Below are positions 1-64,000 of a stretch of 64,000 nucleotides of DNA, piece after piece. The notes under the pieces are model-generated. The model saw nothing but the letters and a program-made list of their open reading frames with translations. It was not told the DNA's origin and searched no databases. A program made the translations under genes and the position numbers. This stretch comes from an uncultured Planctomycetaceae bacterium (GTDB lineage: Bacteria > Planctomycetota > Planctomycetia > Pirellulales > UBA7805): the NCBI GenBank assembly GCA_964385715.1, contig CAYLRE010000001.1, positions 1,672 through 65,671 of the forward strand. Direction: 5' to 3'. Numbering within the stretch: the stretch's first letter is position 1; each line of letters begins with the position of its first letter.

Positions 1-1099
1 GGATTGGCTTACCGCCGACTCGTCGTACCGCCTCTTCCGCGGCGAGCAGCGAAGGTTCTTTCTTACCAAGCTTGAAGGAGTCGTAATCAAGCTGACCTTT
101 GAACGTCACGCTACCGGACTTGCCGACGACGTTTTTGACACTGGCGGCGGCGCGACGAAACGCCTTTTCAATTTCGGCCACAATCCGTTCGCGAAACTTC
201 GAGTCATGGCTTCTCGCTTCGGCTCGTACATGCACACGATCGCAAACCACGTTGGTCGCCGCCCCCCCTTCAAACACGCCAATGTTACTGGTCCCCCGCC
301 GGCGACCCTTTTCAATCAGGCCATGCCAGCCGTTGGTCTGCAGATCGGCAATTGCAAGCGAGGAGATTGCGATCGCGCTCACACCTCGTTCTGGCGCGCC
401 GCCGGCGTGACTCGCCAGACCGGTAACGTCGATCGTCATGCGGAAACCACCGGTCGCCCCGATCGTCATTTTGGAAGGCGACCCGCCGTCGAAATTGAAC
501 GCCAACTTAGGATCCCCCAGCAGCCCCATCGTGGCATGCCGAACGCCGTGAATGCCAATCTCTTCTTGCACCGTCCAAAAGAACGTCACCGGCGGATGCT
601 CGTCTCGGTTCAAGACATCGAGCGCCGCGAGCAACACGGCTGCAGCACCGGCCCGATCGTCCGCACCCAGTCCCGTGTTCGGATCCGCCGACTCGATGTA
701 ACCATCTTTCAGCACCGGCTGCGAACCAACGCAGACCGGCACCGTATCCATGTGGGCCATAAGCAAACGCCGGGGAGCACGACGAACAGCGGCCGCCCCC
801 TTGCCTGGCAGCTTGAGCACCAGGTTACCCACGTCGCCGGGCCGGACCGTGCGGCGATGGGCCTGATCGAACTTGATCGCGGAAGCCGGCGCCCCGGCGG
901 CGAGCAACATTTTGCGAATGAACTCGGCGACCTTCCCTTCCTCGCAGCTGATCCCTTCGATGGCCATCATCTCCATCACCAGCTTGAGCTCCGGCGTCAC
1001 CGTCGACTTGCCTGCCTTGCTGGCCCCCTTCTTTGCCTTCTTGGGTGCTGTCTTCTTTGCGGTCGCCTTTTTTGGGGCTGTCTTCTTCTTAGTGGCCAT
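1..1099 (-). CDS. M20/M42-family metallopeptidase (peptidase T-like); C-terminus runs off the window start
   Basis: This gene is absent from the ORF track because it has no stop codon inside the window. My reverse-strand translation from the ATG (complement of 1097-1099) reads MATKKKTAPKKATAKKTAPKKAKKGASKAGK...RRLLMAHMDTVPV...GLGADDRAGAAAV...WTVQEEIGIHG...GLASHAGGAPE. That is the HxD / D / EE / H ligand order of M20/M42 peptidases. The + strand ORF 206-1120 is its antisense shadow. Confidence 0.75.
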   Translation of the reverse strand, partial: MATKKKTAPKKATAKKTAPKKAKKGASKAGKSTVTPELKLVMEMMAIEGISCEEGKVAEFIRKMLLAAGAPASAIKFDQAHRRTVRPGDVGNLVLKLPGKGAAAVRRAPRRLLMAHMDTVPVCVGSQPVLKDGYIESADPNTGLGADDRAGAAAVLLAALDVLNRDEHPPVTFFWTVQEEIGIHGVRHATMGLLGDPKLAFNFDGGSPSKMTIGATGGFRMTIDVTGLASHAGGAPERGVSAIAISSLAIADLQTNGWHGLIEKGRRRGTSNIGVFEGGAATNVVCDRVHVRAEARSHDSKFRERIVAEIEKAFRRAAASVKNVVGKSGSVTFKGQLDYDSFKLGKKEPSLLAAEEAVRRVGGKPI

Positions 1100-1275
1100 C
1101 GTGTCGCGTATTCCTTCTAGGTAATTACCAAGCCGCTATTCTGATCGGGGGGACGAGCCACCGCCGGTTGCAGATCGGCCGCGAGCGCTTATCCTATCGA
1201 AAACCAAGTTCACCGAACAGCGTGTCACGACGCGATCACTTCAACGACGTGAGACACAGATCAAGAGAATCGCCC

Positions 1276-1713
1276 ATGCGAATTTTCTTAGCCGGCATCA
1301 TGCAGGGCTCCCATCGCTCCGCCGCCCTTCATGACCAGCACTACCGGGGACGTCTCAAGGAGTTGCTCAAAGAGCATCTGCCCGACGCCGACGTCTACGA
1401 CCCGCTGGCCGATCACGCCGGCTCACTGGAATACGGCGACGACAAAGGCCGCGAGGTGTTCACGGACCACTGTCAGATGTGCACCGAAGTTGACGTCGTG
1501 CTGGCCTTCGTGCCGGAAGCCTCGATGGGGACCGCCATCGAAATGTGGCAAGCCATGCAAAACGCTCGGGCTGTCATCACGATCAGCCCCCTCACGCTCA
1601 ATTGGGTCATCAAGTACGTCGGCCACCACAACTACGTCGACGAGGACGCCTTCGTCGCAGCACTCACCAGCGGCGAAGTTGCCGAGCGAATCGGCCAGAT
1701 TCTGGGATCGTGA
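1276..1713 (+). CDS. nucleoside 2-deoxyribosyltransferase-like Rossmann-fold protein (function uncertain)
   Basis: I use the internal ATG at 1276 of ORF 1168-1713. The protein begins MRIFLAGIMQGS and contains VPEASMGTAIEMWQA, which resembles the N-terminal beta-strand/glycine motif and the D/E-x-G-T-x-x-E-x-x-x-A motif of the NDT-like family. Confidence 0.45.
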   Translation: MRIFLAGIMQGSHRSAALHDQHYRGRLKELLKEHLPDADVYDPLADHAGSLEYGDDKGREVFTDHCQMCTEVDVVLAFVPEASMGTAIEMWQAMQNARAVITISPLTLNWVIKYVGHHNYVDEDAFVAALTSGEVAERIGQILGS

Positions 1714-1836
1714 GGCGTGGAGCGGAGTGTCTAGGCTGCCGAGCATCATTCCCTCACGCACGGCGGCGGGTAAAATAGAATGCGTGAACAACGAGTCGGG
1801 CACACAGCGATGCGCCCGTGGAGAGGATCTTCAACG

Positions 1837-2157
1837 ATGGCCGACGCAAACATGACCATGGAAACGATCGAACCGGTAGGACAACGGGTCCTGGTCCGCA
1901 AAGACGAAGAGAAGCGAACGACGCGCGGCGGCATTCATTTGCCGGACGAAGCCAAGACGCCCGTACTAACCGGCCGGGTTGTCGCAATCAGCGTGCAGAT
2001 CGACAGCGACCCCGACTACCCGCTGCAGAAGTACGACAAGGTTCTCATCGATCCTCGCAACGGCATTCCCGTCGAGCTTGAACACGACAACAAGCTGTTT
2101 ATCATCCCCATCGAAGATATCGTCGCCGTGTTCCGCAAGGACGATGGCGAAGAATAG
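1837..2157 (+). CDS. groES: GroES/Cpn10-family co-chaperonin (orphan, no adjacent groEL)
   Basis: I use the internal ATG at 1837 of ORF 1780-2157. The sequence MADANMTMETIEPVGQRVLVRKDEEKRTTRGGIHLPDEAK...GRVVAIS...IIPIEDIVAVF aligns by eye with the GroES mobile loop and beta-barrel pattern. Confidence 0.75.
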   Translation: MADANMTMETIEPVGQRVLVRKDEEKRTTRGGIHLPDEAKTPVLTGRVVAISVQIDSDPDYPLQKYDKVLIDPRNGIPVELEHDNKLFIIPIEDIVAVFRKDDGEE

Positions 2158-2164
2158 CTACCCG

Positions 2165-3574
2165 CTAACTCCACATGGAGCGAAGCGAGAAGACCAGCAG
2201 CGATGCCAGGCCGAAGATGGCCAAAAAAGTCTTGCCCTGTTCGATGGGCGTTGTGCCGACGACCGCCTGTAGATTGAATCCTTCGCCGGCCGTCTTGGAT
2301 TCCTGCGGATTAGGTGCCCCCTGAAGACCGCGGCCACCACGGCCACGGCTCGCAATGCCCCCACTTCCATCGGTAGACAGGCCCCGTCCCCCATCGGTAG
2401 AAAGGACAGCAGCGCCGCGACGCCCGGTGCTGCTCGAGTTCCAATCGGAACGTCGATCTGCGACCAGACGCCGCTGCGGCGCGCTTCCCATCGACGGCGT
2501 CCACGGTTGCACGAAATCTTCGTCTTCGCGCGAACGCTCGTCGTCGAATTGAACCAGCTGATCTGCTGCGTTTGCCGGCAACGGTCCCAACGCTGTCATG
2601 TCGGAACGAACCGGCTCCCTCGCGGCAGCCACCCGCGGCTCCCTGTTCTTATGAGCCTGAAACGGGTCGTGGTTCGGCGTACTCTTAGGTTGTGTTGGTC
2701 TCGCGGCTAACGGGTCGGAGGCGGATTGGCCTTGGGGATGATGCGGCACCTGTGACCCTCCCGGCGATGGCAAGCCGGTTCTGCCACGCTCGGTGGCTGC
2801 AAGTCTCCGGTCGATTTCGGAACTCGTGTTCGATTTCGCATCGGCGATCATCTCCTTTCCCTGATGGTCCAGGACGGGCGTCACGTTGGCAATGAAATTG
2901 CCGACCCGCCCACAAAAACTGCCCACGGTCCGCCCGCGAGCCGCCCCCAGAAGCACTCCCGCAAGTTGCCCCTGTTGGTTGAAAATCGGTCCGCCAGAAT
3001 CGCCTTGGCGCGCTTCGGTTCCCAGTTCGACAATCTCGAAAGGGTGGCCGTCGCCCGGCGACAGATATTGCAAACATCGTCCGCTGGCCGCGCGGTAGCT
3101 GCCGCTACCGTAGCCGGCGATGGTAAGAACTTCGCCCTTCTGGGGCGGTCGGGTTGAGAGCTCGACGGGCTCCACGTCAGGTCGCCAAATGCCGATCGCC
3201 GCTAAGTCCCAATCCTTGTCGACCTTCATCACTTTTCCGCCACTGCGGAAACCGTTCGGGAAGACGACCTCGACCGGTCCCTTCGCGTCGCGCACCACAT
3301 GCCAATTGGTCAGCACCAGACCATGCGTGTCGGTGACGTGAATCAGCGTGCCGGAGCCGAGCGAGTTACTGTTGTTGTCCGGCGCAATCACCCGCACCAC
3401 CGCCGGATGCGGCCTCTGGCTAACGGGCCGCCGACTTTGCGGCTGCGCAGGTGGATGCTGCACAACGGGACGAGCCGGGCGCACGGGCTGGGCCACCGTC
3501 GACGTAACGGGGACCGCGGGCGCAACAGAACGAGGCTGGGCGACAACGGCCGGTCGCGCAGGCACTTGCTGCAC
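2165..3574 (-). CDS. trypsin-like (S1/HtrA-type) serine protease with Pro-rich N-terminal linker and C-terminal hydrophobic helix
   Basis: The catalytic-triad context is present: His in GSGTLIHVTDTHGLVLTNWHVV, Asp in DWDLAAI and Ser in GDSGGPIFN. The C-terminal TFLAIFGLASLLVFSL is a predicted TM helix. The track start is a GTG, and the real N-terminus is unclear (see the 3638-3733 feature). Confidence 0.8.
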   Translation of the reverse strand: MQQVPARPAVVAQPRSVAPAVPVTSTVAQPVRPARPVVQHPPAQPQSRRPVSQRPHPAVVRVIAPDNNSNSLGSGTLIHVTDTHGLVLTNWHVVRDAKGPVEVVFPNGFRSGGKVMKVDKDWDLAAIGIWRPDVEPVELSTRPPQKGEVLTIAGYGSGSYRAASGRCLQYLSPGDGHPFEIVELGTEARQGDSGGPIFNQQGQLAGVLLGAARGRTVGSFCGRVGNFIANVTPVLDHQGKEMIADAKSNTSSEIDRRLAATERGRTGLPSPGGSQVPHHPQGQSASDPLAARPTQPKSTPNHDPFQAHKNREPRVAAAREPVRSDMTALGPLPANAADQLVQFDDERSREDEDFVQPWTPSMGSAPQRRLVADRRSDWNSSSTGRRGAAVLSTDGGRGLSTDGSGGIASRGRGGRGLQGAPNPQESKTAGEGFNLQAVVGTTPIEQGKTFLAIFGLASLLVFSLRSMWS

Positions 3575-3637
3575 GGGCGTTGAAACCGCAGGCGCGGAAA
3601 CGGGTGGACGAGGACCTCGTCGCAGCCAGGTGGGAGG

Positions 3638-3733
3638 TCACGTTCCGCCCGGCGCGCAGGACTGCGCAGCGGCAGGATTCGGTGACATCACGATCGCAGC
3701 AAGCGCGATCGCCCATAAAAATAGACGCGACAT
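3638..3733 (-). other. 31-codon Sec-type signal-peptide ORF, in frame with the downstream protease and ending at TGA (3640-3638)
   Basis: The ATG (complement of 3731-3733) is followed by MSRLFLWAIALAAIVMSPNPAAAQSCAPGGT, then TGA. The distance 3733 minus 3574 is 159 nt (53 codons), so this ORF shares the reading frame of the protease ORF. Confidence 0.55.
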
Positions 3734-3876
3734 ATAGAGGTAACCCGTTCTACCAAACCCAAAAACATCAAGGTTGGTCGCGTTCCGTCGCGTCAGTCAA
3801 TTATCCGGTGCTCATGAAAAAGTCGATCCGTCTGAGCACGCTGATCTAGATATCGACCAGGCTGTGAGCCGATGTG

Positions 3877-3910
3877 CAAAAGAAAATTGCCGCACCGAAA
3901 GCTCTACGGC
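3877..3910 (-). terminator. weak candidate intrinsic terminator downstream of the DAHP synthase gene
   Basis: The minus strand reads GCCGTAgagctttcggTGCGGC, a 6-bp stem that includes one GU pair. It is followed by AATTTTCTTTTG, about 100 nt after the stop at 4008. Confidence 0.3.
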
Positions 3911-4007
3911 ATCAGCTCACCTGACAACACCGCTGCGTCTAAGAGATCCGCGCCAGCGGGACGAATCGGAAGAGTTTAACAGGGCACGCAGCGGTTAGAA
4001 CGCCGCC

Positions 4008-5345
4008 CTAACCGTCCATGCGGCGGGCGATTAGCAGGGCCATCTCGAGAGCCTGCTCGTAGTTGAGTCGGGGGTCGACCTGGCTCTTGTACATCCGCTT
4101 GAGGTCATCTTCGGCCAGGCCACGGGCACCACCAAGACATTCCGTGACGTTCTCGCCGGTCATCTCGAAGTGGACGCCGCCGAGCCAGGTGCCGTGATCG
4201 CGGTGAATCGTGAAGGCCGAATCGAGCTCTCGCAGGATGTTATCGAAGTGCCGCGTCTTGATGCCATCGGGTGTCGACTCGGTATTGCCGTGCATCGGGT
4301 CGCACATCCAGACGACCACCTGACCGGCGTCCTTAATCGCCTTGATCAGGGTCGGCAGGTTGGCTTCGATCTTGTCGGCACCGAAGCGGTGGATCAACGT
4401 CAGCCGGCCAGCAACGCGATTCGGATTGAGCACCTCGGCCAGATCGATCAGCTCTTTGGGCGAAATGTCGTGGCCGACTTTCACGCCGATCGGATTCTCG
4501 ATGCCGCGGAAGAATTCGATATGGGCCCCGTCGAGGTCGCGGGTGCGATTGCCGATCCAGGGGAAGTGGGTCGTCAAGTCGTACCAGCCGGTTCGGCGTG
4601 GCACGCTTCGGGTTTGGGCCTCTTCATACGGAAGATGCAGCCCCTCGTGGCTAGAGAAGACCTCGGCCCGGCTCAGCTCACTGAGAGAGCTACCGGCAAC
4701 CGTTTCCAGGAAGCGGATCGAATCGGAGATCTTACCGACCATGGAGTGGTATTCATCGGCCTGGGACGAATGGCCGACGAAGTCGAGATCCCAATAGTCG
4801 GGATGATGCAGATCGGCAAAACCACCGGCGGTCAGGGCACGAATGAAGTTGAGCGTCATCGCTGCCCGTTCGTAACCCCGCAGCAGCAGCTCGGGATCGG
4901 GTACGCGATCTTCTTCGGTGAAGGCAATGCGATTGATTAAGTCGCCGCGATAGCTGGGCAACGTGACATCGTCGCGGGTTTCGGTATCGGCCGAGCGCGG
5001 CTTGGCATACTGACCGGCGAAACGACCGACGCGGGTGACTCGCTTCTTACAGCCGTAGACGAGGATCAAACTCATCTGCAGCAAGATCTTGATCTTGTCC
5101 GCGATGACGGCTGAATTGCAGTCGTCGAATGACTCACTGCAATCGCCACCTTGTAGCACGAAGCGTTCGCCACGAGCGGCTTCGGCCAGCTGGGACTTGA
5201 GCGATTCAACTTCCCAGCTGGTCACCAGCGTGGGCAATTCACGAAGTCGATCGAGAACCGCATCAAGCGCTGCGGGATCCTGATAGGTCGGTTGTTGCGT
5301 AACCGACTTTTCTCGCCACGATCGTGGGGACCAGCTTTCGGACAT
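4008..5345 (-). CDS. 3-deoxy-7-phosphoheptulonate (DAHP) synthase, class II (plant/actinobacterial type)
   Basis: The product is 445 aa and contains SWREKSVTQQPTY...RFVLQGGDCSESF...GRFAGQYAKPRS...WMCDPMHGNT, which are hallmark class II DAHPS blocks. Confidence 0.9.
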   Translation of the reverse strand: MSESWSPRSWREKSVTQQPTYQDPAALDAVLDRLRELPTLVTSWEVESLKSQLAEAARGERFVLQGGDCSESFDDCNSAVIADKIKILLQMSLILVYGCKKRVTRVGRFAGQYAKPRSADTETRDDVTLPSYRGDLINRIAFTEEDRVPDPELLLRGYERAAMTLNFIRALTAGGFADLHHPDYWDLDFVGHSSQADEYHSMVGKISDSIRFLETVAGSSLSELSRAEVFSSHEGLHLPYEEAQTRSVPRRTGWYDLTTHFPWIGNRTRDLDGAHIEFFRGIENPIGVKVGHDISPKELIDLAEVLNPNRVAGRLTLIHRFGADKIEANLPTLIKAIKDAGQVVVWMCDPMHGNTESTPDGIKTRHFDNILRELDSAFTIHRDHGTWLGGVHFEMTGENVTECLGGARGLAEDDLKRMYKSQVDPRLNYEQALEMALLIARRMDG

Positions 5346-5450
5346 CGCTTACATCTCGCGCAGGAAGTGAAACGATTGTCACGGCGGCGCACCCGCACCA
5401 AGATTGCTAACTCACGGGCGGTGCATCGATCGCTCGGAGTGGGCCCCGTG

Positions 5451-5768
5451 CTACTTAGCCGTAACGATCTTGCCGATCTCGACCGTCGTGTAGAGTTGGC
5501 GGTGGCCCGTCTTACGTCGCGAGTTCTTACGGCGACGAATCTTCTGAACGACGAGCTTCGGTCCCTGTTCGACGCCGACCACCTTGGCCGTTACCGAGGC
5601 ACCTTCGACAGTGGGTCGACCGACGGAAGTTCCGTCATCGTCACCAACGACGAGCACCTTGTCGAACTCCAGTTCGTCACCTTCCGCCGCCTGGCGATAG
5701 TCGACCTTGAGCTGCTGACCTTCTTCTACTTTGAACTGACGACCGCGGTCGGTAATGATGGCGTACAT
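5451..5768 (-). CDS. rplU: 50S ribosomal protein L21
   Basis: I use the internal ATG at 5768 of ORF 5451-5867. The sequence is MYAIITDRGRQFKVEEGQQLKVD...KIRRRKNSRRKTGHRQLYTTVEI. Confidence 0.9.
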   Translation of the reverse strand: MYAIITDRGRQFKVEEGQQLKVDYRQAAEGDELEFDKVLVVGDDDGTSVGRPTVEGASVTAKVVGVEQGPKLVVQKIRRRKNSRRKTGHRQLYTTVEIGKIVTAK

Positions 5769-6017
5769 GCTGCTAACACCGTAAGGGCGACGGGAAAAGA
5801 CGAACGGAACACACACGACCCCGGCCAGGCACCAGATGCCCACCCAAGGGACACGCTCTGAGCTCACCAGGCACGTCCGGGGCTCACCGGGGAAACGACT
5901 AATTTAACCAAAATCTCGCACGCGGTCGAGTGGCCAAAGTCGCCAGTTTTGGCCCGTTTTCCGGTCTCTAGGGGGCCATTCGGCGCCGCTGTGGACCCCT
6001 CTCCGAGGCCGGAATCC

Positions 6018-7682
6018 CTACGAGGCCGGAGTTTTGACCGTGCGACCTGCCTGATCGACACACTCGATGACCGATTCCTCGGGCATCATGCCTTCTTCGC
6101 TGACGACGGTTATCGAGACCTCTGCCTCATCCTCCAACCGGGAAAGCTCGCGGCGTTTCTGGTTGTTGAGGTAGGTGGCGACCTCGTCGTTGACCGTGAC
6201 CGTTATACGATCGACTTTTTCGGTCTGATTCGCCCGCAAAAGATTGCGAATTACTTCGATCGCCATACTCGACGGAGTCTTTACCAGACCAGTTCCGGCA
6301 CAGCAGGGACAATCGCGATAGACGCTCCGCTTTAGGCTGGGGCGAATTCGCTGCCGGGTCATTTCGATCAGACCAAAGGGGCTCGTCCGCAAAATCTTGG
6401 TACGAGCCCGATCTCGCTTGACCGCATCACGTAGAGTACGCTCGACGCCGCGACGATGCTTTTCCTTCCGCATGTCGATGAAGTCGTTGACGACCACGCC
6501 GCCTAGATCGCGGAGTCGTAGCTGTCGGGCAATCTCTTTGGCGGCCAACTGATTGACCTGAAACGCGGTTTCTTCGGCCGAATCATCGACGCGGAAGTTA
6601 CCACTGTTGACGTCAATCGCGACCAGGGCTTCGGTCGAGTCGATCACGATCGAACCGCCTCGCTTGAGCGGCACCTCGCGCATGTGAATCTTGGCGATCT
6701 CCTGCTCCAGCTGGAACTTGTGGAACAGCGGTTCCTTGCCGTCGTACAGCTGCAAGCGGCCGACGTGCCGGGGCATCACCATCTGCAAGAAATCTTTGGC
6801 CCGTTCGTACGCCTGCGGCTCGTCGATATGAATCGAGTCGACCTCGCTGGAAAAGATATCGCGAATGGTGCGGATGATCAGATCGCTTTCTTCGTAGATC
6901 GTTTCCGGACCGCTGCCTTTCTTGATGCGGCGGACGATCACCTTCCAGAGCCGCAACAGGTACGCCATATCGCGCGAAAGCTCACGCTTGGTGCGGCCAG
7001 CACCGGCGGTACGAATAATGAAGCCCAAGCCCTTGGGCGGATTCAGCTCCAACAACACATCTCGCAGGCGACGACGGTCATCGTCGTCTTCGATCTTTCG
7101 AGAAACCCCGACGCGACCGAGTGCCGGCATCAACACCAGATAGCGGCCCGGGATGCTGATGTAGGTGGAGAGGGTCGGTCCCTTGGTACCGATGCCTTCC
7201 TTGATCACCTGGACAAGCACCTCATCGCCTCGGCGGAGGATTTCCTGGATTGGCGGTTTGACACGGGGACGCGCTCCCGGACGCGGCGGTCGTTGGCCGC
7301 GACGACGCTGGCCCGATCGACCATTGCCGTTACCGTTGCCATTCTCGCCACCCTCGGCGTCCCCTTCAGATTCTTCATTGCCCGAGCGTCCGCGACGCGA
7401 GTCTCCTCGCTCGATCGGCTTGTTGGGATCGTAACCACCCTGGCGATAGTATTGCGGTTCAATGTCGCTGATGTGCAAGAAGCCGTTGCGCCCGACCCCG
7501 AAGTCGACGAACGCGGCCTGAATGCTCGGCTCGAGGTTGACGACGACGCCCTTGTAGACATTGCCGACGTAGTTGTCCTGATCGGTACGTTCGACGTAGA
7601 GCTCTTCCAAGACTCCGTCTTCAACGATGGCAATCCGCGATTCCTCGGGCTGCCGAACGTTGATTAGCATTTCCTGTTTCAT
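6018..7682 (-). CDS. rng: ribonuclease E/G family endoribonuclease
   Basis: MLINVRQPEESRIAIVEDGVLEELYVE...GNVYKGVVVNLEPSIQAAFVDFG is the S1 domain, and it is followed by catalytic-core blocks. There is an internal R/G/N/E-rich insertion at about 7270-7400. The product is 554 aa and lacks a long RNase E scaffold tail. Confidence 0.85.
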   Translation of the reverse strand: MKQEMLINVRQPEESRIAIVEDGVLEELYVERTDQDNYVGNVYKGVVVNLEPSIQAAFVDFGVGRNGFLHISDIEPQYYRQGGYDPNKPIERGDSRRGRSGNEESEGDAEGGENGNGNGNGRSGQRRRGQRPPRPGARPRVKPPIQEILRRGDEVLVQVIKEGIGTKGPTLSTYISIPGRYLVLMPALGRVGVSRKIEDDDDRRRLRDVLLELNPPKGLGFIIRTAGAGRTKRELSRDMAYLLRLWKVIVRRIKKGSGPETIYEESDLIIRTIRDIFSSEVDSIHIDEPQAYERAKDFLQMVMPRHVGRLQLYDGKEPLFHKFQLEQEIAKIHMREVPLKRGGSIVIDSTEALVAIDVNSGNFRVDDSAEETAFQVNQLAAKEIARQLRLRDLGGVVVNDFIDMRKEKHRRGVERTLRDAVKRDRARTKILRTSPFGLIEMTRQRIRPSLKRSVYRDCPCCAGTGLVKTPSSMAIEVIRNLLRANQTEKVDRITVTVNDEVATYLNNQKRRELSRLEDEAEVSITVVSEEGMMPEESVIECVDQAGRTVKTPAS

Positions 7683-8323
7683 GTTGTAACTTTCTCGTTG
7701 TGTAAGCTCACGGCGGTGCGTCTCAGCAAGCTTCCATCGCGCTCCAGTTCGGCAAGTCCCAGAACCACCAGAATCTCGCGGGGCCGCACCGACGCATCGC
7801 GCGTCGTGCGAAGCTGCATTTGCAGTCCCTGTTCGGTCAATTCCAGTCGTTCCACGTCGCGCCTTATGTCAACCGGTTCGGTTCGCTTTTCGCGATCGAC
7901 AAAATGCGACGTCTCTGCCATGAACTCGACGATCGCCGCCTCCGCAGAGTCGCGACGATCCGCCGGCACGGGAAACTCAAATAGGACGCTCTCCACCTGT
8001 GCTTTCTTGCTACCCTCTGGCATCTTCTCCACCGAATGGAAAACAAGCCCGGGCACGGTATGTTCGTTTAAGGTCGCCAACAATTCGGCGGCCTCTGTCT
8101 CGGCGGCCAGTTCCAATTCCATCACCTCGTCGTTCGAGGCGATGCCAACGGCCAGGGCCAAAGGAAAGCTCATCCGTGGTTTAGGATGAAATCCTTCGGT
8201 CATACTCAATTTCAAATCCGCTCGCCGGAAGAGTCGCTCCATGACACGCAGCAAATCTCGATGTCCGATCCAGCGGAGATCGTCCCGCTTGGCAAATCGA
8301 ATTCTCATTCGCTGTCGAATCAT
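7679..8323 (-). CDS. TIGR03936-type radical-SAM-associated protein (DUF2344-like)
   Basis: The sequence MRIRFAKRDDLRWIGHRDLLRVMERLFRRADLKLSMTEGFHPKPRMSF matches this family. Its stop overlaps the rng start by 4 nt (ATGA at 7679-7682). Confidence 0.7.
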   Translation of the reverse strand: MIRQRMRIRFAKRDDLRWIGHRDLLRVMERLFRRADLKLSMTEGFHPKPRMSFPLALAVGIASNDEVMELELAAETEAAELLATLNEHTVPGLVFHSVEKMPEGSKKAQVESVLFEFPVPADRRDSAEAAIVEFMAETSHFVDREKRTEPVDIRRDVERLELTEQGLQMQLRTTRDASVRPREILVVLGLAELERDGSLLRRTAVSLHNEKVTT

Positions 8324-8367
8324 ATCGATAACTCTTCACCGCGATTTCGTTCCTGAGCCGCCATCTG

Positions 8368-10110
8368 CTATGGCACCAGCTCCGGAACCAAACGACGCAA
8401 TTCTTCTTTCAAATAAACCTTAATTTGGCGGGAGTTCTCCAGCGTCAATGCACGCTGAGCCACCGCCTCGCACTGCTCAATTCCAACACTGCGAACTGTT
8501 TTCTTAAGTTCCAAAATCACGCCCGGCGGCACGCTGAACTGACGCAGTCCCAGCCCCAGGAGCAACATCGTGTAGAGGGGATTGCCGCTCATCTGGCCGC
8601 ACAACGACACCGGCACCGAGGCGCCTTCAGCAGCTCTCATCACCATATCGATTTGACGAATCACCGCTGGATCGGCCGCCGTATAGAGGTCGGCAACGTC
8701 TTTATTGCCACGATCGACGGCCAACGTGTACTGCGTTAAGTCGTTCGTTCCAATGCTCAAGAAGTCGACTTCATCGACAAATCGATCGAGCATGAACACC
8801 ACCGATGGCACTTCCACCATCATGCCAACCGCCACGTCACGTTTGAATGGAACGCCGCTTTCCTCGAGATCCTCCATCACTTCGGAAAGGACCATCTTCG
8901 CCTGGCGTAATTCCATGAGCGTGCAGATCAACGGGAACATGATCTTCACGTTGCCCAAAACACTGGCTCGCAAGATCGCACGCAGCTGAATACGGAACAG
9001 CGACAGGTTTCGCAAGGAAAGGCGAATACTCCGCAGACCGAGCACCGGATTTCGTTCATCGTCTGGCCTGGGTAGGTGGGCCATCTTATCGGCACCCAGA
9101 TCCAGCGTACGAATGCAGACAGGCCGTTCTCCCATCGCCTGAATCACGCTGGCGTAGGCCTCGTAATGCACCTCTTCGGTCGGCTCTGCTTCGGCGCCAA
9201 GATACAGAAACTCCGTTCGATAGAGACCAATGCCATCGCTACCAGAGGCGGTACAAAGATCGACCTCGCCGGGGAATTCGATGTTGCCCGTGATGTCGAC
9301 CTTTACTCCGTCCGTCGTCTCGGCCGGTAAGTCTGCGAGCGGCGCCAGTCGCTTGGCCAGCGAGCGATGCTCTTCCGCTTCGTGGCGATAACGGGCTAGT
9401 GTTTCTTCGTCGGGCTCGATGATGATCGTGCCCATGTCGCCATCGATGATCACGACATCGCCACCGGAAACGTCGGTCAGGAAGGGCCCCACACCAACGA
9501 CCGCTGGAATTTGCAGACCCTCGGCGACGATCGCCGTATGGCTACCTGGGCCGCCGATTTCCGTACCAAAACCAAGCACGAATTCACGGTCCAAATTGGC
9601 GGTTTCGCTGGGCGTCAGGTCGTGGCCCAAGATGATCACGGGCGACGTTAGCTTCGAGAGTCCTTCGCGACGCTGCCCCAGCAGGTGACGCAGCAGACGC
9701 TTTTCGATGTCGAAAATGTCGCTGACCCGCTGGGCAACGAACGTGGCATCGAGAGAGCGAAAGACCTTGGCGTAGCGACGCAGCGTACGGCTCACGGCGT
9801 ATTCGGGCGAATATCGTCGTTCGCGAACGAGCTGTTCGACCTCACCATGCAAGCGAGGGTCACGGAGCATCTGTAAGTGAGCCTGAAAGATGCCGCCGTA
9901 GTGTTCGCCGAGCTCAAGAGAAATGGCATCGCGGTTCTTGGCGATTTCCTCGCCAGCCGCTTCCACGGCGGAACTTAGCCTGGCAAGCTCAGATTCGACT
10001 TCATCGCGCGCAACGAACCGTTGCGGAATGCGAAAGCCTTCCTGATCCAGGACAAGCGCCTCGGCGATGGCGACGCCGGACGAGACCGCGATACCTTCTA
10101 ATTTTTGCAT
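8368..10110 (-). CDS. ptsI: phosphoenolpyruvate-protein phosphotransferase (PTS enzyme I)
   Basis: The product is 580 aa. It contains GGPGSHTAIVAEG (the active-site His region), LYRTEFLY and SIGTNDLTQYTLAVDR. There is no N-terminal GAF domain. Confidence 0.9.
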   Translation of the reverse strand: MQKLEGIAVSSGVAIAEALVLDQEGFRIPQRFVARDEVESELARLSSAVEAAGEEIAKNRDAISLELGEHYGGIFQAHLQMLRDPRLHGEVEQLVRERRYSPEYAVSRTLRRYAKVFRSLDATFVAQRVSDIFDIEKRLLRHLLGQRREGLSKLTSPVIILGHDLTPSETANLDREFVLGFGTEIGGPGSHTAIVAEGLQIPAVVGVGPFLTDVSGGDVVIIDGDMGTIIIEPDEETLARYRHEAEEHRSLAKRLAPLADLPAETTDGVKVDITGNIEFPGEVDLCTASGSDGIGLYRTEFLYLGAEAEPTEEVHYEAYASVIQAMGERPVCIRTLDLGADKMAHLPRPDDERNPVLGLRSIRLSLRNLSLFRIQLRAILRASVLGNVKIMFPLICTLMELRQAKMVLSEVMEDLEESGVPFKRDVAVGMMVEVPSVVFMLDRFVDEVDFLSIGTNDLTQYTLAVDRGNKDVADLYTAADPAVIRQIDMVMRAAEGASVPVSLCGQMSGNPLYTMLLLGLGLRQFSVPPGVILELKKTVRSVGIEQCEAVAQRALTLENSRQIKVYLKEELRRLVPELVP

Positions 10111-10338
10111 ACCACGCCTTTACGGCGCCGCACAGCGCGAAACAACACGTCACGATTACGCCCGCAGGCGATTCCAATCGCGACGGCGCTTCGTCACTCC
10201 CGTGGTTCCACGTCCGCTCTCTCTAAAGTGAGCAACGCGGTTCCATGAGCGGAGCCGAGCGCTGTCGGCAAACATCTTTCCGGATCGCCTCAAGGCGCGT
10301 TTCATCGCGCCGAGCTTGCCGGGTTGTTTGCCGGTGGT

Positions 10339-10632
10339 TTAACTTTCAACTGTTTCGTCCGTGGCAAACTGGCTTTCGACCAGCTTGACCAACTCTTCCA
10401 GTGCCAGTTCGGCATCGCTGCCGACGGTTTCGATCTCCAACTCGGTGCCTTTTACCGCGGCGAGTGTGATGAGATCGAAGATACTCTTGCCATTGATCCG
10501 TTGGTTATCCTTGATCAAGGTAACTTCGGATTCGAATCGCGACGCACATTGCACGAACATGTCGGCGGGCCGCATATGCAACCCTTGTTCGTTCTGCACA
10601 ATCACAATTCGACTGGCTCGCTGTTGACTCAT
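10339..10632 (-). CDS. ptsH: HPr-family phosphocarrier protein
   Basis: QGLHMRPADMF supplies the His15 context and INGKSIFDLITLAA supplies the Ser46 context. The product is 97 aa. Confidence 0.9.
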   Translation of the reverse strand: MSQQRASRIVIVQNEQGLHMRPADMFVQCASRFESEVTLIKDNQRINGKSIFDLITLAAVKGTELEIETVGSDAELALEELVKLVESQFATDETVES

Positions 10633-10768
10633 ATCGTTTTGCTCGGTGCCCTCGCAGCAAAGCCACCGGACGGGAAATCTCTACGCGGGCTATCAAGACG
10701 GAAAAAAGCCGTGTCGGGGGCGGAAACCCTGTCGCTGACGAACGATTCGCCGGCGCGAGATCCGATCG

Positions 10769-11245
10769 CTATGACACAAACTGGTTATTGTCCGCCTCAA
10801 CCAGCAACTGCCAAATGTCTTCCGTCGTCTTCGACTGCTTGAGGAAACGACAGAACGTGTCGTCTCGCAGCTGGCGCGAAATGTTTTCGAGAGCACGCAA
10901 GTGATCGCCGGGGCGATCGGGGGGCGAAATCAGCAGGAAGAACAATTGCACTTTCTCGCCATCGAGGCTCTCGAAATCGAGCCCTTCAGGGCTGACGGCC
11001 ACTGTTCCGACCAACTTATCGACACTCGGGTGCTTGGTATGCGGAACGGCCACGCCGCGTCCGATGCCCGTGCTACCCAACTCTTCGCGGCGAAGAATCG
11101 CTTTCACAATGCTTTCGAGTTCGCTTTCCTCGATCGCACCAGTGGCGGCCAAAGCGCCTGCCATTTCGCGAATCACGCCTTCTTTATCCTCTGCGGTGAG
11201 TTCGGCACGAATCGAATCGCCGTGAATAAAGTCCGCAAATTTCAT
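10769..11245 (-). CDS. ptsN: PTS IIA-Ntr-type regulatory protein
   Basis: I use the internal ATG at 11245 of ORF 10769-11371. The sequence is MKFADFIHGDSI...ELGSTGIGRGVAVPHTKH, which carries the phosphorylatable His motif. Confidence 0.85.
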   Translation of the reverse strand: MKFADFIHGDSIRAELTAEDKEGVIREMAGALAATGAIEESELESIVKAILRREELGSTGIGRGVAVPHTKHPSVDKLVGTVAVSPEGLDFESLDGEKVQLFFLLISPPDRPGDHLRALENISRQLRDDTFCRFLKQSKTTEDIWQLLVEADNNQFVS

Positions 11246-11480
11246 AGGACTCTTCCTTTCTCGTAATGTATCTTCGTTCGTAGCGGTGCGGAAATCGCCC
11301 GTGATGGTTTTCCAAGCCGTGGTATTCCGAGTCGCAATACCCCGGCAGGGCAGACGAGTCTCGCAACACACGGTCTACGACGTGGAGCTCTCAGCCGGTT
11401 CGGGTAAATGCGTCTGTCTCTGACGAATCACCCTGAACGCAAGGCTCGAGAACGCGCGCCACTGGGACCAGCCACGGGAG

Positions 11481-11858
11481 CTAGTCGTCGTAGACATCGG
11501 CGTCGCCGATCTCCGCATCGGCATCGCCCGCAGGCGACATCTCTTGACCTTTACCCGACACGCGGTGCCGGTTCTGAACCTTTTCCTTGTATTTACGCAG
11601 CTGCTGTTCCAGTTTGCTAATTGCCGAATCGAGAGAAGCGGCCAGCGTCGACTCCTGGCCGGTGGCCACAAAATCATGCTTGTGCTCGGCCGAGACACGC
11701 AGATCGACCGTGGGCGATTCTTCGTGTTCTAGATCGACCGTAACCTCAATCGAGGTTAAGCGTTCAAAGAATCGTTCCAGCTTCTCAACTTTGCTGGTAA
11801 TCCTAGCCTGACTCTCGCTGCTCAAATGACCATGGCGGGTCGAAACGTTGATCTGCAC
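11481..11858 (-). CDS. hpf: ribosome hibernation promoting factor (HPF/RaiA family)
   Basis: The sequence is MQINVSTRHGHLSSESQARITSKVEKLERFF...IEVTVDLEHE. The start is a GTG preceded by AGGAGG at an 8-nt spacing. Confidence 0.85.
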   Translation of the reverse strand: MQINVSTRHGHLSSESQARITSKVEKLERFFERLTSIEVTVDLEHEESPTVDLRVSAEHKHDFVATGQESTLAASLDSAISKLEQQLRKYKEKVQNRHRVSGKGQEMSPAGDADAEIGDADVYDD

Positions 11859-11940
11859 TCGCTAAGCCTCCTGACTCGCCAAGCACCGCCGAGGACGAAA
11901 ACACCGCTCTCGGGCCGCTTTAGCGTTCACCAAACCCCAT

Positions 11941-11969
11941 ATTCTACCGCGACAGGCGGCCGGCCACAA
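11941..11969 (-). promoter_or_regulatory. candidate sigma70-type promoter for hpf-ptsN
   Basis: The minus strand reads TTGTGG-N17-TAGAAT about 80 nt upstream of the hpf start. This is pattern recognition only. Confidence 0.3.
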
Positions 11970-12275
11970 ATGGCAAAACCCCGCTCACGGAGCCGCCTGT
12001 GACGGGCTCATTCATTGTATCGCTCCCCCGCGACCGGGGTAAATGGCCAGGACAATTTTGTCCCAACCGGGGACGTTTCTGCCGCTCTAGGCCACGCTCT
12101 CTATCGGCAGTTTCACCCCACGGCAACTCAGAACTAAGCAAGTCGCAAGGCCAGATCGCCCAAAGAGCCCACACGCGCGATGCCACCTAGAACACAAAAT
12201 CCCCCTCGCCTAGAGGATGTGCTACCCACAATCACCTACTCCCCAAGGGCGACAAATGGCAAGCAGGCCCGCTCA

Positions 12276-13877
12276 TCAGCCTGTCCCCAACAGCTTCCCC
12301 ACCGTCGCCCAGACCGCCCAAGCAGCAAAGAACCCAAAGAACCCGGTCGTGGCGATCATGGTCAACTGCCGTGGGCGGCTCATGCGGATCGCCGCCGGCA
12401 GCCGTCGACGATTCAGAACCAGCAGCGCCGCGCAGTACAGGAACATCACCACGCCGTTGAGGGCAGCGGCCGCCTTCACCAGATGAAAACCGCTCACATC
12501 GCCACCTTGCCACAGCAGCAGCGCCGAGCCACCGAGGATCATCGACCACAGGGCGGCCCCGTAAATGCGGCTTTCGGTCCAGTTCGCACTGTCCCGGAGC
12601 CAGTTCACCTTGACTAGATCGGCGGTGATTCGAGAAGTTGCGTCGAGCACGCAAAGTTCCGTCGTGAACAAGATCACGACTCCCATGACCAGGAAAAGTG
12701 TCTGGAAAGTGCCGCCTAGGTGCTGAGCCTGATGCCAGACGAACTCCAGCTTGCCGAGCTGCTCCGCCTCCGCCCCGCCTTCGATGCGGCTACCGTTCTC
12801 GTAAAACACGCTATAGGTCAGAAGCGACAACAGCACCAAACAGATCACACACGTCATGAAGAAACTAAAGAAGTGCTCCCACGACGCCCGTCGCCACCAC
12901 GACCTCCAACGAGTCAGGTTTTCCTCCGTGGCCGGGAAGTGGTAACCAACCTCGCTCTGGGCCTCGCTCTGTCCGGTGATGGGGCTCGTGATGCGACCGA
13001 TGTAATGGCCCATCCCGTAGCCCTTGTCCTTGATGTAGTTGCTCTGACCCAGGTTGAGCGTGCCACCGACGCCGGCAAAGGCCAACGCCCCCAACAGCAT
13101 CATGGCGTCGATCGGACTGTTCTCGCGACTGATGTCAGGAATGCCCGCATCTCGCCACAGCCCACCCACGAGTGCCGACACCGCATCGGGTCGCACAAAA
13201 TTGATCGCCAGCACCACGACCAGCGTCAGAATCAGGCCGACAAGCAACATCTGGGCCTTCTCAACCGTCTCATACACAACCGGGCCAGCGGTGAGAATGA
13301 TTCCGCACAACAGCAGACTCGCGATCGCCAGTGGACCCACGTAGGGAGCCACCGCCGTCGAGCCAGCCGCGTTGGCTGCGGCCGCCTGTTCCGGCCAGAG
13401 CAGCCAGCTAAGCACCTCGGCCCCGGCGGTCGACCAGGCAGGAATGAACCAGGGCAGAATATTGCAGGCCATCAAGGTCCAGCCCCAATGCCGCGACATG
13501 CGACAGAAGCCAGTGATAGCGCTCTCACCCGTGGCCAGTGTCCAACGGGTTATCTCCATGTTGATGAAGTACTGCATCGTGACGCCGACGATGCAGGCCC
13601 AAAAGAAGATGAACCCCACGTGGAAGGTGATCTTGGGCCAGATGATGAACTCACCACTGCCGAGAGCCAGCCCGGCTAGGATGATGCTGGGCCCAATCAT
13701 CCGCCGCATCGGAACCGCCGGCGGCAAATCGCGATACTCCATGGCCGGCAATTGCCCGGCCGGAATCACGTCGTCGGGAACCTTGGAGCTAGTAGCCGTC
13801 GAATTGGTCGCCACAGCGGCCGCCTCGGTGGCATCGTCGGGGAGAGGATTGTCTGTCGTCACGCCTGCGTCATCCAT
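12276..13877 (-). CDS. polytopic membrane transporter, Nramp-like (putative divalent-metal transporter)
   Basis: The protein has at least 10 hydrophobic segments. GPSIILAGLALGSGEFIIWP...MQYFINMEITRWTLATGES resembles distant Nramp-family members. The start is uncertain; the track ORF extends to 13913. Confidence 0.5.
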   Translation of the reverse strand: MDDAGVTTDNPLPDDATEAAAVATNSTATSSKVPDDVIPAGQLPAMEYRDLPPAVPMRRMIGPSIILAGLALGSGEFIIWPKITFHVGFIFFWACIVGVTMQYFINMEITRWTLATGESAITGFCRMSRHWGWTLMACNILPWFIPAWSTAGAEVLSWLLWPEQAAAANAAGSTAVAPYVGPLAIASLLLCGIILTAGPVVYETVEKAQMLLVGLILTLVVVLAINFVRPDAVSALVGGLWRDAGIPDISRENSPIDAMMLLGALAFAGVGGTLNLGQSNYIKDKGYGMGHYIGRITSPITGQSEAQSEVGYHFPATEENLTRWRSWWRRASWEHFFSFFMTCVICLVLLSLLTYSVFYENGSRIEGGAEAEQLGKLEFVWHQAQHLGGTFQTLFLVMGVVILFTTELCVLDATSRITADLVKVNWLRDSANWTESRIYGAALWSMILGGSALLLWQGGDVSGFHLVKAAAALNGVVMFLYCAALLVLNRRRLPAAIRMSRPRQLTMIATTGFFGFFAAWAVWATVGKLLGTG

Positions 13878-14207
13878 CCTGTGAGAGCATCGTGCTTGCG
13901 CCATAATCGGCAACTACGCCACCGATAGGCACGCCGTGCAACCGCCGGAGGCACGCCGATTGTAGCCCGTCTGCGGGCAGTATCAAGAAAAAAGACGCGA
14001 TTTGTGGCGGTGATTCGCAGTTCCCAACGTCCGCTCGAGACGCCAGCGGGGACCGCCGGGCACCTTCTCGTTGCCTGCCAAATCGACTACCGTGGTCGGT
14101 TTCACACCGAGTCGATTTTGGCGACGGGACGGTGCAAAAAAAGCGCCCCGCCGCCGCTGCCCCGCCCCTCCTCCCTCGAACTGCCACCGCAAGGTGCGAA
14201 CTGAATC

Positions 14208-15482
14208 ATGTCAGACGCCAACTGCTTTCCACCGCTGAGAACTGAAATCGCCGGAGTCAACATCCGCGAACTTGCCGAGATGGGTGATACCCCGGTGTTC
14301 GTCTACGACGCCGCCAAGATGCGTGAACGACTCGCGCAGCTCGAACCTTTTGACGTTGTTCGCTACGCCCAAAAGGCCTGCTCCAACCTGGCGGTGCTCG
14401 ACCTGTTGCGTCGTGGTGGTGCCGTTGTCGACGCCGTAAGTGCTGGCGAAATTCGACGAGCCTTGGCCGCTGGTTACACCACCGAAGGGGATGTGCCTCC
14501 GATCGTTTACACGGCCGACATCTTCGACGCCGAGGCTCTCGACCTGGTTGCCGAGCATGGTCTGCACGTGAACTGCGGATCCCGTGACATGCTTTCCCAA
14601 CTCGCCGAGCGCGTACCGGGTGCCTCGGTGACGCTGCGGCTCAACCCCGGTTTCGGCCACGGCCACAGCCAGAAGACCAACACCGGTGGACCACAGTCGA
14701 AGCACGGTATCTGGCACGAAGAGCTGGAAGAATGCTTGCAGGTGGCGATCCATCACGGCCTCACCGTCAGCGGTCTGCACATGCACATCGGCTCCGGCAC
14801 CGACATGGAACATCTCAGCCAGGTTGCCGCCGCGATGGAAGCCGCCGCACGCCAGGTCGGCCGCACGCTAACTTCGATCAGCGCCGGAGGCGGACTGCCG
14901 ACGCCCTACAAGGCAGGCGACGAAGAAGTCGATGTCACCGCTTACTACGAACTGTGGAACGCCATGCGTTCACGTCTGGCCGAAGAGTTTGGTCACCCGA
15001 TCAGTTTGGAGATCGAGCCGGGTCGATTCCTATCGGCCGAAGCCGGATACCTGGTCACGGAGATTCGCGCCATCAAGCAGATGGGCGAGAACACCTTCTA
15101 CCTCGTCGATGCCGGTTTCAATAACCTGGCCCGTCCGATCCTTTACGGTGCCTACCACCCGATGTCGATCGTGCCAAACGATGGTGCCGCTGAGCGGACC
15201 ACGCATCCCGTGATTGTCGGTGGACCACTCTGCGAGTCGGGCGACATCTTCACGCAAGAAGAAGGTGGCTTCGTCGCCTCCCGTGAGTTGCCACTGGCGT
15301 CGGTCGGCGAACTGCTGGTCATCGAGTGTGCTGGCGCCTACGGTTCTGTGATGGGCAGCAACTACAACTCGAAACCGCTGGCGGCGGAAATCTTGATTGA
15401 AGATGGAACGCCCCACGTTGTTCGTGCCCGTCAGACGTTTGAAGACATCGTCCGTGGCGAAGTGATTCCGTCGCGCGGTTGA
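14208..15482 (+). CDS. lysA: diaminopimelate decarboxylase
   Basis: The product is 424 aa. It contains TPVFVYD...VRYAQKACSN (the PLP Lys), GFGHGHS, EPGRFL and GPLCESGD. Confidence 0.9.
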   Translation: MSDANCFPPLRTEIAGVNIRELAEMGDTPVFVYDAAKMRERLAQLEPFDVVRYAQKACSNLAVLDLLRRGGAVVDAVSAGEIRRALAAGYTTEGDVPPIVYTADIFDAEALDLVAEHGLHVNCGSRDMLSQLAERVPGASVTLRLNPGFGHGHSQKTNTGGPQSKHGIWHEELEECLQVAIHHGLTVSGLHMHIGSGTDMEHLSQVAAAMEAAARQVGRTLTSISAGGGLPTPYKAGDEEVDVTAYYELWNAMRSRLAEEFGHPISLEIEPGRFLSAEAGYLVTEIRAIKQMGENTFYLVDAGFNNLARPILYGAYHPMSIVPNDGAAERTTHPVIVGGPLCESGDIFTQEEGGFVASRELPLASVGELLVIECAGAYGSVMGSNYNSKPLAAEILIEDGTPHVVRARQTFEDIVRGEVIPSRG

Positions 15483-15534
15483 CCTCAGAACCGCGTGTTT
15501 TGCCGCGGAGTTCTTTGCCCGAAAACAGGACGAC

Positions 15535-15570
15535 AAAAAAACCCCGACGGTGCGTGCGACACCGCCGGGG
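15535..15570 (-). terminator. strong intrinsic terminator oriented for the minus strand (no annotated minus-strand gene upstream of it)
   Basis: The minus strand reads CCCCGGCGGTG-tcgcacg-CACCGTCGGGG (an 11-bp stem with one mismatch) followed by TTTTTTT. On the + strand the run of A precedes the hairpin. Confidence 0.6.
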
Positions 15571-15950
15571 CCTAATCGGAATGACAGATGCTAGTGCAGT
15601 CTTGAGAAGAACAGCCTTGCATTCCTGACGTAACGATGATCGATCGTGAAAAGGGCGTCAACGATTTCGCAAATTTTTTTTGAATTGAGTTTTGGACGAA
15701 TCAAATTCGCTGTGACCGGCCTCATTGGCAATCGCCGAACGAGCGTCGAAAATCGGCAGAGTGAAGCCCTCGGTCAGAGGGGACGAATCGCGTCAAAGAT
15801 CGGCTAGGCCAGTGGCCGATGAAATCGTATGATTCGCTGAATACTCGACTTACGAACAGCCGCCGGCGGTCGTGACGAGCAGCCTATCAATCGATTAGAA
15901 TCGAAAGCTCAGCCGACGGATCGCAATTGGCCCAATCAGCATGAATTTTT

Positions 15951-15995
15951 GTAGGTTTGCGGTAGTTGATTCGTAGTTGATTAGTAACAGTTGAT
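15951..15995 (+). promoter_or_regulatory. 11-bp-phased direct repeats upstream of the ferredoxin gene
   Basis: GTAGGTTTGC lies at 15951, GTAGTTGATT at 15962, an identical GTAGTTGATT at 15973, and a weaker cAGTTGATc at 15988. The array sits 75-120 bp upstream of the ATG at 16069, within an AT-richer 585-bp intergenic region. Confidence 0.4.
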
Positions 15996-16068
15996 CGGTC
16001 GAGCCGGCCGCTAGCAACGATAAACGAACGTTAGAAAATCTCTTCGAGCAATCAAGGTCGGATCCACC

Positions 16069-16494
16069 ATGGCCACGGACACGGAAAAAAAGCCAGCCAA
16101 GAAAAAAGCTCCTCGCAAGAAGGTGCCGAAGGAACTGGCGGTCATCAACGCGGACAACTGCACCGGCTGCGAGTCGTGTTTAGAGGTCTGCCCCGTCGAT
16201 TGCATCGAACTCAAATCGATCAACCGCGGCGTTGTGAAGGGAACGCAGCAGTGGTGTGAGATCGATATCGAGCGCTGCGTCGGTTGCGAAGTCTGCGTTC
16301 ATATTCCGCAGAAGAAGTCGAACCCTTACGAGTTGACCGTCTGCCCTTGGAACGCCATCGAGATGGTCCCCACGCTCAACGTGGCCCAAGTCGTGGCCCA
16401 GATCGGCGGTCCCCCGGATTACATCTACGAGAACTGGGACCGACTCGTCGGCTCCGCTCAACATCTGGCCGAACTCAAGGCCGAAGCCGGCTAA
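16069..16494 (+). CDS. 4Fe-4S dicluster ferredoxin-domain protein with Lys-rich N-terminal tail
   Basis: Two cluster motifs are present: CTGCESCLEVCP and CVGCEVCVHIP...CPWNA. The N-terminus is MATDTEKKPAKKKAPRKKVPK. Confidence 0.75.
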   Translation: MATDTEKKPAKKKAPRKKVPKELAVINADNCTGCESCLEVCPVDCIELKSINRGVVKGTQQWCEIDIERCVGCEVCVHIPQKKSNPYELTVCPWNAIEMVPTLNVAQVVAQIGGPPDYIYENWDRLVGSAQHLAELKAEAG

Positions 16495-16582
16495 CGGCGC
16501 AAAGCGCTTGGCCTCCTTTTGCTTGACGACCGATTCGCGGTCGCCCATGCGCTCATTCGAGTACGCTCAAGCTCGTTCAGCT

Positions 16583-17257
16583 TCAATGCAAACCGAACAT
16601 GCGATGCACGACGCCAAGCGAGAATCGCAGACCGGCCCCTGCACCAATCAACAGCACGAAGAAATTGCGCTCGCCTTCCTCTCGACCCGGTTCGGAAAAC
16701 GCCCACCAGACGAGCGTTCCCAGACCGATGAGAATCGGAATCCCCAACAGCGGCATCTGCAAGTCGAAACGGACGGCAGCCCCACCCGATGCAGCAAACG
16801 TGTAGAACAACAACACGACGCTTGAGAGAATCGTGATCGCGTCGGGCGCCGACCAACCAATCATGCGGCAGAGAAACGCCGTTACGTAGATCGCTAACAT
16901 CATGCTGATCGCCAGATGGCGACCGGTCGCCAAGAAATAGGCGATCACCGGCGGGCAGACAATTCCCAACACGATCGCATTGAGCTCTAGATCCGAGTCC
17001 CCCGCGATCAGCCGTTCGACCGCGAACAGAAACGCCACGACGAAGGTCAACATCAGCATCGTCGCGATCGTGAATTGAGGGGGATTCGCTTCCTCCTCTT
17101 CGTCGTAGCCGAACGGGACGTCGGAGATTTTGTTCTCCGGCTCGTCCGCCTCCTGGTCGGCTAGCCAAAGATCTTCGGTCACAGGCCGCTTCGTTAGCGC
17201 GTCCTCGAGCGGAATATCAGATTCGTCGTCCTCAGACCGGAGCTTATCGTCGGTCAT
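16583..17257 (-). CDS. hypothetical integral membrane protein with acidic N-terminal region
   Basis: I use the internal ATG at 17257. The acidic N-terminus (MTDDKLRSEDDESDIPLEDA...) is followed by about 5 hydrophobic helices. I recognise no family. Confidence 0.5.
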   Translation of the reverse strand: MTDDKLRSEDDESDIPLEDALTKRPVTEDLWLADQEADEPENKISDVPFGYDEEEEANPPQFTIATMLMLTFVVAFLFAVERLIAGDSDLELNAIVLGIVCPPVIAYFLATGRHLAISMMLAIYVTAFLCRMIGWSAPDAITILSSVVLLFYTFAASGGAAVRFDLQMPLLGIPILIGLGTLVWWAFSEPGREEGERNFFVLLIGAGAGLRFSLGVVHRMFGLH

Positions 17258-17347
17258 GATCGACCTCTCGCTGCCCACCAAGTAAGCGCGCATCTCAAAC
17301 GTAGCGAAACTAGCACGCCTTTAGCCGAGCACCTTCTCACCGCGAGC

Positions 17348-18172
17348 CTAGCCAAGCACCTTCTCAACAGTCGCCTGCATGTACTCGATGCTCTCGCGTA
17401 CCAGCCGCTCCACGCCCGGCTCGTAGTCGAAGACTTCCACCGACACCCAGCCGCGGTAGTCGATCTCGCCAAGGGCCTCAAAGATTGGCACGAAGTCGAC
17501 GTCGCCAAAACCGGGGCCCTGAAGATTCGGGTCGTTGGCATGGAAATGGGCCAACAGATCGGCATTCGCGCGGATCACATCGGCGATCGGCTGCTCTTCG
17601 CTGGCCATCGCCTTAACGTCTAGATGCAGCCGGCAATAGGGCGAACCGACTTTCTCGATCAGGGCCGCTCCTTCGGCCGCCGTGGTCAAGAAGTCTCCTT
17701 CCGCCGGTCCCAAGGGCTCAATGGCCAGCGTCACTTCATTCTCCTCCAAGACCGGCATCGCGTCTTGCAGAACATCGACGGCATACTTGGTCGCTTCCTC
17801 GTGACTCACCCCTGGCAGCAGATTCCGCTGCTGCGGAGAACCGAACACCATCACCGAACCACCCAATTGCCGGCAGAGCCTGGCCAGCGTCTTCACGTAG
17901 TCGGCCGTCGCCTGGCGAACTTCGGCATCGGCGGTGGTCAGATAGAAGCCCTCGGTCTTGGCCAGCAACCAGTGCAGTCCAATCACGTCGAGGCCATTCT
18001 CTTCAGCACAGGCTCGCATCGCCGTCACTTGGGCGCCGGTAATATTGCGGGCGTCGGTGTCAATCGTGAAGGGAGCGATCTCCACCCCCGTGTATCCACA
18101 TTCGCTGGCAAAGGCGAACGCCCGCTCCATCGGCCAGTCGCCAAACATCTCGTTACAAATCGCGTATTTCAT
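17348..18172 (-). CDS. sugar phosphate isomerase/epimerase (xylose isomerase-like TIM barrel)
   Basis: I use the internal ATG at 18172. MKYAICNEMFGDWPMERAFAFASECGYTGVEIAPFT is typical of this family. Confidence 0.7.
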   Translation of the reverse strand: MKYAICNEMFGDWPMERAFAFASECGYTGVEIAPFTIDTDARNITGAQVTAMRACAEENGLDVIGLHWLLAKTEGFYLTTADAEVRQATADYVKTLARLCRQLGGSVMVFGSPQQRNLLPGVSHEEATKYAVDVLQDAMPVLEENEVTLAIEPLGPAEGDFLTTAAEGAALIEKVGSPYCRLHLDVKAMASEEQPIADVIRANADLLAHFHANDPNLQGPGFGDVDFVPIFEALGEIDYRGWVSVEVFDYEPGVERLVRESIEYMQATVEKVLG

Positions 18173-18182
18173 CGTCACTCTT

Positions 18183-19253
18183 TTAAAGCAGGTACGTTTC
18201 TGTTTCGTCCGCGGCCGGACCATTGGCGGTCACCGTCTCTCGCTCTTTGGTCTCGGCCTTATTGCTCGATTTCTTGGCGGCCTTGCCGTTCTTCGCTTCT
18301 TTGTCGGCCAAGCGTTTTCCCTTCGCCGTGCTGGGGGCACTCACCGACGGCTCCGGTGCCCCATCCAGGGCGTCGCCGACGCGAACGGAAGCCAGTCGCT
18401 TACGCGTGCTGTCCACGTAGTCTTCAGAGATCTCGTAGCCGACAAACTTGCGGCCCAACTTCTTGGCCACCGCGGCGGTCGTTCCGCTGCCCACGAACGG
18501 ATCGACCACCAGGTCGCCTTCGTTGCTGGAGACGCGTAGGATCCGCCCCAACAATTGCTCCGGCATCTGGCAACCATGGAATCCGGCTCGCTCCTTGAAG
18601 GTGCCGGCCACGCGGGGGAAGTGCCAAACGTCTTCTTCCGACGAGAAACTCTCCGGGACATCCTGTGGTCGTAAGATCCAAGTATCGTCGGGCAGGCGGC
18701 CCTTCGAGTTGGCACGCTTGTCGGCATAGACCAACTGGCGAGCCGAAGGAACGCGGATCTCGTCGCTGTTAAAGACGAAGTCCTTCGGGTCCTTCACCAT
18801 GTGGAACAGGTGGGTGTGCGAGCGACTGAACTTCGCTTTGCAGTTCACGCCGAACGTGTAGTACCAGATCACCCAACTGCGACAGGAAAGACCCAGCTCG
18901 CGTTGCATCAGCACCTTCAGTTCCGCGGCGTAGTCATCGCCAATCGCCAGCCAGAACGTACCGCTGGGCTTGAGAATCCGCGTCACCTCGGTGATCCAAT
19001 CCCGACTCCAATCGAGATACTGTTCGCAATCGAGCTTGTCTTCGTAGACGTCGTAGTCGTAGCCAATGTTGAAAGGAGGATCGGCAAAGACCAGGTCGAC
19101 TTCTCCATCGCCCAGCTTCTTCATGCCGGCGATGCATTCCTGTTTACGAATTGAGATTGAGCTTCTTGCCAACGTTCGGCTCCATGCTGAATTTTTTGAT
19201 TTCCGACGGGCCAAGGCGAGCGGTGTTAGCGGCCCAACATTGTGGACCCACAT
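18183..19253 (-). CDS. beta-class DNA methyltransferase (N6-adenine or N4-cytosine), orphan
   Basis: Motif IV ([14 protein letters not shown]) precedes motif I ([15 protein letters not shown]). The C-terminus is Lys-rich. The start is uncertain: ATG at 19253, TTG at 19172 or ATG at 19124. The track's upstream extension to 19607 overlaps the neighbouring gene. Confidence 0.8.
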
Positions 19254-19408
19254 GGTACCAGCTAGCGCGCCAGAGCGCAAGAATGTGCTCCCCTCTCCGC
19301 TCAAAGATAACTCCCCCCACTGGAATGGCCGCGTGCGCAAAAAGCGTACCAAAGTGGCCGCGGCCGCAGAAATCGCCCCCACCGAAAAAAACCGGCCCAA
19401 AAAAGACC

Positions 19409-20230
19409 CTAGAATTCGAACACTTTTTCCACGGCAGGAGCACGATATTCGGCCGCCCCGGTGAGGATCTCGAGATTCTCCAGCGGCCGGACCTCCCCGC
19501 GTCCGTGGGTATGCCCACACAAAACGGTGAGCTGCCGGTCGGGGAACTGCGGCATGATTTCCAAGAGTGCCTGACCAACTGCATGACAAGCGAAGTGTGG
19601 CACCCACTCGTCGTTCGACGTGCGACCTTCATGCCAACAGGCCTCGCGCATCGGCGGCACATGCGTGAGCAGCAGCACGCGCCCGAACCGCTCAAACGCA
19701 ATCGGCAACACGCGGCGAAAATGATCGGCCGCCTCATCACCGAGCTGATTCAAGAGCGGTAGCCGCCGCGCTTTGTCGACGCCTGCCAACTCCATGATCA
19801 AGCGGTAGTCGTTGAGCATGACTTGGGATCCGGCGTAGTCTCCCAATCGGCCATCGGCCCAACCGTCGTGGCCGACCAGTCCGACTCCTTCCGCCAATTC
19901 GGCCACACCGTCATCACCAAGCGACGCTCCGGCACCGGTCGTTAGATAGTTGAGCGAGTTTGAGGCGGCCGCCTGCTTGCCGACCGCCTTGCGAACGCGC
20001 TCGATCGATCCGCCGTAGAAATCATGATTGCCCAGTACGAAGTAGGTCGGGCATTCGGTCGCCTCGATCGCCCGCAAGTATTTCTCGACCGTCGGGGCTT
20101 CGGCGATGTCTCCACCGATCAACACGACGTCCGGCGACTGTTCGGCCACTCCAGCGAGAAACTCTCCGACCCCTTCCGGTTTGAGAAAATTCAGATGGAT
20201 GTCGGTCATCCAGAAAATGCGCTTGGTCAT
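19409..20230 (-). CDS. calcineurin-like metallophosphoesterase
   Basis: I use the internal ATG at 20230. The metallophosphoesterase motifs are present: [21 protein letters not shown] and CGHTHG. Confidence 0.8.
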
Positions 20231-20238
20231 GATGGCCG

Positions 20239-21012
20239 CTAGAACGCTCCACGGAACAAGGTGCCCACCACGTACGCCAACACGGCGGCCGATCCACCGA
20301 TGAGTAGCGTCTCCAACCCAGCGAGCCAAGGCGACCGCCGCACAACGAATCCCTTGGCCACGCCGATCGCGAAGAAGGTCAACGCGGTGATCACGGCACT
20401 GATCAGAAATCGGCTCTCGCCCAGCATCTCGGCCGGAAGACAGTACGGCACAAGTGGAATGAAACCGGCGACCACAAAGGCGACGAACGTCATCAGCCCT
20501 GCCTTCATCGGCGAAGGCGTCTCCAGCGGCTGCCCCCATTCTTCGGTGACCATGGTGTCGATCCAGCGTTTGTCGTCCTTGGTGATGACCTCGACGATCT
20601 GACCGAGCAGCGGCTCCTCAAACCCCTTGGCGGCGAAGATCTGGCGAATCTCCTCCCGCTCACCTTCCGGTTCCACGTCGATGTGGTTCTGCTCAATCTG
20701 ACGAATCCGCTCGATCACGTGGCGATCGGACTTCACGCTCAGGTAGTTGCCGACCGCCATACTGAAACCGTCAGCCGCCAGATTGGCGAGTCCCAACACG
20801 AGTGCCACCGGCCCAGTCATGGCCGCTCCCGCCACACCGGCGACGACCGCAAACGTGGTCACGGTGCCGTCGACCGCACCGAGAATAAAGTCGCCCAAGT
20901 AGCTATGCGACGTGGCCGCCTCGAGTCGGGCTTTTATCGCCGCGGGCGAGTGGTCGTGTTCGAGTTGTGGTTTCTTGTCGGACATGATTTGTGCGTGCTT
21001 CCACACGCTCAT
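20239..21012 (-). CDS. VIT1/CCC1-family iron/manganese transporter
   Basis: The sequence is SHSYLGDFILGAVDGTVTTFAVVAGVAGA...ADGFSMAVGNYLS, plus C-terminal TM helices. The start may be the ATG at 20985, because the ATG at 21012 abuts a repeat element. Confidence 0.8.
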   Translation of the reverse strand: MSVWKHAQIMSDKKPQLEHDHSPAAIKARLEAATSHSYLGDFILGAVDGTVTTFAVVAGVAGAAMTGPVALVLGLANLAADGFSMAVGNYLSVKSDRHVIERIRQIEQNHIDVEPEGEREEIRQIFAAKGFEEPLLGQIVEVITKDDKRWIDTMVTEEWGQPLETPSPMKAGLMTFVAFVVAGFIPLVPYCLPAEMLGESRFLISAVITALTFFAIGVAKGFVVRRSPWLAGLETLLIGGSAAVLAYVVGTLFRGAF

Positions 21013-21166
21013 AGTCGTGCGGCATGTGCGTGACGCAAACGTGAAGTGCCGATTGATTGTAGTACCTATATTGGTCGTGTCCCTCGCTGACGCTTCGGGT
21101 TACGATTGTTGTCCACCCGTAAAGTCTTACGTCGTCTGATGCAAAAAGCTGTCACGCTTCGGGTTA
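21013..21166 (-). repeat. interspersed repeat modules (one C module, two B modules)
   Basis: Read on the minus strand, AACCCGAAGCGTCAGCGAGGGAC lies at 21102-21079 and a second B-like copy at 21166-21149. ACAATCAATCGGCACTTCACGTTTGCGTCACGCACATGCCGCACGACT lies at 21060-21013. Matching copies occur at 24725-24862 and 63628-63715. Confidence 0.8.
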
Positions 21167-21189
21167 ACGTGCTGAATTCACATACGAAC

Positions 21190-22260
21190 TTACGCCAACA
21201 CCGTCTTGTTCAGTTCGCCTGGAATCTCGGCAACATAACGCGGCACCGCATAACCAGGCAGGCGGGCACGCAGCTGTTCGATCAGTTCTCGTCCCCGCTC
21301 CAACGGCACTTCAAAGTGAGCCGCTCCGGTCACCCGGTCGAGTTGATGCAGGTAGTACGGCATCACCCGGCAGGCGAGCAGCCGCTCCGACAGTGCCTCG
21401 AGTGCGTCGACGTCGTCGTTTACGCCTCGCAGTAGTACCGCCTGATTCAGAACCGGAATACCGGCCTCGACCAGTCGCGCGAGCGCCAATTCCACGTCGT
21501 CATCAATCTCGGCGGCGTGGTTCACGTGGACCACCATCAGTGGCGTCAGCCGCGAGGATCGCAGCATGGCAACGAACTCGTCCGTCACTCGGCTGGGAAT
21601 CATGATTGGCAGCCGGGTGTGAATCCGCAGTCGTCGCAGGTGTTCGATCGTTTCGAGCCGCTCAACAAGTTCGCTCAGTCGTTCGTCGCGGAGCATCATC
21701 GGATCGCCGCCAGAGAGAATCACCTCGCGAATTGATTCGTCGCCGGCGATTTGCTCGAGTGCTTCGGCCCAATGAGAAATGGCCCCCGGCACATCTTCAT
21801 AGGGAAAGTGCCGCCGGAAGCAGTATCGGCAATGAACAGCACAGGCCCCCGTGGTGACCAGGAGCACGCGGTGTGCGTATTTCTGCAGCATCCCACCGGT
21901 CACGGCCGCATCGGATTCGGCCAGCGGATCATCGCTGAAACCGGCCGGCGCGGCGAGTTCCTCAGAAACAGGCAACACCTGCCGCAGAAGCGGATCGTCC
22001 AGATTTCCAGGCTCGATACGGGCCAGGTATTCCAGCGGCACAAAGGTGGGAAAATCTCGCGAAGCCTCGGCGGCAGCCGGAGAGAGGGAATTGGCCAGAG
22101 AGAGCCGGCGAATTAGCTCCGCCGGGTGGCGAATTGCCGCCCGCAGGGAGGCCTGCCAGGGCGTATTTCCGCCCACCTGACCGGCGCCGACAGATTCGCT
22201 CGTTGCGGTTACAATATTCACCTTCGTTCTCCGCTGCGAACGCCCCGGGAAAATTGCCAT
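21190..22260 (-). CDS. epmB: EF-P beta-lysylation protein EpmB (lysine 2,3-aminomutase-like radical SAM)
   Basis: VLLVTTGACAVHCRYCFRRHFPY carries the CxxxCxxC radical SAM motif and the rest fits the KamA-family layout. The gene is divergent from efp-epmA. Confidence 0.8.
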   Translation of the reverse strand: MAIFPGRSQRRTKVNIVTATSESVGAGQVGGNTPWQASLRAAIRHPAELIRRLSLANSLSPAAAEASRDFPTFVPLEYLARIEPGNLDDPLLRQVLPVSEELAAPAGFSDDPLAESDAAVTGGMLQKYAHRVLLVTTGACAVHCRYCFRRHFPYEDVPGAISHWAEALEQIAGDESIREVILSGGDPMMLRDERLSELVERLETIEHLRRLRIHTRLPIMIPSRVTDEFVAMLRSSRLTPLMVVHVNHAAEIDDDVELALARLVEAGIPVLNQAVLLRGVNDDVDALEALSERLLACRVMPYYLHQLDRVTGAAHFEVPLERGRELIEQLRARLPGYAVPRYVAEIPGELNKTVLA

Positions 22261-22272
22261 TTTTGGGACCCT

Positions 22273-22328
22273 AGCCCGAAGCGTGAGCGAGGGAACCGAA
22301 TAACACTCCGCGTCGCGTCAGCGACGCT
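22273..22328 (+). repeat. B-type repeat module plus short hairpin
   Basis: AGCCCGAAGCGTGAGCGAGGGAAC is followed by GCGTCGC-gtca-GCGACGC, a 7-bp stem. Confidence 0.7.
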
Positions 22329-22462
22329 CCGCATTATCGACCTCGCCAGTAGGCCATCCCCTGGCCGCTAATGAACCAGACGTTCTTCCGCGCCGTACAT
22401 TCGGCGCGCGATTCAGCATAACCCGATACGTATCCAAGTAAAAGCGAAGCAGGAACTCTCAA

Positions 22463-23032
22463 GTGGCCACTTACAACACCAGCGACTTCAAAAAAGGCAT
22501 CAAGGTTCAACTCGACGGCGACCCCTATCTGATGATCGAGTGCAACTTCGTCAAACCCGGTAAGGGCCAGGCGATGTACAAGTGCAAGTTGCGAAACCTG
22601 ATCCGCCAGACGGTCATCGATCGCACGTACAAGAGTGGCGACTCGGTCGAAGCGGCCGACGTCAGCGAAATTTCCGCTCAGTACCTCTATCAGCAGGGCG
22701 ACAAGTACGTCTTCATGGACGGCGAGAGCTACGAGCAGTACGAGCTCACCAAGGAACAAGTGGCCGACGATTGGCGGTGGCTCAAAGACGGCGTGAACTG
22801 CCAAATGATTCTCTACAACGACAACCCGATCAGCGTCGCGCCGCCGAACCACATGGTGTTCAAGGTCGAATATTGCGAGCCGGGCGCCAAAGGCAACACG
22901 GCCACCAACGTCACCAAGCCGGTCAAGCTGGAAACAGGCGCCGAGGTCAACTGCCCCGCGTTCATCAACATGGGCGACCTGGTCAAAGTCGACACGCGCA
23001 CGGCCGAGTACATCGAGCGAGTCAAAGAGTAA
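22463..23032 (+). CDS. efp: elongation factor P
   Basis: The sequence is MATYNTSDFKKGIKVQLDGDPYLMIECNFVKPGKGQAMYKCKL. The KPGKGQA loop carries the Lys34 equivalent that EpmAB modifies. Confidence 0.95.
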   Translation: MATYNTSDFKKGIKVQLDGDPYLMIECNFVKPGKGQAMYKCKLRNLIRQTVIDRTYKSGDSVEAADVSEISAQYLYQQGDKYVFMDGESYEQYELTKEQVADDWRWLKDGVNCQMILYNDNPISVAPPNHMVFKVEYCEPGAKGNTATNVTKPVKLETGAEVNCPAFINMGDLVKVDTRTAEYIERVKE

Positions 23033-23112
23033 GTCGGCGAGTAAATCGGCGGTGGCGATGGAGTGCCGCTCAAGAAGGGATCGGCACTCTGCGTTCATAG
23101 AAGGCAAGCCAC

Positions 23113-24168
23113 GTGATGTCGCAATCTCCGCTCACGTCGCTCTGGAAATCGTCCGCCCCGTGGAGCAACCTGCGCGTGCGTGCAGAGATTCTGCGGCGCA
23201 CGCGGTCGTTCTTTGAAACGCGCGATTTTCTGGAAGTCGAAACGCCGCTGCTCTCAAGCGAAGTCGTCGTCGAAGCACATATCGATCCGGTAGCGGTCGA
23301 TTTGCGCGACGATTCCCGTCGGGTCGACTCCACTCGAGAGATGTGGCTTCAGGCCTCGCCCGAGGCCGGCATGAAGCGACTCCTGGCCTCGGCGGCCGCT
23401 GACGATACATCGCATGAAGCGTCCGATGCCCCGCGCGCCATCTACCAGATCGCCCGCGCTTTTCGTGGCGGCGAGTGTGGGCAGCAACACAACACCGAGT
23501 TCACGCTTGCGGAGTGGTACTGTCTGGATCAGGACATGCCGGCCGCGATGGACCTGCTGGATGCACTGTGCACGGAGCTACTCGGGACGCCGGCGGCCGA
23601 GCGAATCAGCTACCGCGCGGCATTCCTTAAGCACGCCGAGATCGACCCGCTAACCTGCGAAACGCAGGAGCTGATCAACCTGGCCACTGCCAGTGGAGTG
23701 GCGGCACCGGCGGAGATAGGCGACGATCGCGACGCCTGGCTCGATCTTCTGCTAACCGATCTGGTTGTGCCCCGGTTCTCCTCCGAGCGGCCGACCATTC
23801 TCTACGATTACCCTGCTTCTCAGGCGGCTCTCTCTCGCGTTGCGGCAGCAGAAGATGCCTCGGACGCAGGTGACGACACACCGGTCGCCAAGCGATTCGA
23901 ACTCTTCGCTCACGGTATGGAACTGGCCAACGGGTATTGGGAATTGCTCGATGCGAATGAACTTCGCAAGCGAACCGACGCCGCCAATGCCACACGCAAA
24001 GCCGACGGCCGCGACGAATTGCCCGCCCCAGAGAAGCTACTCGCGGCCATGGATCATGGTCTGCCTGAGTGCAGCGGCTGCGCACTGGGGCTCGACCGGG
24101 TCGTCATGCTCGCCGCGGGGGCCAAGAGCATCGAAAAAGCCATCGCGCTGCCGAACCAGCGGGCATAG
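23113..24168 (+). CDS. epmA: EF-P lysine aminoacylase EpmA (GenX/PoxA, LysRS class II paralog)
   Basis: The sequence is LRVRAEILRRTRSFFETRDFLEVETPLLS...IYQIARAFRGGE...FELFAHGMELANGY...GCALGLDRVVML. Confidence 0.85.
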   Translation: MMSQSPLTSLWKSSAPWSNLRVRAEILRRTRSFFETRDFLEVETPLLSSEVVVEAHIDPVAVDLRDDSRRVDSTREMWLQASPEAGMKRLLASAAADDTSHEASDAPRAIYQIARAFRGGECGQQHNTEFTLAEWYCLDQDMPAAMDLLDALCTELLGTPAAERISYRAAFLKHAEIDPLTCETQELINLATASGVAAPAEIGDDRDAWLDLLLTDLVVPRFSSERPTILYDYPASQAALSRVAAAEDASDAGDDTPVAKRFELFAHGMELANGYWELLDANELRKRTDAANATRKADGRDELPAPEKLLAAMDHGLPECSGCALGLDRVVMLAAGAKSIEKAIALPNQRA

Positions 24169-24213
24169 AATTGTGATTTTGGGAGGGCGAGGTCGCGCGC
24201 GACGCGACACCCC

Positions 24214-24708
24214 CTATTCTTCCCGCGATCTCTTGAACTCGGCGAAGCTGTATTTCAGCCCGCTCTTCTCGTCGAGTTCTTCCGGAGTCTGCTCGACCAG
24301 CTGCCAGTTGCGCCAGTCGACCTCCGGAAAGCGAACGTCACCATCGACCTCGGCATGCACGCGAGTGATGTGGAGCGTGTCGGCCAAAGGGAGCGCCAAT
24401 TCATAAATCGTCGCCCCGCCGATCACGAACGCCTGATCGTCGTCGGCCACTAGATCGAGAGCCGCCTCTAGATTCGCCACCACCTCAACGCCCTCGGGCG
24501 CGTATTCCGGATTGCGACTAATGGCGATCGAACGACGCTCCGGCAGCGGGCGGCCGATCGAGTCGTAGGTCTTGCGACCCATGATGATCGCATGCCCCGT
24601 GGTCAGGCGGCGAAAGCGTTTCAGGTCGGCCGAGATATGCCAAGGCAGATCGCCGTCGCGTCCAATCACGCGGTTCTCAGCCATGGCAACGATGAGAGAT
24701 AGTGACAT
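24214..24708 (-). CDS. folA: dihydrofolate reductase
   Basis: I use the internal ATG at 24708. The sequence is MSLSLIVAMAENRVIGRDGDLPWHISADLKRFRRLTTGHAIIMGRKTYDSIG. Confidence 0.9.
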   Translation of the reverse strand: MSLSLIVAMAENRVIGRDGDLPWHISADLKRFRRLTTGHAIIMGRKTYDSIGRPLPERRSIAISRNPEYAPEGVEVVANLEAALDLVADDDQAFVIGGATIYELALPLADTLHITRVHAEVDGDVRFPEVDWRNWQLVEQTPEELDEKSGLKYSFAEFKRSREE

Positions 24709-24724
24709 GTGCAATATTCCAAGC

Positions 24725-24862
24725 AACCCGAAGCGTCAGCGAGAGCAACTGAGCACGTTTGCCCGTTAGGCAAACGAGCGCAAGGCGGTAGTTTCATTAC
24801 GACCAAACAGGTCTCACAATCAATCGGCACTCAACGTTTGCGTCACGGAGTGCCGCACGACT
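24725..24862 (+). repeat. bipartite B...C repeat element inside the thyA-folA spacer
   Basis: AACCCGAAGCGTCAGCGAGAGCAAC lies at 24725-24749 and ACAATCAATCGGCACTCAACGTTTGCGTCACGGAGTGCCGCACGACT at 24816-24862. The module order matches the copies at 21102-21013 (minus) and 63628-63715. Confidence 0.8.
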
Positions 24863-25003
24863 TTGATCCAACGCGCAGGAAACACGTATCGAACCGAACC
24901 CGTCTGGCAGGCCCATCGGATGAACGAAATTCATCTCTCCAGTCGATCCTGTTCATCCTGTCCAAAATGAATCTTCGTCCCGGTCTGATGCGCGAGCATG
25001 CTC

Positions 25004-25798
25004 TTACACCGAAACCGCCGCGGCGATGTGCGGGTGCGGATCGTAATCCTTAACTTCAAAATCCTCGAACTTGAAGTCGAAGATCGAGCTGACCTCGGGG
25101 TTGATCGCAACCGTCGGCAAGCTACGAGGCTCGCGGCTCAATTGTAGCCGGGCCTGCTCCAAATGATTCTTGTAAAGGTGGGCGTCACCAAAGGTGTGCA
25201 CAAACTCGCCAGGCTCGTAGCCAGTCACCTGGGCCATCATCATCGTCAGTAGCGAGTACGAAGCGATGTTGAACGGCACGCCGAGAAAGACGTCGGCACT
25301 CCGCTGATACAACTGACACGACAGTTTGCCGTCGGCCACATAGAACTGGAACAAGCAGTGACAGGGGGCCAGGGCCATCTCCGGCAACTGCCCCACGTTC
25401 CAGGCACAGACCATCAGCCGGCGCGAATCGGGATCGCGATGCACCAGGTCGACAATCTCCTGAATCTGATCGACATGCCCACCATCGGCCGTCGGCCAAC
25501 TTCGCCACTGGTAACCATAGACCGGGCCAAGCTCGCCAGACTCGTCTGCCCACTCGTCCCAGATGCGGACCTTGTTCTCTTGCAGGTAGGCGATGTTGGT
25601 CTCGCCTTTGAGAAACCACAGCAGTTCGTGAATGATCGAACGCAGGTGCAGCTTCTTGGTGGTCAACATCGGAAAGCCGGCTGAAAGATCGAACCGCATC
25701 TGGTGCCCAAACACACTAAGCGTGCCGGTGCCGGTGCGGTCGTCTTTCTCGACGCCTTCGTCGAGCACCCGCTGCATCAAGTCGAGATACTGCTGCAT
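25004..25798 (-). CDS. thyA: thymidylate synthase (ThyA type)
   Basis: I use the internal ATG at 25798. The sequence is [38 protein letters not shown]...[12 protein letters not shown]... Confidence 0.95.
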
Positions 25799-25860
25799 CT
25801 GGTTGTCTTTCCTAGCTGGGATCCATCTCCGGCAGACGCTTGTCACCGGCAAACACGAGA

Positions 25861-26124
25861 CTACTTCTGGCCCGCCATGATTTCTTCAACCAGCTTGGCA
25901 ACCAGCTCCGGATTGTCCTTCTGCTTCAAGTGCTCAATCCGAGCCGGCTTTACTTCCAGCTTCTCCAAGGCGGCGATGATCTGATCCCACACTTTGGCTC
26001 GTTTCTTGCCTTCAGCCAGGTAGAGCTCGGTGACCAGTTCGCTCAACCGTTGCAATCCAATGGCGCCGCGATTCTGGTAATAGTTCTTGATAATGTTCTG
26101 CTGGTATGCCGATCGTTCTGCCAT
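25861..26124 (-). CDS. small conserved-looking hypothetical protein (87 aa)
   Basis: The sequence is [46 protein letters not shown]... The composition is clean for a coding region, and the gene ends 62 nt upstream of thyA on the same strand. I recognise no family. Confidence 0.55.
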
Positions 26125-26373
26125 CGCTTTTCCCGTCCTTCCTTGCTGTCAATCTAACCTTTTTTGCGACGCCTGGGCCGTGTGTTTGGCGGCTTCCTGC
26201 CTGCTCTCTAGCGGCAGGTCACCATAGGCAAATTGCCGGGGTGCAACAAGGCTGGCCCGTCCGCCCGGAAATACAAGCATTCACGCCCGTCGCGGCGGCG
26301 GCCAATATCGAACTGGATCGACACCCGAGAGCGGCGCATAATCTCTACTCCTCCGCTCCCAACCTCGCCCAGC

Positions 26374-27990
26374 ATGTCCGAACAACGACGAAAACTGATC
26401 GCCGGCCTCAAGGTCACCAGCCTGTGGACGCTCACCAGCCGGATGCTCGGCATGGTCCGCGACATGGCAACCGCTGCCCTGCTGGGTCTCTCCGGCAGCC
26501 CCGTGCCGGACGCCTTCGTCATCGCATTTCGCATTCCCAATCTGTTCCGGCGACTGTTCGGCGAAGGAGCTTTGGCCGCGAGTTACTTGCCGGTGCTCAC
26601 CGAGAAGTTGGAGTCGGATCGCTCCGACGCCTGGCGGCTGGCCAGCGTGGCCCTCACCCTGTTCACCTTCGTTTTGATCGGACTGGTTGCCGTTGGTGAG
26701 TTGGTCTGTCTTGTTGCTTGGCTCGTTAGCAACGGTGATCCCGAAACGGACCTGCTGATCACGCTCACCGCCCTGCTCCTCCCTTACGTGCTGTTCATAT
26801 GCCTGGCGGCACAAGTGTCCGCCACGCTGCACGCACTCGGTCGTTTCGGCTTGCCCGCGTTCGTGCCGATCGTGCTCAACGTCGTCTGGATTGTGGCCGC
26901 TACGTTCGTCGCCCCCGCTCTCACAGACGACAAGGCGACCCAAGCCTACGTGTTGGCGGTCGCCGTGCTGATCGGCGGAGCTCTTCAACTGAGCGTACAG
27001 ATCCCGCTGCTCTACCGACTCGGTTTTCGCTACGACTACAACTGGTCGCGCACTCGGACCGCGATCGCTACGATCGTGGCCTCGATGTTGCCGATGCTGC
27101 TCGGCCTGGCAATCACACAAATCAACACACTCGCTGACAGCGTAATCGCCTACACGCTTTCTGCCGCACCCGGCGAGACGGCAACCATCACCTGGCTGCC
27201 CGGCGAACTCGCCTACCCGATGCAGCAAGGCGCGGCCGCCGCGATTTTTTACGGTGAGCGTCTCTACCAGTTCCCGGTCGGCATCCTGGGCATCGCCGTG
27301 GCAACCGTGATCTTTCCGCTGCTCAGTCAGCACGCCGCCCGCAAACAGTTCGACGCCATCGGTCCTGACCTTTCCGTCGGGCTGCGACTGGTCACCTTCC
27401 TTTCGGTTCCGGCCGCGGCGGGACTCGTGCTACTGGCCGAACCGATCGCCCGGCTGCTATTCGAGCGAGGCGAGTTCAAGGCCGACGACGCGGCGCGAAC
27501 CGCCGCCATGATTCGCGCTTATGGCCCCGGCGTGTGGGCCTACTGCGCACTGCCCGTCGTCGTGCGTGGATTCTACGCGCTGGGCAATCGCACCACGCCG
27601 GTCAAACTCGGCGCGGCAATGGTCGCACTCAACCTGGCAATGAACCTGACGCTCGTCTGGTCGCTGGCGGAAGTCGGTCTGGCCGCCGCCACGGCCATTT
27701 GTGCTTCGCTCCAGGTCGTGCTCTTGGCGGTCATCTTCTCGCGCCGCTGCGGACGCCTCGATTGGCGACGTCTGGTGCAAACGCTCGGCCGAGCCACACT
27801 CGCCACCGGCGCCATGCTCGCCGCCGGCTATCCGCTCCTGACGCAAATGCCCGCAGGCCCCGAACTGACAACGCAGCTACTCCGCGTGGGGGTGCCACTG
27901 TCCGCCTGCGTGCTGGTCTACCTGGCGGTCTACGCCCTGCTCCGCGGGCCAGAACTGCGAATGCTACGAGGCAAGGTGGAGGAAGAATAG
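26374..27990 (+). CDS. murJ: lipid II flippase MurJ (MviN family)
   Basis: I use the internal ATG at 26374. The sequence is MSEQRRKLIAGLKVTSLWTLTSRMLGMVRDMATAALLG...AFRIPNLFRRLFGEGAL, with about 14 TM segments. Confidence 0.85.
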   Translation: MSEQRRKLIAGLKVTSLWTLTSRMLGMVRDMATAALLGLSGSPVPDAFVIAFRIPNLFRRLFGEGALAASYLPVLTEKLESDRSDAWRLASVALTLFTFVLIGLVAVGELVCLVAWLVSNGDPETDLLITLTALLLPYVLFICLAAQVSATLHALGRFGLPAFVPIVLNVVWIVAATFVAPALTDDKATQAYVLAVAVLIGGALQLSVQIPLLYRLGFRYDYNWSRTRTAIATIVASMLPMLLGLAITQINTLADSVIAYTLSAAPGETATITWLPGELAYPMQQGAAAAIFYGERLYQFPVGILGIAVATVIFPLLSQHAARKQFDAIGPDLSVGLRLVTFLSVPAAAGLVLLAEPIARLLFERGEFKADDAARTAAMIRAYGPGVWAYCALPVVVRGFYALGNRTTPVKLGAAMVALNLAMNLTLVWSLAEVGLAAATAICASLQVVLLAVIFSRRCGRLDWRRLVQTLGRATLATGAMLAAGYPLLTQMPAGPELTTQLLRVGVPLSACVLVYLAVYALLRGPELRMLRGKVEEE

Positions 27991-28191
27991 GCGTCGATCT
28001 CCATGAATCAACCGTCTATTCCGCCACCTGCGTGAGCTAGATTCAGAGCCGACAAAATATTAAACTGGCCCCTTCGGCCCTACTCGTGCGGCATTTGAAT
28101 TGTCGCATCAGTTCAGTTGGCTGGCGATTTGGCCGATAACTCTATTCGTACACCGACGTTCCTAACTCAATCGATCACCGCAAGACCGACC

Positions 28192-28596
28192 ATGCCCACC
28201 GTAAAATTCCTTCGCGAGAAGAAAGAGATCGATGTGCCCGCCGGCACGAACCTTCGCAAGGCGGCCCAGCAGGCCGGCGTGAACCTTTACCAGGGCATCA
28301 ACGGCTACGGCGAAGGGATCAACAAGGTGCTCAACTGCCACGGCCTCGGCGCCTGCGGCACTTGCACCGTGGGTATCGAAAAGGGTCAGGAAAATCTCAG
28401 CAAGATGGGCACCTGGGAAAAGATGAAGTTCCGCGGCATGCCCACGCCCGACCCCTTCCTGGGGATGATCAACTGCATGCACTTCATCGGCAACGAAGAC
28501 CGCCTGCGTCTGGCCTGCAAGACAGAAGTCAACGGCGACGTGGAAGTGACGACCGGTCCCGAGTTCAACGCCACCGGCGAGAATTTCTTTAGCTAG
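28192..28596 (+). CDS. 2Fe-2S ferredoxin-like protein
   Basis: I use the internal ATG at 28192. The sequence is MPTVKFLREKKEIDVPAGTNLRKAA...CHGLGACGTCTV...LACKT. Confidence 0.65.
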   Translation: MPTVKFLREKKEIDVPAGTNLRKAAQQAGVNLYQGINGYGEGINKVLNCHGLGACGTCTVGIEKGQENLSKMGTWEKMKFRGMPTPDPFLGMINCMHFIGNEDRLRLACKTEVNGDVEVTTGPEFNATGENFFS

Positions 28597-28603
28597 ACGT
28601 GGT

Positions 28604-30382
28604 TTGTTGGCCGTGGCCACGCTGCTTGAAGTCACCGACGCTCACAAACGCTACGGCGAACAGCTGTTGCTCGACAACGCTTCGGTTGCGCTGCCAGATA
28701 ATTGCAAGATCGGCATGGTCGGCCGCAATGGAGCTGGCAAGTCGACGCTGGTTCGCATTCTCGTCGGCACCGAAGATCTTGATGCCGGAGTCGTCACCCG
28801 CAGCCCGCGTCTGCGGCTCGGCTATCTGAGGCAACACGATCCGTTCGAGCCGGGCGAGTCGGTTCTCGATTTTCTGATGCGGGACAGCGGGCAGCCTGAC
28901 TGGCGCTGCGGCGAAGTGGCGGCCGAGTTCGCCATCAAGGGTTCCGACCTAACCCGCCCGGTGAGCGAGATGTCGGGCGGTTGGCAGACCCGCGTCAAGC
29001 TGACCGCGCTTCTGCTACACGATCCGAACGTGCTGCTGCTCGACGAACCAACGAACTTCCTCGACATCCGCACGCAGATTCTGCTTGAGCACTTTCTCAA
29101 GCACTTCTCCGGCGGCACGCTGATCGTCTCCCACGATCGCGGCTTCCTAAAGGCGACCTGCACGCACACGCTGGAACTCTCCCGCGGCAAGCTGACGCTG
29201 TTCCCCAACGACATCGACCGCTACATCACCTTCAAGGAAGAGCGACGAGAGCACGACGAAAAGGTCAACGCGGCCACGCTCGCCAAACGGAAGCAGCTGG
29301 AGACGTTCATCAACAAGAATCGGGCTAACGCCAATACCGCCTCGCAAGCACGCAACAAACAAAAACAGCTCGACCGACTGGAAACGCTCGACATCGAAAG
29401 CGAAGAGCGCAAGGTCCGGTTCCACCTGCCGCAGGCGAACATCCGCCAAGGCACCGCTATTCGCTGTCGCGATCTATCCATCGGCTACGAAGATCACACC
29501 GTTGCCTCGGGTATCAATCTTGAGATCGAGCATGGCAGCTGCACCGTGATTGTCGGTGACAACGGTCAAGGTAAGACGACGATGCTCCGCACGCTGGTCG
29601 GATCGCTCAACCCGAAAGGCGGAGAAGCCCGTTGGGGACACGGCTGCGAGATCGGCGTGTACGCCCAACACGTCTACACCTCGCTCGACGAACGCCAGAC
29701 GATCCTCGACTACCTGGACAACTGCCGCAGCCCCGACACCACGCAGCAGAAGGTGCTCGACGTGGCCGGCAGCTTCTTGTTCCACGGCGACCTGATCAAG
29801 AAAAAGATCAAGGTGCTCAGCGGTGGCGAACGAGCCCGTGTCTGCCTGGCCGGGCTGTTGCTCTCCCCGCACAACGTGCTGGTGCTGGACGAACCAGGCA
29901 ACCACTTGGACGTGGAAACGGTCGAGGCCCTAGCCACGGCCCTCAACGAGTATGAAGGCACCATCATTCTCACCAGCCACGATCGTCATTTCGTCCATCG
30001 CGTGGCCAACAGCGTGATCGAGATCGGCAGCGGCAAGGCGACCCACTACCCTGGCAGCTACGACAACTACCTCTATCGAATCGAACAAGAGTTCGACGAA
30101 ATGGAAGCGGCCGCCGCTCCCCAGCGTGACCCGGCCCGCCAGAACAAAGACGCTAGCAAAGAAGAACGCAAACAACAGGCAAAAGATGAACGGGCCGCGC
30201 GAAAAGAGATCCAGTCGCTGGAACGAAAGATCGCCCAATTGGATGATCAAAAGCGATCGCTCAACGAACAGCTGATGGCCACGACCGACGCCATTGAAGC
30301 GCAACGCCTGCACGACGAACTACAAGCAGCCACGGCCGACTGCGAACGGCTGGAAGAACGCTGGATGGAGCTGCAGGAGTAG
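28604..30382 (+). CDS. ABC-F family ATPase (two ABC domains, C-terminal coiled coil)
   Basis: There are two Walker A motifs (GRNGAGKST and GDNGQGKTT) and two signature motifs (MSGGWQTR and LSGGERAR). There is no TM domain. The start may be the GTG at 28613. Confidence 0.85.
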   Translation: MLAVATLLEVTDAHKRYGEQLLLDNASVALPDNCKIGMVGRNGAGKSTLVRILVGTEDLDAGVVTRSPRLRLGYLRQHDPFEPGESVLDFLMRDSGQPDWRCGEVAAEFAIKGSDLTRPVSEMSGGWQTRVKLTALLLHDPNVLLLDEPTNFLDIRTQILLEHFLKHFSGGTLIVSHDRGFLKATCTHTLELSRGKLTLFPNDIDRYITFKEERREHDEKVNAATLAKRKQLETFINKNRANANTASQARNKQKQLDRLETLDIESEERKVRFHLPQANIRQGTAIRCRDLSIGYEDHTVASGINLEIEHGSCTVIVGDNGQGKTTMLRTLVGSLNPKGGEARWGHGCEIGVYAQHVYTSLDERQTILDYLDNCRSPDTTQQKVLDVAGSFLFHGDLIKKKIKVLSGGERARVCLAGLLLSPHNVLVLDEPGNHLDVETVEALATALNEYEGTIILTSHDRHFVHRVANSVIEIGSGKATHYPGSYDNYLYRIEQEFDEMEAAAAPQRDPARQNKDASKEERKQQAKDERAARKEIQSLERKIAQLDDQKRSLNEQLMATTDAIEAQRLHDELQAATADCERLEERWMELQE

Positions 30383-30460
30383 TTCCATCACCCTACGCTG
30401 CATGGACGGGATATCTTCGAAACCGCCCGCTCAGTTCCCGTTCAAGGAAAGTACTTCCCC

Positions 30461-31300
30461 ATGTCACTGGAATTCTCAGCCCGCGTGGCCAGGTTGATCC
30501 TCGTCATCGCGATTTCGGGACTCGTTGCCGGCTGCGGTGATTCGGCGTCCACGACGGGTTCGCAAGAGGTCGCGCAACGATCAGGCGGTACGCCGAGCGA
30601 ATCGCCAAAGACGATCTCGCCCCCATCCGGACGGCTCGTGTTCCAACCGAGATTCTTGTTTGCCGACGAGAACATAACCCATCAAGGAACCGGCTTCTTT
30701 GTCGCAGACTCAAAAGGCAAGGTTCTCGGAGTCACGAGTGCTCACTTTATTGACTTCGAGGGGCCACCAATGGTGTCGGCCGCTTGGATCGCATTTCCCG
30801 AGTTTGAGGCCGTAACGGAATTTGAATACTCCTACGGCGCGCCGGGCGACGAAGGCACCCTGGAACCGATCGATTTGCGCAGGGACTATCTCATCGTCGC
30901 TGGCGAAAAGAACGCGACGGAGGTCACGCCGCTCGAACTAGATGAGCGAAAAGTCATCGACGAAAACGAGCGAGTATGGCTACCGAACAAGGACCAGAAC
31001 ACAACCGAAGGCCACACCCTTGTCGAGGGCACCGTCGTTGAAGCGAGCAAAGAATATGTCACGGTAATTCTCGATGAAGAAATTACCCTGCAATCCCAAA
31101 GCGGCTCACCTCTGATCAGCCAACAGACGGGCAAGGTAATCGGAACACTCTCCCGCGGTGGCAACAGCGACGGATCGACCGTTCTGTTCCTGTGCCCAGC
31201 GCGGTCCATTCTGGACGCCATCGAGAAAGAGCCCTCTCTTGTGCCACTGCGTAAAGCGATTGGCAAGCCAGAGAAATCGCAGGCGGCCGAGGACTCGTAA
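30461..31300 (+). CDS. lipoprotein, trypsin-like serine protease fold
   Basis: The lipobox LVAGC sits in MSLEFSARVARLILVIAISGLVAGCGD. GTGFFV...GVTSAHFI supplies the catalytic His context and QSQSGSPLIS supplies the Ser context. Confidence 0.6.
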   Translation: MSLEFSARVARLILVIAISGLVAGCGDSASTTGSQEVAQRSGGTPSESPKTISPPSGRLVFQPRFLFADENITHQGTGFFVADSKGKVLGVTSAHFIDFEGPPMVSAAWIAFPEFEAVTEFEYSYGAPGDEGTLEPIDLRRDYLIVAGEKNATEVTPLELDERKVIDENERVWLPNKDQNTTEGHTLVEGTVVEASKEYVTVILDEEITLQSQSGSPLISQQTGKVIGTLSRGGNSDGSTVLFLCPARSILDAIEKEPSLVPLRKAIGKPEKSQAAEDS

Positions 31301-31508
31301 GCCTCGGCAAACTAGGACTGGTACCGCAGAAACATCATCTGAACTGAGCACGAGCAGTGGCAAAGCCAGTGGCACCCGTGCAGCGACTACCCACGATCGT
31401 TCTTCGACAATTGGAGTGGCGTGAGACGACATGGTGCGTCTACTCACGGAATAACCCTCACTCGGCCCGGGCGTTGCGAGCGGCTCTTTCGCCGAGGATA
31501 ATGAGAGC

Positions 31509-31826
31509 ATGAAGCAGATCATTGCCATCGTGAAACCGTTTATGGTCGAAAAGGTGCTCGAACATCTCCGTCGGGCTCCGCTCGAGGCCTGCAGCATTCG
31601 TGAGGTCAAAGGCCACGGCCGGCAAAAGAGTTACCTCGACGAATACCGCGGCAGCGAATACTCGATGGCCTTTCTGCCCAAGGTCGAAATCACCCTCTGG
31701 GTCGATGACGCTCGGGTCGAGGAGACGGTCCGCAAGATTGTGGAGGTCGCCCGTACCGGTCGCATCGGCGATGGCAAGATCATGGTGCTACCAGCCGATC
31801 AGGCAGAGATCCCGCTCGACGCTTAG
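31509..31826 (+). CDS. glnB: PII-family nitrogen regulatory protein
   Basis: The sequence is MKQIIAIVKPFMVEKVLEHL...VKGHGRQKSYLDEYRGSEYSMAFLPKVEI. It includes the T-loop with the Tyr51 equivalent, followed by TGRIGDGKIMVL. Confidence 0.85.
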   Translation: MKQIIAIVKPFMVEKVLEHLRRAPLEACSIREVKGHGRQKSYLDEYRGSEYSMAFLPKVEITLWVDDARVEETVRKIVEVARTGRIGDGKIMVLPADQAEIPLDA

Positions 31827-31868
31827 GAGTGTCAGAAATCTGGGGCGGAAAAATGCTGTGGGAGCGTG

Positions 31869-34475
31869 CTACTTCTCGCACTCGCGGAGTAACTTCTCGA
31901 ACCGATGCTTTCGCTCACCGCCACCTAGCTCCGGGTGCAGAGCTGCCGTGAGCTTGAGAATGCGCAGGGCCTGCTTGGTGTTGCCCATGCGGTGATGGGC
32001 GAGTGCCTGATGGTACTTGGCATCGAACCAGTCGCCGCTGGCCTTCTTGCTGCTTCGCTCAATCTTTCGCCACTGGGCGAGCGCCGCCTGCCAGGCCTCC
32101 GGTGAATTGGCCACGGACGGATGAGAAAGGGCCTGAGCGTAACGCAGTTGCACATCGCGGCTGCGGGGCATCGCCTTGGCTAGCTTGGCATACTCTGCCT
32201 TGGCGCGATCGAAGCGCTTCGCCTCGACCAAGGCCGCCGCACGGGCCAAGTTGAGACGCCGCTGCGTAGAAGGATCGGCAACGGCCAAAACCTTCTGAAA
32301 CTGGTCGACCAGCGAAAGCTGCAAATCGGCCAGAGCTCGCTCGCGCGAACCGTCGGCCTGCTCGCGCAGAACATTCAGGGCCAGGGCCAACTCGATCAGA
32401 TCCTCGCCCTCGATGTGGTCGCTTTGCACGGAAAGTTGACCGGCGGCCGCGGCGGCATCCTCGATGCGTCGCGATTGTCCCGCCAGAGCCAGCACCAACA
32501 GGCCTTGAGCTTCGGCACGCCAGGTGGCAGAAGCATCCTCCGTGGCGGCCATCGTCTTTCGCAGCATCTGCTCGATCTCGTCGTAGCCTTCGCTGAGAAA
32601 GATCATCCGCATACGTGCCCAAGCCAGGAGCAAGGTCCGGCCCAACTCATCGAGCGGCTCGATCAACTCACCCCGCGAATCCAACAGACGGTCGGCGGAA
32701 TAAGTGGCCGCGCGACGGGCAACGCGAGAACGCTGCGCGTCGTCGACCTTGAGCGACTTGAGCCAGCGGTGGTAGGTTCGCACGAGCGAAGTAACGGCAG
32801 CCGCATAATGTGGACTGGCCGAAGTGATCGCGGAGAAGAGCTTCTCGGCCGCTTCCCACTCGCCACGAGCCCGACGCACTTCCCCCAACCATAGGCGAAC
32901 CTGGTCCACAGTTGCGGCCTCCGGCCACGACGCGAGATGCTCTTCGAGTAGCTCGACATATTGGTCGAGGGCCCCGGCCGGCCCACCGCGAACGAGCTGG
33001 GCGGCGTTGTAAACCGCCAACAAATGGGCCGCCGCCGCACGGGCATGCTGCGGCTGCTCCTTGGCGAGCTTGCGGTAACGATCGAGGGCCGCAGAGTGCC
33101 GGCGGCGCTGATGCTCAATCGTCGCGGCAGTGTAAGCCAGGTCGAACGCCTGTTGAGTGTCATTCGCCTTCTGTGCGAGAGCGGCCGCCTTGTCGTAAGT
33201 CGCGATCGCCTCGTCGGGCTTGTCGCTACGGAAGAAGTTCGCCGCGGCGCGGGCGAGCGTGGTCGCGTCCTGGCTACCTCCACCGCTGGTAATGTGACGC
33301 CCCAACAGGGCCTCGGCTCGGCGGGTCCAATACGCACCATGCTCCCGCTCAATAAGGCGGACCAGGTCGTTGCTAGTATGTTCGAGTCGACGAGTCGTCT
33401 GCTTGGTATCGCCCTGAGCGCGGGCGGCAAGAAGTGCCCGCAAGTAATCGTGATCCCACTCAGCAGCCAGGCGACTGATCTTCGCGCGATCCTGCAGAAT
33501 ATCGAGCGCTGCCTCGGCGCGGCCACCGTCGATCAACAGACGGGCACGCTCGAGTCGCGCCTGCTCGGCAATCTCCCGCGGCGCGTCGGCCTCGATCTTC
33601 GCAAGCTGCGCCAGCGCCACCTTCGAGTCTTGCAGCAGCCGGTCGCAGCGGGCTTTGCACAGTCGGGCGGTCCAATCGATCGGATCGTTGCGCTCGGCGA
33701 GCGTACTGAAGAGTGCCTTGGCGGTGTCGACGGCGTTGACGCGATCGGCACTACCGGCGGGGTAAGTCAGACCTTGCGAGACGCGGGTACGGGCCAACTG
33801 ATAACGGACTTCTTCCTGTAGGTTACGCAGCTCGTCGGTCGACAGTGCGGCATCATCCCGCCGCACGGCACGAACACTTGCCGCCAGGGCCTGCGTAAGA
33901 TCGTCGAGCAGCGAGGTCAGCATGCCGGCCGACTTACGCAGCGACGCACGGGCCTGTTGGCGCAGCGGACCGGCGGTGGTGACGACTTCGGCCTCCTGCC
34001 GCAATAGATCACCGCGGGCACGATGCACGAGCGCTTCTTGCCGCCGCAAAAGAAACAGCAACGGGCTGCCTTGGTGCTGGTCGCCGAAGGCGGAGAGTGC
34101 ATCGAACGCCGCCTGCCAGGCAACATCGCGAGCCGCAGACGGAAGCGAAAGAGCATGCAGAGCGTGGGTTCGGGCCAGCTCGACGGTGAGTTCCGCTCTC
34201 CGGCGAAGAGGTAGATCCTCGCGGGAGAGCTGCTCGTTGCAAAACGTTTCGGCCAAGGAGAAGAGCTGGCGAGCGAGCAGACCGTCGACGAACCGCTGGT
34301 CGGCTGACTTGGAGCGAGCCGCGACGGCGAAATCGGCGCTAGCGAACACGGCAGCAATGACCATCACTGCGGCGATCAGCAGCGTAGTCCAGCGGCGAAT
34401 TGTGCTTCGCGAAGGTGTCATCGTGTTGGGTACTAGCTGGCTGTGGCTGACGGGTCGACTCGGCAAATGGGTCAC
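31869..34475 (-). CDS. large TPR-repeat protein with N-terminal signal anchor (last gene of the ExbBD/vWA operon)
   Basis: The product is 868 aa. It has the N-terminal hydrophobic segment RRWTTLLIAAVMVIAAVFASA and is helical-repeat, Ala/Leu/Arg-rich throughout. The start may be the ATG at 34421. Confidence 0.6.
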   Translation of the reverse strand: MTHLPSRPVSHSQLVPNTMTPSRSTIRRWTTLLIAAVMVIAAVFASADFAVAARSKSADQRFVDGLLARQLFSLAETFCNEQLSREDLPLRRRAELTVELARTHALHALSLPSAARDVAWQAAFDALSAFGDQHQGSPLLFLLRRQEALVHRARGDLLRQEAEVVTTAGPLRQQARASLRKSAGMLTSLLDDLTQALAASVRAVRRDDAALSTDELRNLQEEVRYQLARTRVSQGLTYPAGSADRVNAVDTAKALFSTLAERNDPIDWTARLCKARCDRLLQDSKVALAQLAKIEADAPREIAEQARLERARLLIDGGRAEAALDILQDRAKISRLAAEWDHDYLRALLAARAQGDTKQTTRRLEHTSNDLVRLIEREHGAYWTRRAEALLGRHITSGGGSQDATTLARAAANFFRSDKPDEAIATYDKAAALAQKANDTQQAFDLAYTAATIEHQRRRHSAALDRYRKLAKEQPQHARAAAAHLLAVYNAAQLVRGGPAGALDQYVELLEEHLASWPEAATVDQVRLWLGEVRRARGEWEAAEKLFSAITSASPHYAAAVTSLVRTYHRWLKSLKVDDAQRSRVARRAATYSADRLLDSRGELIEPLDELGRTLLLAWARMRMIFLSEGYDEIEQMLRKTMAATEDASATWRAEAQGLLVLALAGQSRRIEDAAAAAGQLSVQSDHIEGEDLIELALALNVLREQADGSRERALADLQLSLVDQFQKVLAVADPSTQRRLNLARAAALVEAKRFDRAKAEYAKLAKAMPRSRDVQLRYAQALSHPSVANSPEAWQAALAQWRKIERSSKKASGDWFDAKYHQALAHHRMGNTKQALRILKLTAALHPELGGGERKHRFEKLLRECEK

Positions 34476-34521
34476 GGCACGCTCGACCGACTAACGGGGC
34501 ACTCAACGTCGGCCAGCAGAA

Positions 34522-34971
34522 TTATAGCGCCGCGGCCGCGAATTGTACTTGCTCAAAGCCGGTCATGCGGGCCGCGTCGTAGGCGTCGACCACATGCCCC
34601 AGAGGCACCGCGTCGTCGACGTCAAGGATCACCGGCACGGCCAGATCGACATCGGCCACACTCGCGAGCACCGCGCGAAGCCGCCCGAGACTATCGACTG
34701 GCTGCTCGTTAACGATCCAGGTCGGGGCGTTGCCGGTCCAACCGATCTCGACGATGACCTCCTGCAGGTCTTCCAGCTCTGGAGGAATCTCGGCCTCGGC
34801 AATGCCGGCCCCTTCCTCCATCTTCACGCTGCTCGGCAACAGCTGCTCGCTAATCTGAAAGCTGGCGGTGCAAATGAAAAAGATCAGCAGCAGAAACACG
34901 ACGTCGATCATCGGCGTCATCGTGGCGTCGGTGCGACCGGCGGTCTCGTTGTGGTAAGAAGGAATTCGCAT
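34522..34971 (-). CDS. exbD: ExbD/TolR-family protein (copy 2)
   Basis: I use the internal ATG at 34971. The sequence is ...ATMTPMIDVVFLLLIFFICTASF...VILDVDDAVPLGHVVDAYDA. Confidence 0.8.
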   Translation of the reverse strand: MRIPSYHNETAGRTDATMTPMIDVVFLLLIFFICTASFQISEQLLPSSVKMEEGAGIAEAEIPPELEDLQEVIVEIGWTGNAPTWIVNEQPVDSLGRLRAVLASVADVDLAVPVILDVDDAVPLGHVVDAYDAARMTGFEQVQFAAAAL

Positions 34972-35018
34972 GTTCTGTTGGTTAGCAGACAGCCAGACGA
35001 CGAGACGAAATGAACAGC

Positions 35019-35471
35019 CTAAAACGCGTCCTCGCGGCGAATGACAACGATCGAAACATTCCACACCCCTTGCTTGGCGCAAGTGGCCAGGACCGGCGAA
35101 ACGATTTTATACGGCACGTCGCGGTCACTGCGTATCCGCACGTCGAGCTCCCCACCAGCCCGCGCGACCTCGTCGGCCAGGCGTTGCGGCAATTCTTCAA
35201 TCGTGACTGGCAGACTGCCAAGCCGCATCTCGAACTGGCCATTCTCCGACAACAGATTGATCGTCACCCGCGGACGATCGGACTGCGGATCTTCCTCGCC
35301 ACTATCGGCAGTAGGAAGCGCCACCTCGGCCTGCACTTCCTGTCGCGCCAGATGGCTACTGACCAGGAAGAAGATGATCAGCAGGAACACCACGTCAATC
35401 ATCGGCGTCATGTTGGGCTGCACACCGCTACGACGTTTGGGACCGTGTCTTTGCGAGGAACTCGATCGCAT
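35019..35471 (-). CDS. exbD: ExbD/TolR-family protein (copy 1)
   Basis: The sequence is NMTPMIDVVFLLIIFFLVSSHL...IRSDRDVPYKIVSPVLATCAKQG. Confidence 0.8.
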   Translation of the reverse strand: MRSSSSQRHGPKRRSGVQPNMTPMIDVVFLLIIFFLVSSHLARQEVQAEVALPTADSGEEDPQSDRPRVTINLLSENGQFEMRLGSLPVTIEELPQRLADEVARAGGELDVRIRSDRDVPYKIVSPVLATCAKQGVWNVSIVVIRREDAF

Positions 35472-35476
35472 GAGCG

Positions 35477-36499
35477 TTACCCTCCCGCCTGTGGTGGTGG
35501 TGGAGGCGTCGCACCACCTGCTTGGCCGCGAGCGCCACCACTGCCCGCGTTACCAGCGTTTCCCGCCACAGGGGCACTCGCGCCGCCTGCCCCTCCCGCC
35601 CCTCCCGCTCGTCGCTGCGAACGACGTCGCTTGAGCGGCAAGAAGACGTGTTGGGCCATGTACGATCCTTCGGCCACCAGCTCATCAACACGATTGCGGA
35701 ACACGGCAAACGCGGCCAGGCAAGGAATCGCTACCAGCAGCCCGCCGACCGTCGTTACCAGGGCCTGATAGATTCCAGTCGCCAGCTGCGGCGCACGGGC
35801 GGCACCTTGTGTATTGGCCACTTCCTGAAAGGCAAAGATCATACCGGTGACCGTGCCCAACAGCCCGATCATGGGGGCGATGTTGCCAATCACCGAAAGG
35901 TACTCGACCTTACGGAACAACCGCGCGGCCTGCTCGGTCGAAGCATCTTCCATCGCCTTCTCCACGGCTGACCAGCCGCCGTCAACCTCGCCGATGCCTG
36001 CCTGAAGTACAAATGCCAAGAAGCTCGGTTGCTGCCGACAAAGCTCTTCGGCCCCGTCGACATTTCCGGCCAAGAGTTGTGCCTGCACATCGTTCGCCAG
36101 TCGCGGCGGCATGATCGTGTCTTTACGGATCGACATCATGTGTTCGATGCCGAGGCCGACCGCCGTGATCGATAACCCGAACAGCACCAGCACGATCAGA
36201 AAGCCGATCCAGCTGCCGGAAAAGACGATGTCGAAAAAGCCATGGTCTTCGGCCGTCTCACCGGCAGCCTCCGAACCGCCAGCATCGCCGGGCGCGGCGG
36301 CGGCAACACCGTCATCAGCGGCCGACGAAAATTCGCCATAGGCAGTGACCAAGGCAAAGACCATCGCCAAACCGGTCAACCAGGTGAGCGTTCTCGAAAA
36401 ACGGCGTATCGCGGATTGTGGCAAGGAACCAATGCTCGCTGTTAGAAAGTTTAAAAAGAATAAGGACAACGCAAGTCGTTCGTGCGCCTCACGGTCCAC
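35477..36499 (-). CDS. exbB: MotA/TolQ/ExbB-family proton channel with Gly/Ala/Pro-rich C-terminal tail
   Basis: The sequence is LSVIGNIAPMIGLLGTVTGMIFAF...ALVTTVGGLLVAIP. The N-terminal periplasmic extension has a signal-like segment, and the tail is GGAGGAGGASAPVAGNAGNAGSGG...PPPPPQAGG. Confidence 0.8.
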   Translation of the reverse strand: MDREAHERLALSLFFLNFLTASIGSLPQSAIRRFSRTLTWLTGLAMVFALVTAYGEFSSAADDGVAAAAPGDAGGSEAAGETAEDHGFFDIVFSGSWIGFLIVLVLFGLSITAVGLGIEHMMSIRKDTIMPPRLANDVQAQLLAGNVDGAEELCRQQPSFLAFVLQAGIGEVDGGWSAVEKAMEDASTEQAARLFRKVEYLSVIGNIAPMIGLLGTVTGMIFAFQEVANTQGAARAPQLATGIYQALVTTVGGLLVAIPCLAAFAVFRNRVDELVAEGSYMAQHVFLPLKRRRSQRRAGGAGGAGGASAPVAGNAGNAGSGGARGQAGGATPPPPPQAGG

Positions 36500-36605
36500 C
36501 TCGATTCTGCGATATCTCGGCAGTTCGAGGCAAGCCCGTTATGGAAATCACCGTCATCAGAAACACACAATGCGGCACACACCATCGGCTGCTACCGTCG
36601 CTTCG

Positions 36606-37709
36606 CTACTCGCCCAACTTCTCTAGTCGCTGCTTCGCTTCTTTGGCCGCGTAGGAATCGGGGTAACCGGCGACCAATTCACGTAGCACTCGCGTGGCCT
36701 CTTCCTTCTGCCCGATCGAAGAGAGCGAGCTTCCGGCGTAGAGCAGAGCCTCGGCTGCGATGTCCTTTTGACGAGGGAACAAGATCGGCACCCGCATCAT
36801 GGTAAGTGCGGCAGCCTGATGCTGCTTCCGCACCGCCTGCCCCCGCCCCACAACAAAATAGGGTCCCGACCGCAGTCGCTCCGGCAGCTTCTCAATCGTG
36901 CGTGCCCAACGCTTTACATCGTCGTCGGTCGCGGTCGGAATCTGTGTCTGCCAAAGTTGGCAACTCGCCAGCAGTGCAATCTCCGTGTCGCTCCCCTTGG
37001 CCAGCTTTCGCAAGATGGCGAGTGCCTGTTCGCGACTCGGCGAACGCTTCATGTGACTAGCGGCCAATAGTTGCACCGACGCGCGATCGGAATCTTCCAA
37101 CCAACCTTTGGCAACACGCTCCGCTACGCTGGCGGACGAAGTCCAAGCGAGCGGCATCTTGTCCAGGAACACGCGATCGGCATCGCGACGGGCCAGGTTT
37201 ACAAACAGGTCGCCCGCTCGCTTGTAGTCGCCAAGAGCCTGGCGACATTCCATCGCCTTGGCCGTCAGCTGAGTTCGCACCCAAGCCCGCTTCTCTTTGT
37301 CGGCCCGCAAGGCGTTGCGATAGTAGAGTCGAGCCGCGGCAAAGTCCTCAAGCGCCGCCGCCTGATCGGCATCTTGATGCATCTTCGACTTGGGGTACTC
37401 GAATCGTACGACCTGGTCGACGGGAATCGTAATTTCGCGACCACCCAACGTGCGAAGCACCAGACCATTGTTGTCGTAGCTCTGAATCGTGCCTGCCCGA
37501 CGCGTTTCTTTGTCCGAACCGGCGTCCGCGTGATACCAGACGATGTCGTTGGCTATGCCAATCGACGCCGCAGCGGACAACAGCACAGCGAACAAGGCAA
37601 CAACCATCTTCGACCGCCAGCTGCCGCGACGTACTGTTCTATGGATAAGTCGGTGCATAGGTGAATGTGCCGTCTGGTACGCAACGACGAGCCTGTTGGC
37701 CAGCATCAT
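36606..37709 (-). CDS. TPR-like helical-repeat protein with N-terminal signal/anchor
   Basis: The product is 367 aa and contains KMVVALFAVLLSAAASIGIA. The C-terminus (ALLYAGSSLSSIGQKEEATRVLRELVAGYPDSYAAKEAKQRL) is TPR-like. Its start overlaps the vWA gene's stop by 4 nt. Confidence 0.55.
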   Translation of the reverse strand: MMLANRLVVAYQTAHSPMHRLIHRTVRRGSWRSKMVVALFAVLLSAAASIGIANDIVWYHADAGSDKETRRAGTIQSYDNNGLVLRTLGGREITIPVDQVVRFEYPKSKMHQDADQAAALEDFAAARLYYRNALRADKEKRAWVRTQLTAKAMECRQALGDYKRAGDLFVNLARRDADRVFLDKMPLAWTSSASVAERVAKGWLEDSDRASVQLLAASHMKRSPSREQALAILRKLAKGSDTEIALLASCQLWQTQIPTATDDDVKRWARTIEKLPERLRSGPYFVVGRGQAVRKQHQAAALTMMRVPILFPRQKDIAAEALLYAGSSLSSIGQKEEATRVLRELVAGYPDSYAAKEAKQRLEKLGE

Positions 37710-38692
37710 GGCAGCAGCCGATTGGTGTGGAAGAAGTTGTAGCGACCGCGATTCTTACTGGCCAACTGCTTGAGCCAATTATTGCCAACCGGGGCGGCCC
37801 CGTCGCCGAACTGAATGACATGAATCGACGCCGAGCCGCGATTGGAACGGGTCACGCGGCGCAACTCGCTTGGCTCCAGCGGTGGAAAGTCACCATCGGT
37901 CAAGAAGAAAATCACATCCGGTTGCATCCGCGTAGCAATCATCAAGGCTGGCTCGTGCCGAGTCGTGTTGGCCGCCTCGATCTTCTCAATATAGTCGCGG
38001 GCAGCCTTCTTATTCAGTTCCGTGGCAAAGACCAATCTGCCCTGGGCACCAGTCGGCGAAAAGATCGTCGGCGTGCTGTTGTAAAAGATGATTTGAAACT
38101 GGTGTGTTCGTTCCAGGCTCTCCAGACTCGCAAGCAGTTCACGTTTGGCCGCCTTGAGCCGTTGTCCACTCATGCTGGTCGACGAGTCGAACACGTAAAC
38201 GAACTTGAAGCCTTCACCCGGCAGCCCGAACACCTCGGTCCGTGCGGCTCCCCCTTCTAGATTGCGCTGGCCAGGGCCTTTTCCAGAAATATCGACATTG
38301 CCACCGCCGGCCGCGGCGTCGGTCGCCGCCGGACCGATGCCGGCATCTCGCGATGGCAAGAAGTCGGTCGGATCGATGGGCGACTGATTGTCACTCGGCA
38401 GTGCTTCAACGACCGCCGTCATCGCGGTACTGTCGGCAGACTCGGCCGCTTGATCGGCATTGTCGAGCGGGCCTTCAAAGGAACGTCCCTGGGGCGAATT
38501 CCGCTTTAATACGATTCCAGTCGTGCGGGCCGGCTCTTCAACCACGCCTGGCACCTGTGTGCCGATCGCCAAGGCGAGCACGATCAGGATACCCGCGTGC
38601 AAGATCATCGACCCCAACCAAGCCGGCAGACGGCGCCGACCGCTGGCGTCGTTTTCCTGCCACTCGCGAATTTCGGCGTCGAGATCGGACAT
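37706..38692 (-). CDS. membrane-anchored von Willebrand factor A (vWA) domain protein with TonB-like SxxxH anchor helix
   Basis: The N-terminal helix is LPAWLGSMILHAGILIVLALAIG, followed by a Pro/Ala-rich linker. The vWA MIDAS context is FVYVFDSSTSMSG...IIFYNS...FFLTDG. Confidence 0.7.
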   Translation of the reverse strand: MSDLDAEIREWQENDASGRRRLPAWLGSMILHAGILIVLALAIGTQVPGVVEEPARTTGIVLKRNSPQGRSFEGPLDNADQAAESADSTAMTAVVEALPSDNQSPIDPTDFLPSRDAGIGPAATDAAAGGGNVDISGKGPGQRNLEGGAARTEVFGLPGEGFKFVYVFDSSTSMSGQRLKAAKRELLASLESLERTHQFQIIFYNSTPTIFSPTGAQGRLVFATELNKKAARDYIEKIEAANTTRHEPALMIATRMQPDVIFFLTDGDFPPLEPSELRRVTRSNRGSASIHVIQFGDGAAPVGNNWLKQLASKNRGRYNFFHTNRLLP

Positions 38693-38968
38693 CGGCTAAC
38701 AACAGAGGTACGAGAAATGGAACCGCTTACTAGGAACACGACCGCTCGCGCCGGGAATTCTATGACTGGTCCATCCACCAATCAACAGCGAGACCGAGAC
38801 AGCCATCGGGAAATGCCGCCGAAGGTCGGCGAAAGGTCGACTTCCGATAGTATCGGCCTTTTGGCCGCCCGGCCCCACTACAAGGGAGCACAAAACGGGA
38901 CGCCTCGCCTCTCAGAACAACTACCTCCGCTTGCCTGGCCCCCTGCTGCCGTAAAATCCCCGCTGCTC

Positions 38969-38974
38969 TATAAT
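38969..38974 (+). promoter_or_regulatory. perfect TATAAT hexamer upstream of def-fmt (candidate -10 box)
   Basis: The context is gctgctcTATAATcgcgg, 50-130 nt upstream of the possible def starts. There is no convincing -35 element. Confidence 0.2.
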
Positions 38975-39022
38975 CGCGGTTTGGCCACGGCTGCCTGACT
39001 TGCGGCTAGTCAACAACAGCCT

Positions 39023-39685
39023 GTGGTCGCCCTTGGTACGTTCCCCCCTGATGCGTCAAAGTTCGACGCCACGATTTCCCGATCGGAAAAAAGGCCTGAA
39101 ACGTTGAAGATCATCGACTATCCCCATCCGACACTGCGACACAAGAGTAAGCCGATCCGTCGGGTCGATGCCGAACTGCGTGGTATGATCGCCGAAATGT
39201 TCGAGCTGATGTACGAAGCCAACGGGATCGGTCTGGCGGCGAATCAGGTCGACCTGCCGCTTCGTTTCTTCGTAGTCAATCCAGAAGGTCGCGATGGCGA
39301 TCGCTCTCAAGAGCGAGTCTTCATTAACCCGGTATTGGAACGTCCCAAGGGAAGCTCTGAGGCAGAAGAAGGTTGCTTAAGCCTGCCGCAGCTCTACGCC
39401 CAGGTGAAACGGCCCAAGACCGTGGTCTGCACCGCCTACAATTTACAAGGCGAACAAACGACCGAGGAACTCGACGGGCTCCTCTCGCGCGTTGTTCAGC
39501 ATGAGACCGATCACCTCGACGGCATCATGTTTATCGATCGCATTAGCGAAACCGAAGCACTCGCCAATCAGGTGGCGATTCACAACTTCGAAGTCACATT
39601 CGCCGACGCACAACAGCGAGGTGAGATTCTTAGCGACGAAAAGATCGCTGCACGCCTGGCCGAAATAGAAGCGAAGTACTGCTAG
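39023..39685 (+). CDS. def: peptide deformylase
   Basis: GIGLAANQV, EGCLSLP and QHETDHLDG are present. The likely true start is the TTG at 39104 (M-KIIDYPHPTLR). Confidence 0.9.
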   Translation: MVALGTFPPDASKFDATISRSEKRPETLKIIDYPHPTLRHKSKPIRRVDAELRGMIAEMFELMYEANGIGLAANQVDLPLRFFVVNPEGRDGDRSQERVFINPVLERPKGSSEAEEGCLSLPQLYAQVKRPKTVVCTAYNLQGEQTTEELDGLLSRVVQHETDHLDGIMFIDRISETEALANQVAIHNFEVTFADAQQRGEILSDEKIAARLAEIEAKYC

Positions 39686-39754
39686 GGCATTCCGCGGCGA
39701 ACCGCTTCACGCCGATAGTACGCAACGCCACGAATTCCGCGAACAAAGGTTGTT

Positions 39755-40720
39755 ATGCGTTTGATCATGATGGGCACGGGCGGATACGCGGTGCCAACAT
39801 TCGAAGCACTCATCGAGTCATCGCACGATGTCGCTGCGCTCGTGACCAAACCGGCACCGGAAACGAAACGCCGCCGTTCCGCCCCCCGCAATCCAATGCG
39901 AGAAGCCGGCCAGGCCCACGATTTGCCGATCTTCGATCCCGTCAGCATCAACTCACCAGAAGGTCTTGAACTGCTCACGGACCTGGCCGCCGATCTGTTC
40001 ATCGTCTGCGACTATGGTCAGATCCTCTCACCCGAGGCGCTCGCCTTGGCCAAACATGGCGGAATCAACCTGCATGCTTCGCTACTGCCGAAGTATCGTG
40101 GTGCAGCGCCGATCAATTGGGCGCTCTTCAACGGCGACACCGAGACGGGCAACACCGTTCTGCACATGACCCCGCAGATCGACGCCGGTCCCTGCGTGGC
40201 CCAACAACGCGTCACGATCGGCGCGGAGGAAGACGCCATTGAGCTGGAAGAAAGACTCGCCGCGATCGGTGCCCCACTCGTGCTGCAAGTGGTTGATGCC
40301 ATCGAGGCGGGCAACATGCAACCGATCGTTCAGGATCGCGAGCAAGTAACCCGTGCTCCGCGCCTGAAGAAAAGCGACGGCCTGGTCGACTGGTCCCGCT
40401 CGGCTGAGCAGATCGTCAACCAGATTCGGGCCATGCAGCCGTGGCCAGGCACCGCCACCAACTGGCAGCGAACCGACAAAGAACCGCTGCGGCTGATGCT
40501 GCAAAAGGCCCACGCCCTTTCGGCCGACGAAACGGCCGCCATGGAAAACGCAGTTGCCGCCGAGCCTGGCACGGTCGTCACGTCCAACGATCGATTCGTG
40601 GTGGCGACGGGCGAAGGGCTGTTGGCCATCGACGAGCTGAAGCCAGCTGGCAAGCGAGTGCTATCGTCGGCCGAGTTCTTACGTGGCAACCCGGTGCCGG
40701 TCGGGGATCGACTGGCGTAG
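39755..40720 (+). CDS. fmt: methionyl-tRNA formyltransferase
   Basis: The sequence is MRLIMMGTGGYAVPTFEAL...INLHASLLPKYRGAAPINWAL... Confidence 0.9.
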   Translation: MRLIMMGTGGYAVPTFEALIESSHDVAALVTKPAPETKRRRSAPRNPMREAGQAHDLPIFDPVSINSPEGLELLTDLAADLFIVCDYGQILSPEALALAKHGGINLHASLLPKYRGAAPINWALFNGDTETGNTVLHMTPQIDAGPCVAQQRVTIGAEEDAIELEERLAAIGAPLVLQVVDAIEAGNMQPIVQDREQVTRAPRLKKSDGLVDWSRSAEQIVNQIRAMQPWPGTATNWQRTDKEPLRLMLQKAHALSADETAAMENAVAAEPGTVVTSNDRFVVATGEGLLAIDELKPAGKRVLSSAEFLRGNPVPVGDRLA

Positions 40721-40864
40721 AGGGTAACCTTCGGCCGTTTTCGTCGACGTCTAGCGGCCGAACTCCGGTGGCGGTAATCCCACCTCCCGTGGTAAGATGT
40801 GCCCCCTGACGTGACCGCACTGGCCGCGTCGACTTGGACCGGTGATCAAGGAGGTTTGCCGGAA

Positions 40865-41071
40865 ATGTGGGATCGCTGGGACGTCTTGTTGCTTGTCATC
40901 GCCGGCTACGTGGCCGTGATGTCGCTCGTTCGGCTAATGTCGACGCGACGTCGTGAGTTGGCCGCGAAGTTTCGCGCCCAGATGCAGGCCGAGCGCCAAC
41001 GCGTGGCCGCTGAGGTCGCTCGCAAGAAACGGGCCGAAATAATGGCGGCCCAGCGCGACAAGGTCGCTTAG
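40865..41071 (+). CDS. small single-pass membrane protein with basic coiled-coil tail (hypothetical)
   Basis: The sequence is MWDRWDVLLLVIAGYVAVMSLVRLMSTRRRELAAKFRAQMQAERQR... I use the internal ATG of ORF 40799-41071. Confidence 0.4.
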   Translation: MWDRWDVLLLVIAGYVAVMSLVRLMSTRRRELAAKFRAQMQAERQRVAAEVARKKRAEIMAAQRDKVA

Positions 41072-41195
41072 GCGAGCGTGCCTGTCGAGACGCCCTACGG
41101 AGCGACTCGCCGCGTTCGACAGATTGCCGCGAAACGTTGCCACTCGATTCCCGTTGCCTCCTTACCGAATTCACCGCTAACGTCCACCGCCGCGC

Positions 41196-42695
41196 ATGTC
41201 TGAAGCTTCGTCCCCACAAGAAACGGCTACCTCCTCGCCAGCGACCGTGCCTGCTAGTGCAACCGATGGCAGCGGCGCAAAAAAGTCGCTCTACATCGAG
41301 ACGGTCGGCTGCCAGATGAACATGCTCGACAGCGAACTGGTTGTCGCCTCGTTGCGTCGACAAGGTTACGAGCTGGTCGATTCCGCCAAAAAAGCTGGCA
41401 CGATCTTGTTCAACACCTGTAGCGTGCGAGAACACGCGGAAGAGAAAATCTACAGTGCGCTCGGGCGGCTCAAGCACGCCAAAAGGCACAACCCCGACAA
41501 GGTCATCGGGGTGCTCGGCTGCATGGCCCAAAACCACCAGAAGACGGTTTTTGACCGGGCCCCTTATGTCGATCTCGTCGTCGGGCCGGGGCAATTGCAT
41601 CAGGTGCCACAACTGATCGAAAAGATTCGTTCCGGCAGCGGACAACAACTCGAAGTCAGCTTGGAACGCCAAGGCGGCGCTCGCGACGTCGTCGCCGACA
41701 GCTTCGAAAGTTTCGACCCGATGCGGTCGCCGGAGATGCGACCATCGCCCTATCAAGCATTCGTGCGGATTCAGATTGGCTGCGACAAGTTCTGCACCTA
41801 CTGCATCGTGCCCAAGGTTCGCGGCCCCGAACAAGGACGGCACCCGCGAGAGATCATCGCCGAGGCGGAACAGCTGGCCAACGAAGGTTGCCGCGAGGTA
41901 ACGCTGCTCGGCCAGACGGTGAACAGCTACAAGTTCCAAGATGGCGAGAAGACCTGGCGGCTCTCCGATCTGCTTTACCGGCTCAGCGATATCGAAGGAC
42001 TCGACCGGCTGAAATTCGTAACCAGCTATCCCCGCGACATGACCGACGACTTGCTCGACGCGGTGCGAACCTTGCCCAAGGCTTCGCACTACCTGCACGT
42101 CCCGGCTCAAAGTGGTTCGGACGAGATCCTCAAGCGGATGAAACGGGGTTACACCGTTGGCGAATACCGCGACATGATGGCCCGCATTCGAGAAGCGATT
42201 CCAGACGCGGCCGTGACGAGCGACTTTATCGTCGGCTTCTGCGGTGAAACCGACGAGGACTTCCAGAAAACGGTCGACCTGGTCAAAGAGTGTCGCTTCA
42301 AGAACAGCTTCATCTTCAAATACAGTGTCCGCCCCGGCACCAAAGGCGCTGAGCGACTGGCCGACGACGTACCCGAGGCGGTCAAGAAACAGCGCAACAA
42401 CGAGCTGCTGGCAATCCAGAACGCGATCTGCGAAGAAGACAACGAGAAGCGAATCGGCTCGCAGTTCCAAATCCTGGTCGAAGGGCTCAGCAAAGCGGCC
42501 GCCAAAGCGGGCGACGATTCACCCAAGGTGCAGCTCACGGGCCGCGACAACTGGGATCGCATTGTCGTCTTCGAGGGCAACCGCCGCCTGATCGGGCGCA
42601 TGGTCGACGTCACCATCTACGACGCCAACGCCCACACGCTGTTCGGCGAGGTCGTAACCGATCACGTCACGCCCGAGGTCTACTCACTGTCGTAG
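41196..42695 (+). CDS. miaB: tRNA-i6A37 methylthiotransferase MiaB
   Basis: The UPF0004 N-terminal domain is LYIETVGCQMNMLDSE. The radical SAM motif is IQIGCDKFCTYCIVP, and a TRAM domain forms the C-terminus. Confidence 0.9.
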   Translation: MSEASSPQETATSSPATVPASATDGSGAKKSLYIETVGCQMNMLDSELVVASLRRQGYELVDSAKKAGTILFNTCSVREHAEEKIYSALGRLKHAKRHNPDKVIGVLGCMAQNHQKTVFDRAPYVDLVVGPGQLHQVPQLIEKIRSGSGQQLEVSLERQGGARDVVADSFESFDPMRSPEMRPSPYQAFVRIQIGCDKFCTYCIVPKVRGPEQGRHPREIIAEAEQLANEGCREVTLLGQTVNSYKFQDGEKTWRLSDLLYRLSDIEGLDRLKFVTSYPRDMTDDLLDAVRTLPKASHYLHVPAQSGSDEILKRMKRGYTVGEYRDMMARIREAIPDAAVTSDFIVGFCGETDEDFQKTVDLVKECRFKNSFIFKYSVRPGTKGAERLADDVPEAVKKQRNNELLAIQNAICEEDNEKRIGSQFQILVEGLSKAAAKAGDDSPKVQLTGRDNWDRIVVFEGNRRLIGRMVDVTIYDANAHTLFGEVVTDHVTPEVYSLS

Positions 42696-42811
42696 ACGCG
42701 CGCGTCGACTCGCTCCTTCGCCACCGATTCTCCCCTCGCAACAGAGAGAGTGTGCGAATCTGGGTCGCCGGGGCGCGTGACTTCTTGAGATAGCCACTCC
42801 GTCTGCCTACG

Positions 42812-45800
42812 ATGGCGTGTATGGATTCTACGTTGGAACAGCTGCGCACGCGTCTGGAAGATCCGAGCGAGGGAGCCCGTTGGCTTGAATCGATCGGGGT
42901 CAGCGATGGCGTGCGCGGCCAGGCCAATCTGGCGGCGATTGCCTCGGCCGGCTTGTCACTCGACTTGATGTCGATCATCTGCCAGCAGCTGGCCGAGTAC
43001 CTTCCATCCTCGAGCGATCCCGATCGGGCGCTGAACAACTTGGAGCGATTCGTCGTCTCCGCCCGCAATCCGCTCTCGCTGGCGTCGCTGTTTGAGCGCG
43101 ATGCCGAAGCCCTGCCCCAGTTGTTACAAATCTTCGCCACGAGTCAGGCCCTCTCCGACGTCTTGGTCTCCGACCACGAGAGTTACGACCTGCTGCGAAT
43201 GACCGGCGGTCAACCGTCGGCCCGTGACGCCTTGGTCGAAGAAGTGACCAGCGAAGTTCTGGCACTCGGCGAACCGGCAGCGATCTCGGCCGCCCTGCGA
43301 AGATTCAAGCGCCGTGAGACGCTGCGAATTGCCTACGGCGATATCATCGCGCAGCAGAGGCTCGATACCGTCACCAGGCAAATCAGCTATCTGGCCGACG
43401 CCTTGGTCGAGGCGGCCGTGCGCGTCGCCTGGAGCCGATTGGAAGAAAAACATGGCGTCCCCTGCGACAACGAAGGACGCATCGTCAGCTTCGTGGTCAT
43501 GGCGATGGGCAAACTCGGTGGCGAAGAGCTCAACTACTCCAGCGACATCGACTTGATCTGTCTCTACGATCGCGACGGCAAGACCGACGGTCGCCGTTCG
43601 CAGAGCAATGCCGAGTTCTTTGCCGCCTTGGTTCGCGACATGGTCAAGCTGTTGACCGAAGCGACTGAGATGGGAACCGTCTATCGTGTTGACCTGCGAC
43701 TTCGCCCCGAAGGTTCACGCGGCCCCGTGGCGATGAGCCTGGAGAGTGCACTGAGCTACTACGACATTCGCGGTCGCACCTGGGAACGCCAAGCGATGAT
43801 CAAGGCTCGTCCCGCCGCCGGCAACCTGGCGCTAGGCCGCGAGTTTCTCGAACGTCTCGCTCCTTGGATCTACCGCAAGTATCTCGGCCTGGCCGACATC
43901 ACCGGGATCAAGGCGCTCAAGCGCCGCATCGAACAACGGACGCTTCGCGAAGGGGGCGACGAGCTCGATGTCAAAACGGGCCACGGCGGCATTCGCGATA
44001 TCGAGTTCGCTATCCAGTTCTTGCAACTCTTGCACGGCAGCGATCTGCCGGAAGTCCGCACGCCCAACACCCTCGAGGCAATGACCCGGCTCGAACATGT
44101 CGGTTCGCTCACGCACCAAGAGTGGACGCTGCTCAACGAAAACTACCGCTTCCTCCGTAAGCTCGAACACCGCCTGCAAATCATGTTCGATCTGCAAACG
44201 CATACGATGCCGAAAGACGACGAGGAAGTTCGCCGCCTGGCAATTCGCATGGGCTACAGCGACACGAGCGATGCCTCGGGCAAGGAGCTTTCGGCCCAAG
44301 ATGCATTCCGCGCCGACTACCGCCAGAAGACGCAGCAAAATCGAAAGGTGCTCGACCACCTGCTGCACGATGCCTTTGGCGATGATGCCCCGGCCGAACC
44401 GGAAGTCGACCTGGTGCTCGACCCGGAGCCGCCGGTAGAACGAATTGAAGAGGTGCTCGGCAAGTACGGCTTCGAGGATGTGCCGGCCGCGTACCGCAAT
44501 CTGATGGATCTTTCCGAAGAGAAGATCCGCTTCCTGTCGACGCGGCGCTGCCGTATGTTCTTGGCGGCCATCGCTCCGCAACTGTTGAAGGCGATCGCCT
44601 CCAGACCCGATCCCGACGCCACGCTGTTGAACCTTTGCAAAGTGAGCGACTCCCTCGGCGGCAAAGGCGTGTTGTGGGAATTGTTCAGCGCCAACGAACC
44701 GTCGCTGCAACTCTATGTCGGTCTGTGTGCTTCCAGTCCGATGCTCTCCAACGTGTTGGTCAGCAATCCCGGCATGATCGACGAGCTGATGGACAGCCTC
44801 GTGCTCGATCGCCTGCCTGGCCTTTCCTGGATGCAGCAACAACTCGTCGAACTTTGCTACGCGGCGGAAGATGTCGAGCCGATCCTGCACAGTTTCAAGA
44901 GTGCCAAGCAGCTACGCGTCGGCGTTCGTGACATCCTCGGCAAGGAAGACATTCAGGCGACCACCGGAGCCTTGTCGGACATCGCTCAGGCTTGCTTGCG
45001 ATTGATCACAGAGATGGAGTATCAGAAGCTGGCCAAGCGGCTCGGCGAACCGATTGTCGCGCTCGGTCCGCGGGCCGGGCATGTGAGCGAGTTTGTGATT
45101 CTGGCGATGGGCAAGTTCGGCGGCCGGGAGCTCAACTATCACAGCGACCTCGACATTGTGTTCCTATTCGAGGCCGAAGGGGGAACCGCCCATCGCATGA
45201 GCGGTCGCTCCGGCGAAGTGACTTCCAATCAACACTTCTTCGATGAACTGGGGCAACGAATCATCAAGATCGCCAGCCAACTCGGCCCCTACGGCCGACT
45301 GTACGAAGTCGACCCCAGGCTCCGACCGACGGGACGCAGCGGGGCACTCGCCACGAGCATGTCCGAATTCAATCGTTACTTTGCCGAAGGGGACGGTCAG
45401 CTGTGGGAACGGATGGCGCTGTGCCGCGCACGTCCGGTGCTTGGCAACGAACGTGCTCAGTTTCGCGTGAATGAGGCGGTCGCCACGGCCGCCTTCGATC
45501 ACGAATGGAAACGCGAGTATGCCGACGAGATTGCCGATATGCGAGGCCGGCTCGAAGACGCCGCCAGCAAGGGCAGCCTCAAACGGGGACGCGGCGGCAT
45601 CGTCGATATCGAGTTCATCGCCCAACTCTTGCAGCTGCAACATGGTCGAGAGCGACCGGAGTTGCGCGAGCCGAACACCGTGGCGGCACTCACGGCCCTG
45701 CACGAAGCTGGCCTGCTCGACGCGGAATCGCACGAGTCGCTCACCAGCAGCTACCGCTTCTTGCGAACGGTCGAGTCGCGGGTGCAGTTGATGAATCCAC

Positions 45801-45958
45801 TCGCCAGCGCGTCACTTCCCAGCGACGAAGCGGAGCTGGAAAAGCTGGCCCGGCTGTGCGATCTGGCATCGGCCGATGCCCTGCTGCAAGAATGCGAGCG
45901 ACGGTGCGAAAGTAACCGCCAGTACTTTGAGCGGTTCATCGCGGAAGCGCGGCGATAG
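42812..45958 (+). CDS. glnE: bifunctional glutamine synthetase adenylyltransferase/adenylyl-removing enzyme
   Basis: The product is 1048 aa with two nucleotidyltransferase halves: MGKLGGEELNYSSDIDLI and MGKFGGRELNYHSDLDIVF. Each half has a VDLRLRPEG / VDPRLRPTG block. Confidence 0.9.
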   Translation: MACMDSTLEQLRTRLEDPSEGARWLESIGVSDGVRGQANLAAIASAGLSLDLMSIICQQLAEYLPSSSDPDRALNNLERFVVSARNPLSLASLFERDAEALPQLLQIFATSQALSDVLVSDHESYDLLRMTGGQPSARDALVEEVTSEVLALGEPAAISAALRRFKRRETLRIAYGDIIAQQRLDTVTRQISYLADALVEAAVRVAWSRLEEKHGVPCDNEGRIVSFVVMAMGKLGGEELNYSSDIDLICLYDRDGKTDGRRSQSNAEFFAALVRDMVKLLTEATEMGTVYRVDLRLRPEGSRGPVAMSLESALSYYDIRGRTWERQAMIKARPAAGNLALGREFLERLAPWIYRKYLGLADITGIKALKRRIEQRTLREGGDELDVKTGHGGIRDIEFAIQFLQLLHGSDLPEVRTPNTLEAMTRLEHVGSLTHQEWTLLNENYRFLRKLEHRLQIMFDLQTHTMPKDDEEVRRLAIRMGYSDTSDASGKELSAQDAFRADYRQKTQQNRKVLDHLLHDAFGDDAPAEPEVDLVLDPEPPVERIEEVLGKYGFEDVPAAYRNLMDLSEEKIRFLSTRRCRMFLAAIAPQLLKAIASRPDPDATLLNLCKVSDSLGGKGVLWELFSANEPSLQLYVGLCASSPMLSNVLVSNPGMIDELMDSLVLDRLPGLSWMQQQLVELCYAAEDVEPILHSFKSAKQLRVGVRDILGKEDIQATTGALSDIAQACLRLITEMEYQKLAKRLGEPIVALGPRAGHVSEFVILAMGKFGGRELNYHSDLDIVFLFEAEGGTAHRMSGRSGEVTSNQHFFDELGQRIIKIASQLGPYGRLYEVDPRLRPTGRSGALATSMSEFNRYFAEGDGQLWERMALCRARPVLGNERAQFRVNEAVATAAFDHEWKREYADEIADMRGRLEDAASKGSLKRGRGGIVDIEFIAQLLQLQHGRERPELREPNTVAALTALHEAGLLDAESHESLTSSYRFLRTVESRVQLMNPLASASLPSDEAELEKLARLCDLASADALLQECERRCESNRQYFERFIAEARR

Positions 45959-45990
45959 TCGCGAAGAATATGGGGGGGGGCACCTGTCAT

Positions 45991-46143
45991 GCGTGAGCTG
46001 CAATGGGGTGCCACTGGCAGCTTGTCTTCCAGTGCTCGATATTCGCCGAATGCCCTGCGATCAATGGGAGGGCGAGGCTCCCGCCGAGCCGTGGTGGTGC
46101 CGCGAGTGGAGGTACTGCACCGATTCACCCAACACCGGTAGCA
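45991..46143. repeat. interspersed repeat modules (D-type CCAGTGGCAC word; A-type GGGAGGGCGAGGCTCCCGCCGAGCC ... CCGGTAGCA)
   Basis: GGGAGGGCGAGGCTCCCGCCGAGCC lies at 46066-46090 and CCGGTAGCA at 46135-46143. GGTGCCACTGG lies at about 45998-46016, with another copy at about 46276-46292. Related copies occur at 46972-47029 (minus) and 63541-63621. Confidence 0.75.
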
Positions 46144-46319
46144 AGCTGATGACAACTCGCAAGTGCATGTAGCAAGGCCGGCATGACGTTTGATCTCAAG
46201 AACCTCGACACCTCGGCGATCAGGCCGCCGCGAAAAATGGGCCAAAGCAAGACTGTTGTAGTTGCCGCTACCGCGATGGGTGCCACTGGTAGCGAATCGA
46301 CAAGACTTTTGGATTCTGG

Positions 46320-46652
46320 ATGCAGGAAGAACGTGACTACTGGATTCCAACCTACAACCGCGAGTCTCGTTCGTTGACCGTCGTCCTCTACAGCCGCCGG
46401 TCGGCCAAACGGTTCTCGAATATCGTGCGGAAGATCCAAAAAATCCTTTGCCACTCGCGGAACGAATGGATCGTCTACTTCCAATCGGAATGGTTTGACG
46501 AAAAAGGATTGGAAGAGAAGGAATTCATCCGCTGGATCTATCGCGACAAGATCGTCACCACCGAAGAGTATGTCGGCGTGATTCGAGAACTGATGGAACA
46601 GAGCCGCTCAGCGGTTACGATTCACGAGGATTGGCGGATCGAGAAGTCGTAG
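46320..46652 (+). CDS. hypothetical protein (110 aa), visibly lower GC than its surroundings
   Basis: The sequence is MQEERDYWIPTYNRESRSLTVVLYSRRSAKRFSNIVRKIQKIL...EWFDEKGLEEKEFIRWIYRDKIV. The composition is protein-like, there are no stops, and I recognise no family. Confidence 0.5.
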   Translation: MQEERDYWIPTYNRESRSLTVVLYSRRSAKRFSNIVRKIQKILCHSRNEWIVYFQSEWFDEKGLEEKEFIRWIYRDKIVTTEEYVGVIRELMEQSRSAVTIHEDWRIEKS

Positions 46653-46971
46653 AACCAGTTCAGGGTGCCTCTGGCTTTGCCAGTGCTGGGGGCAGTGGAA
46701 TGACTCGTCTACTCGCTACGCCAGGTGGCTTGCCCGCGAGCATTGCGCCACGCATGTTCAACATTTGTTCCACAAATGTTCGCCGCTCTCGATGAGCATA
46801 CCGCCTGCGGTCGACCGCGATTTTGTTTGTTTTGAACCCACCAGGTGTGATAGGCTTGCTCTTGATGTCACGTCGGACTCGCCATACCAACAACTGACGC
46901 GTCGGGTGACATTTCCGTTCTTTGACAACTTAGTTAGATAGGCTGAAGTCTTGAGACGTGAGGCTCGAGGG

Positions 46972-47029
46972 TGCTACCGGCACGTCCACTCGCCGCTTAA
47001 CGTCGGCTCAGCAGGAGCTTCGCCCTCCC
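46972..47029 (-). repeat. A-type repeat module (reverse orientation)
   Basis: The minus strand reads GGGAGGGCGAAGCTCCTGCTGAGCC...GCGAGTGGA...CCGGTAGCA, which parallels 46066-46143. Confidence 0.7.
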
Positions 47030-47226
47030 AAGAAACGTGCCGACTTTTTTTTGGCGTTGCGCGCAAATCGGGCGAATTTACTCCAACGCCTGACAGCCCA
47101 AAGAGTTGCGACAAAAACAGCGGCCACCCGCCAATAGCGCAACTCAAGTCGCACCAGCAGTTTGGAGTTTTTTCACCCCAACCCCGTTTTCGCTCATATG
47201 GCAAAAAAAGTCGGCCCACACCTCCT

Positions 47227-47484
47227 TTATTCCAGCACCCCATACACGTCGCCAGCTTCGTCTTTCTTGGCGTCTTCGTAGGGGGCCGCCACGCGGCGAT
47301 AGAGTTCCAGCTTGACACACTCGACCGCACCGACCGCCTCGTTCAGATGGGCGTAGCGGATGCCACCCTTCCGAGCGATGTAGTCATCCACGATCTTGGT
47401 GAGCACGTAATTCAACTCACCAGCCGTCTCTGGCTGGCCACCGCCAGCAAGTCGGTCGCGGGCCGTCTGATCGATATAGGGCAT
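47227..47484 (-). CDS. small conserved hypothetical protein (85 aa)
   Basis: I use the internal ATG at 47484. The sequence is [85 protein letters not shown]. The GELNY...ECxKLExYRR..APYED pattern looks familiar from small proteins in diverse bacterial and phage genomes, but I cannot name the family with confidence. Confidence 0.55.
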
Positions 47485-47685
47485 GGGGGATTCCTGCCTG
47501 CGAGATTGGGTGTGAAGAAACGGTGTGGAGGGAGCCTGCGGATTCTTGATCCACCAAATCGCCATCGGCCGAGGATTCCGCATGATTTTTCCGTCCCACC
47601 GTAACCGAAACGGCCAGGCGCGCGTATAACAGATCAATCACGACCTTTCCCTTCTCGTTCGCACGTCTTCTCAAGGACTTAAGCC

Positions 47686-48741
47686 ATGTGTCGCGTTGTT
47701 GCCCTCGGTTTGACTGGGTTTTCAATCCTGACTGCTAGCGTGCTCGTCAGCGGTCAGCAGGCCGCCGCCGGCTCGCTCGACGCGTCTCAGGTTGCCACCG
47801 GGGCCAAATGGGTGATCCATTTCGATGCCGAAGCGATGCGAGCGTCCGATCCCGGCAAGATGATGCAGGCCAAGTGGCTTGGCTCCGATCGGGCCAAGAA
47901 GAAGATGGCCGAGGCGGTCGAAAAGCTCGGCATGAACCCGGCCAAGGATATCGTTGATGTCACGCTCTACAACGACAACTTCAAGCGGCATCGCGGTGTG
48001 GTCCTGATTCAGGTCAGCAAGATCGACGGAGCCAAGGCTCTGGCCCACCTCAAAGAAAAGCACCCGGACGTCCGCAAGACGACCTACGAAGGGCAGGACC
48101 TCTTCACCTGGAAAGCTCGTCATCCCAAGGGCGATCAGGAATATATGACCAGCACCCTGTTCGACGATTCGACGATTGTGATGTCGAGTGAGATGACCAA
48201 GGTAATGGACGCTCTCGATGTTCTCTCCGGTCGCAAAGAGAGTCTTTCGCCCGCCGCTCCCCTCGGCGCGGCAGCACCCGCAGGCAGCATCATCGTGATG
48301 CGAGCGATCGACATGGCCGGTGCCGACCTGCCTGGCAAGTGTCCTGTACTCAAGCAAAGCGAGAGCTTCTCGTTCGTCGGTGGCCAAGACGGTGAGAAGC
48401 TATTCGCCACCACGGTGCTGACGGGCCAGAACGAAGGCGTCGCCAAGAACTCGGCCGCCGTAATCGAGGGCTTCCGAGCGATGATGTCGCTCAAGGCGAT
48501 GAGCGACGCAGAAATGATGCCGCTGGTGGCCGGTCTTTCGACCAATGTCGACGGCAAAACGGTCACTATCGACTGGCGCATCAAATCGGCCGATGCAATG
48601 AAGGCCATGGCCAAGATGAAGAAGAAGTGGCACGGCAAACATGGCAAACACGGCTGGTGGAAGAAGCACGGCCACCGTAAGCACTGGCACAAAAAACACC
48701 ACGACGAAGCGGGCAGCGACAAGAAGAACCGTGACGCGTAG
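47686..48741 (+). CDS. secreted hypothetical protein with His/Lys/Trp-rich C-terminal tail
   Basis: The signal peptide is MCRVVALGLTGFSILTASVLVSGQQAAA. The tail is KKKWHGKHGKHGWWKKHGHRKHWHKKHHDE. Confidence 0.6.
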   Translation: MCRVVALGLTGFSILTASVLVSGQQAAAGSLDASQVATGAKWVIHFDAEAMRASDPGKMMQAKWLGSDRAKKKMAEAVEKLGMNPAKDIVDVTLYNDNFKRHRGVVLIQVSKIDGAKALAHLKEKHPDVRKTTYEGQDLFTWKARHPKGDQEYMTSTLFDDSTIVMSSEMTKVMDALDVLSGRKESLSPAAPLGAAAPAGSIIVMRAIDMAGADLPGKCPVLKQSESFSFVGGQDGEKLFATTVLTGQNEGVAKNSAAVIEGFRAMMSLKAMSDAEMMPLVAGLSTNVDGKTVTIDWRIKSADAMKAMAKMKKKWHGKHGKHGWWKKHGHRKHWHKKHHDEAGSDKKNRDA

Positions 48742-48801
48742 TTAGAACGCGAGCACGTTCCTCACTAATTTCTGAAAACTCTCGCCACCGCTGCCACGCC
48801 C

Positions 48802-49479
48802 ATGAAATCACTTGAAGACCTGCTAGGATGCGGTCTGGAAGAAGATCACGAACCGGCGATTGCGCTGATTCGTAAATGGATTGCTTCGGCCAGTAACGAC
48901 GTCGAGATCCTACCGCCGGCCAGCAATCGGGACCAAATCCTGCTCGATGTGCAGCTGAGCATCTTCTCCACGCTGGGAGCCGTCATCTACGAAACCGGTG
49001 GTCTGCTCGTCGACCATGGCTGGCTACGCTTCCTAGGCTCGGGAACTTCTAGCTCGGACAATAATCGCCTCACGCGGGTGATTTCCGACTGGAACAATAC
49101 CCGTAGCGACAGCTTCTTTCTCTTTGCGGATGACACTGTCGGCGGCTTCTTCGCCCTCAACGGCGGCGCCTTGGGCAGTGACCTCGGACAGGTCTACTAC
49201 TGGCCCCCCGACTCCCTCGTCTGGGAGGCGCTTGAGCTGGGCTACAGCGATTTCTTGCGTTGGTCACTCACCGAGGCAACGGCCGAGTTCTGCCAGGACC
49301 TCCGTTGGGACGGTTGGCAGGAGGACGTCGCGTCACTTTCGGGCGATCAGTGCTTCTCCTTCGCCCCGCCATTGTGGACAAGAGAAGGCCACATCGAATC
49401 GAGTTCGCGCGCCGTGATCCTGGCGGCCGAAGCCTTCGATGTGAAAATGGATATGCTCGCACAGCTTACCAGCGACTAA
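48802..49479 (+). CDS. DUF2625-family protein
   Basis: The sequence is GAVIYETGGLLVDHGWLRFLGSG...FADDTVGGFFALNGGALGSDLGQVYYWPPDSLVWEALELGYSDFLRW. It matches my memory of DUF2625 consensus blocks. Confidence 0.6.
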   Translation: MKSLEDLLGCGLEEDHEPAIALIRKWIASASNDVEILPPASNRDQILLDVQLSIFSTLGAVIYETGGLLVDHGWLRFLGSGTSSSDNNRLTRVISDWNNTRSDSFFLFADDTVGGFFALNGGALGSDLGQVYYWPPDSLVWEALELGYSDFLRWSLTEATAEFCQDLRWDGWQEDVASLSGDQCFSFAPPLWTREGHIESSSRAVILAAEAFDVKMDMLAQLTSD

Positions 49480-49542
49480 CGACTCTCGCCGCAAGCCGCC
49501 GGAAGTACTGCACGAGCATACAAGGGAAATGCTTCTTGGCCT

Positions 49543-50673
49543 TTATCCCTGCGACCCGAATGAGAACTCCTTCTTGGTCGCCTGATCGCGAATGGCTTCG
49601 ATCAAGGCCTCGTCAAGCGAGGCTTCGTCCGAATCTTCCGCCATCTCCTTTCGCTTGTCGGCAACGTACTTGGTTCGAGCGGCGTTCAATTCGTTGATCA
49701 TCTTCTTGATCGCGTCACGCTGCTTCTGTTTCTCCGCGACATAGGCGACTCGTTGCTCGAGCGTCATTTCCCGCATCGCTTCGGGTAGATCCTCTACAGC
49801 GATCTTGGCGAGGTCGACCTTGTTATCGCGAACCGCGTCACACAAGTCCCATGCGGCGTTGTTATAGAAGGCGTTCGCCTTGGCCACGGCTCTTTGTTGA
49901 GAACTGGCGACGGAAGACGCGCTGGCGTTTTCATCCTGTTCGGCCTGTCGACCCGCTCCCGCCTTACCTTCCTTGCCATAGGCGATATAGGTGTTGTTCA
50001 AATCGATGCCTAACTTGGCAATCGTCTTGTCTTGGGGCGCTTCAATGTGCACCACCGCCTGGGTGTGATCGATATTCATCGATTGACCGTCAGCCAGCAG
50101 CGCTCCATCGCGCCAATCATCGGGGATTCCTGTGCCACAATGAATCGTGTTGATTGTGATTCCCTTGGCTGCGGCCGCACTACAAGCTTCACGGTAGTCA
50201 ACTGGACCTTGCGTAAAGGGTTCATTGCCGGCGATAAAGATCAACTTCAAATCGCCGCGATGATCGCTCCACTCCAATTCGTTCACTGCCGTCTGAATGA
50301 CCTGACCACAATATTCGCTTCCGCCGGAGACCGGAATTCCGAACAGGACTTCGGAAACGCGATCCAAGTCATCCGTCAGACCAACCAGTTTCGTGGCCGG
50401 CGGATTGCCGTAGTGATAGATGGCCACCTGCAAAAGCGGACGCTGATCCCCCACTTTTGCCGTAACAAACTCATTGACGACCTTCCAGAGTTCGCTACGG
50501 GCCTGGTTAATCAAACCGCTCATACTGCCGGAATTATCCAGCAGAATCGCAATTTGTACGAGCGGTCGCCTGGCTTCAGGCTTCACCGCACCCGACTCGG
50601 CACGCGCGTCGGCAACCAACGTCAAGGCAATCAACGAAACAAGACAGATGAACGGAATTATGCGGCGTGACAT
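49543..50673 (-). CDS. secreted vWA-domain protein with C-terminal coiled coil
   Basis: The signal peptide is MSRRIIPFICLVSLIALTLVADARA. The MIDAS context is VQIAILLDNSGSMSG...LIFIAGNE. Confidence 0.75.
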   Translation of the reverse strand: MSRRIIPFICLVSLIALTLVADARAESGAVKPEARRPLVQIAILLDNSGSMSGLINQARSELWKVVNEFVTAKVGDQRPLLQVAIYHYGNPPATKLVGLTDDLDRVSEVLFGIPVSGGSEYCGQVIQTAVNELEWSDHRGDLKLIFIAGNEPFTQGPVDYREACSAAAAKGITINTIHCGTGIPDDWRDGALLADGQSMNIDHTQAVVHIEAPQDKTIAKLGIDLNNTYIAYGKEGKAGAGRQAEQDENASASSVASSQQRAVAKANAFYNNAAWDLCDAVRDNKVDLAKIAVEDLPEAMREMTLEQRVAYVAEKQKQRDAIKKMINELNAARTKYVADKRKEMAEDSDEASLDEALIEAIRDQATKKEFSFGSQG

Positions 50674-50988
50674 CGGTGGTCTCCTTGCAAACTCGTGCTA
50701 CGGTTAACGAGGACTCGGTCAAGACTCGTTCTCTTCTACGAAATTTTACGTCCACAGTTGTCAGCCGAGTGTAAGTTGTTTGTAAGACGTTTGCCGATCG
50801 ATTGGCCGCCCCGTTCCCTTGATAACCAGAGACTCGCTGAATCATCACTGCGCAATAAAGAAGCGAGCCGTGGCTGGGAACGACCACGACCCGCTCAAGC
50901 GCCAATGAAGGCGCCGAGGTGGAACGACTTCTTCTTGCCTCCGTCGTCACGGAGCGATATCTGCTCTGGGATGACGGCTAACACCTCT

Positions 50989-51014
50989 TAAAAAACGCGT
51001 TGTTTGGAACGCGT
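50989..51014 (-). terminator. intrinsic terminator of the 51018-51623 gene
   Basis: The minus strand reads ACGCGTT-ccaaac-AACGCGT followed by TTTTTTAA, starting 4 nt after the stop codon. Confidence 0.6.
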
Positions 51015-51017
51015 GGC

Positions 51018-51623
51018 TTAGAACGCGTGGCCCAGACGGATCGACCAACCACGTCCACCCAAATCGATTCCAACCACGCTGTTCGCCGGAATCGGGCGAG
51101 CGTAGTGTACTGGCGCTCGGTTGCGGTCACGCTGTCGCTGTCGCAAGGCGATGCGCACATCGTCCTGCAAATGGTTCACCAGACTCTGCAACTTCCGCAC
51201 TCGTTGACGAGCCAAACGAGCATTACCGCAGTAGTGGCCCGCGCGACGATCATGACGCACGGTTTCGTTGATGACGTTCATCAAGTCACGCAGATGACAC
51301 ACTTTGGCATCCAGGCGGCGCAGATCGCGGTTCAAGTGACGTAAGCTTCCGCCATTGTGAGCCACGTCGTGAACGTGCCGGGCCGTGCGGGCAATGTCAC
51401 GAGCATCGGCCATCAACTCGCCGTAGTGCGGCGCGTGACGGAAACTATGTCGCAGGTTACGGGCGAGCTGCCTCGCTTCCTGTTCGATGCGATTCGCAAT
51501 ACGGTCGATATGGTGATCCGATGCAGCTTCCGATCGACTGGGGCTGACGACGAGAAGGCCGGCGACCGCCACGATCATGGCGATGGATGTCTTAGCGATG
51601 TTGGACGTCTTGGAATGCGTCAT
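51018..51623 (-). CDS. secreted His/Arg-rich helical hypothetical protein
   Basis: The ATG at 51623 is preceded by GAGGAGG at a 9-nt spacing. The signal peptide is MTHSKTSNIAKTSIAMIVAVAGLLVVSPSRSEA. Helical segments rich in R and H recur (RNLRHSFRHAPH, ARHVHDVAH, HLRDL). Confidence 0.6.
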   Translation of the reverse strand: MTHSKTSNIAKTSIAMIVAVAGLLVVSPSRSEAASDHHIDRIANRIEQEARQLARNLRHSFRHAPHYGELMADARDIARTARHVHDVAHNGGSLRHLNRDLRRLDAKVCHLRDLMNVINETVRHDRRAGHYCGNARLARQRVRKLQSLVNHLQDDVRIALRQRQRDRNRAPVHYARPIPANSVVGIDLGGRGWSIRLGHAF

Positions 51624-51999
51624 CTTTCGTACCTCCTCGTTCAAAGGTTGACTCGAAACGGAATCTCGAGGCGGCCCCGGCTAAGACGCGTTCTACGTGC
51701 GTCAGAAAGGGATGCCCCGCTAATGAGAACGAAGGAGGTTAAGAGCATTCGACGTGCCAAAGCCCAGAGAAACCCCGACTAAATTCGCCGCAACAATATT
51801 CACAACAAGAACTTGCAACGTCGACGAGTCAACCATCTCGACCGATTGCGAGTCGAACACCCAAACCAAGAAGTGTAGTCACCATGATTCTCAGGTGATC
51901 ATATAGATGGCGCGTAGACACCGCAGCTAAGCGGTTTGGCGACTGCCAGTCGATGTTGCTAACTGCCAAGAGAGCCTAAGGAACAGCCAAAAGCCAAGG

Positions 52000-52524
52000 C
52001 TAACCGTCGACCAGGCCGCTGCGAATTGCGAATCGCACGATGCCGGCGGTGCCGTGGGTACCGAGCTTCTTGTGAATTCGCGTGCGGTAAGTCTCCACCG
52101 TCGAGCTGGAAAGTCCCAATTCCTCGGCGATCTGGTCGGTATGCAGATCCTCGGCGATCAGACGGGCGACTTCCGTTTCCTGCTTACTTAAATCGTGCTT
52201 CATCGGCAGCTGCTCGCCGATCATGATCGCGACCAGGTCGTCGGGAGCAACCGCCTTCGATTCGTCCCACATCAGGCTAATGAAACAGCACCGCAGCGTC
52301 CCGAGTTCCGGATAAGAGACCTCGCAATATTGCGGCTGTCCGGTCAGCTGACACTCGGAAAAAGCCTGCCGCAAACGAGCACTGTCTTCGGCGGAACTGA
52401 GTCCTCCGAGCGTCATACCAATCACGTCCGCCGATTCACCGTCGATAACCAACGAATCGCAGCTAAAAAACTGCCGATAGGTCGCTTTACGGTCCAGTGC
52501 TGCCACAAAATGAATCAAATGCAT
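52000..52524 (-). CDS. LuxR/FixJ-type HTH transcriptional regulator with N-terminal sensor-like domain
   Basis: The C-terminal LSKQETEVARLIAEDLHTDQIAEELGLSSSTVETYRTRIHKKLG is a GerE/LuxR HTH. The N-terminal 110 aa or so are not a receiver domain. Confidence 0.8.
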   Translation of the reverse strand: MHLIHFVAALDRKATYRQFFSCDSLVIDGESADVIGMTLGGLSSAEDSARLRQAFSECQLTGQPQYCEVSYPELGTLRCCFISLMWDESKAVAPDDLVAIMIGEQLPMKHDLSKQETEVARLIAEDLHTDQIAEELGLSSSTVETYRTRIHKKLGTHGTAGIVRFAIRSGLVDG

Positions 52525-52560
52525 GCGATAGAATTCCCTTCTACGCTTCCCTATGTCGTC

Positions 52561-52626
52561 CTACACTGCCCCGGGGAAGTGTAGCGGTCACCGCTACATG
52601 TCGCCCCGACATGTGGCATAAGCCAC
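52561..52626. promoter_or_regulatory. cluster of four adjacent palindromes upstream of the LuxR-type gene
   Basis: The four palindromes are CTACAC..CCCCGGGG..GTGTAG (52561-52584), GTAGCGG-tca-CCGCTAC (52581-52597), ACATGTCG-ccc-CGACATGT (52596-52614) and GTGGC-ataa-GCCAC (52613-52626). They lie 37-100 nt upstream of the ATG at 52524. Confidence 0.45.
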
Positions 52627-52847
52627 TACAATTATACCTCAGATTTGCCGATTATGTAGCTGATATCAACAGCTTGTTAGCGGCCGCCCGCTCATAGTCC
52701 AATAGGTCTACTGGAACTGGCGAATCATAGGAGCCATGCGTGGTCGGAGCAAGACAGCTGAAGGGGCAGCGGCTGTCAGGCGGATGCTAGGACAATCGCG
52801 CAAAGTCGTTTGAGCACCGCACCGATCGCCGTTTAGAGTGATCCAGC

Positions 52848-52882
52848 GCCGTTTATCGGGCAACCGATAAACGGCTTTTTTT
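52848..52882 (+). terminator. perfect intrinsic terminator oriented for the + strand (no annotated + strand gene upstream of it)
   Basis: GCCGTTTATCGG-gcaa-CCGATAAACGGC is a 12-bp perfect stem followed by TTTTTTT. Confidence 0.65.
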
Positions 52883-52968
52883 GTTGCCCAACCACTAGGG
52901 GACACCCCCGTCGATTTTACGGGTTCCCGGTATTGCGCTGCCTCTGCACTGCCTATTCGAGTCTGCCG

Positions 52969-55017
52969 TTACGGCGTCACTCGCACAAAATGCCCAAAAT
53001 TCTTGTTGCTCTTCCGCAAGGCTCGCGTCCCGCGCCAAACCACTCCAACCGGCTCCTCTTGTTCGTCATCGACATCGAGAGCCATCGGCGTGCATTGAAA
53101 AGAATGCCAACTCTTGCCCTGCTGACTGGTGAGTAGCGAGACGGGAAGCGCCGCTTCCACCACGTAACCACCTTCGACCTTTCGCACGGCCGCGTTGCAC
53201 TGACTGGTGCGTTCCTTGTAGGCGAAGATTTCTAACTCGCTGTCGTGGTTGCCTGCCTTGAAGCCGACCGAATGGCTACCGGGGCCAAGCGTCGAAGTCT
53301 GCGAGCGAATCGAAATCGGTCGACCATCAAGCAGCAACACCAACTCGTCTTTCCCCTCGACAACACGATCGTCCGTGACGCGAGCCGCAAAATAAATAAA
53401 CTCGTCATCCCGCGCGACATCGAACACGAACGAACAATCCTGCGGCCCCTGATACTGCTCGGCCGGCCCTAACAGCACCGGCGGGTTCGGCGTGCGATGC
53501 GAAAGCTCAGGCCACTCGTCCAACTTGCCGTCGAGTTTGATCGGCGTCTTCGTTGGCGGGCAATGAAAGCGGCGATCGATCACCACTGGCACTGCCTGTT
53601 CTGCCCGATAGGGCTTGCGCGCCGCCACAGCCGCATCGGTCTCTTCCGGACTGGCCCCTTCGGCTTTGACTACTTCGCCCGCTTCAGAATCGGCTGTTTC
53701 GATAAAGGCGCGAAAGACCGTCTGTTCCAAATCGGCGAACGGAATCGGCTCGTTGAACCGCACCTGCACGGACAAGGTCTTCGTTTCGCCGGCACCCGCT
53801 TCGAGCGTTAGGTCGACTGGATCAACAGTCAAACCCTTGAGCGGCAAACCTTCAATGCGACCGCTAACCCGCACGGGTCGATCGTATTCATTGATCAGCC
53901 GCACATCGATGCGGCCCTCGCTCAGGCTTTGTTTATCGTCCAGCAGAATCGGGGCCACCTCGACCTTGGCCTTGGCGAGAAAGGCTCGAAACTGCTTGAG
54001 CGTGTCCTCGTTGACCTCATCGCCCCCGACGATGCCGTCGAGCAGTAGGTTCACAACTCGCGGCCCGTCGTCTTCCATGGTCAGCCACATGATGTGGTCG
54101 AACTCGCCGTACTCTTTGCCGCGAAGCTCGGAGATTCCGCCGGTCGTGGCCAGCTGATAGAACTTCGTGCCGTTGCGATTGAACTGGGCGTAGAAGTGCG
54201 TGTGCCCGGCGAAGACCGTGTGCTTGCGATCGTGCAACAGATCCTCGACCGGCTTCCAGTTCGAAATGTCCTTCATGCCGAAACCGAGCCACCGCTCGCG
54301 AATCACCCACAACGGTTTGTGCAAAAAGACCAGCGTCCAGCGGGCGTCCTTCGACTTTTCCAAGTCCTTCTTCAGCCAGGCAAGTTGTTCATCGCCAATG
54401 CGGAAGTTCGGATCCTCGCTGCAAAGGCAAACGAAGTGCACGTCTTTGTAGTCGAACGAATAGTAGACCGGCCCAAACTTCTCACGCCACACGCGATGCA
54501 ACATCGGATTGGTCACATCGTGGTTTCCCGCCACGAAGAAGAACCGCATGTCCATCTGGTCGATGAAGCCGAGAAACTCCTTCCATTCTTCCTCGGCCTT
54601 CTCCTCACTGTCGGTGTAACCTTCGATCAAGTCGCCAACCGACATCACAAAGTCTGGTCGAAGCTGATTAACCGCGCGAACCGCCTTCATCCACACGCCT
54701 TTGCGATGTCCACCCGTACGATCGGTCATGATCGCGATCTGAAAACGATTCGGATCATCGAGCACCGGCTTGTCCGACCAAGGCTTCGGTCCGTCGATCT
54801 GCGGTAAGACCATCCCCTTGGGTGCGGCCGCCTTCTTCAAAGCGATCGTCTTGGCAATCTTCTTGTCGTGATCGTGATCACCGTGCTCGTGGTCATGGTG
54901 ACCATCGGCCCCCGGGGGGTGAGCAAGCGTGGGTGCCGCCAAAACCAAAGTGAATAAGAGGAGTGCCAAATTGCCAAACAAGCGTCGCAGCGATGAAGTC
55001 GTCATGATGTGGAGCAT
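52969..55017 (-). CDS. secreted metallophosphoesterase with large C-terminal beta-rich (carbohydrate-binding-like) region
   Basis: A signal peptide is followed by the His/Asp-rich stretch HPPGADGHHDHEHGDHDHD. The phosphoesterase motifs are MTDRTGG, SVGDLIEG, VAGNHD and AGHTHF. The product is 682 aa. Confidence 0.75.
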   Translation of the reverse strand: MLHIMTTSSLRRLFGNLALLLFTLVLAAPTLAHPPGADGHHDHEHGDHDHDKKIAKTIALKKAAAPKGMVLPQIDGPKPWSDKPVLDDPNRFQIAIMTDRTGGHRKGVWMKAVRAVNQLRPDFVMSVGDLIEGYTDSEEKAEEEWKEFLGFIDQMDMRFFFVAGNHDVTNPMLHRVWREKFGPVYYSFDYKDVHFVCLCSEDPNFRIGDEQLAWLKKDLEKSKDARWTLVFLHKPLWVIRERWLGFGMKDISNWKPVEDLLHDRKHTVFAGHTHFYAQFNRNGTKFYQLATTGGISELRGKEYGEFDHIMWLTMEDDGPRVVNLLLDGIVGGDEVNEDTLKQFRAFLAKAKVEVAPILLDDKQSLSEGRIDVRLINEYDRPVRVSGRIEGLPLKGLTVDPVDLTLEAGAGETKTLSVQVRFNEPIPFADLEQTVFRAFIETADSEAGEVVKAEGASPEETDAAVAARKPYRAEQAVPVVIDRRFHCPPTKTPIKLDGKLDEWPELSHRTPNPPVLLGPAEQYQGPQDCSFVFDVARDDEFIYFAARVTDDRVVEGKDELVLLLDGRPISIRSQTSTLGPGSHSVGFKAGNHDSELEIFAYKERTSQCNAAVRKVEGGYVVEAALPVSLLTSQQGKSWHSFQCTPMALDVDDEQEEPVGVVWRGTRALRKSNKNFGHFVRVTP

Positions 55018-55173
55018 GGTGGTTTATTCAGAAGATTGGTGGGTGAAGTCGAATTTGAGGTGCGCGTTCTTACACGCAGCCGGGGGATCCGTCGCCATGA
55101 TTGTGTATGAACCGACGGCGCTGGTAAAGTGACGCTCCAAGAACAATCCACCGCACCCTTCGGACAATCAGCC

Positions 55174-56352
55174 ATGCCCCGCCGACTGAATTCCTTCCAA
55201 ATACCTGGCCCGCTGCAGAGAATCGCCCTTTCGCTCGCTTCGCTAATTGGCCTCTCGGTAGCGGCCCCTCCGGCCGTTAGCGGCGAGAACCTGCTCGTCT
55301 TCATCTCGGCCTCCGCCAAAGGCAACAAAGGAGGCATCCACGCCTTCGAGTTCAACACCGACAACGGCAAGCTCACGCCGCTCCAACGCAACGCCGGGCT
55401 AGAACATCCCTTCTTCATGGCCCTCTCGCCGGACAAGCAGTTTCTCTACTCCATCCACGCGCCTGGCAAACATGGCGGTAAAGAGAACGAGTTCGTAGTC
55501 GCCTTCAAGATCACGGACGATAGCGGCAAGTTAGAAGAGCTAAACCGACAGTCGGCACTCGGCACGGCGGCCTGTTACCTGGACGTCGACGCGACGGGTC
55601 GCTCGATTGTGGTGGCCAACTACAGCACCGGTAGCGTGGCAGCATTGCCGCTCAAGGAAGACGGCTCACTGGAAAAAGCGGCCACCTTCATTCAACACGA
55701 AGGTTCGAGCATCGATCCCAAACGACAAGAGGCGGCCCACGCCCACGCGGCGGTGATCAGCCCTGACAATCGCTTCATGCTCGCGCCCGACTTGGGCCTC
55801 GATAAGATCCTCAGTTACCGCCTCGATCCGGCCACGGCCAAACTTACGCCGGCCGAAACACCCTTCACACGCACCGCGCCTGGCGCTGGCCCTCGGCACC
55901 TGATCTTTCACCCAAACGGCAAGCACGTTTACGTGATCAACGAATTGGCCGACACGGTGTCGATGTTCAACTACGACGCGGAGACCAGTACGCTCGACAA
56001 ACAGCAGACGATCAGCACATTGCCTGAGGATGCCGAAGGCGAAAAGAATTGGACGGCCGATCTCAAGATCACGCCCGACGGCAAGCATCTCTATGCCACC
56101 AATCGTGGGCACGACAGCTTGGCCTGTTTCCGCCTGGGCGAAGACGGGCAGCTGACGTTGCTGAAGATCATACCCAGCGGCGGTAAGAACCCGCAGAACC
56201 TGGCGATTACCCCCGACGGCCGCTGGCTACTTTGTGCCAACATGGCCGGCAACAACGTCAGAGTGTTCCTCATCGAACCGGAAACCGGCACCGCCACGCC
56301 GGTCGGAAAACCGGTGCGACTTCCCAGTCCCGCCTGTATTTTGGTGCGGTAG
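55174..56352 (+). CDS. secreted 7-bladed beta-propeller lactonase (6-phosphogluconolactonase-like)
   Basis: I use the internal ATG at 55174, which gives a signal peptide. The sequence is GGIHAFEFNTDNGKLTPLQ...HPFFMALSPDKQFLYS...VANYSTGSVAALPL...GAGPRHLIFHPNGKHVYVINEL. Confidence 0.75.
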   Translation: MPRRLNSFQIPGPLQRIALSLASLIGLSVAAPPAVSGENLLVFISASAKGNKGGIHAFEFNTDNGKLTPLQRNAGLEHPFFMALSPDKQFLYSIHAPGKHGGKENEFVVAFKITDDSGKLEELNRQSALGTAACYLDVDATGRSIVVANYSTGSVAALPLKEDGSLEKAATFIQHEGSSIDPKRQEAAHAHAAVISPDNRFMLAPDLGLDKILSYRLDPATAKLTPAETPFTRTAPGAGPRHLIFHPNGKHVYVINELADTVSMFNYDAETSTLDKQQTISTLPEDAEGEKNWTADLKITPDGKHLYATNRGHDSLACFRLGEDGQLTLLKIIPSGGKNPQNLAITPDGRWLLCANMAGNNVRVFLIEPETGTATPVGKPVRLPSPACILVR

Positions 56353-56379
56353 CAGATACCGGACGCAACTCGATGTGCT

Positions 56380-56652
56380 CTATCGCGTGGCGATCATAAC
56401 GATGTGCAACGTGATGAAGAGGATTGTAATTCCCATGCCAACGGCGCCGGCAACCTTTGAAGAACTCTTGCCTGAAAATATCGCCACGGCAGACACGATT
56501 CCGCCGGATACTAATAACGCCCAAAATATTACCGCGATGACAATCTTGGTTTCGTAAGCGAGCGGAAAGAACACCAACAATCGACAAATCGCCGCTAGTA
56601 GCGTCAAGGCGAGACCAACAACTCCCGTCGGAATATCAACCTTGTTGGACAT
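56380..56652 (-). CDS. small hypothetical membrane protein (90 aa, about 3 TM), lower GC
   Basis: The sequence is MSNKVDIPTGVVGLALTLLAAICRLLVFFPLAYETKIVIAVIFWALLVSGGIVSAVAIF... Confidence 0.45.
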   Translation of the reverse strand: MSNKVDIPTGVVGLALTLLAAICRLLVFFPLAYETKIVIAVIFWALLVSGGIVSAVAIFSGKSSSKVAGAVGMGITILFITLHIVMIATR

Positions 56653-57222
56653 AATCGTTTCCTGCTTCCTGTTCGGGTTGAAGTCCTGTTCGTTGTTCGA
56701 CGTTCTTGAACGACATGCGATTCTGATTCGTTTCAGCAGAATCGTTGGCAGCTTCAGTCAACCAGAACGTGTACGATTACCCCGCAATAGGGTGCTACCT
56801 GTAGCATGTCGTCGGTATCGTTGATAACACGAAAACGTCGGCCACTACCTGCTCTAGAAATGGAGAAATATTGCGTACCGTATTTTTAGTTCACGGATGC
56901 CCTGCATTGAGAATGCCACCAGCAGGTAGTCTAGCGGAATTCACGCGCCCTTCAATCCTAAAATGACATATTCTCGTGAGGTGGCGGTCGACCGCACGTA
57001 TCCAGCACCACGCAGAGCTATCAGCGGCGGCAAAGGGCATTCGGGCGGCACTCGCCGACTCTTCCCACAATTTCCCCCAGCGCTTCTCACAATTTCTCCC
57101 AAGCGATCCCAATACTTCGTCCCCGCCGGCGAATAGTCTTGCATCATCGCCGTAAGACTCCGATCGGGCATATCGGCTGTGAGCCAGCCTGACAACAACG
57201 AAGCAAGTGGGAAACTTTGGGC

Positions 57223-58158
57223 ATGTACGGTCTCGTTCGAGAAGTCGATCGCGTTCTGCGCGGCGAGGTAACCCGGCTGGAAAATCTCAAAGACGGAATC
57301 ATCTCCGTCAGAGCATCTTCGCTGACGATCATGGTCATTGCCCTGGGCATGATCTACGGCCTCTGCATGGGCTGCTTCGCATTATTCCGGCTGCATGGAA
57401 TTCCGGCCGATCAGCTTCGCGCGGAGGACGTGTTCATGAACATACCGCTGGGGGACGGTCGTCTGATCGTTCCTTGGCAGATGATTGCCACGACGATCAA
57501 AGTGCCTGCGCTTTTCTTGCTTACCCTATTGATTACGTTTCCGTCGCTCTATGTCTTCAACGCCTTGGTCGGTTCGCGGCTATCGGTACGTAACGTCGTG
57601 CGACTGCTAGTTGCCGCGCTCGTGGTCAATTTGGCAGTGCTGGCTTCCTTGGGGCCGATCGTTGTCTTTTTCAACGTCAGCACGACCAGCTATCCCTTTA
57701 TGACTCTGCTGAATGTTGTCGTGTTCGGACTGGCCGGACTACTGGGACTCGTCTTCTTGTTACAAACACTTCATCGCTATAGCGTGGCAACCGCGCTGGC
57801 CATCGCAAAAGAAGGCGCACCGCAGTCAACGGGCGTGCCCGATCTCGTACCGCGCGAAACGCCTGCAGAAGACGAACAAGACGATCCATCGATAACCGCC
57901 ATGCCGGTTGTCGCACAGAAGGTCCGCGAGCCGGGGGCCCTCGACCGCCTCCCTGGCCATGTGCTCGGCAAACACACAAAACTGATCTTCAGAATCTGGG
58001 TGGTCGTGTTTGGACTGGTCGGTGCCCAAATGGGCTGGGTGCTACGACCGTTCATCGGCGATCCCGACATGCCGTTCGCCTGGCTGCGTCCCCGCGAGTC
58101 GAACTTCTTCGAGTCGGTCTTCCGTGCCATCGGCGATCTACTCGGTCTGCCGATGTAG
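57223..58158 (+). CDS. polytopic membrane protein of unknown function, paralog 1
   Basis: The sequence is TIKVPALFLLTLLITFPSLYVFNALVG...LVGAQMGWVLRPFIGDPDMPFAWLRPRESNFF. It is a clear paralog of the next gene and carries an extra acidic/Pro-rich loop of about 60 aa. Confidence 0.65.
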   Translation: MYGLVREVDRVLRGEVTRLENLKDGIISVRASSLTIMVIALGMIYGLCMGCFALFRLHGIPADQLRAEDVFMNIPLGDGRLIVPWQMIATTIKVPALFLLTLLITFPSLYVFNALVGSRLSVRNVVRLLVAALVVNLAVLASLGPIVVFFNVSTTSYPFMTLLNVVVFGLAGLLGLVFLLQTLHRYSVATALAIAKEGAPQSTGVPDLVPRETPAEDEQDDPSITAMPVVAQKVREPGALDRLPGHVLGKHTKLIFRIWVVVFGLVGAQMGWVLRPFIGDPDMPFAWLRPRESNFFESVFRAIGDLLGLPM

Positions 58159-58223
58159 GCGCGACTGGGCATCGATTTCCTGTGCGAGATAATAGAGGTC
58201 TCTGTGCGGAAGCAAGGCAAACC

Positions 58224-58898
58224 ATGACTGCCCTATTTCGAACCGCCGATGGACTGCTCCGCGGCGACGCCTGGGCCACGCGATCTGAGAATCCGCGGCG
58301 CGTGGTGTTTGGTTTGCTGGTCGTGATCGTGTCGTTCGGAATGTTCTACGGCGCGGCGATGGGAACGTTCGGCGGACTATTCGGCGAGCGAACCTGGCAG
58401 ATTCTCTATTCATCACTCAAAGTTCCGCTCCTCTTGTCGGCGACCTTTGCGATCAGCCTTCCAAGCTTCTTCGTACTCAACACCTTGCTCGGCCTACGAG
58501 ACGACTTTGGCGAGGCCGTCCGGGCACTCATGGCAACGCAGGCTGGCCTGGCCGTGATCCTCGCCTCACTAGCCCCGCTAACGATGTTCTACTACGCCTC
58601 GACGGCCGACTATCGAACCGCGGTACTGTTCAACGGTCTGATGTTCGCGATCGCTAGCTGCGCGGCCCAGGTGTTATTGCGCCGCCACTACCGGGGCCTC
58701 ATTACGCGGCATCGGAATCACCGCTGGCTGCTCTGGTCGTGGATCGCGATCTACGCCTTCGTCGGAATTCAGATGGGCTGGCTGCTAAGGCCGTTCGTCG
58801 GTGATCCCGACATGCCGGTACAGTTCTTCCGCGAAGGAAGCTGGGACAACGCCTACATGATCGTGATCGAGAACGTCTGGCATGCGCTGACAGATTAG
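58224..58898 (+). CDS. polytopic membrane protein of unknown function, paralog 2
   Basis: The sequence is SLKVPLLLSATFAISLPSFFVLNTLLG...FVGIQMGWLLRPFVGDPDMPVQFFREGSWDN. I use the internal ATG at 58224. Confidence 0.65.
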   Translation: MTALFRTADGLLRGDAWATRSENPRRVVFGLLVVIVSFGMFYGAAMGTFGGLFGERTWQILYSSLKVPLLLSATFAISLPSFFVLNTLLGLRDDFGEAVRALMATQAGLAVILASLAPLTMFYYASTADYRTAVLFNGLMFAIASCAAQVLLRRHYRGLITRHRNHRWLLWSWIAIYAFVGIQMGWLLRPFVGDPDMPVQFFREGSWDNAYMIVIENVWHALTD

Positions 58899-58903
58899 GA
58901 ATG

Positions 58904-59006
58904 CTACCAGTGGCGCAACCCACAGCTCGCACCGTCGGTCCGCTCGAAGCCTGCAACATTTGTGACGTCAAAGGCCACGGCCGGCAGAGATCCCGCTCGA
59001 CACCTA
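58904..59006 (+). pseudogene. doubly deleted relic of the PII (glnB-like) locus
   Basis: 58932-58986 matches 31568-31624 (CCGTCGG..CCGCTCGA[G/A]GCCTGCA[G/A]CATT[C/T]GTGA[G/C]GTCAAAGGCCACGGCCGGCA). 58987-59006 matches the last 20-23 nt of the PII gene including the stop (GAGATCCCGCTCGAC[G/A]C[T/C]TAG). A CCAGTGGC word precedes both loci. The junction is out of frame. Confidence 0.7.
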
Positions 59007-59210
59007 GATTCTTTGAGGGCGAACACGCTTGTGAGTCTCAACGCTTAGGGCGGCAACAATCTTGGACCAGAAGCCTCGTGGGGCATCCAAGTATTTCTAT
59101 GCTGCTCCGTCAGATGCACCCTCCGTCAGAATCAACGGACCAAGGGCACCAATCAAGAAGGGTAGTCGGACGAGAAGTCACCGAGCCCACGGTGCCAGGC
59201 ACACACATCC

Positions 59211-59318
59211 TTACACATAGTAAGGATCGGTCTTGGCCATCGGACGGACGCCGCCCCAGACGGCGGTCATGGCGATCAAAGCTCCGGCGATCATCAGTAT
59301 GGTGGTCGGCTCGAACAT
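59211..59318 (-). CDS. 35-aa single-TM small protein with strong Shine-Dalgarno
   Basis: GGAAGGAGA lies 7 nt upstream of the ATG (complement of 59316-59318). The sequence is MFEPTTILMIAGALIAMTAVWGGVRPMAKTDPYYV. Confidence 0.45.
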   Translation of the reverse strand: MFEPTTILMIAGALIAMTAVWGGVRPMAKTDPYYV

Positions 59319-59530
59319 GGCTTGGGTCTCCTTCCCGCAAAGGTCAACGCATCGGCGAATACTGATAAGAAGGAAATGCACAGCCCGTGCCAATCGCCGA
59401 TCGATGTCGCTGACTTTTTTGTAAGTCACTAACAAGCAAGATGTTAACCGGCAAACCGCGCGGCAGTGCCCAGAAGTTGCTAGCGGTAAGAAGTGCAATC
59501 AGTTTGATCAACCCTGTGTCCAGAGCGCAT

Positions 59531-59715
59531 CGCTAGCGGCGCGCGAGTGTGAAAGTTTGAGGGTTGTAAGGGCGCATGCCTGAGGGTGCCATGCCCACGT
59601 AAACGTGGGCATGATATCGAGCTGCAACAAGAGCATGCTCACCTATGGGTGAGCATGGCACCCAACGGTACGAACCTAAAACTCTCAAATTCACCGCGAC
59701 TCGCACGCGATCTCG
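59531..59715. repeat. nested inverted-repeat element with two perfect 10-bp hairpins (MITE-like or structured RNA)
   Basis: The two hairpins are CATGCCCACG-taaa-CGTGGGCATG (59590-59613) and CATGCTCACC-tatg-GGTGAGCATG (59634-59657). They are enclosed by GGGTGCC (59584-59590) pairing with GGCACCC (59658-59664). Imperfect outer arms of about 25 nt span 59547-59571 and 59671-59697. Confidence 0.6.
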
Positions 59716-59754
59716 CCTTTTAACATTCGATGCGTACCGACCACGCCCTAGCGC

Positions 59755-59800
59755 AAAAATTAAGGCCGGCGGTCGTCAGGGGATAACGACCGTCGGCCTT
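59755..59800 (-). terminator. intrinsic terminator downstream of the 59948-60445 gene
   Basis: The minus strand reads AAGGCCGACGGTCGT-tatcccctg-ACGACCGCCGGCCTT (a 15-bp stem with one GU pair) followed by AATTTTTG. Confidence 0.55.
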
Positions 59801-59947
59801 GAAGACTGCTCGGACAAGCAGTTTAAGGTGGGATACGCTTGCGATGATCGGGTGCGATTACCGGTCATCGCGATTAGCCGAGGCAAGACGTGATAGGACT
59901 CGCTGCGACCAAAACTCTTCAAATCTCACACAAGCTATTTCGCTTTA

Positions 59948-60445
59948 CTATTTGAACGGGGCACGCACCGGATAAACACCGAACTGCGTGGTGTCGCTCG
60001 GCCAGTGCGGAGTTGGCATCAGAGGACGACCGTCGGCCTGTCCCGTGCCTGGTCCCGGGTAAGGACGAGCGAACTGGTGACAAATGTGCGTTACGCGAGT
60101 GTTGCTCACTCCCCAACCCATGTTGGTGGTCAGCTCCGCGGTCGGCGGCATCACGAGTGCCACGGGGGCACCCCATTCCGTGTGGTAGTAGTTGCAGTGC
60201 CAGGGGCGGTAATGCACGCCAACACATTGACCGCAATGGTAGTTCCGCAGCTTATCGCCGGAAGACTTGTACCAACGATAACCGTACGGCCCGTGCGTGT
60301 AGTGGGCGTAACCGCGGGCGACTTTCTTCGCCGCGTGCTTCCTACCACCTTTGCAATCTTTGCAATGTCGTTCAGCAGCCACGGCGTTTGACGCCAGGGC
60401 GACTAGCGACACGGCCAGCAGCGTACAACGAATGACGGCTTTCAT
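59948..60445 (-). CDS. small secreted Cys/His/aromatic-rich hypothetical protein
   Basis: I use the internal ATG at 60445. The signal peptide is MKAVIRCTLLAVSLVALASNAVAA. The mature part contains HCKDCKGG...YHCGQCVGVHYRPWHCNYYHTEWGAPVALVMPP. Confidence 0.6.
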   Translation of the reverse strand: MKAVIRCTLLAVSLVALASNAVAAERHCKDCKGGRKHAAKKVARGYAHYTHGPYGYRWYKSSGDKLRNYHCGQCVGVHYRPWHCNYYHTEWGAPVALVMPPTAELTTNMGWGVSNTRVTHICHQFARPYPGPGTGQADGRPLMPTPHWPSDTTQFGVYPVRAPFK

Positions 60446-60589
60446 GCTCACTCTTCCTATGATTCGCCACTGCGGTCGCCTCCGACGTCCCTGTCGGACG
60501 CATACCGCTGTCATGGCTTGGGGGGAATCATCTTCTGACTTGTTTCGCATCAGTCGACCGAAACATCTCCGGCCCACCGCAACGTTCGC

Positions 60590-60916
60590 TTAGCGGTACC
60601 AAATCCGCGTGCGAGTCGTGCCGCCGACGAAGTGCCGTCGCGTGTAAATGCGATGATGGCGGTACATGAACTCGTGCGGATTGAACGGCTGGTACGTTAC
60701 AAACGTGTGCCCTACCAACGGTGGCGTCGGTCGCGGGCAAAGGTGCATGGCCGCGGGATAGGCACCCGAATAGCCGGCACCAACGTAGTAGTTGTAGAAC
60801 AGGTCCTGGTTCTGGACGGGGTATCCGCACTCGGCGGCCTGGGCCTGTGAATCAACAGCGAATACGGCCAACAAGCTCGCCGCGGCGATGACCAATGCAA
60901 TGCAGCTTCGCGACAT
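60590..60916 (-). CDS. small secreted Tyr/Pro/His-rich hypothetical protein
   Basis: I use the internal ATG at 60916. The signal peptide is MSRSCIALVIAAASLLAVFAVDSQAQA. The mature part contains LFYNYYVGAGYSGAYPAAMHLCPRPTPPLVGHTFVTYQPFNPHEFMYRHHRIY. Confidence 0.6.
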   Translation of the reverse strand: MSRSCIALVIAAASLLAVFAVDSQAQAAECGYPVQNQDLFYNYYVGAGYSGAYPAAMHLCPRPTPPLVGHTFVTYQPFNPHEFMYRHHRIYTRRHFVGGTTRTRIWYR

Positions 60917-61344
60917 TGGATCAGCTCCTGATGGATTGGGTGTGGCGGGTATGGGAAGGGCACCTGGCGTGTGGGGCATCCGCCGTGGGTCAGGCGGGAC
61001 CTGTTGAGTGATTGCGGCGGCAACTTTCGCGGCGGCGAATCGACTCGGCCAAGGTGGAACAGAGAAGCGCCGCTCTCAAATCAAGGACGACACATCCTCT
61101 GCCAAAACATGTCTCGGCACTTGTCGGTCCTAGCGGTGAGTCTTTATGTGACGGATGTTCCAATTAGCCGTTTGTCCCACCTGTATCGGGCCAAACCGGC
61201 TCGCGAGGCCGCCATACAACGGGTATAATCCGCACCGCCCGCAAGGTTTAACACGCTCGCGACCCCGATTCGCTGACGCTACACCCAGGACACTGCAATC
61301 GTCACGTCACCAAAGATGGTGACGTCACCACGGAGGAACCCCGC

Positions 61345-63522
61345 GTGGGTCAGGTAAAGAAGAAAAAGAAGAAGGCCGCGCAGCCGGCGCGGAAGAAGAG
61401 GGTCAAAAAGAAGGTCCGCCGAGCCACCGCTTCCAAGAACGGTGCATCCGAGAACGGGGCCGCTAGCAACGGCGAGGCAGCCGCCGCCAGTGGCAAGAAA
61501 GTCGCTCGCAAACGTCGCGCCACCGCCCAGTCGATGGCCGCCGGTCAGCGCGACATTTCGGTCAGCGAATTCTTCGCCAAGAACCGCCACCTGCTTGGAT
61601 TCGATAATCCTCGCAAGGCCCTACTGACCACCATCAAGGAAGCGGTCGACAACTCGCTCGACGCCTGCGAAGAAGCGGGCATCCTGCCTGAGATTTGGGT
61701 GCACGTCGAACAGACCGGTAATGCCCGCTACAAGGTCGGCGTGCAAGACAACGGCCCCGGCATCGTCAAGAAACAGATCCCGCTGATCTTTGGCAAGCTG
61801 CTCTACGGCTCCAAGTTCCACCGCCTGCGCATGAGCCGCGGGCAACAAGGTATCGGTATCAGTGCGGCCGGCATGTACGGCGTTCTGACCACAGGCAAAC
61901 CGGTCAAGATTAGCTCCAAGGTCTCTAAGCGAAAGCCGATCCACTACTACGAAATTCAAATCGACACCAAGGTCAACAAGCCGGAAATCCTCAACGGACG
62001 TGGCGACGGCGAAGACATTCCGCCCGGTGGTAAGGGCGAGACCTACATGAAGAAAAAGGGAATCGAATGGGCCGCCCGCTACGGCGACGACCCCAACGAT
62101 CCCGACGCCAAGGAAGTCGTCAGCGGAACCCGCGTGACGATCGAGCTGGAAGCCAAGTACCAACGCGGCCGCGGCAGTGTCGACGAGTACCTGGAACAAA
62201 CGGCCATCGCCAATCCGCACGTCACCATTCACTACCTCGATCCGGACGGTAACACGAGCAGCTACCACCGCTCGACCGAACAGTTGCCGGCCGAGCCGAA
62301 GGAAATCAAACCGCATCCCTACGGTGTCGAGCTTGGCCGTCTGATCGCCATGCTCAAAGAGACCGACGCCTCGACGGTCACGCAGTTCCTCACCCAGTCG
62401 TTCTCCCGCGTCAGTCCTTCCGTGGCTCGCAAGATCTGCGAAGGGGCCGACATCTCCGTGCGGGCGAGCACGAAGAAGATCGGTCGCGGTGAGGCGGATC
62501 GTGTCTACCAGTCGATTCAAGAAACCAAGATCGCTGCCCCCCGGACCGACTGCATCTGCCCGATCGGCGAAGAGTTGATCCTCAAAGGGTTGCATCAAGT
62601 CGTACCCGGCGAGTTCTATGCCGCCGCCACGCGACCGCCAAACGTCTATCGCGGCAACCCCTTCCAAATCGAAGTCGGGCTCGCCTACGGTGGCGGACCG
62701 AGCACGTCGCAGGTAACCCGCGAGACGCTCGTTGAGCTGCTCAGCCAAACCGATCTTCGCACGATGCGTCAGTTCTTAATTCATACCTTCAACGGCATCG
62801 GCGCGGAATCGGCCGACAAGATCATCAAGGCTTCTGGCCTCGGCACGCGACAGTCGCCCGCCAGGCTCAAGCCGAAGGAGATCGACGAGTTCCATGCCGC
62901 CATGCAAGGTGTGAACGTCAGTGAGGGGCAATCGATGAACGTGCTCCGCTACGCCAACCGCGTGCCGCTGCAGTTCCAGCATGGTGCCTGTGCGATTACC
63001 CAATCAGTCATCAACAACAACTGGCGAAGCTACGGGTTGAGCCAATCGCGAGGTTCACTCCCCTCCGGTCCGGTCACCGTCATGATTCACATGGCCAGTG
63101 TGTGGGTGCCGTTCACGAGCGAATCGAAAGAAGCGGTTGCCAGCTACCCGGAAATCGAAAAGGAACTCCGCCTGGCTTTGCAGTCGGTCGGTCGCAAACT
63201 GGGCATGTATCTGCGGCGCCGCATCCGCGTTCGTCAGGAAGGCGAGAGGCGCAACATCTTCCTACGATACCTGGGCGAGGTCGCCCGAGCTGTGAGCGAG
63301 GTGAACCAGACCGATCAAAAGAAGCTCTACGACAACTTGATGACAATCGCCAAGAAAAAGACGGCCGAAGCGGACGTCAAGCTTGACAATCGCGGTCGTC
63401 CGGTCGACGAAGAAGAACTCGACCTGGGCGACAACGTGCTGATCGTCGATCCTGGCGACGCCAACGAACAACTGCTCGCCCAAGCCGGCAAGAAAACGGT
63501 CGTCGAAGACGAGGAAGAGTAA
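61345..63522 (+). CDS. top6B: DNA topoisomerase VI subunit B with Lys-rich N-terminal extension
   Basis: The GHKL ATPase boxes are EAVDNSLDACEE (N box) and VQDNGPGI (G1). The transducer region is also present. The N-terminus is MGQVKKKKKKAAQPARKKRVKKKVRR, starting from a GTG. Confidence 0.85.
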   Translation: MGQVKKKKKKAAQPARKKRVKKKVRRATASKNGASENGAASNGEAAAASGKKVARKRRATAQSMAAGQRDISVSEFFAKNRHLLGFDNPRKALLTTIKEAVDNSLDACEEAGILPEIWVHVEQTGNARYKVGVQDNGPGIVKKQIPLIFGKLLYGSKFHRLRMSRGQQGIGISAAGMYGVLTTGKPVKISSKVSKRKPIHYYEIQIDTKVNKPEILNGRGDGEDIPPGGKGETYMKKKGIEWAARYGDDPNDPDAKEVVSGTRVTIELEAKYQRGRGSVDEYLEQTAIANPHVTIHYLDPDGNTSSYHRSTEQLPAEPKEIKPHPYGVELGRLIAMLKETDASTVTQFLTQSFSRVSPSVARKICEGADISVRASTKKIGRGEADRVYQSIQETKIAAPRTDCICPIGEELILKGLHQVVPGEFYAAATRPPNVYRGNPFQIEVGLAYGGGPSTSQVTRETLVELLSQTDLRTMRQFLIHTFNGIGAESADKIIKASGLGTRQSPARLKPKEIDEFHAAMQGVNVSEGQSMNVLRYANRVPLQFQHGACAITQSVINNNWRSYGLSQSRGSLPSGPVTVMIHMASVWVPFTSESKEAVASYPEIEKELRLALQSVGRKLGMYLRRRIRVRQEGERRNIFLRYLGEVARAVSEVNQTDQKKLYDNLMTIAKKKTAEADVKLDNRGRPVDEEELDLGDNVLIVDPGDANEQLLAQAGKKTVVEDEEE

Positions 63523-63540
63523 GAGAGAACAGGGAGGTCC

Positions 63541-63715
63541 GGGAGGGCGAGGCTCCTGCCGAGCCACGGTAGAGAGAGTTGATTCGCAATCCACACTGGT
63601 AGCAAGCTACCAGTGGCACCCACCCACAACCCGAAGCGTCAGCGAGGGACACAACGTTAGACGTTCACCAACACCATAGCCCCTTTGCGTTTGCGTCACG
63701 GAGTGCCGCACGACT
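63541..63715 (+). repeat. concatenated A, D, B and C repeat modules filling the top6B-top6A spacer
   Basis: The modules in order are GGGAGGGCGAGGCTCCTGCCGAGCC (63541-63565), CTGGTAGCAAGCTACCAGTGGCACCC (63596-63621), AACCCGAAGCGTCAGCGAGGGAC (63628-63650) and GCGTTTGCGTCACGGAGTGCCGCACGACT (63687-63715). Confidence 0.8.
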
Positions 63716-63803
63716 ATGGCCGTTGATCAAGAACATCCCGATCCGGCCTTCGGCCTTACGAAGAGACAACACAACCGACACCAACTGAGAAAGAACATAG
63801 GCC

Positions 63804-64000
63804 ATGGCCAAGAAGAAAGTGGCACGTAAAAAAAAGGTCGTTCGCAAGAAGACCCCCGCTCGCGCCGGCACGAAAAAGACCGTCAAGAAGAAGGTCAAGA
63901 AAAAAGTCCGCCGCGCAGAGGCTCCCAAGCGGTCCAACGGTGCCCGACCGAAGCTGGGAACGCGCGATAAGCAAACGATGGGCAAGCTCGTCAATCTGGC
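63804..64000 (+). CDS. probable DNA topoisomerase VI subunit A (Spo11-like), N-terminal fragment only; Lys-rich N-terminus
   Basis: The reading frame stays open from the ATG at 63804 to the window end: MAKKKVARKKKVVRKKTPARAGTKKTVKKKVKKKVRRAEAPKR...DKQTMGKLVNL. The function is inferred only from its position downstream of top6B. It is not in the ORF track because it has no stop in the window. Confidence 0.45.
   Translation, partial: MAKKKVARKKKVVRKKTPARAGTKKTVKKKVKKKVRRAEAPKRSNGARPKLGTRDKQTMGKLVNL

Follow-up and report, generated by a model that had tools for sequence, protein, structure and literature searches.

A Pirellulales gene cluster that probably encodes a Ton/Tol-like force transducer with a vWA protein in place of TonB or TolA

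The six genes and their putative motor

Six co-directional open reading frames lie on the minus strand of the window (the whole 64-kb stretch of DNA that was analysed; all coordinates given here are on that strand), in the order vWA, 367-aa TPR, ExbB, ExbD, ExbD and 868-aa TPR, where a sequence-only reading of this DNA had placed six consecutive genes. The genes for the vWA protein (37706..38692) and the 367-aa protein (36606..37709) overlap by 4 nt (ATGA, 37706-37709), and the spacing is 5 nt from ExbB to the first ExbD (ExbD1), 47 nt from ExbD1 to the second (ExbD2), and 46 nt from ExbD2 to the 868-aa gene; the tiny gaps and overlaps described in that reading thus hold for these junctions, and not for the one between the 367-aa gene and exbB, the largest of the cluster. 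Its size depends on the uncertain start of ExbB, for which GTG 36499, TTG 36424 and ATG 36364 are candidates: it is 106 nt with the GTG and 241 nt with the ATG, which is the public gene call. An upstream start is favored, since the signal peptide of orthologues precedes the position equivalent to ATG 36364. A sigma-70-like match (38757..38785; 9 of 12 consensus positions), located some 65 nt ahead of the vWA gene, gives a weak indication of a promoter, in a region where 5 such sites are seen against 1.5 expected from shuffles.

ExbB and ExbD, like TolQ/TolR, MotA/MotB and AglRQS, are stators that use the proton motive force to energise a partner, such as TonB, TolA or GltG. The profile searches proposed by the sequence-only reading for all six products match the VWA, MotA_ExbB and ExbD families of Pfam; TPR families score below threshold in the 367-aa and 868-aa proteins of the window, and are matched in their orthologues at 1e-9 to 1e-13. 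The ExbB/TolQ-like subunit (35477..36499; MotA_ExbB at 4e-28) begins with a signal peptide, contains an acidic stretch, and ends in a tail rich in Gly, Ala and Pro; its best solved-structure match is E. coli TolQ (8odt, 1e-10), aligned across the three transmembrane helices. It retains GLLGTVTGM and ALVTTVGGLLVAIP, and both of these Thr-containing channel motifs are present in all 50 of 50 orthologues. The two ExbD/TolR-like subunits, ExbD1 (35019..35471, 150 aa; ExbD at 4e-25) and ExbD2 (34522..34971, 149 aa; ExbD at 1e-18), each carry the transmembrane Asp (TPMIDV in ExbD1), retained in 48/48 and 45/45 orthologues, respectively; judged by sequence, the proton-path residues are intact in ExbB and in both ExbDs. 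ExbD1 and ExbD2 can be aligned over only 45 transmembrane residues, with 42% identity; their periplasmic domains are unrelated in sequence, so that a heterodimeric plug is likely.

The 367-aa protein, as delineated by its orthologue alignment (A2) and an AF2 model, consists of a signal peptide, a small five-strand β domain (aa ~55-104), helical/TPR repeats, and a C-terminal TPR resembling CpoB/YbgF; TPR families match 27 of its 31 orthologues. Its family profile finds CpoB (6g5s, 1.4e-10) as the best natural match in the PDB, and YbgF (2xev) at 4e-4; against NCBIfam tol_pal_ybgF the protein scores 1e-8, under that family's cutoff, so that the resemblance to CpoB could be generic TPR similarity. 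The 868-aa protein (31869..34475; alignment A3) is a periplasmic TPR solenoid, also with a signal peptide, whose family profile matches TPR/PPR designs and CpoB (2.8e-4), and neither TonB_C nor a barrel, in the PDB. The sequence-only reading had both TPR proteins facing the periplasm, as their signal peptides bear out, and counted them with the vWA protein as candidate partners of the stator. Of these three, only the vWA protein has the SHLS-type anchor motif; the TPR proteins, with signal peptides and without this motif, fit the part of periplasmic scaffolds or adaptors better than that of alternative transducers.

Anchor, linker and MIDAS domain of the vWA protein

The 328-aa vWA protein, a putative vWA-type force transducer, matches Pfam VWA_2, VWA_3 and VWA (E 2e-8 to 1e-6, aa 165-323). 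It is predicted to start in the cytoplasm, to cross the membrane with a single helix, and to continue through a disordered linker into a periplasmic vWA domain; in the AF2 model, the helix comprises residues 24-44, disorder extends over 45-146, and the vWA domain covers 150-328 with pLDDT > 95. An Arg-rich stretch immediately precedes the helix, which is thus oriented with its N-terminus inside. The helix (38561..38623) carries a conserved SHLS-type motif as in TonB and TolA, with Ser28 (38609-38611), His32 (38597-38599) and a conserved hydrophobic residue at +7 from the His, Leu39. Ser28 and His32 are invariant among 25 homologues (40-62% identity), while the remaining residues of the helix vary; the pattern S-x3-H-x6-hydrophobic is found in 238 of 254 full-length homologues, most of the exceptions being N-terminally truncated. 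The fourth SHLS position is hydrophobic rather than Ser, which counts against a TonB-like reading. With a profile of the N-terminal region, no more than three PDB sequences are retrieved at E <= 10, and two of these belong to E. coli TolA, whose helix aligns in register (Ser18/His22) at E = 2.4, a value not significant alone.

Behind the helix, the conserved strand TGIVLKR (aa 58-64, 38501..38521) is a candidate for the motor box as defined by Williams-Jones et al. (Mol Biol Evol 2025, PMC12204202), and would pair with the periplasmic domains of ExbD: G59 and L62 are invariant, and in alignment A5 G44, I45 and L47 are invariant or nearly so. The conserved sequence GIVLK fits this idea; in the AF2 model, DSSP assigns strands to residues 63-66 and 69-72, at low pLDDT. 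The strand is part of a linker (aa 45-148, 38249..38560; pLDDT < 55 across the stretch) that is predicted to be disordered and to span the periplasm; acidic residues, Ala, Gly and Pro abound in it, and it is variable in sequence and conserved in length, at about 100 residues. Across 244 homologues, the helix Ser and the MIDAS Asp are a median of 141 aa apart (IQR 139-145). One short motif, D-P-x3-L-P, is conserved within the linker near aa 106-113, with L112 and P113 nearly invariant.

The MIDAS motif, D169-x-S171-x-S173 (38174..38188), is completed by T244 and D266. All five residues are invariant among the aligned homologues, DxSxSM occurs in 252 of 254, and Foldseek matches the domain to vWA domains of the MIDAS type (ITIH1, 9e-12); the sequence-only reading's recognition of a MIDAS-containing domain is thus upheld, and the fold resembles MIDAS-dependent ligand binders. 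Since no more than ~100 residues of linker connect it to the inner membrane, the domain is directed into the periplasm rather than to the cell surface. Sequence and model together support a TonB/TolA-type architecture for this protein. That the cluster has no recognisable TonB or TolA C-terminal domain, as had been noted from the sequence, is confirmed by profile searches and the AF2 model: TonB_C and TolA families in Pfam/NCBIfam match none of the six proteins at E <= 1, and no such domain is found in the other large open reading frames of the 64-kb window.

Conservation across Pirellulales and rival readings

Among 47 informative loci from species-representative Pirellulales genomes, the full colinear order of six genes recurs in 23 and the first five genes only in 9 more, with vWA proteins 38-49% identical to that of the window; the neighborhood comparison suggested by the sequence-only reading thus finds the order conserved, and more so than by chance. 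The exbB-exbD-exbD genes lie directly downstream of the vWA gene in 34 of the 47 loci, each from a different species. The 868-aa gene follows ExbD2 in 24 of these 34 (the 23 six-gene loci and L013); no comparable open reading frame is present in the remaining ten, which comprise the nine five-gene loci and L036. The other 13 loci lack a motor beside the vWA gene; such homologues, for example L048 and L077, still carry the anchor motif, which points to a motor in trans rather than to independence. Several species have unrelated genes between the two exbD genes, or between the 367-aa gene and exbB, where the insertions include an IS200-like transposase, LRR and methyltransferase genes, and a restriction-modification enzyme; tight co-transcription is thus not universal. 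It is highly improbable that the cluster is a chance juxtaposition, or two unrelated transcription units without a common function, formed by the vWA and 367-aa genes on one side and exbB-exbD-exbD and the 868-aa gene on the other, as the gap of 106-241 nt before exbB, the heterogeneous insertions at this site, and promoter and terminator scans that give no guidance might suggest: the order persists in 23-32 species-level genomes despite the divergence of the vWA proteins, the inserted genes are all on the same strand, stop and start codons overlap in Blastopirellula sp. J2-11, which has the same order, and the vWA protein itself bears a motor-docking motif.

Two further readings separate the vWA domain from a Ton/Tol-like role. 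In one, ExbB and the ExbDs form a conventional stator of the Ton or Tol type, with the true TonB or TolA encoded elsewhere in the genome, and the vWA and TPR proteins are uncoupled, Bat-like neighbors acting in adhesion or aerotolerance; the 13 loci with a vWA gene and no adjacent motor, the position of the largest gap at the insertion hot spot, and the restriction of the TonB_C search to the 64-kb window are in its favor. It is nevertheless unlikely, as an invariant Ser-x3-His in an otherwise variable helix is hard to square with a passive anchor, the strand behind the helix is conserved and the linker fixed in length, vWA gene and motor are linked in 34 of 47 species, the motor-less homologues keep the motif, and neither a BatA N-terminal domain nor a MoxR ATPase or DUF58 turns up in Pfam/NCBIfam searches of the cluster. 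In the other, quite improbable reading, the motor would serve to shift or expose an adhesive vWA domain in a surface-adhesion or gliding apparatus like Agl-Glt with its vWA adhesin CglB, instead of a Tol- or Ton-like task in the envelope or in uptake. Here the short inner-membrane tether, which places the domain in the periplasm, has to be set against the standing of vWA/MIDAS domains as classic adhesion modules, the ligand-binding vWA domains among the closest structures, the gliding-type role suggested by Williams-Jones et al. (PMC12204202), and the Agl/Glt resemblance already seen by the sequence-only reading; moreover, Glt-like components of the outer membrane or periplasm and GltG/GltJ-type TonB_C proteins are absent from the window and do not recur among the neighborhoods, and the module is syntenic with the housekeeping genes def and fmt. 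Its recurrent neighbors are limited to these two, a MiaB-like gene and glnE; that no gene for an outer-membrane partner lies nearby weighs against the Ton/Tol-like reading itself.

The proposed machine among known systems

The cluster probably constitutes a self-contained transducer of the proton motive force, similar to Ton and Tol, in which the vWA protein replaces TonB/TolA. The sequence-only reading had proposed this protein as the partner energised by the stator, and the support for it, all of it computational, comes from the Ser-x3-His anchor, the TonB-like layout, the lack of a hidden TonB, and the conserved order. In the machine that we infer, an ExbB pentamer would enclose a heterodimer of both ExbD paralogues, giving an inner-membrane motor of 5:2 stoichiometry that is driven by protons; the N-terminal helix of the vWA protein would dock outside the ExbB ring via its Ser28-x3-His32 face, and its GIVLK strand would engage the periplasmic domains of ExbD. 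The disordered linker would span the periplasm, and the metal site of the MIDAS would grip an acidic residue of an outer-envelope partner, which proton flow would pull via the vWA protein. The two TPR proteins most likely serve as periplasmic scaffolds or adaptors, for which the short conserved linker motif may be a binding site. Our preferred guess at the role is a Tol-like tethering or remodeling of the outer envelope, in a lineage, the Planctomycetes, reported to be without Pal (PMC12204202, supplement).

Bat (Bacteroides aerotolerance) operons likewise encode membrane-anchored vWA and TPR proteins together, but have no ExbB/ExbD, whereas the window cluster lacks the BatA, MoxR and DUF58 components. 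The TPH-vWA/TolQ-only systems (PMC12204202 Fig. 4c-d, Idiomarina) share an inner-membrane-tethered vWA protein encoded beside a TolQ-like gene; their vWA proteins, however, have no SHLS motif and instead a trans-pore helix like that of ExbD, including its proton-binding Asp, and replace ExbD, so that no tolR/exbD genes are found nearby, whereas the window cluster has two ExbDs and a vWA helix with Ser/His and no Asp. With Ton (TonB-ExbB-ExbD), the cluster has in common an ExbB/ExbD-family motor with intact proton-path residues and a transducer whose N-in helix bears Ser-x3-His and is followed by a strand and a flexible linker in the periplasm; it differs in having two different ExbDs rather than a homodimer, an acidic, Ala/Gly-rich linker with ~10% Pro rather than a Pro-rich one, a signal peptide and N-terminal extension on ExbB, and no TonB-dependent transporter nearby. 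As it has no TonB_C domain, no β-strand augmentation of a TonB box is expected. Tol-Pal (TolQ-TolR-TolA-TolB-Pal-CpoB) is approached in the best solved-structure match of ExbB, which is TolQ over all three helices, in the transducer-helix profile, which picks out TolA, and in the co-encoded periplasmic TPR protein with a CpoB/YbgF-like C-terminus; in contrast, cluster and window lack the TolA C-terminal domain, TolB and Pal, and the scores fall far under the NCBIfam equivalog cutoffs for TolQ, TolR and YbgF.

The closest counterparts are the inner-membrane vWA "force transducers" described computationally in PVC bacteria beside a TPR, a tolQ-like and two tolR-like genes (PMC12204202 Fig. 4a-b), with a reference locus in Tichowtungia aerotolerans and Planctomycetes among the listed phyla; AF3 placed the transmembrane His of the transducer on the motor, and, according to that study, no phenotype of a deletion has been described for the family. 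Likened by description, the two share the single N-terminal helix with its SHLS-type motif and key His, a predicted motor-box strand in a disordered post-helix stretch, a domain II of ~100 residues, a C-terminal vWA domain instead of TonB_C, and adjacency to one tolQ/exbB-like, two dissimilar tolR/exbD-like and one TPR gene. The locus matches this class, and thus belongs to a kind already described. It has one vWA transducer where the Tichowtungia locus has two; the PVC vWA gene is often downstream of the TPR and motor genes, whereas that of Pirellulales comes first and overlaps the TPR gene, and a second TPR gene of 830-880 aa, not mentioned in PMC12204202, usually ends the Pirellulales cluster. 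Within that kind it is a new member, in a Pirellulales arrangement with the vWA gene first and a large second TPR gene added.

The cluster and its variation among relatives

All six open reading frames proposed by the sequence-only reading are found on the minus strand: a gene for a 328-aa vWA protein (37706-38692; Pfam VWA_2 1.9e-8, VWA_3 4e-7 and VWA 1e-6, at residues 165-323), a gene for a 367-aa TPR protein (36606-37709), exbB (35477-36499; MotA_ExbB 4e-28), exbD1 (35019-35471; ExbD 4e-25), exbD2 (34522-34971; ExbD 1e-18), and a gene for an 868-aa TPR protein (31869-34475). The TPR matches of the window's own 367-aa and 868-aa proteins are sub-threshold in Pfam. The tiny gaps and overlaps that had been described throughout the cluster hold for the vWA stop, which overlaps the start of the 367-aa gene by 4 nt, and for junctions of 5, 47, and 46 nt; only ahead of exbB is there a wider gap, of 106-241 nt depending on the start codon chosen. 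The public gene call begins ExbB at ATG 36364; as ExbB orthologues open with a clear signal peptide and the window's corresponding hydrophobic stretch lies upstream of this ATG, GTG 36499 or TTG 36424 is the likelier start. Pattern scans for promoters and terminators, which do not inform the operon structure, returned terminator-like sites at chance level and, ahead of the vWA gene, a single weak promoter-like match.

In a scan of one genome per species, the vWA protein has at least 525 relatives; 484 clusters at 50% identity score E <= 1e-30. Among the best 80 of these at least 525 relatives, 79 are labelled as Planctomycetota, mostly Pirellulales, and one locus (L034) as a Candidatus Nealsonbacteria MAG. 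The identical vWA protein is also encoded on contigs from metagenomes and MAGs, the longest measuring 1.28 Mb. Conservation of gene order, proposed as a check, can be judged at the 47 informative loci where at least 6.8 kb of sequence follow the vWA gene: all six genes are colinear in 23, the first five are present with no large ORF after ExbD2 in 9, the motor is present and the 367-aa gene absent in 2, and 13 have no adjacent motor (L071, with the vWA gene, the 367-aa gene, and exbB, and no exbD match, is counted on neither side of this total). Blastopirellula sp. J2-11 (43% identity in the vWA protein) shows the same order, with genes overlapping or abutting. The core is thus vWA, 367-aa TPR, ExbB, ExbD, ExbD, with the 868-aa TPR protein as a frequent sixth member, and the vWA module is stable and very common in Pirellulales. 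Two loci (L075, L082) carry the vWA, 367-aa, and 868-aa genes with the motor not in cis; in one MAG a vWA homologue with the S-x3-H pattern intact (L048:1065-2072) stands alone by rpoC, rpsL, rpsG, and fusA, and both TPR and motor genes are missing from its surroundings.

Relatives also carry unrelated insertions, every one on the same strand, repeatedly where the 367-aa gene is followed by exbB, and at two loci between the exbD genes. The inserts comprise an IS200-like Y1 transposase (L032:11073-11528, L064:4196-4660), an LRR protein with a DOT1-like methyltransferase (L046:11298-12793, L060:11093-12962), and, between both exbD genes, a GNAT acetyltransferase (L054:12824-13447, L009:7522-8163); at L075:11119-14277 an Eco57I/MmeI-type restriction-modification enzyme is found instead of the motor. 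The junction between the 367-aa gene and exbB, an insertion site in relatives, is also the widest gap in the window's cluster. Given these same-strand insertions, co-transcription of all six genes is plausible, neither proven nor obligatory.

Housekeeping genes flank the cluster: MurJ, an ABC-F ATPase, a trypsin-like protease, and P-II are encoded at one end, def, fmt, a MiaB-like radical-SAM enzyme, and GlnE at the other. Clustering of 1012 neighbourhood ORFs yields, outside the module, only def (31 loci), fmt (22), the MiaB-like gene (11), and glnE (9) as recurring neighbours, and no conserved outer-membrane partner in cis. The window's remaining large ORFs include no TonB_C, TonB-dependent receptor, TolB, or OmpA/Pal, and neither they nor the recurrent neighbours include a TonB-dependent outer-membrane transporter. 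In many Pirellulales (L006, L016, and L032 among other loci), the divergent upstream block (39023-45958; def, fmt, MiaB-like, glnE) keeps its place beside the vWA module; it looks like housekeeping synteny, a functional link not being evident. A P-II nitrogen-regulator gene (31509-31826, plus strand) converges on the end of the 868-aa gene and the gene for GlnE, the glutamine synthetase adenylyltransferase (42812-45958, plus strand), lies 4 kb upstream of the cluster; nitrogen-regulation genes flanking the module on both sides are probably a coincidence. Farther away, the window encodes a second, unrelated vWA protein of 376 aa (49543-50673, minus strand). It has a signal peptide and no TonB-like anchor; its vWA domain, with DNSGSMS as the MIDAS, is N-terminal, and its C-terminal part is long, charged, and helical. 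A 725-aa protein (61345-63522, plus strand) combines a GHKL ATPase domain with the transducer domain of topoisomerase VI B (1.5e-52), so that this planctomycete encodes a Topo VI B-like protein of archaeal/eukaryotic type.

The vWA protein and the motor

That the vWA protein is the partner energised by the motor, as had been proposed, is supported by evidence at the level of motifs. In an alignment of 25 homologues (40-62% identity), its single N-terminal helix has the consensus LPAWLxSxxLHxxL, in which Ser28 and His32 are invariant and the other positions variable; the L39 position is conserved as hydrophobic. The AF2 model places this anchor helix at residues 24-44 (pLDDT 84-95), and an Arg-rich segment precedes it, so that the topology is N-in, C-out. 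The resulting pattern, Ser-x3-His-x6-hydrophobic, occurs in 238 of 254 full-length homologues, most exceptions being N-terminally truncated with the His still visible, and is retained at loci that have no motor in cis; it is the motor-docking signature of TonB and TolA (PMC12204202). A profile of the N-terminal region obtains three matches at E <= 10 among 177,635 PDB sequences, two of which are E. coli TolA, with Ser18/His22 of TolA in register; at E = 2.4, this sequence match is suggestive and alone not significant.

The helix is followed by a conserved "GIVLK" strand, with G59 and L62 invariant; DSSP assigns strands to residues 63-66 and 69-72 of the AF2 model, at low pLDDT. This fits the definition of the motor box, a predicted β-strand within the disordered stretch after the helix (PMC12204202). 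Residues 45-146 are disordered (pLDDT below 55), and the linker (38249-38560), rich in acidic residues, Ala, Gly, and Pro, is poorly conserved in sequence. In 244 homologues, the helix Ser and the MIDAS Asp lie a median of 141 aa apart (interquartile range 139-145), and the linker carries a conserved D-P-x3-L-P motif, whose L-P is nearly invariant; it may thus act both as a periplasmic ruler and as a TPR-binding peptide. The C-terminal vWA domain is modelled at pLDDT > 95 by AF2 on the 25-homologue alignment, in which the MIDAS residues D169-x-S171-x-S173, T244, and D266 are invariant; DxSxSM is found in 252 of 254 homologues. Foldseek returns vWA domains at 1e-12 to 1e-7, MIDAS-type ligand binders, the list including ITIH1 (9e-12), the bacterial vWA protein 4fx5, the calcium-channel alpha2delta subunit, CLCA1, and anthrax-toxin receptors. 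By Pfam, AF2, and Foldseek alike, the vWA fold occupies the position that TonB_C or TolA_C would take in the 328-aa protein, and a pull of the TonB/TolA style is probably delivered here through a metal-dependent vWA grip.

The motor is intact. ExbB can be aligned with E. coli TolQ (8odt, 1e-10) over all three of its helices, and it has both GLLGTVTGM and ALVTTVGGLLVAIP, as do 50 of 50 orthologues; the transmembrane Asp (TPMIDV) is retained in 48/48 orthologues of ExbD1 and 45/45 of ExbD2. The two ExbDs resemble each other over the membrane segment only (42% over 45 residues), a restriction that, as far as sequence can tell, points to an ExbD1-ExbD2 heterodimer. Scores against the NCBIfam TolQ, TolR, ExbB, and ExbD equivalogs are far below the cutoffs; the motor thus forms a separate clade of the ExbB/ExbD family. 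ExbB ends (35477-35620) in some 45 cytoplasmic residues of low complexity, most notably Gly, Ala, and Pro (RRAGGAGGAGGASAPVAGNAGNAGSGGARGQAGGATPPPPPQAGG).

The two TPR proteins

Among orthologues, the TPR assignment is clear for the 367-aa family (Pfam TPR_6 in 27/31 and TPR_2 in 25/31, best E 2e-13), and the 868-aa family has TPR_6, TPR_19, or TPR_14 matches in 10-14 of 20 members. Orthologues of both proteins start with signal-peptide-like sequences and both are thus periplasmic, in agreement with the orientation originally proposed. The 868-aa family is a TPR solenoid along its whole length. The 367-aa family has a conserved β domain of about 50 residues, followed by helical repeats, in which R141, W143, P186, W189, S218, and Q251 are invariant, and a C-terminal TPR. 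Its profile finds CpoB as the best natural match in the PDB (6g5s, 1.4e-10) and YbgF at 4e-4 (2xev); the NCBIfam YbgF model scores the 367-aa protein at 1e-8, with 35.7 bits against a cutoff of 90.1. Unlike CpoB, however, the 367-aa protein has an N-terminal β domain and extra repeats. Single-sequence and profile searches for its homologues gave three proteins each, TPR-like words having swamped word retrieval, so that the AF2 model rests on a five-sequence alignment (mean pLDDT 68); it shows five strands at residues 55-104 and then the repeats, and Foldseek matches it (maf02bee83dc5) to generic TPR proteins.

The third-best of these Foldseek matches is 9hmf_K (E 8e-4, TM 0.36), the TPR part of the periplasmic scaffold that holds the MotAB stators in the Campylobacter flagellar motor, and the 868-aa protein weakly matches NCBIfam FlcA of the spirochaete flagellar collar (E 0.007); by analogy, these likenesses may offer a weak parallel for TPR scaffolds around 5:2 motors. 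The two TPR families cluster together among the neighbourhood ORFs, owing to their TPR similarity and to a fusion; the idea that the 367-aa protein is a short paralogue of the 868-aa protein is unsupported (hhalign probability 33%). The fusion, a 1162-aa ORF in a Pirellulales MAG (L077:10003-13491; JALHMI010000008), joins a 367-aa-type to an 868-aa-type protein directly 3' of the vWA gene, with no exbB or exbD in between, and thus hints that the two TPR proteins function together.

Possible role and relation to known systems

Ton and Tol are the textbook routes by which Gram-negative bacteria power their energy-less outer membrane; a third class of transducer, with the same anchor and a vWA/MIDAS head, would widen this picture. 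As Planctomycetes divide without FtsZ, have unusual envelopes, and reportedly lack Pal, the physiological role of the module could be informative. A Tol-like role at the envelope is our preferred, weakly supported guess. A more far-reaching reading, which we consider improbable, would make the module the main or only coupler in Pirellulales between the inner-membrane proton gradient and the outer envelope, by a principle unlike that of TonB and TolA: a force-loaded MIDAS bond of the integrin-like catch-bond type would act instead of β-strand augmentation, the linker, calibrated in length, would measure out the periplasm like a ruler, and dedicated TPR scaffolds would hold the motor in place; budding division, outer-membrane tethering, and macromolecule uptake would be possible roles. 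H32, the ExbD Asp, and the MIDAS residues D169/S171/S173 provide targets for mutation, and the features described here a search image for the missing outer-envelope ligand.

RB7557 of Rhodopirellula baltica, an acidic vWA protein of 327 aa, belongs to a set of 90 genes, ribosomal proteins included, that heat, cold, and high salt all repress; the exbB and exbD genes of the same organism (RB12053/RB12055) are salt-induced in the same study (PMC2754498, Table 2 for RB7557). Likened to the window's vWA family by size and pI alone, RB7557 is a possible orthologue.

None of the four established systems compared here, Ton, Tol-Pal, Bat, and Zorya, accounts for the cluster. A TonB had not been recognised in the six proteins, and Pfam and NCBIfam searches bear this out, with no TonB_C (PF03544/PF13103), TonB_2, or TolA family at E <= 1; profile searches of both TPR families against the PDB likewise return no TonB_C. 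With TonB_C looked for and absent, and a vWA domain at the C-terminus, the locus is not a TonB system. The similarity of the motor to that of Tol-Pal is at family level only: the window's ExbB scores 74.6 bits against the TolQ model (TIGR02796, cutoff 221) and its ExbDs 50.6 and 26.2 against TolR (TIGR02801, cutoff 127). Since neither the cluster nor the window contains a TolA C-terminal domain, TolB, or Pal, it is not a Tol-Pal system either. The Bat aerotolerance operon, to which the cluster had been called loosely similar and not identical, is set apart by the absence of a BatA-type N-terminal domain, a MoxR AAA+ ATPase, and DUF58 from the six proteins and their neighbours (Pfam, NCBIfam). 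For the Zorya anti-phage system (ZorA with its long cytoplasmic tail, ZorB, and ZorC/D or ZorE), PADLOC reports only a weak ZorA match (5e-4), confined to the shared MotA/ExbB core, and matches nothing else.

The system that does correspond is the class of vWA force transducers predicted computationally in Proteobacteria, Planctomycetes, Verrucomicrobia, Bacteroidetes, and Rhodothermaeota (Williams-Jones et al., 2025; PMC12204202), the only description of the class that our literature search returned, with no experimental follow-up found. Their function is unknown and deletion phenotypes are unreported; the supplement records a lack of Pal in Planctomycetes and proposes a third, possibly motility-related, function (supplement of PMC12204202). 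A helix with an SHLS motif anchors these proteins in the inner membrane; next come a motor box, a domain II of roughly 100 residues, and, at the C-terminus, the vWA domain. In AF3 models, the helix His docks on the motor in the manner of the ExbBD-TonB and TolQRA structures (PMC12204202). We did not find it stated there that the MIDAS is invariant and the linker constant in length, that the small TPR protein has a CpoB-like end, that both TPR proteins and ExbB carry signal peptides, or that the cluster varies naturally; to the 2025 prediction the locus further adds a fixed gene order and two dedicated periplasmic TPR partners. The window locus shares with the class an SHLS-type helix with the essential His, the fourth position being hydrophobic here, not Ser; a motor-box strand, a disordered domain II of about 100 residues, and a C-terminal vWA domain; and, as syntenic neighbours, a single tolQ-like gene, a heterologous pair of tolR-like genes, and a TPR gene. 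It thereby shows every testable defining feature of the class, the Tichowtungia reference being compared by description only, and it belongs to this known, purely predicted class. What distinguishes the Pirellulales from the class as described is a vWA gene in first place with an overlapping TPR gene, a second, large TPR gene, and def/fmt alongside.
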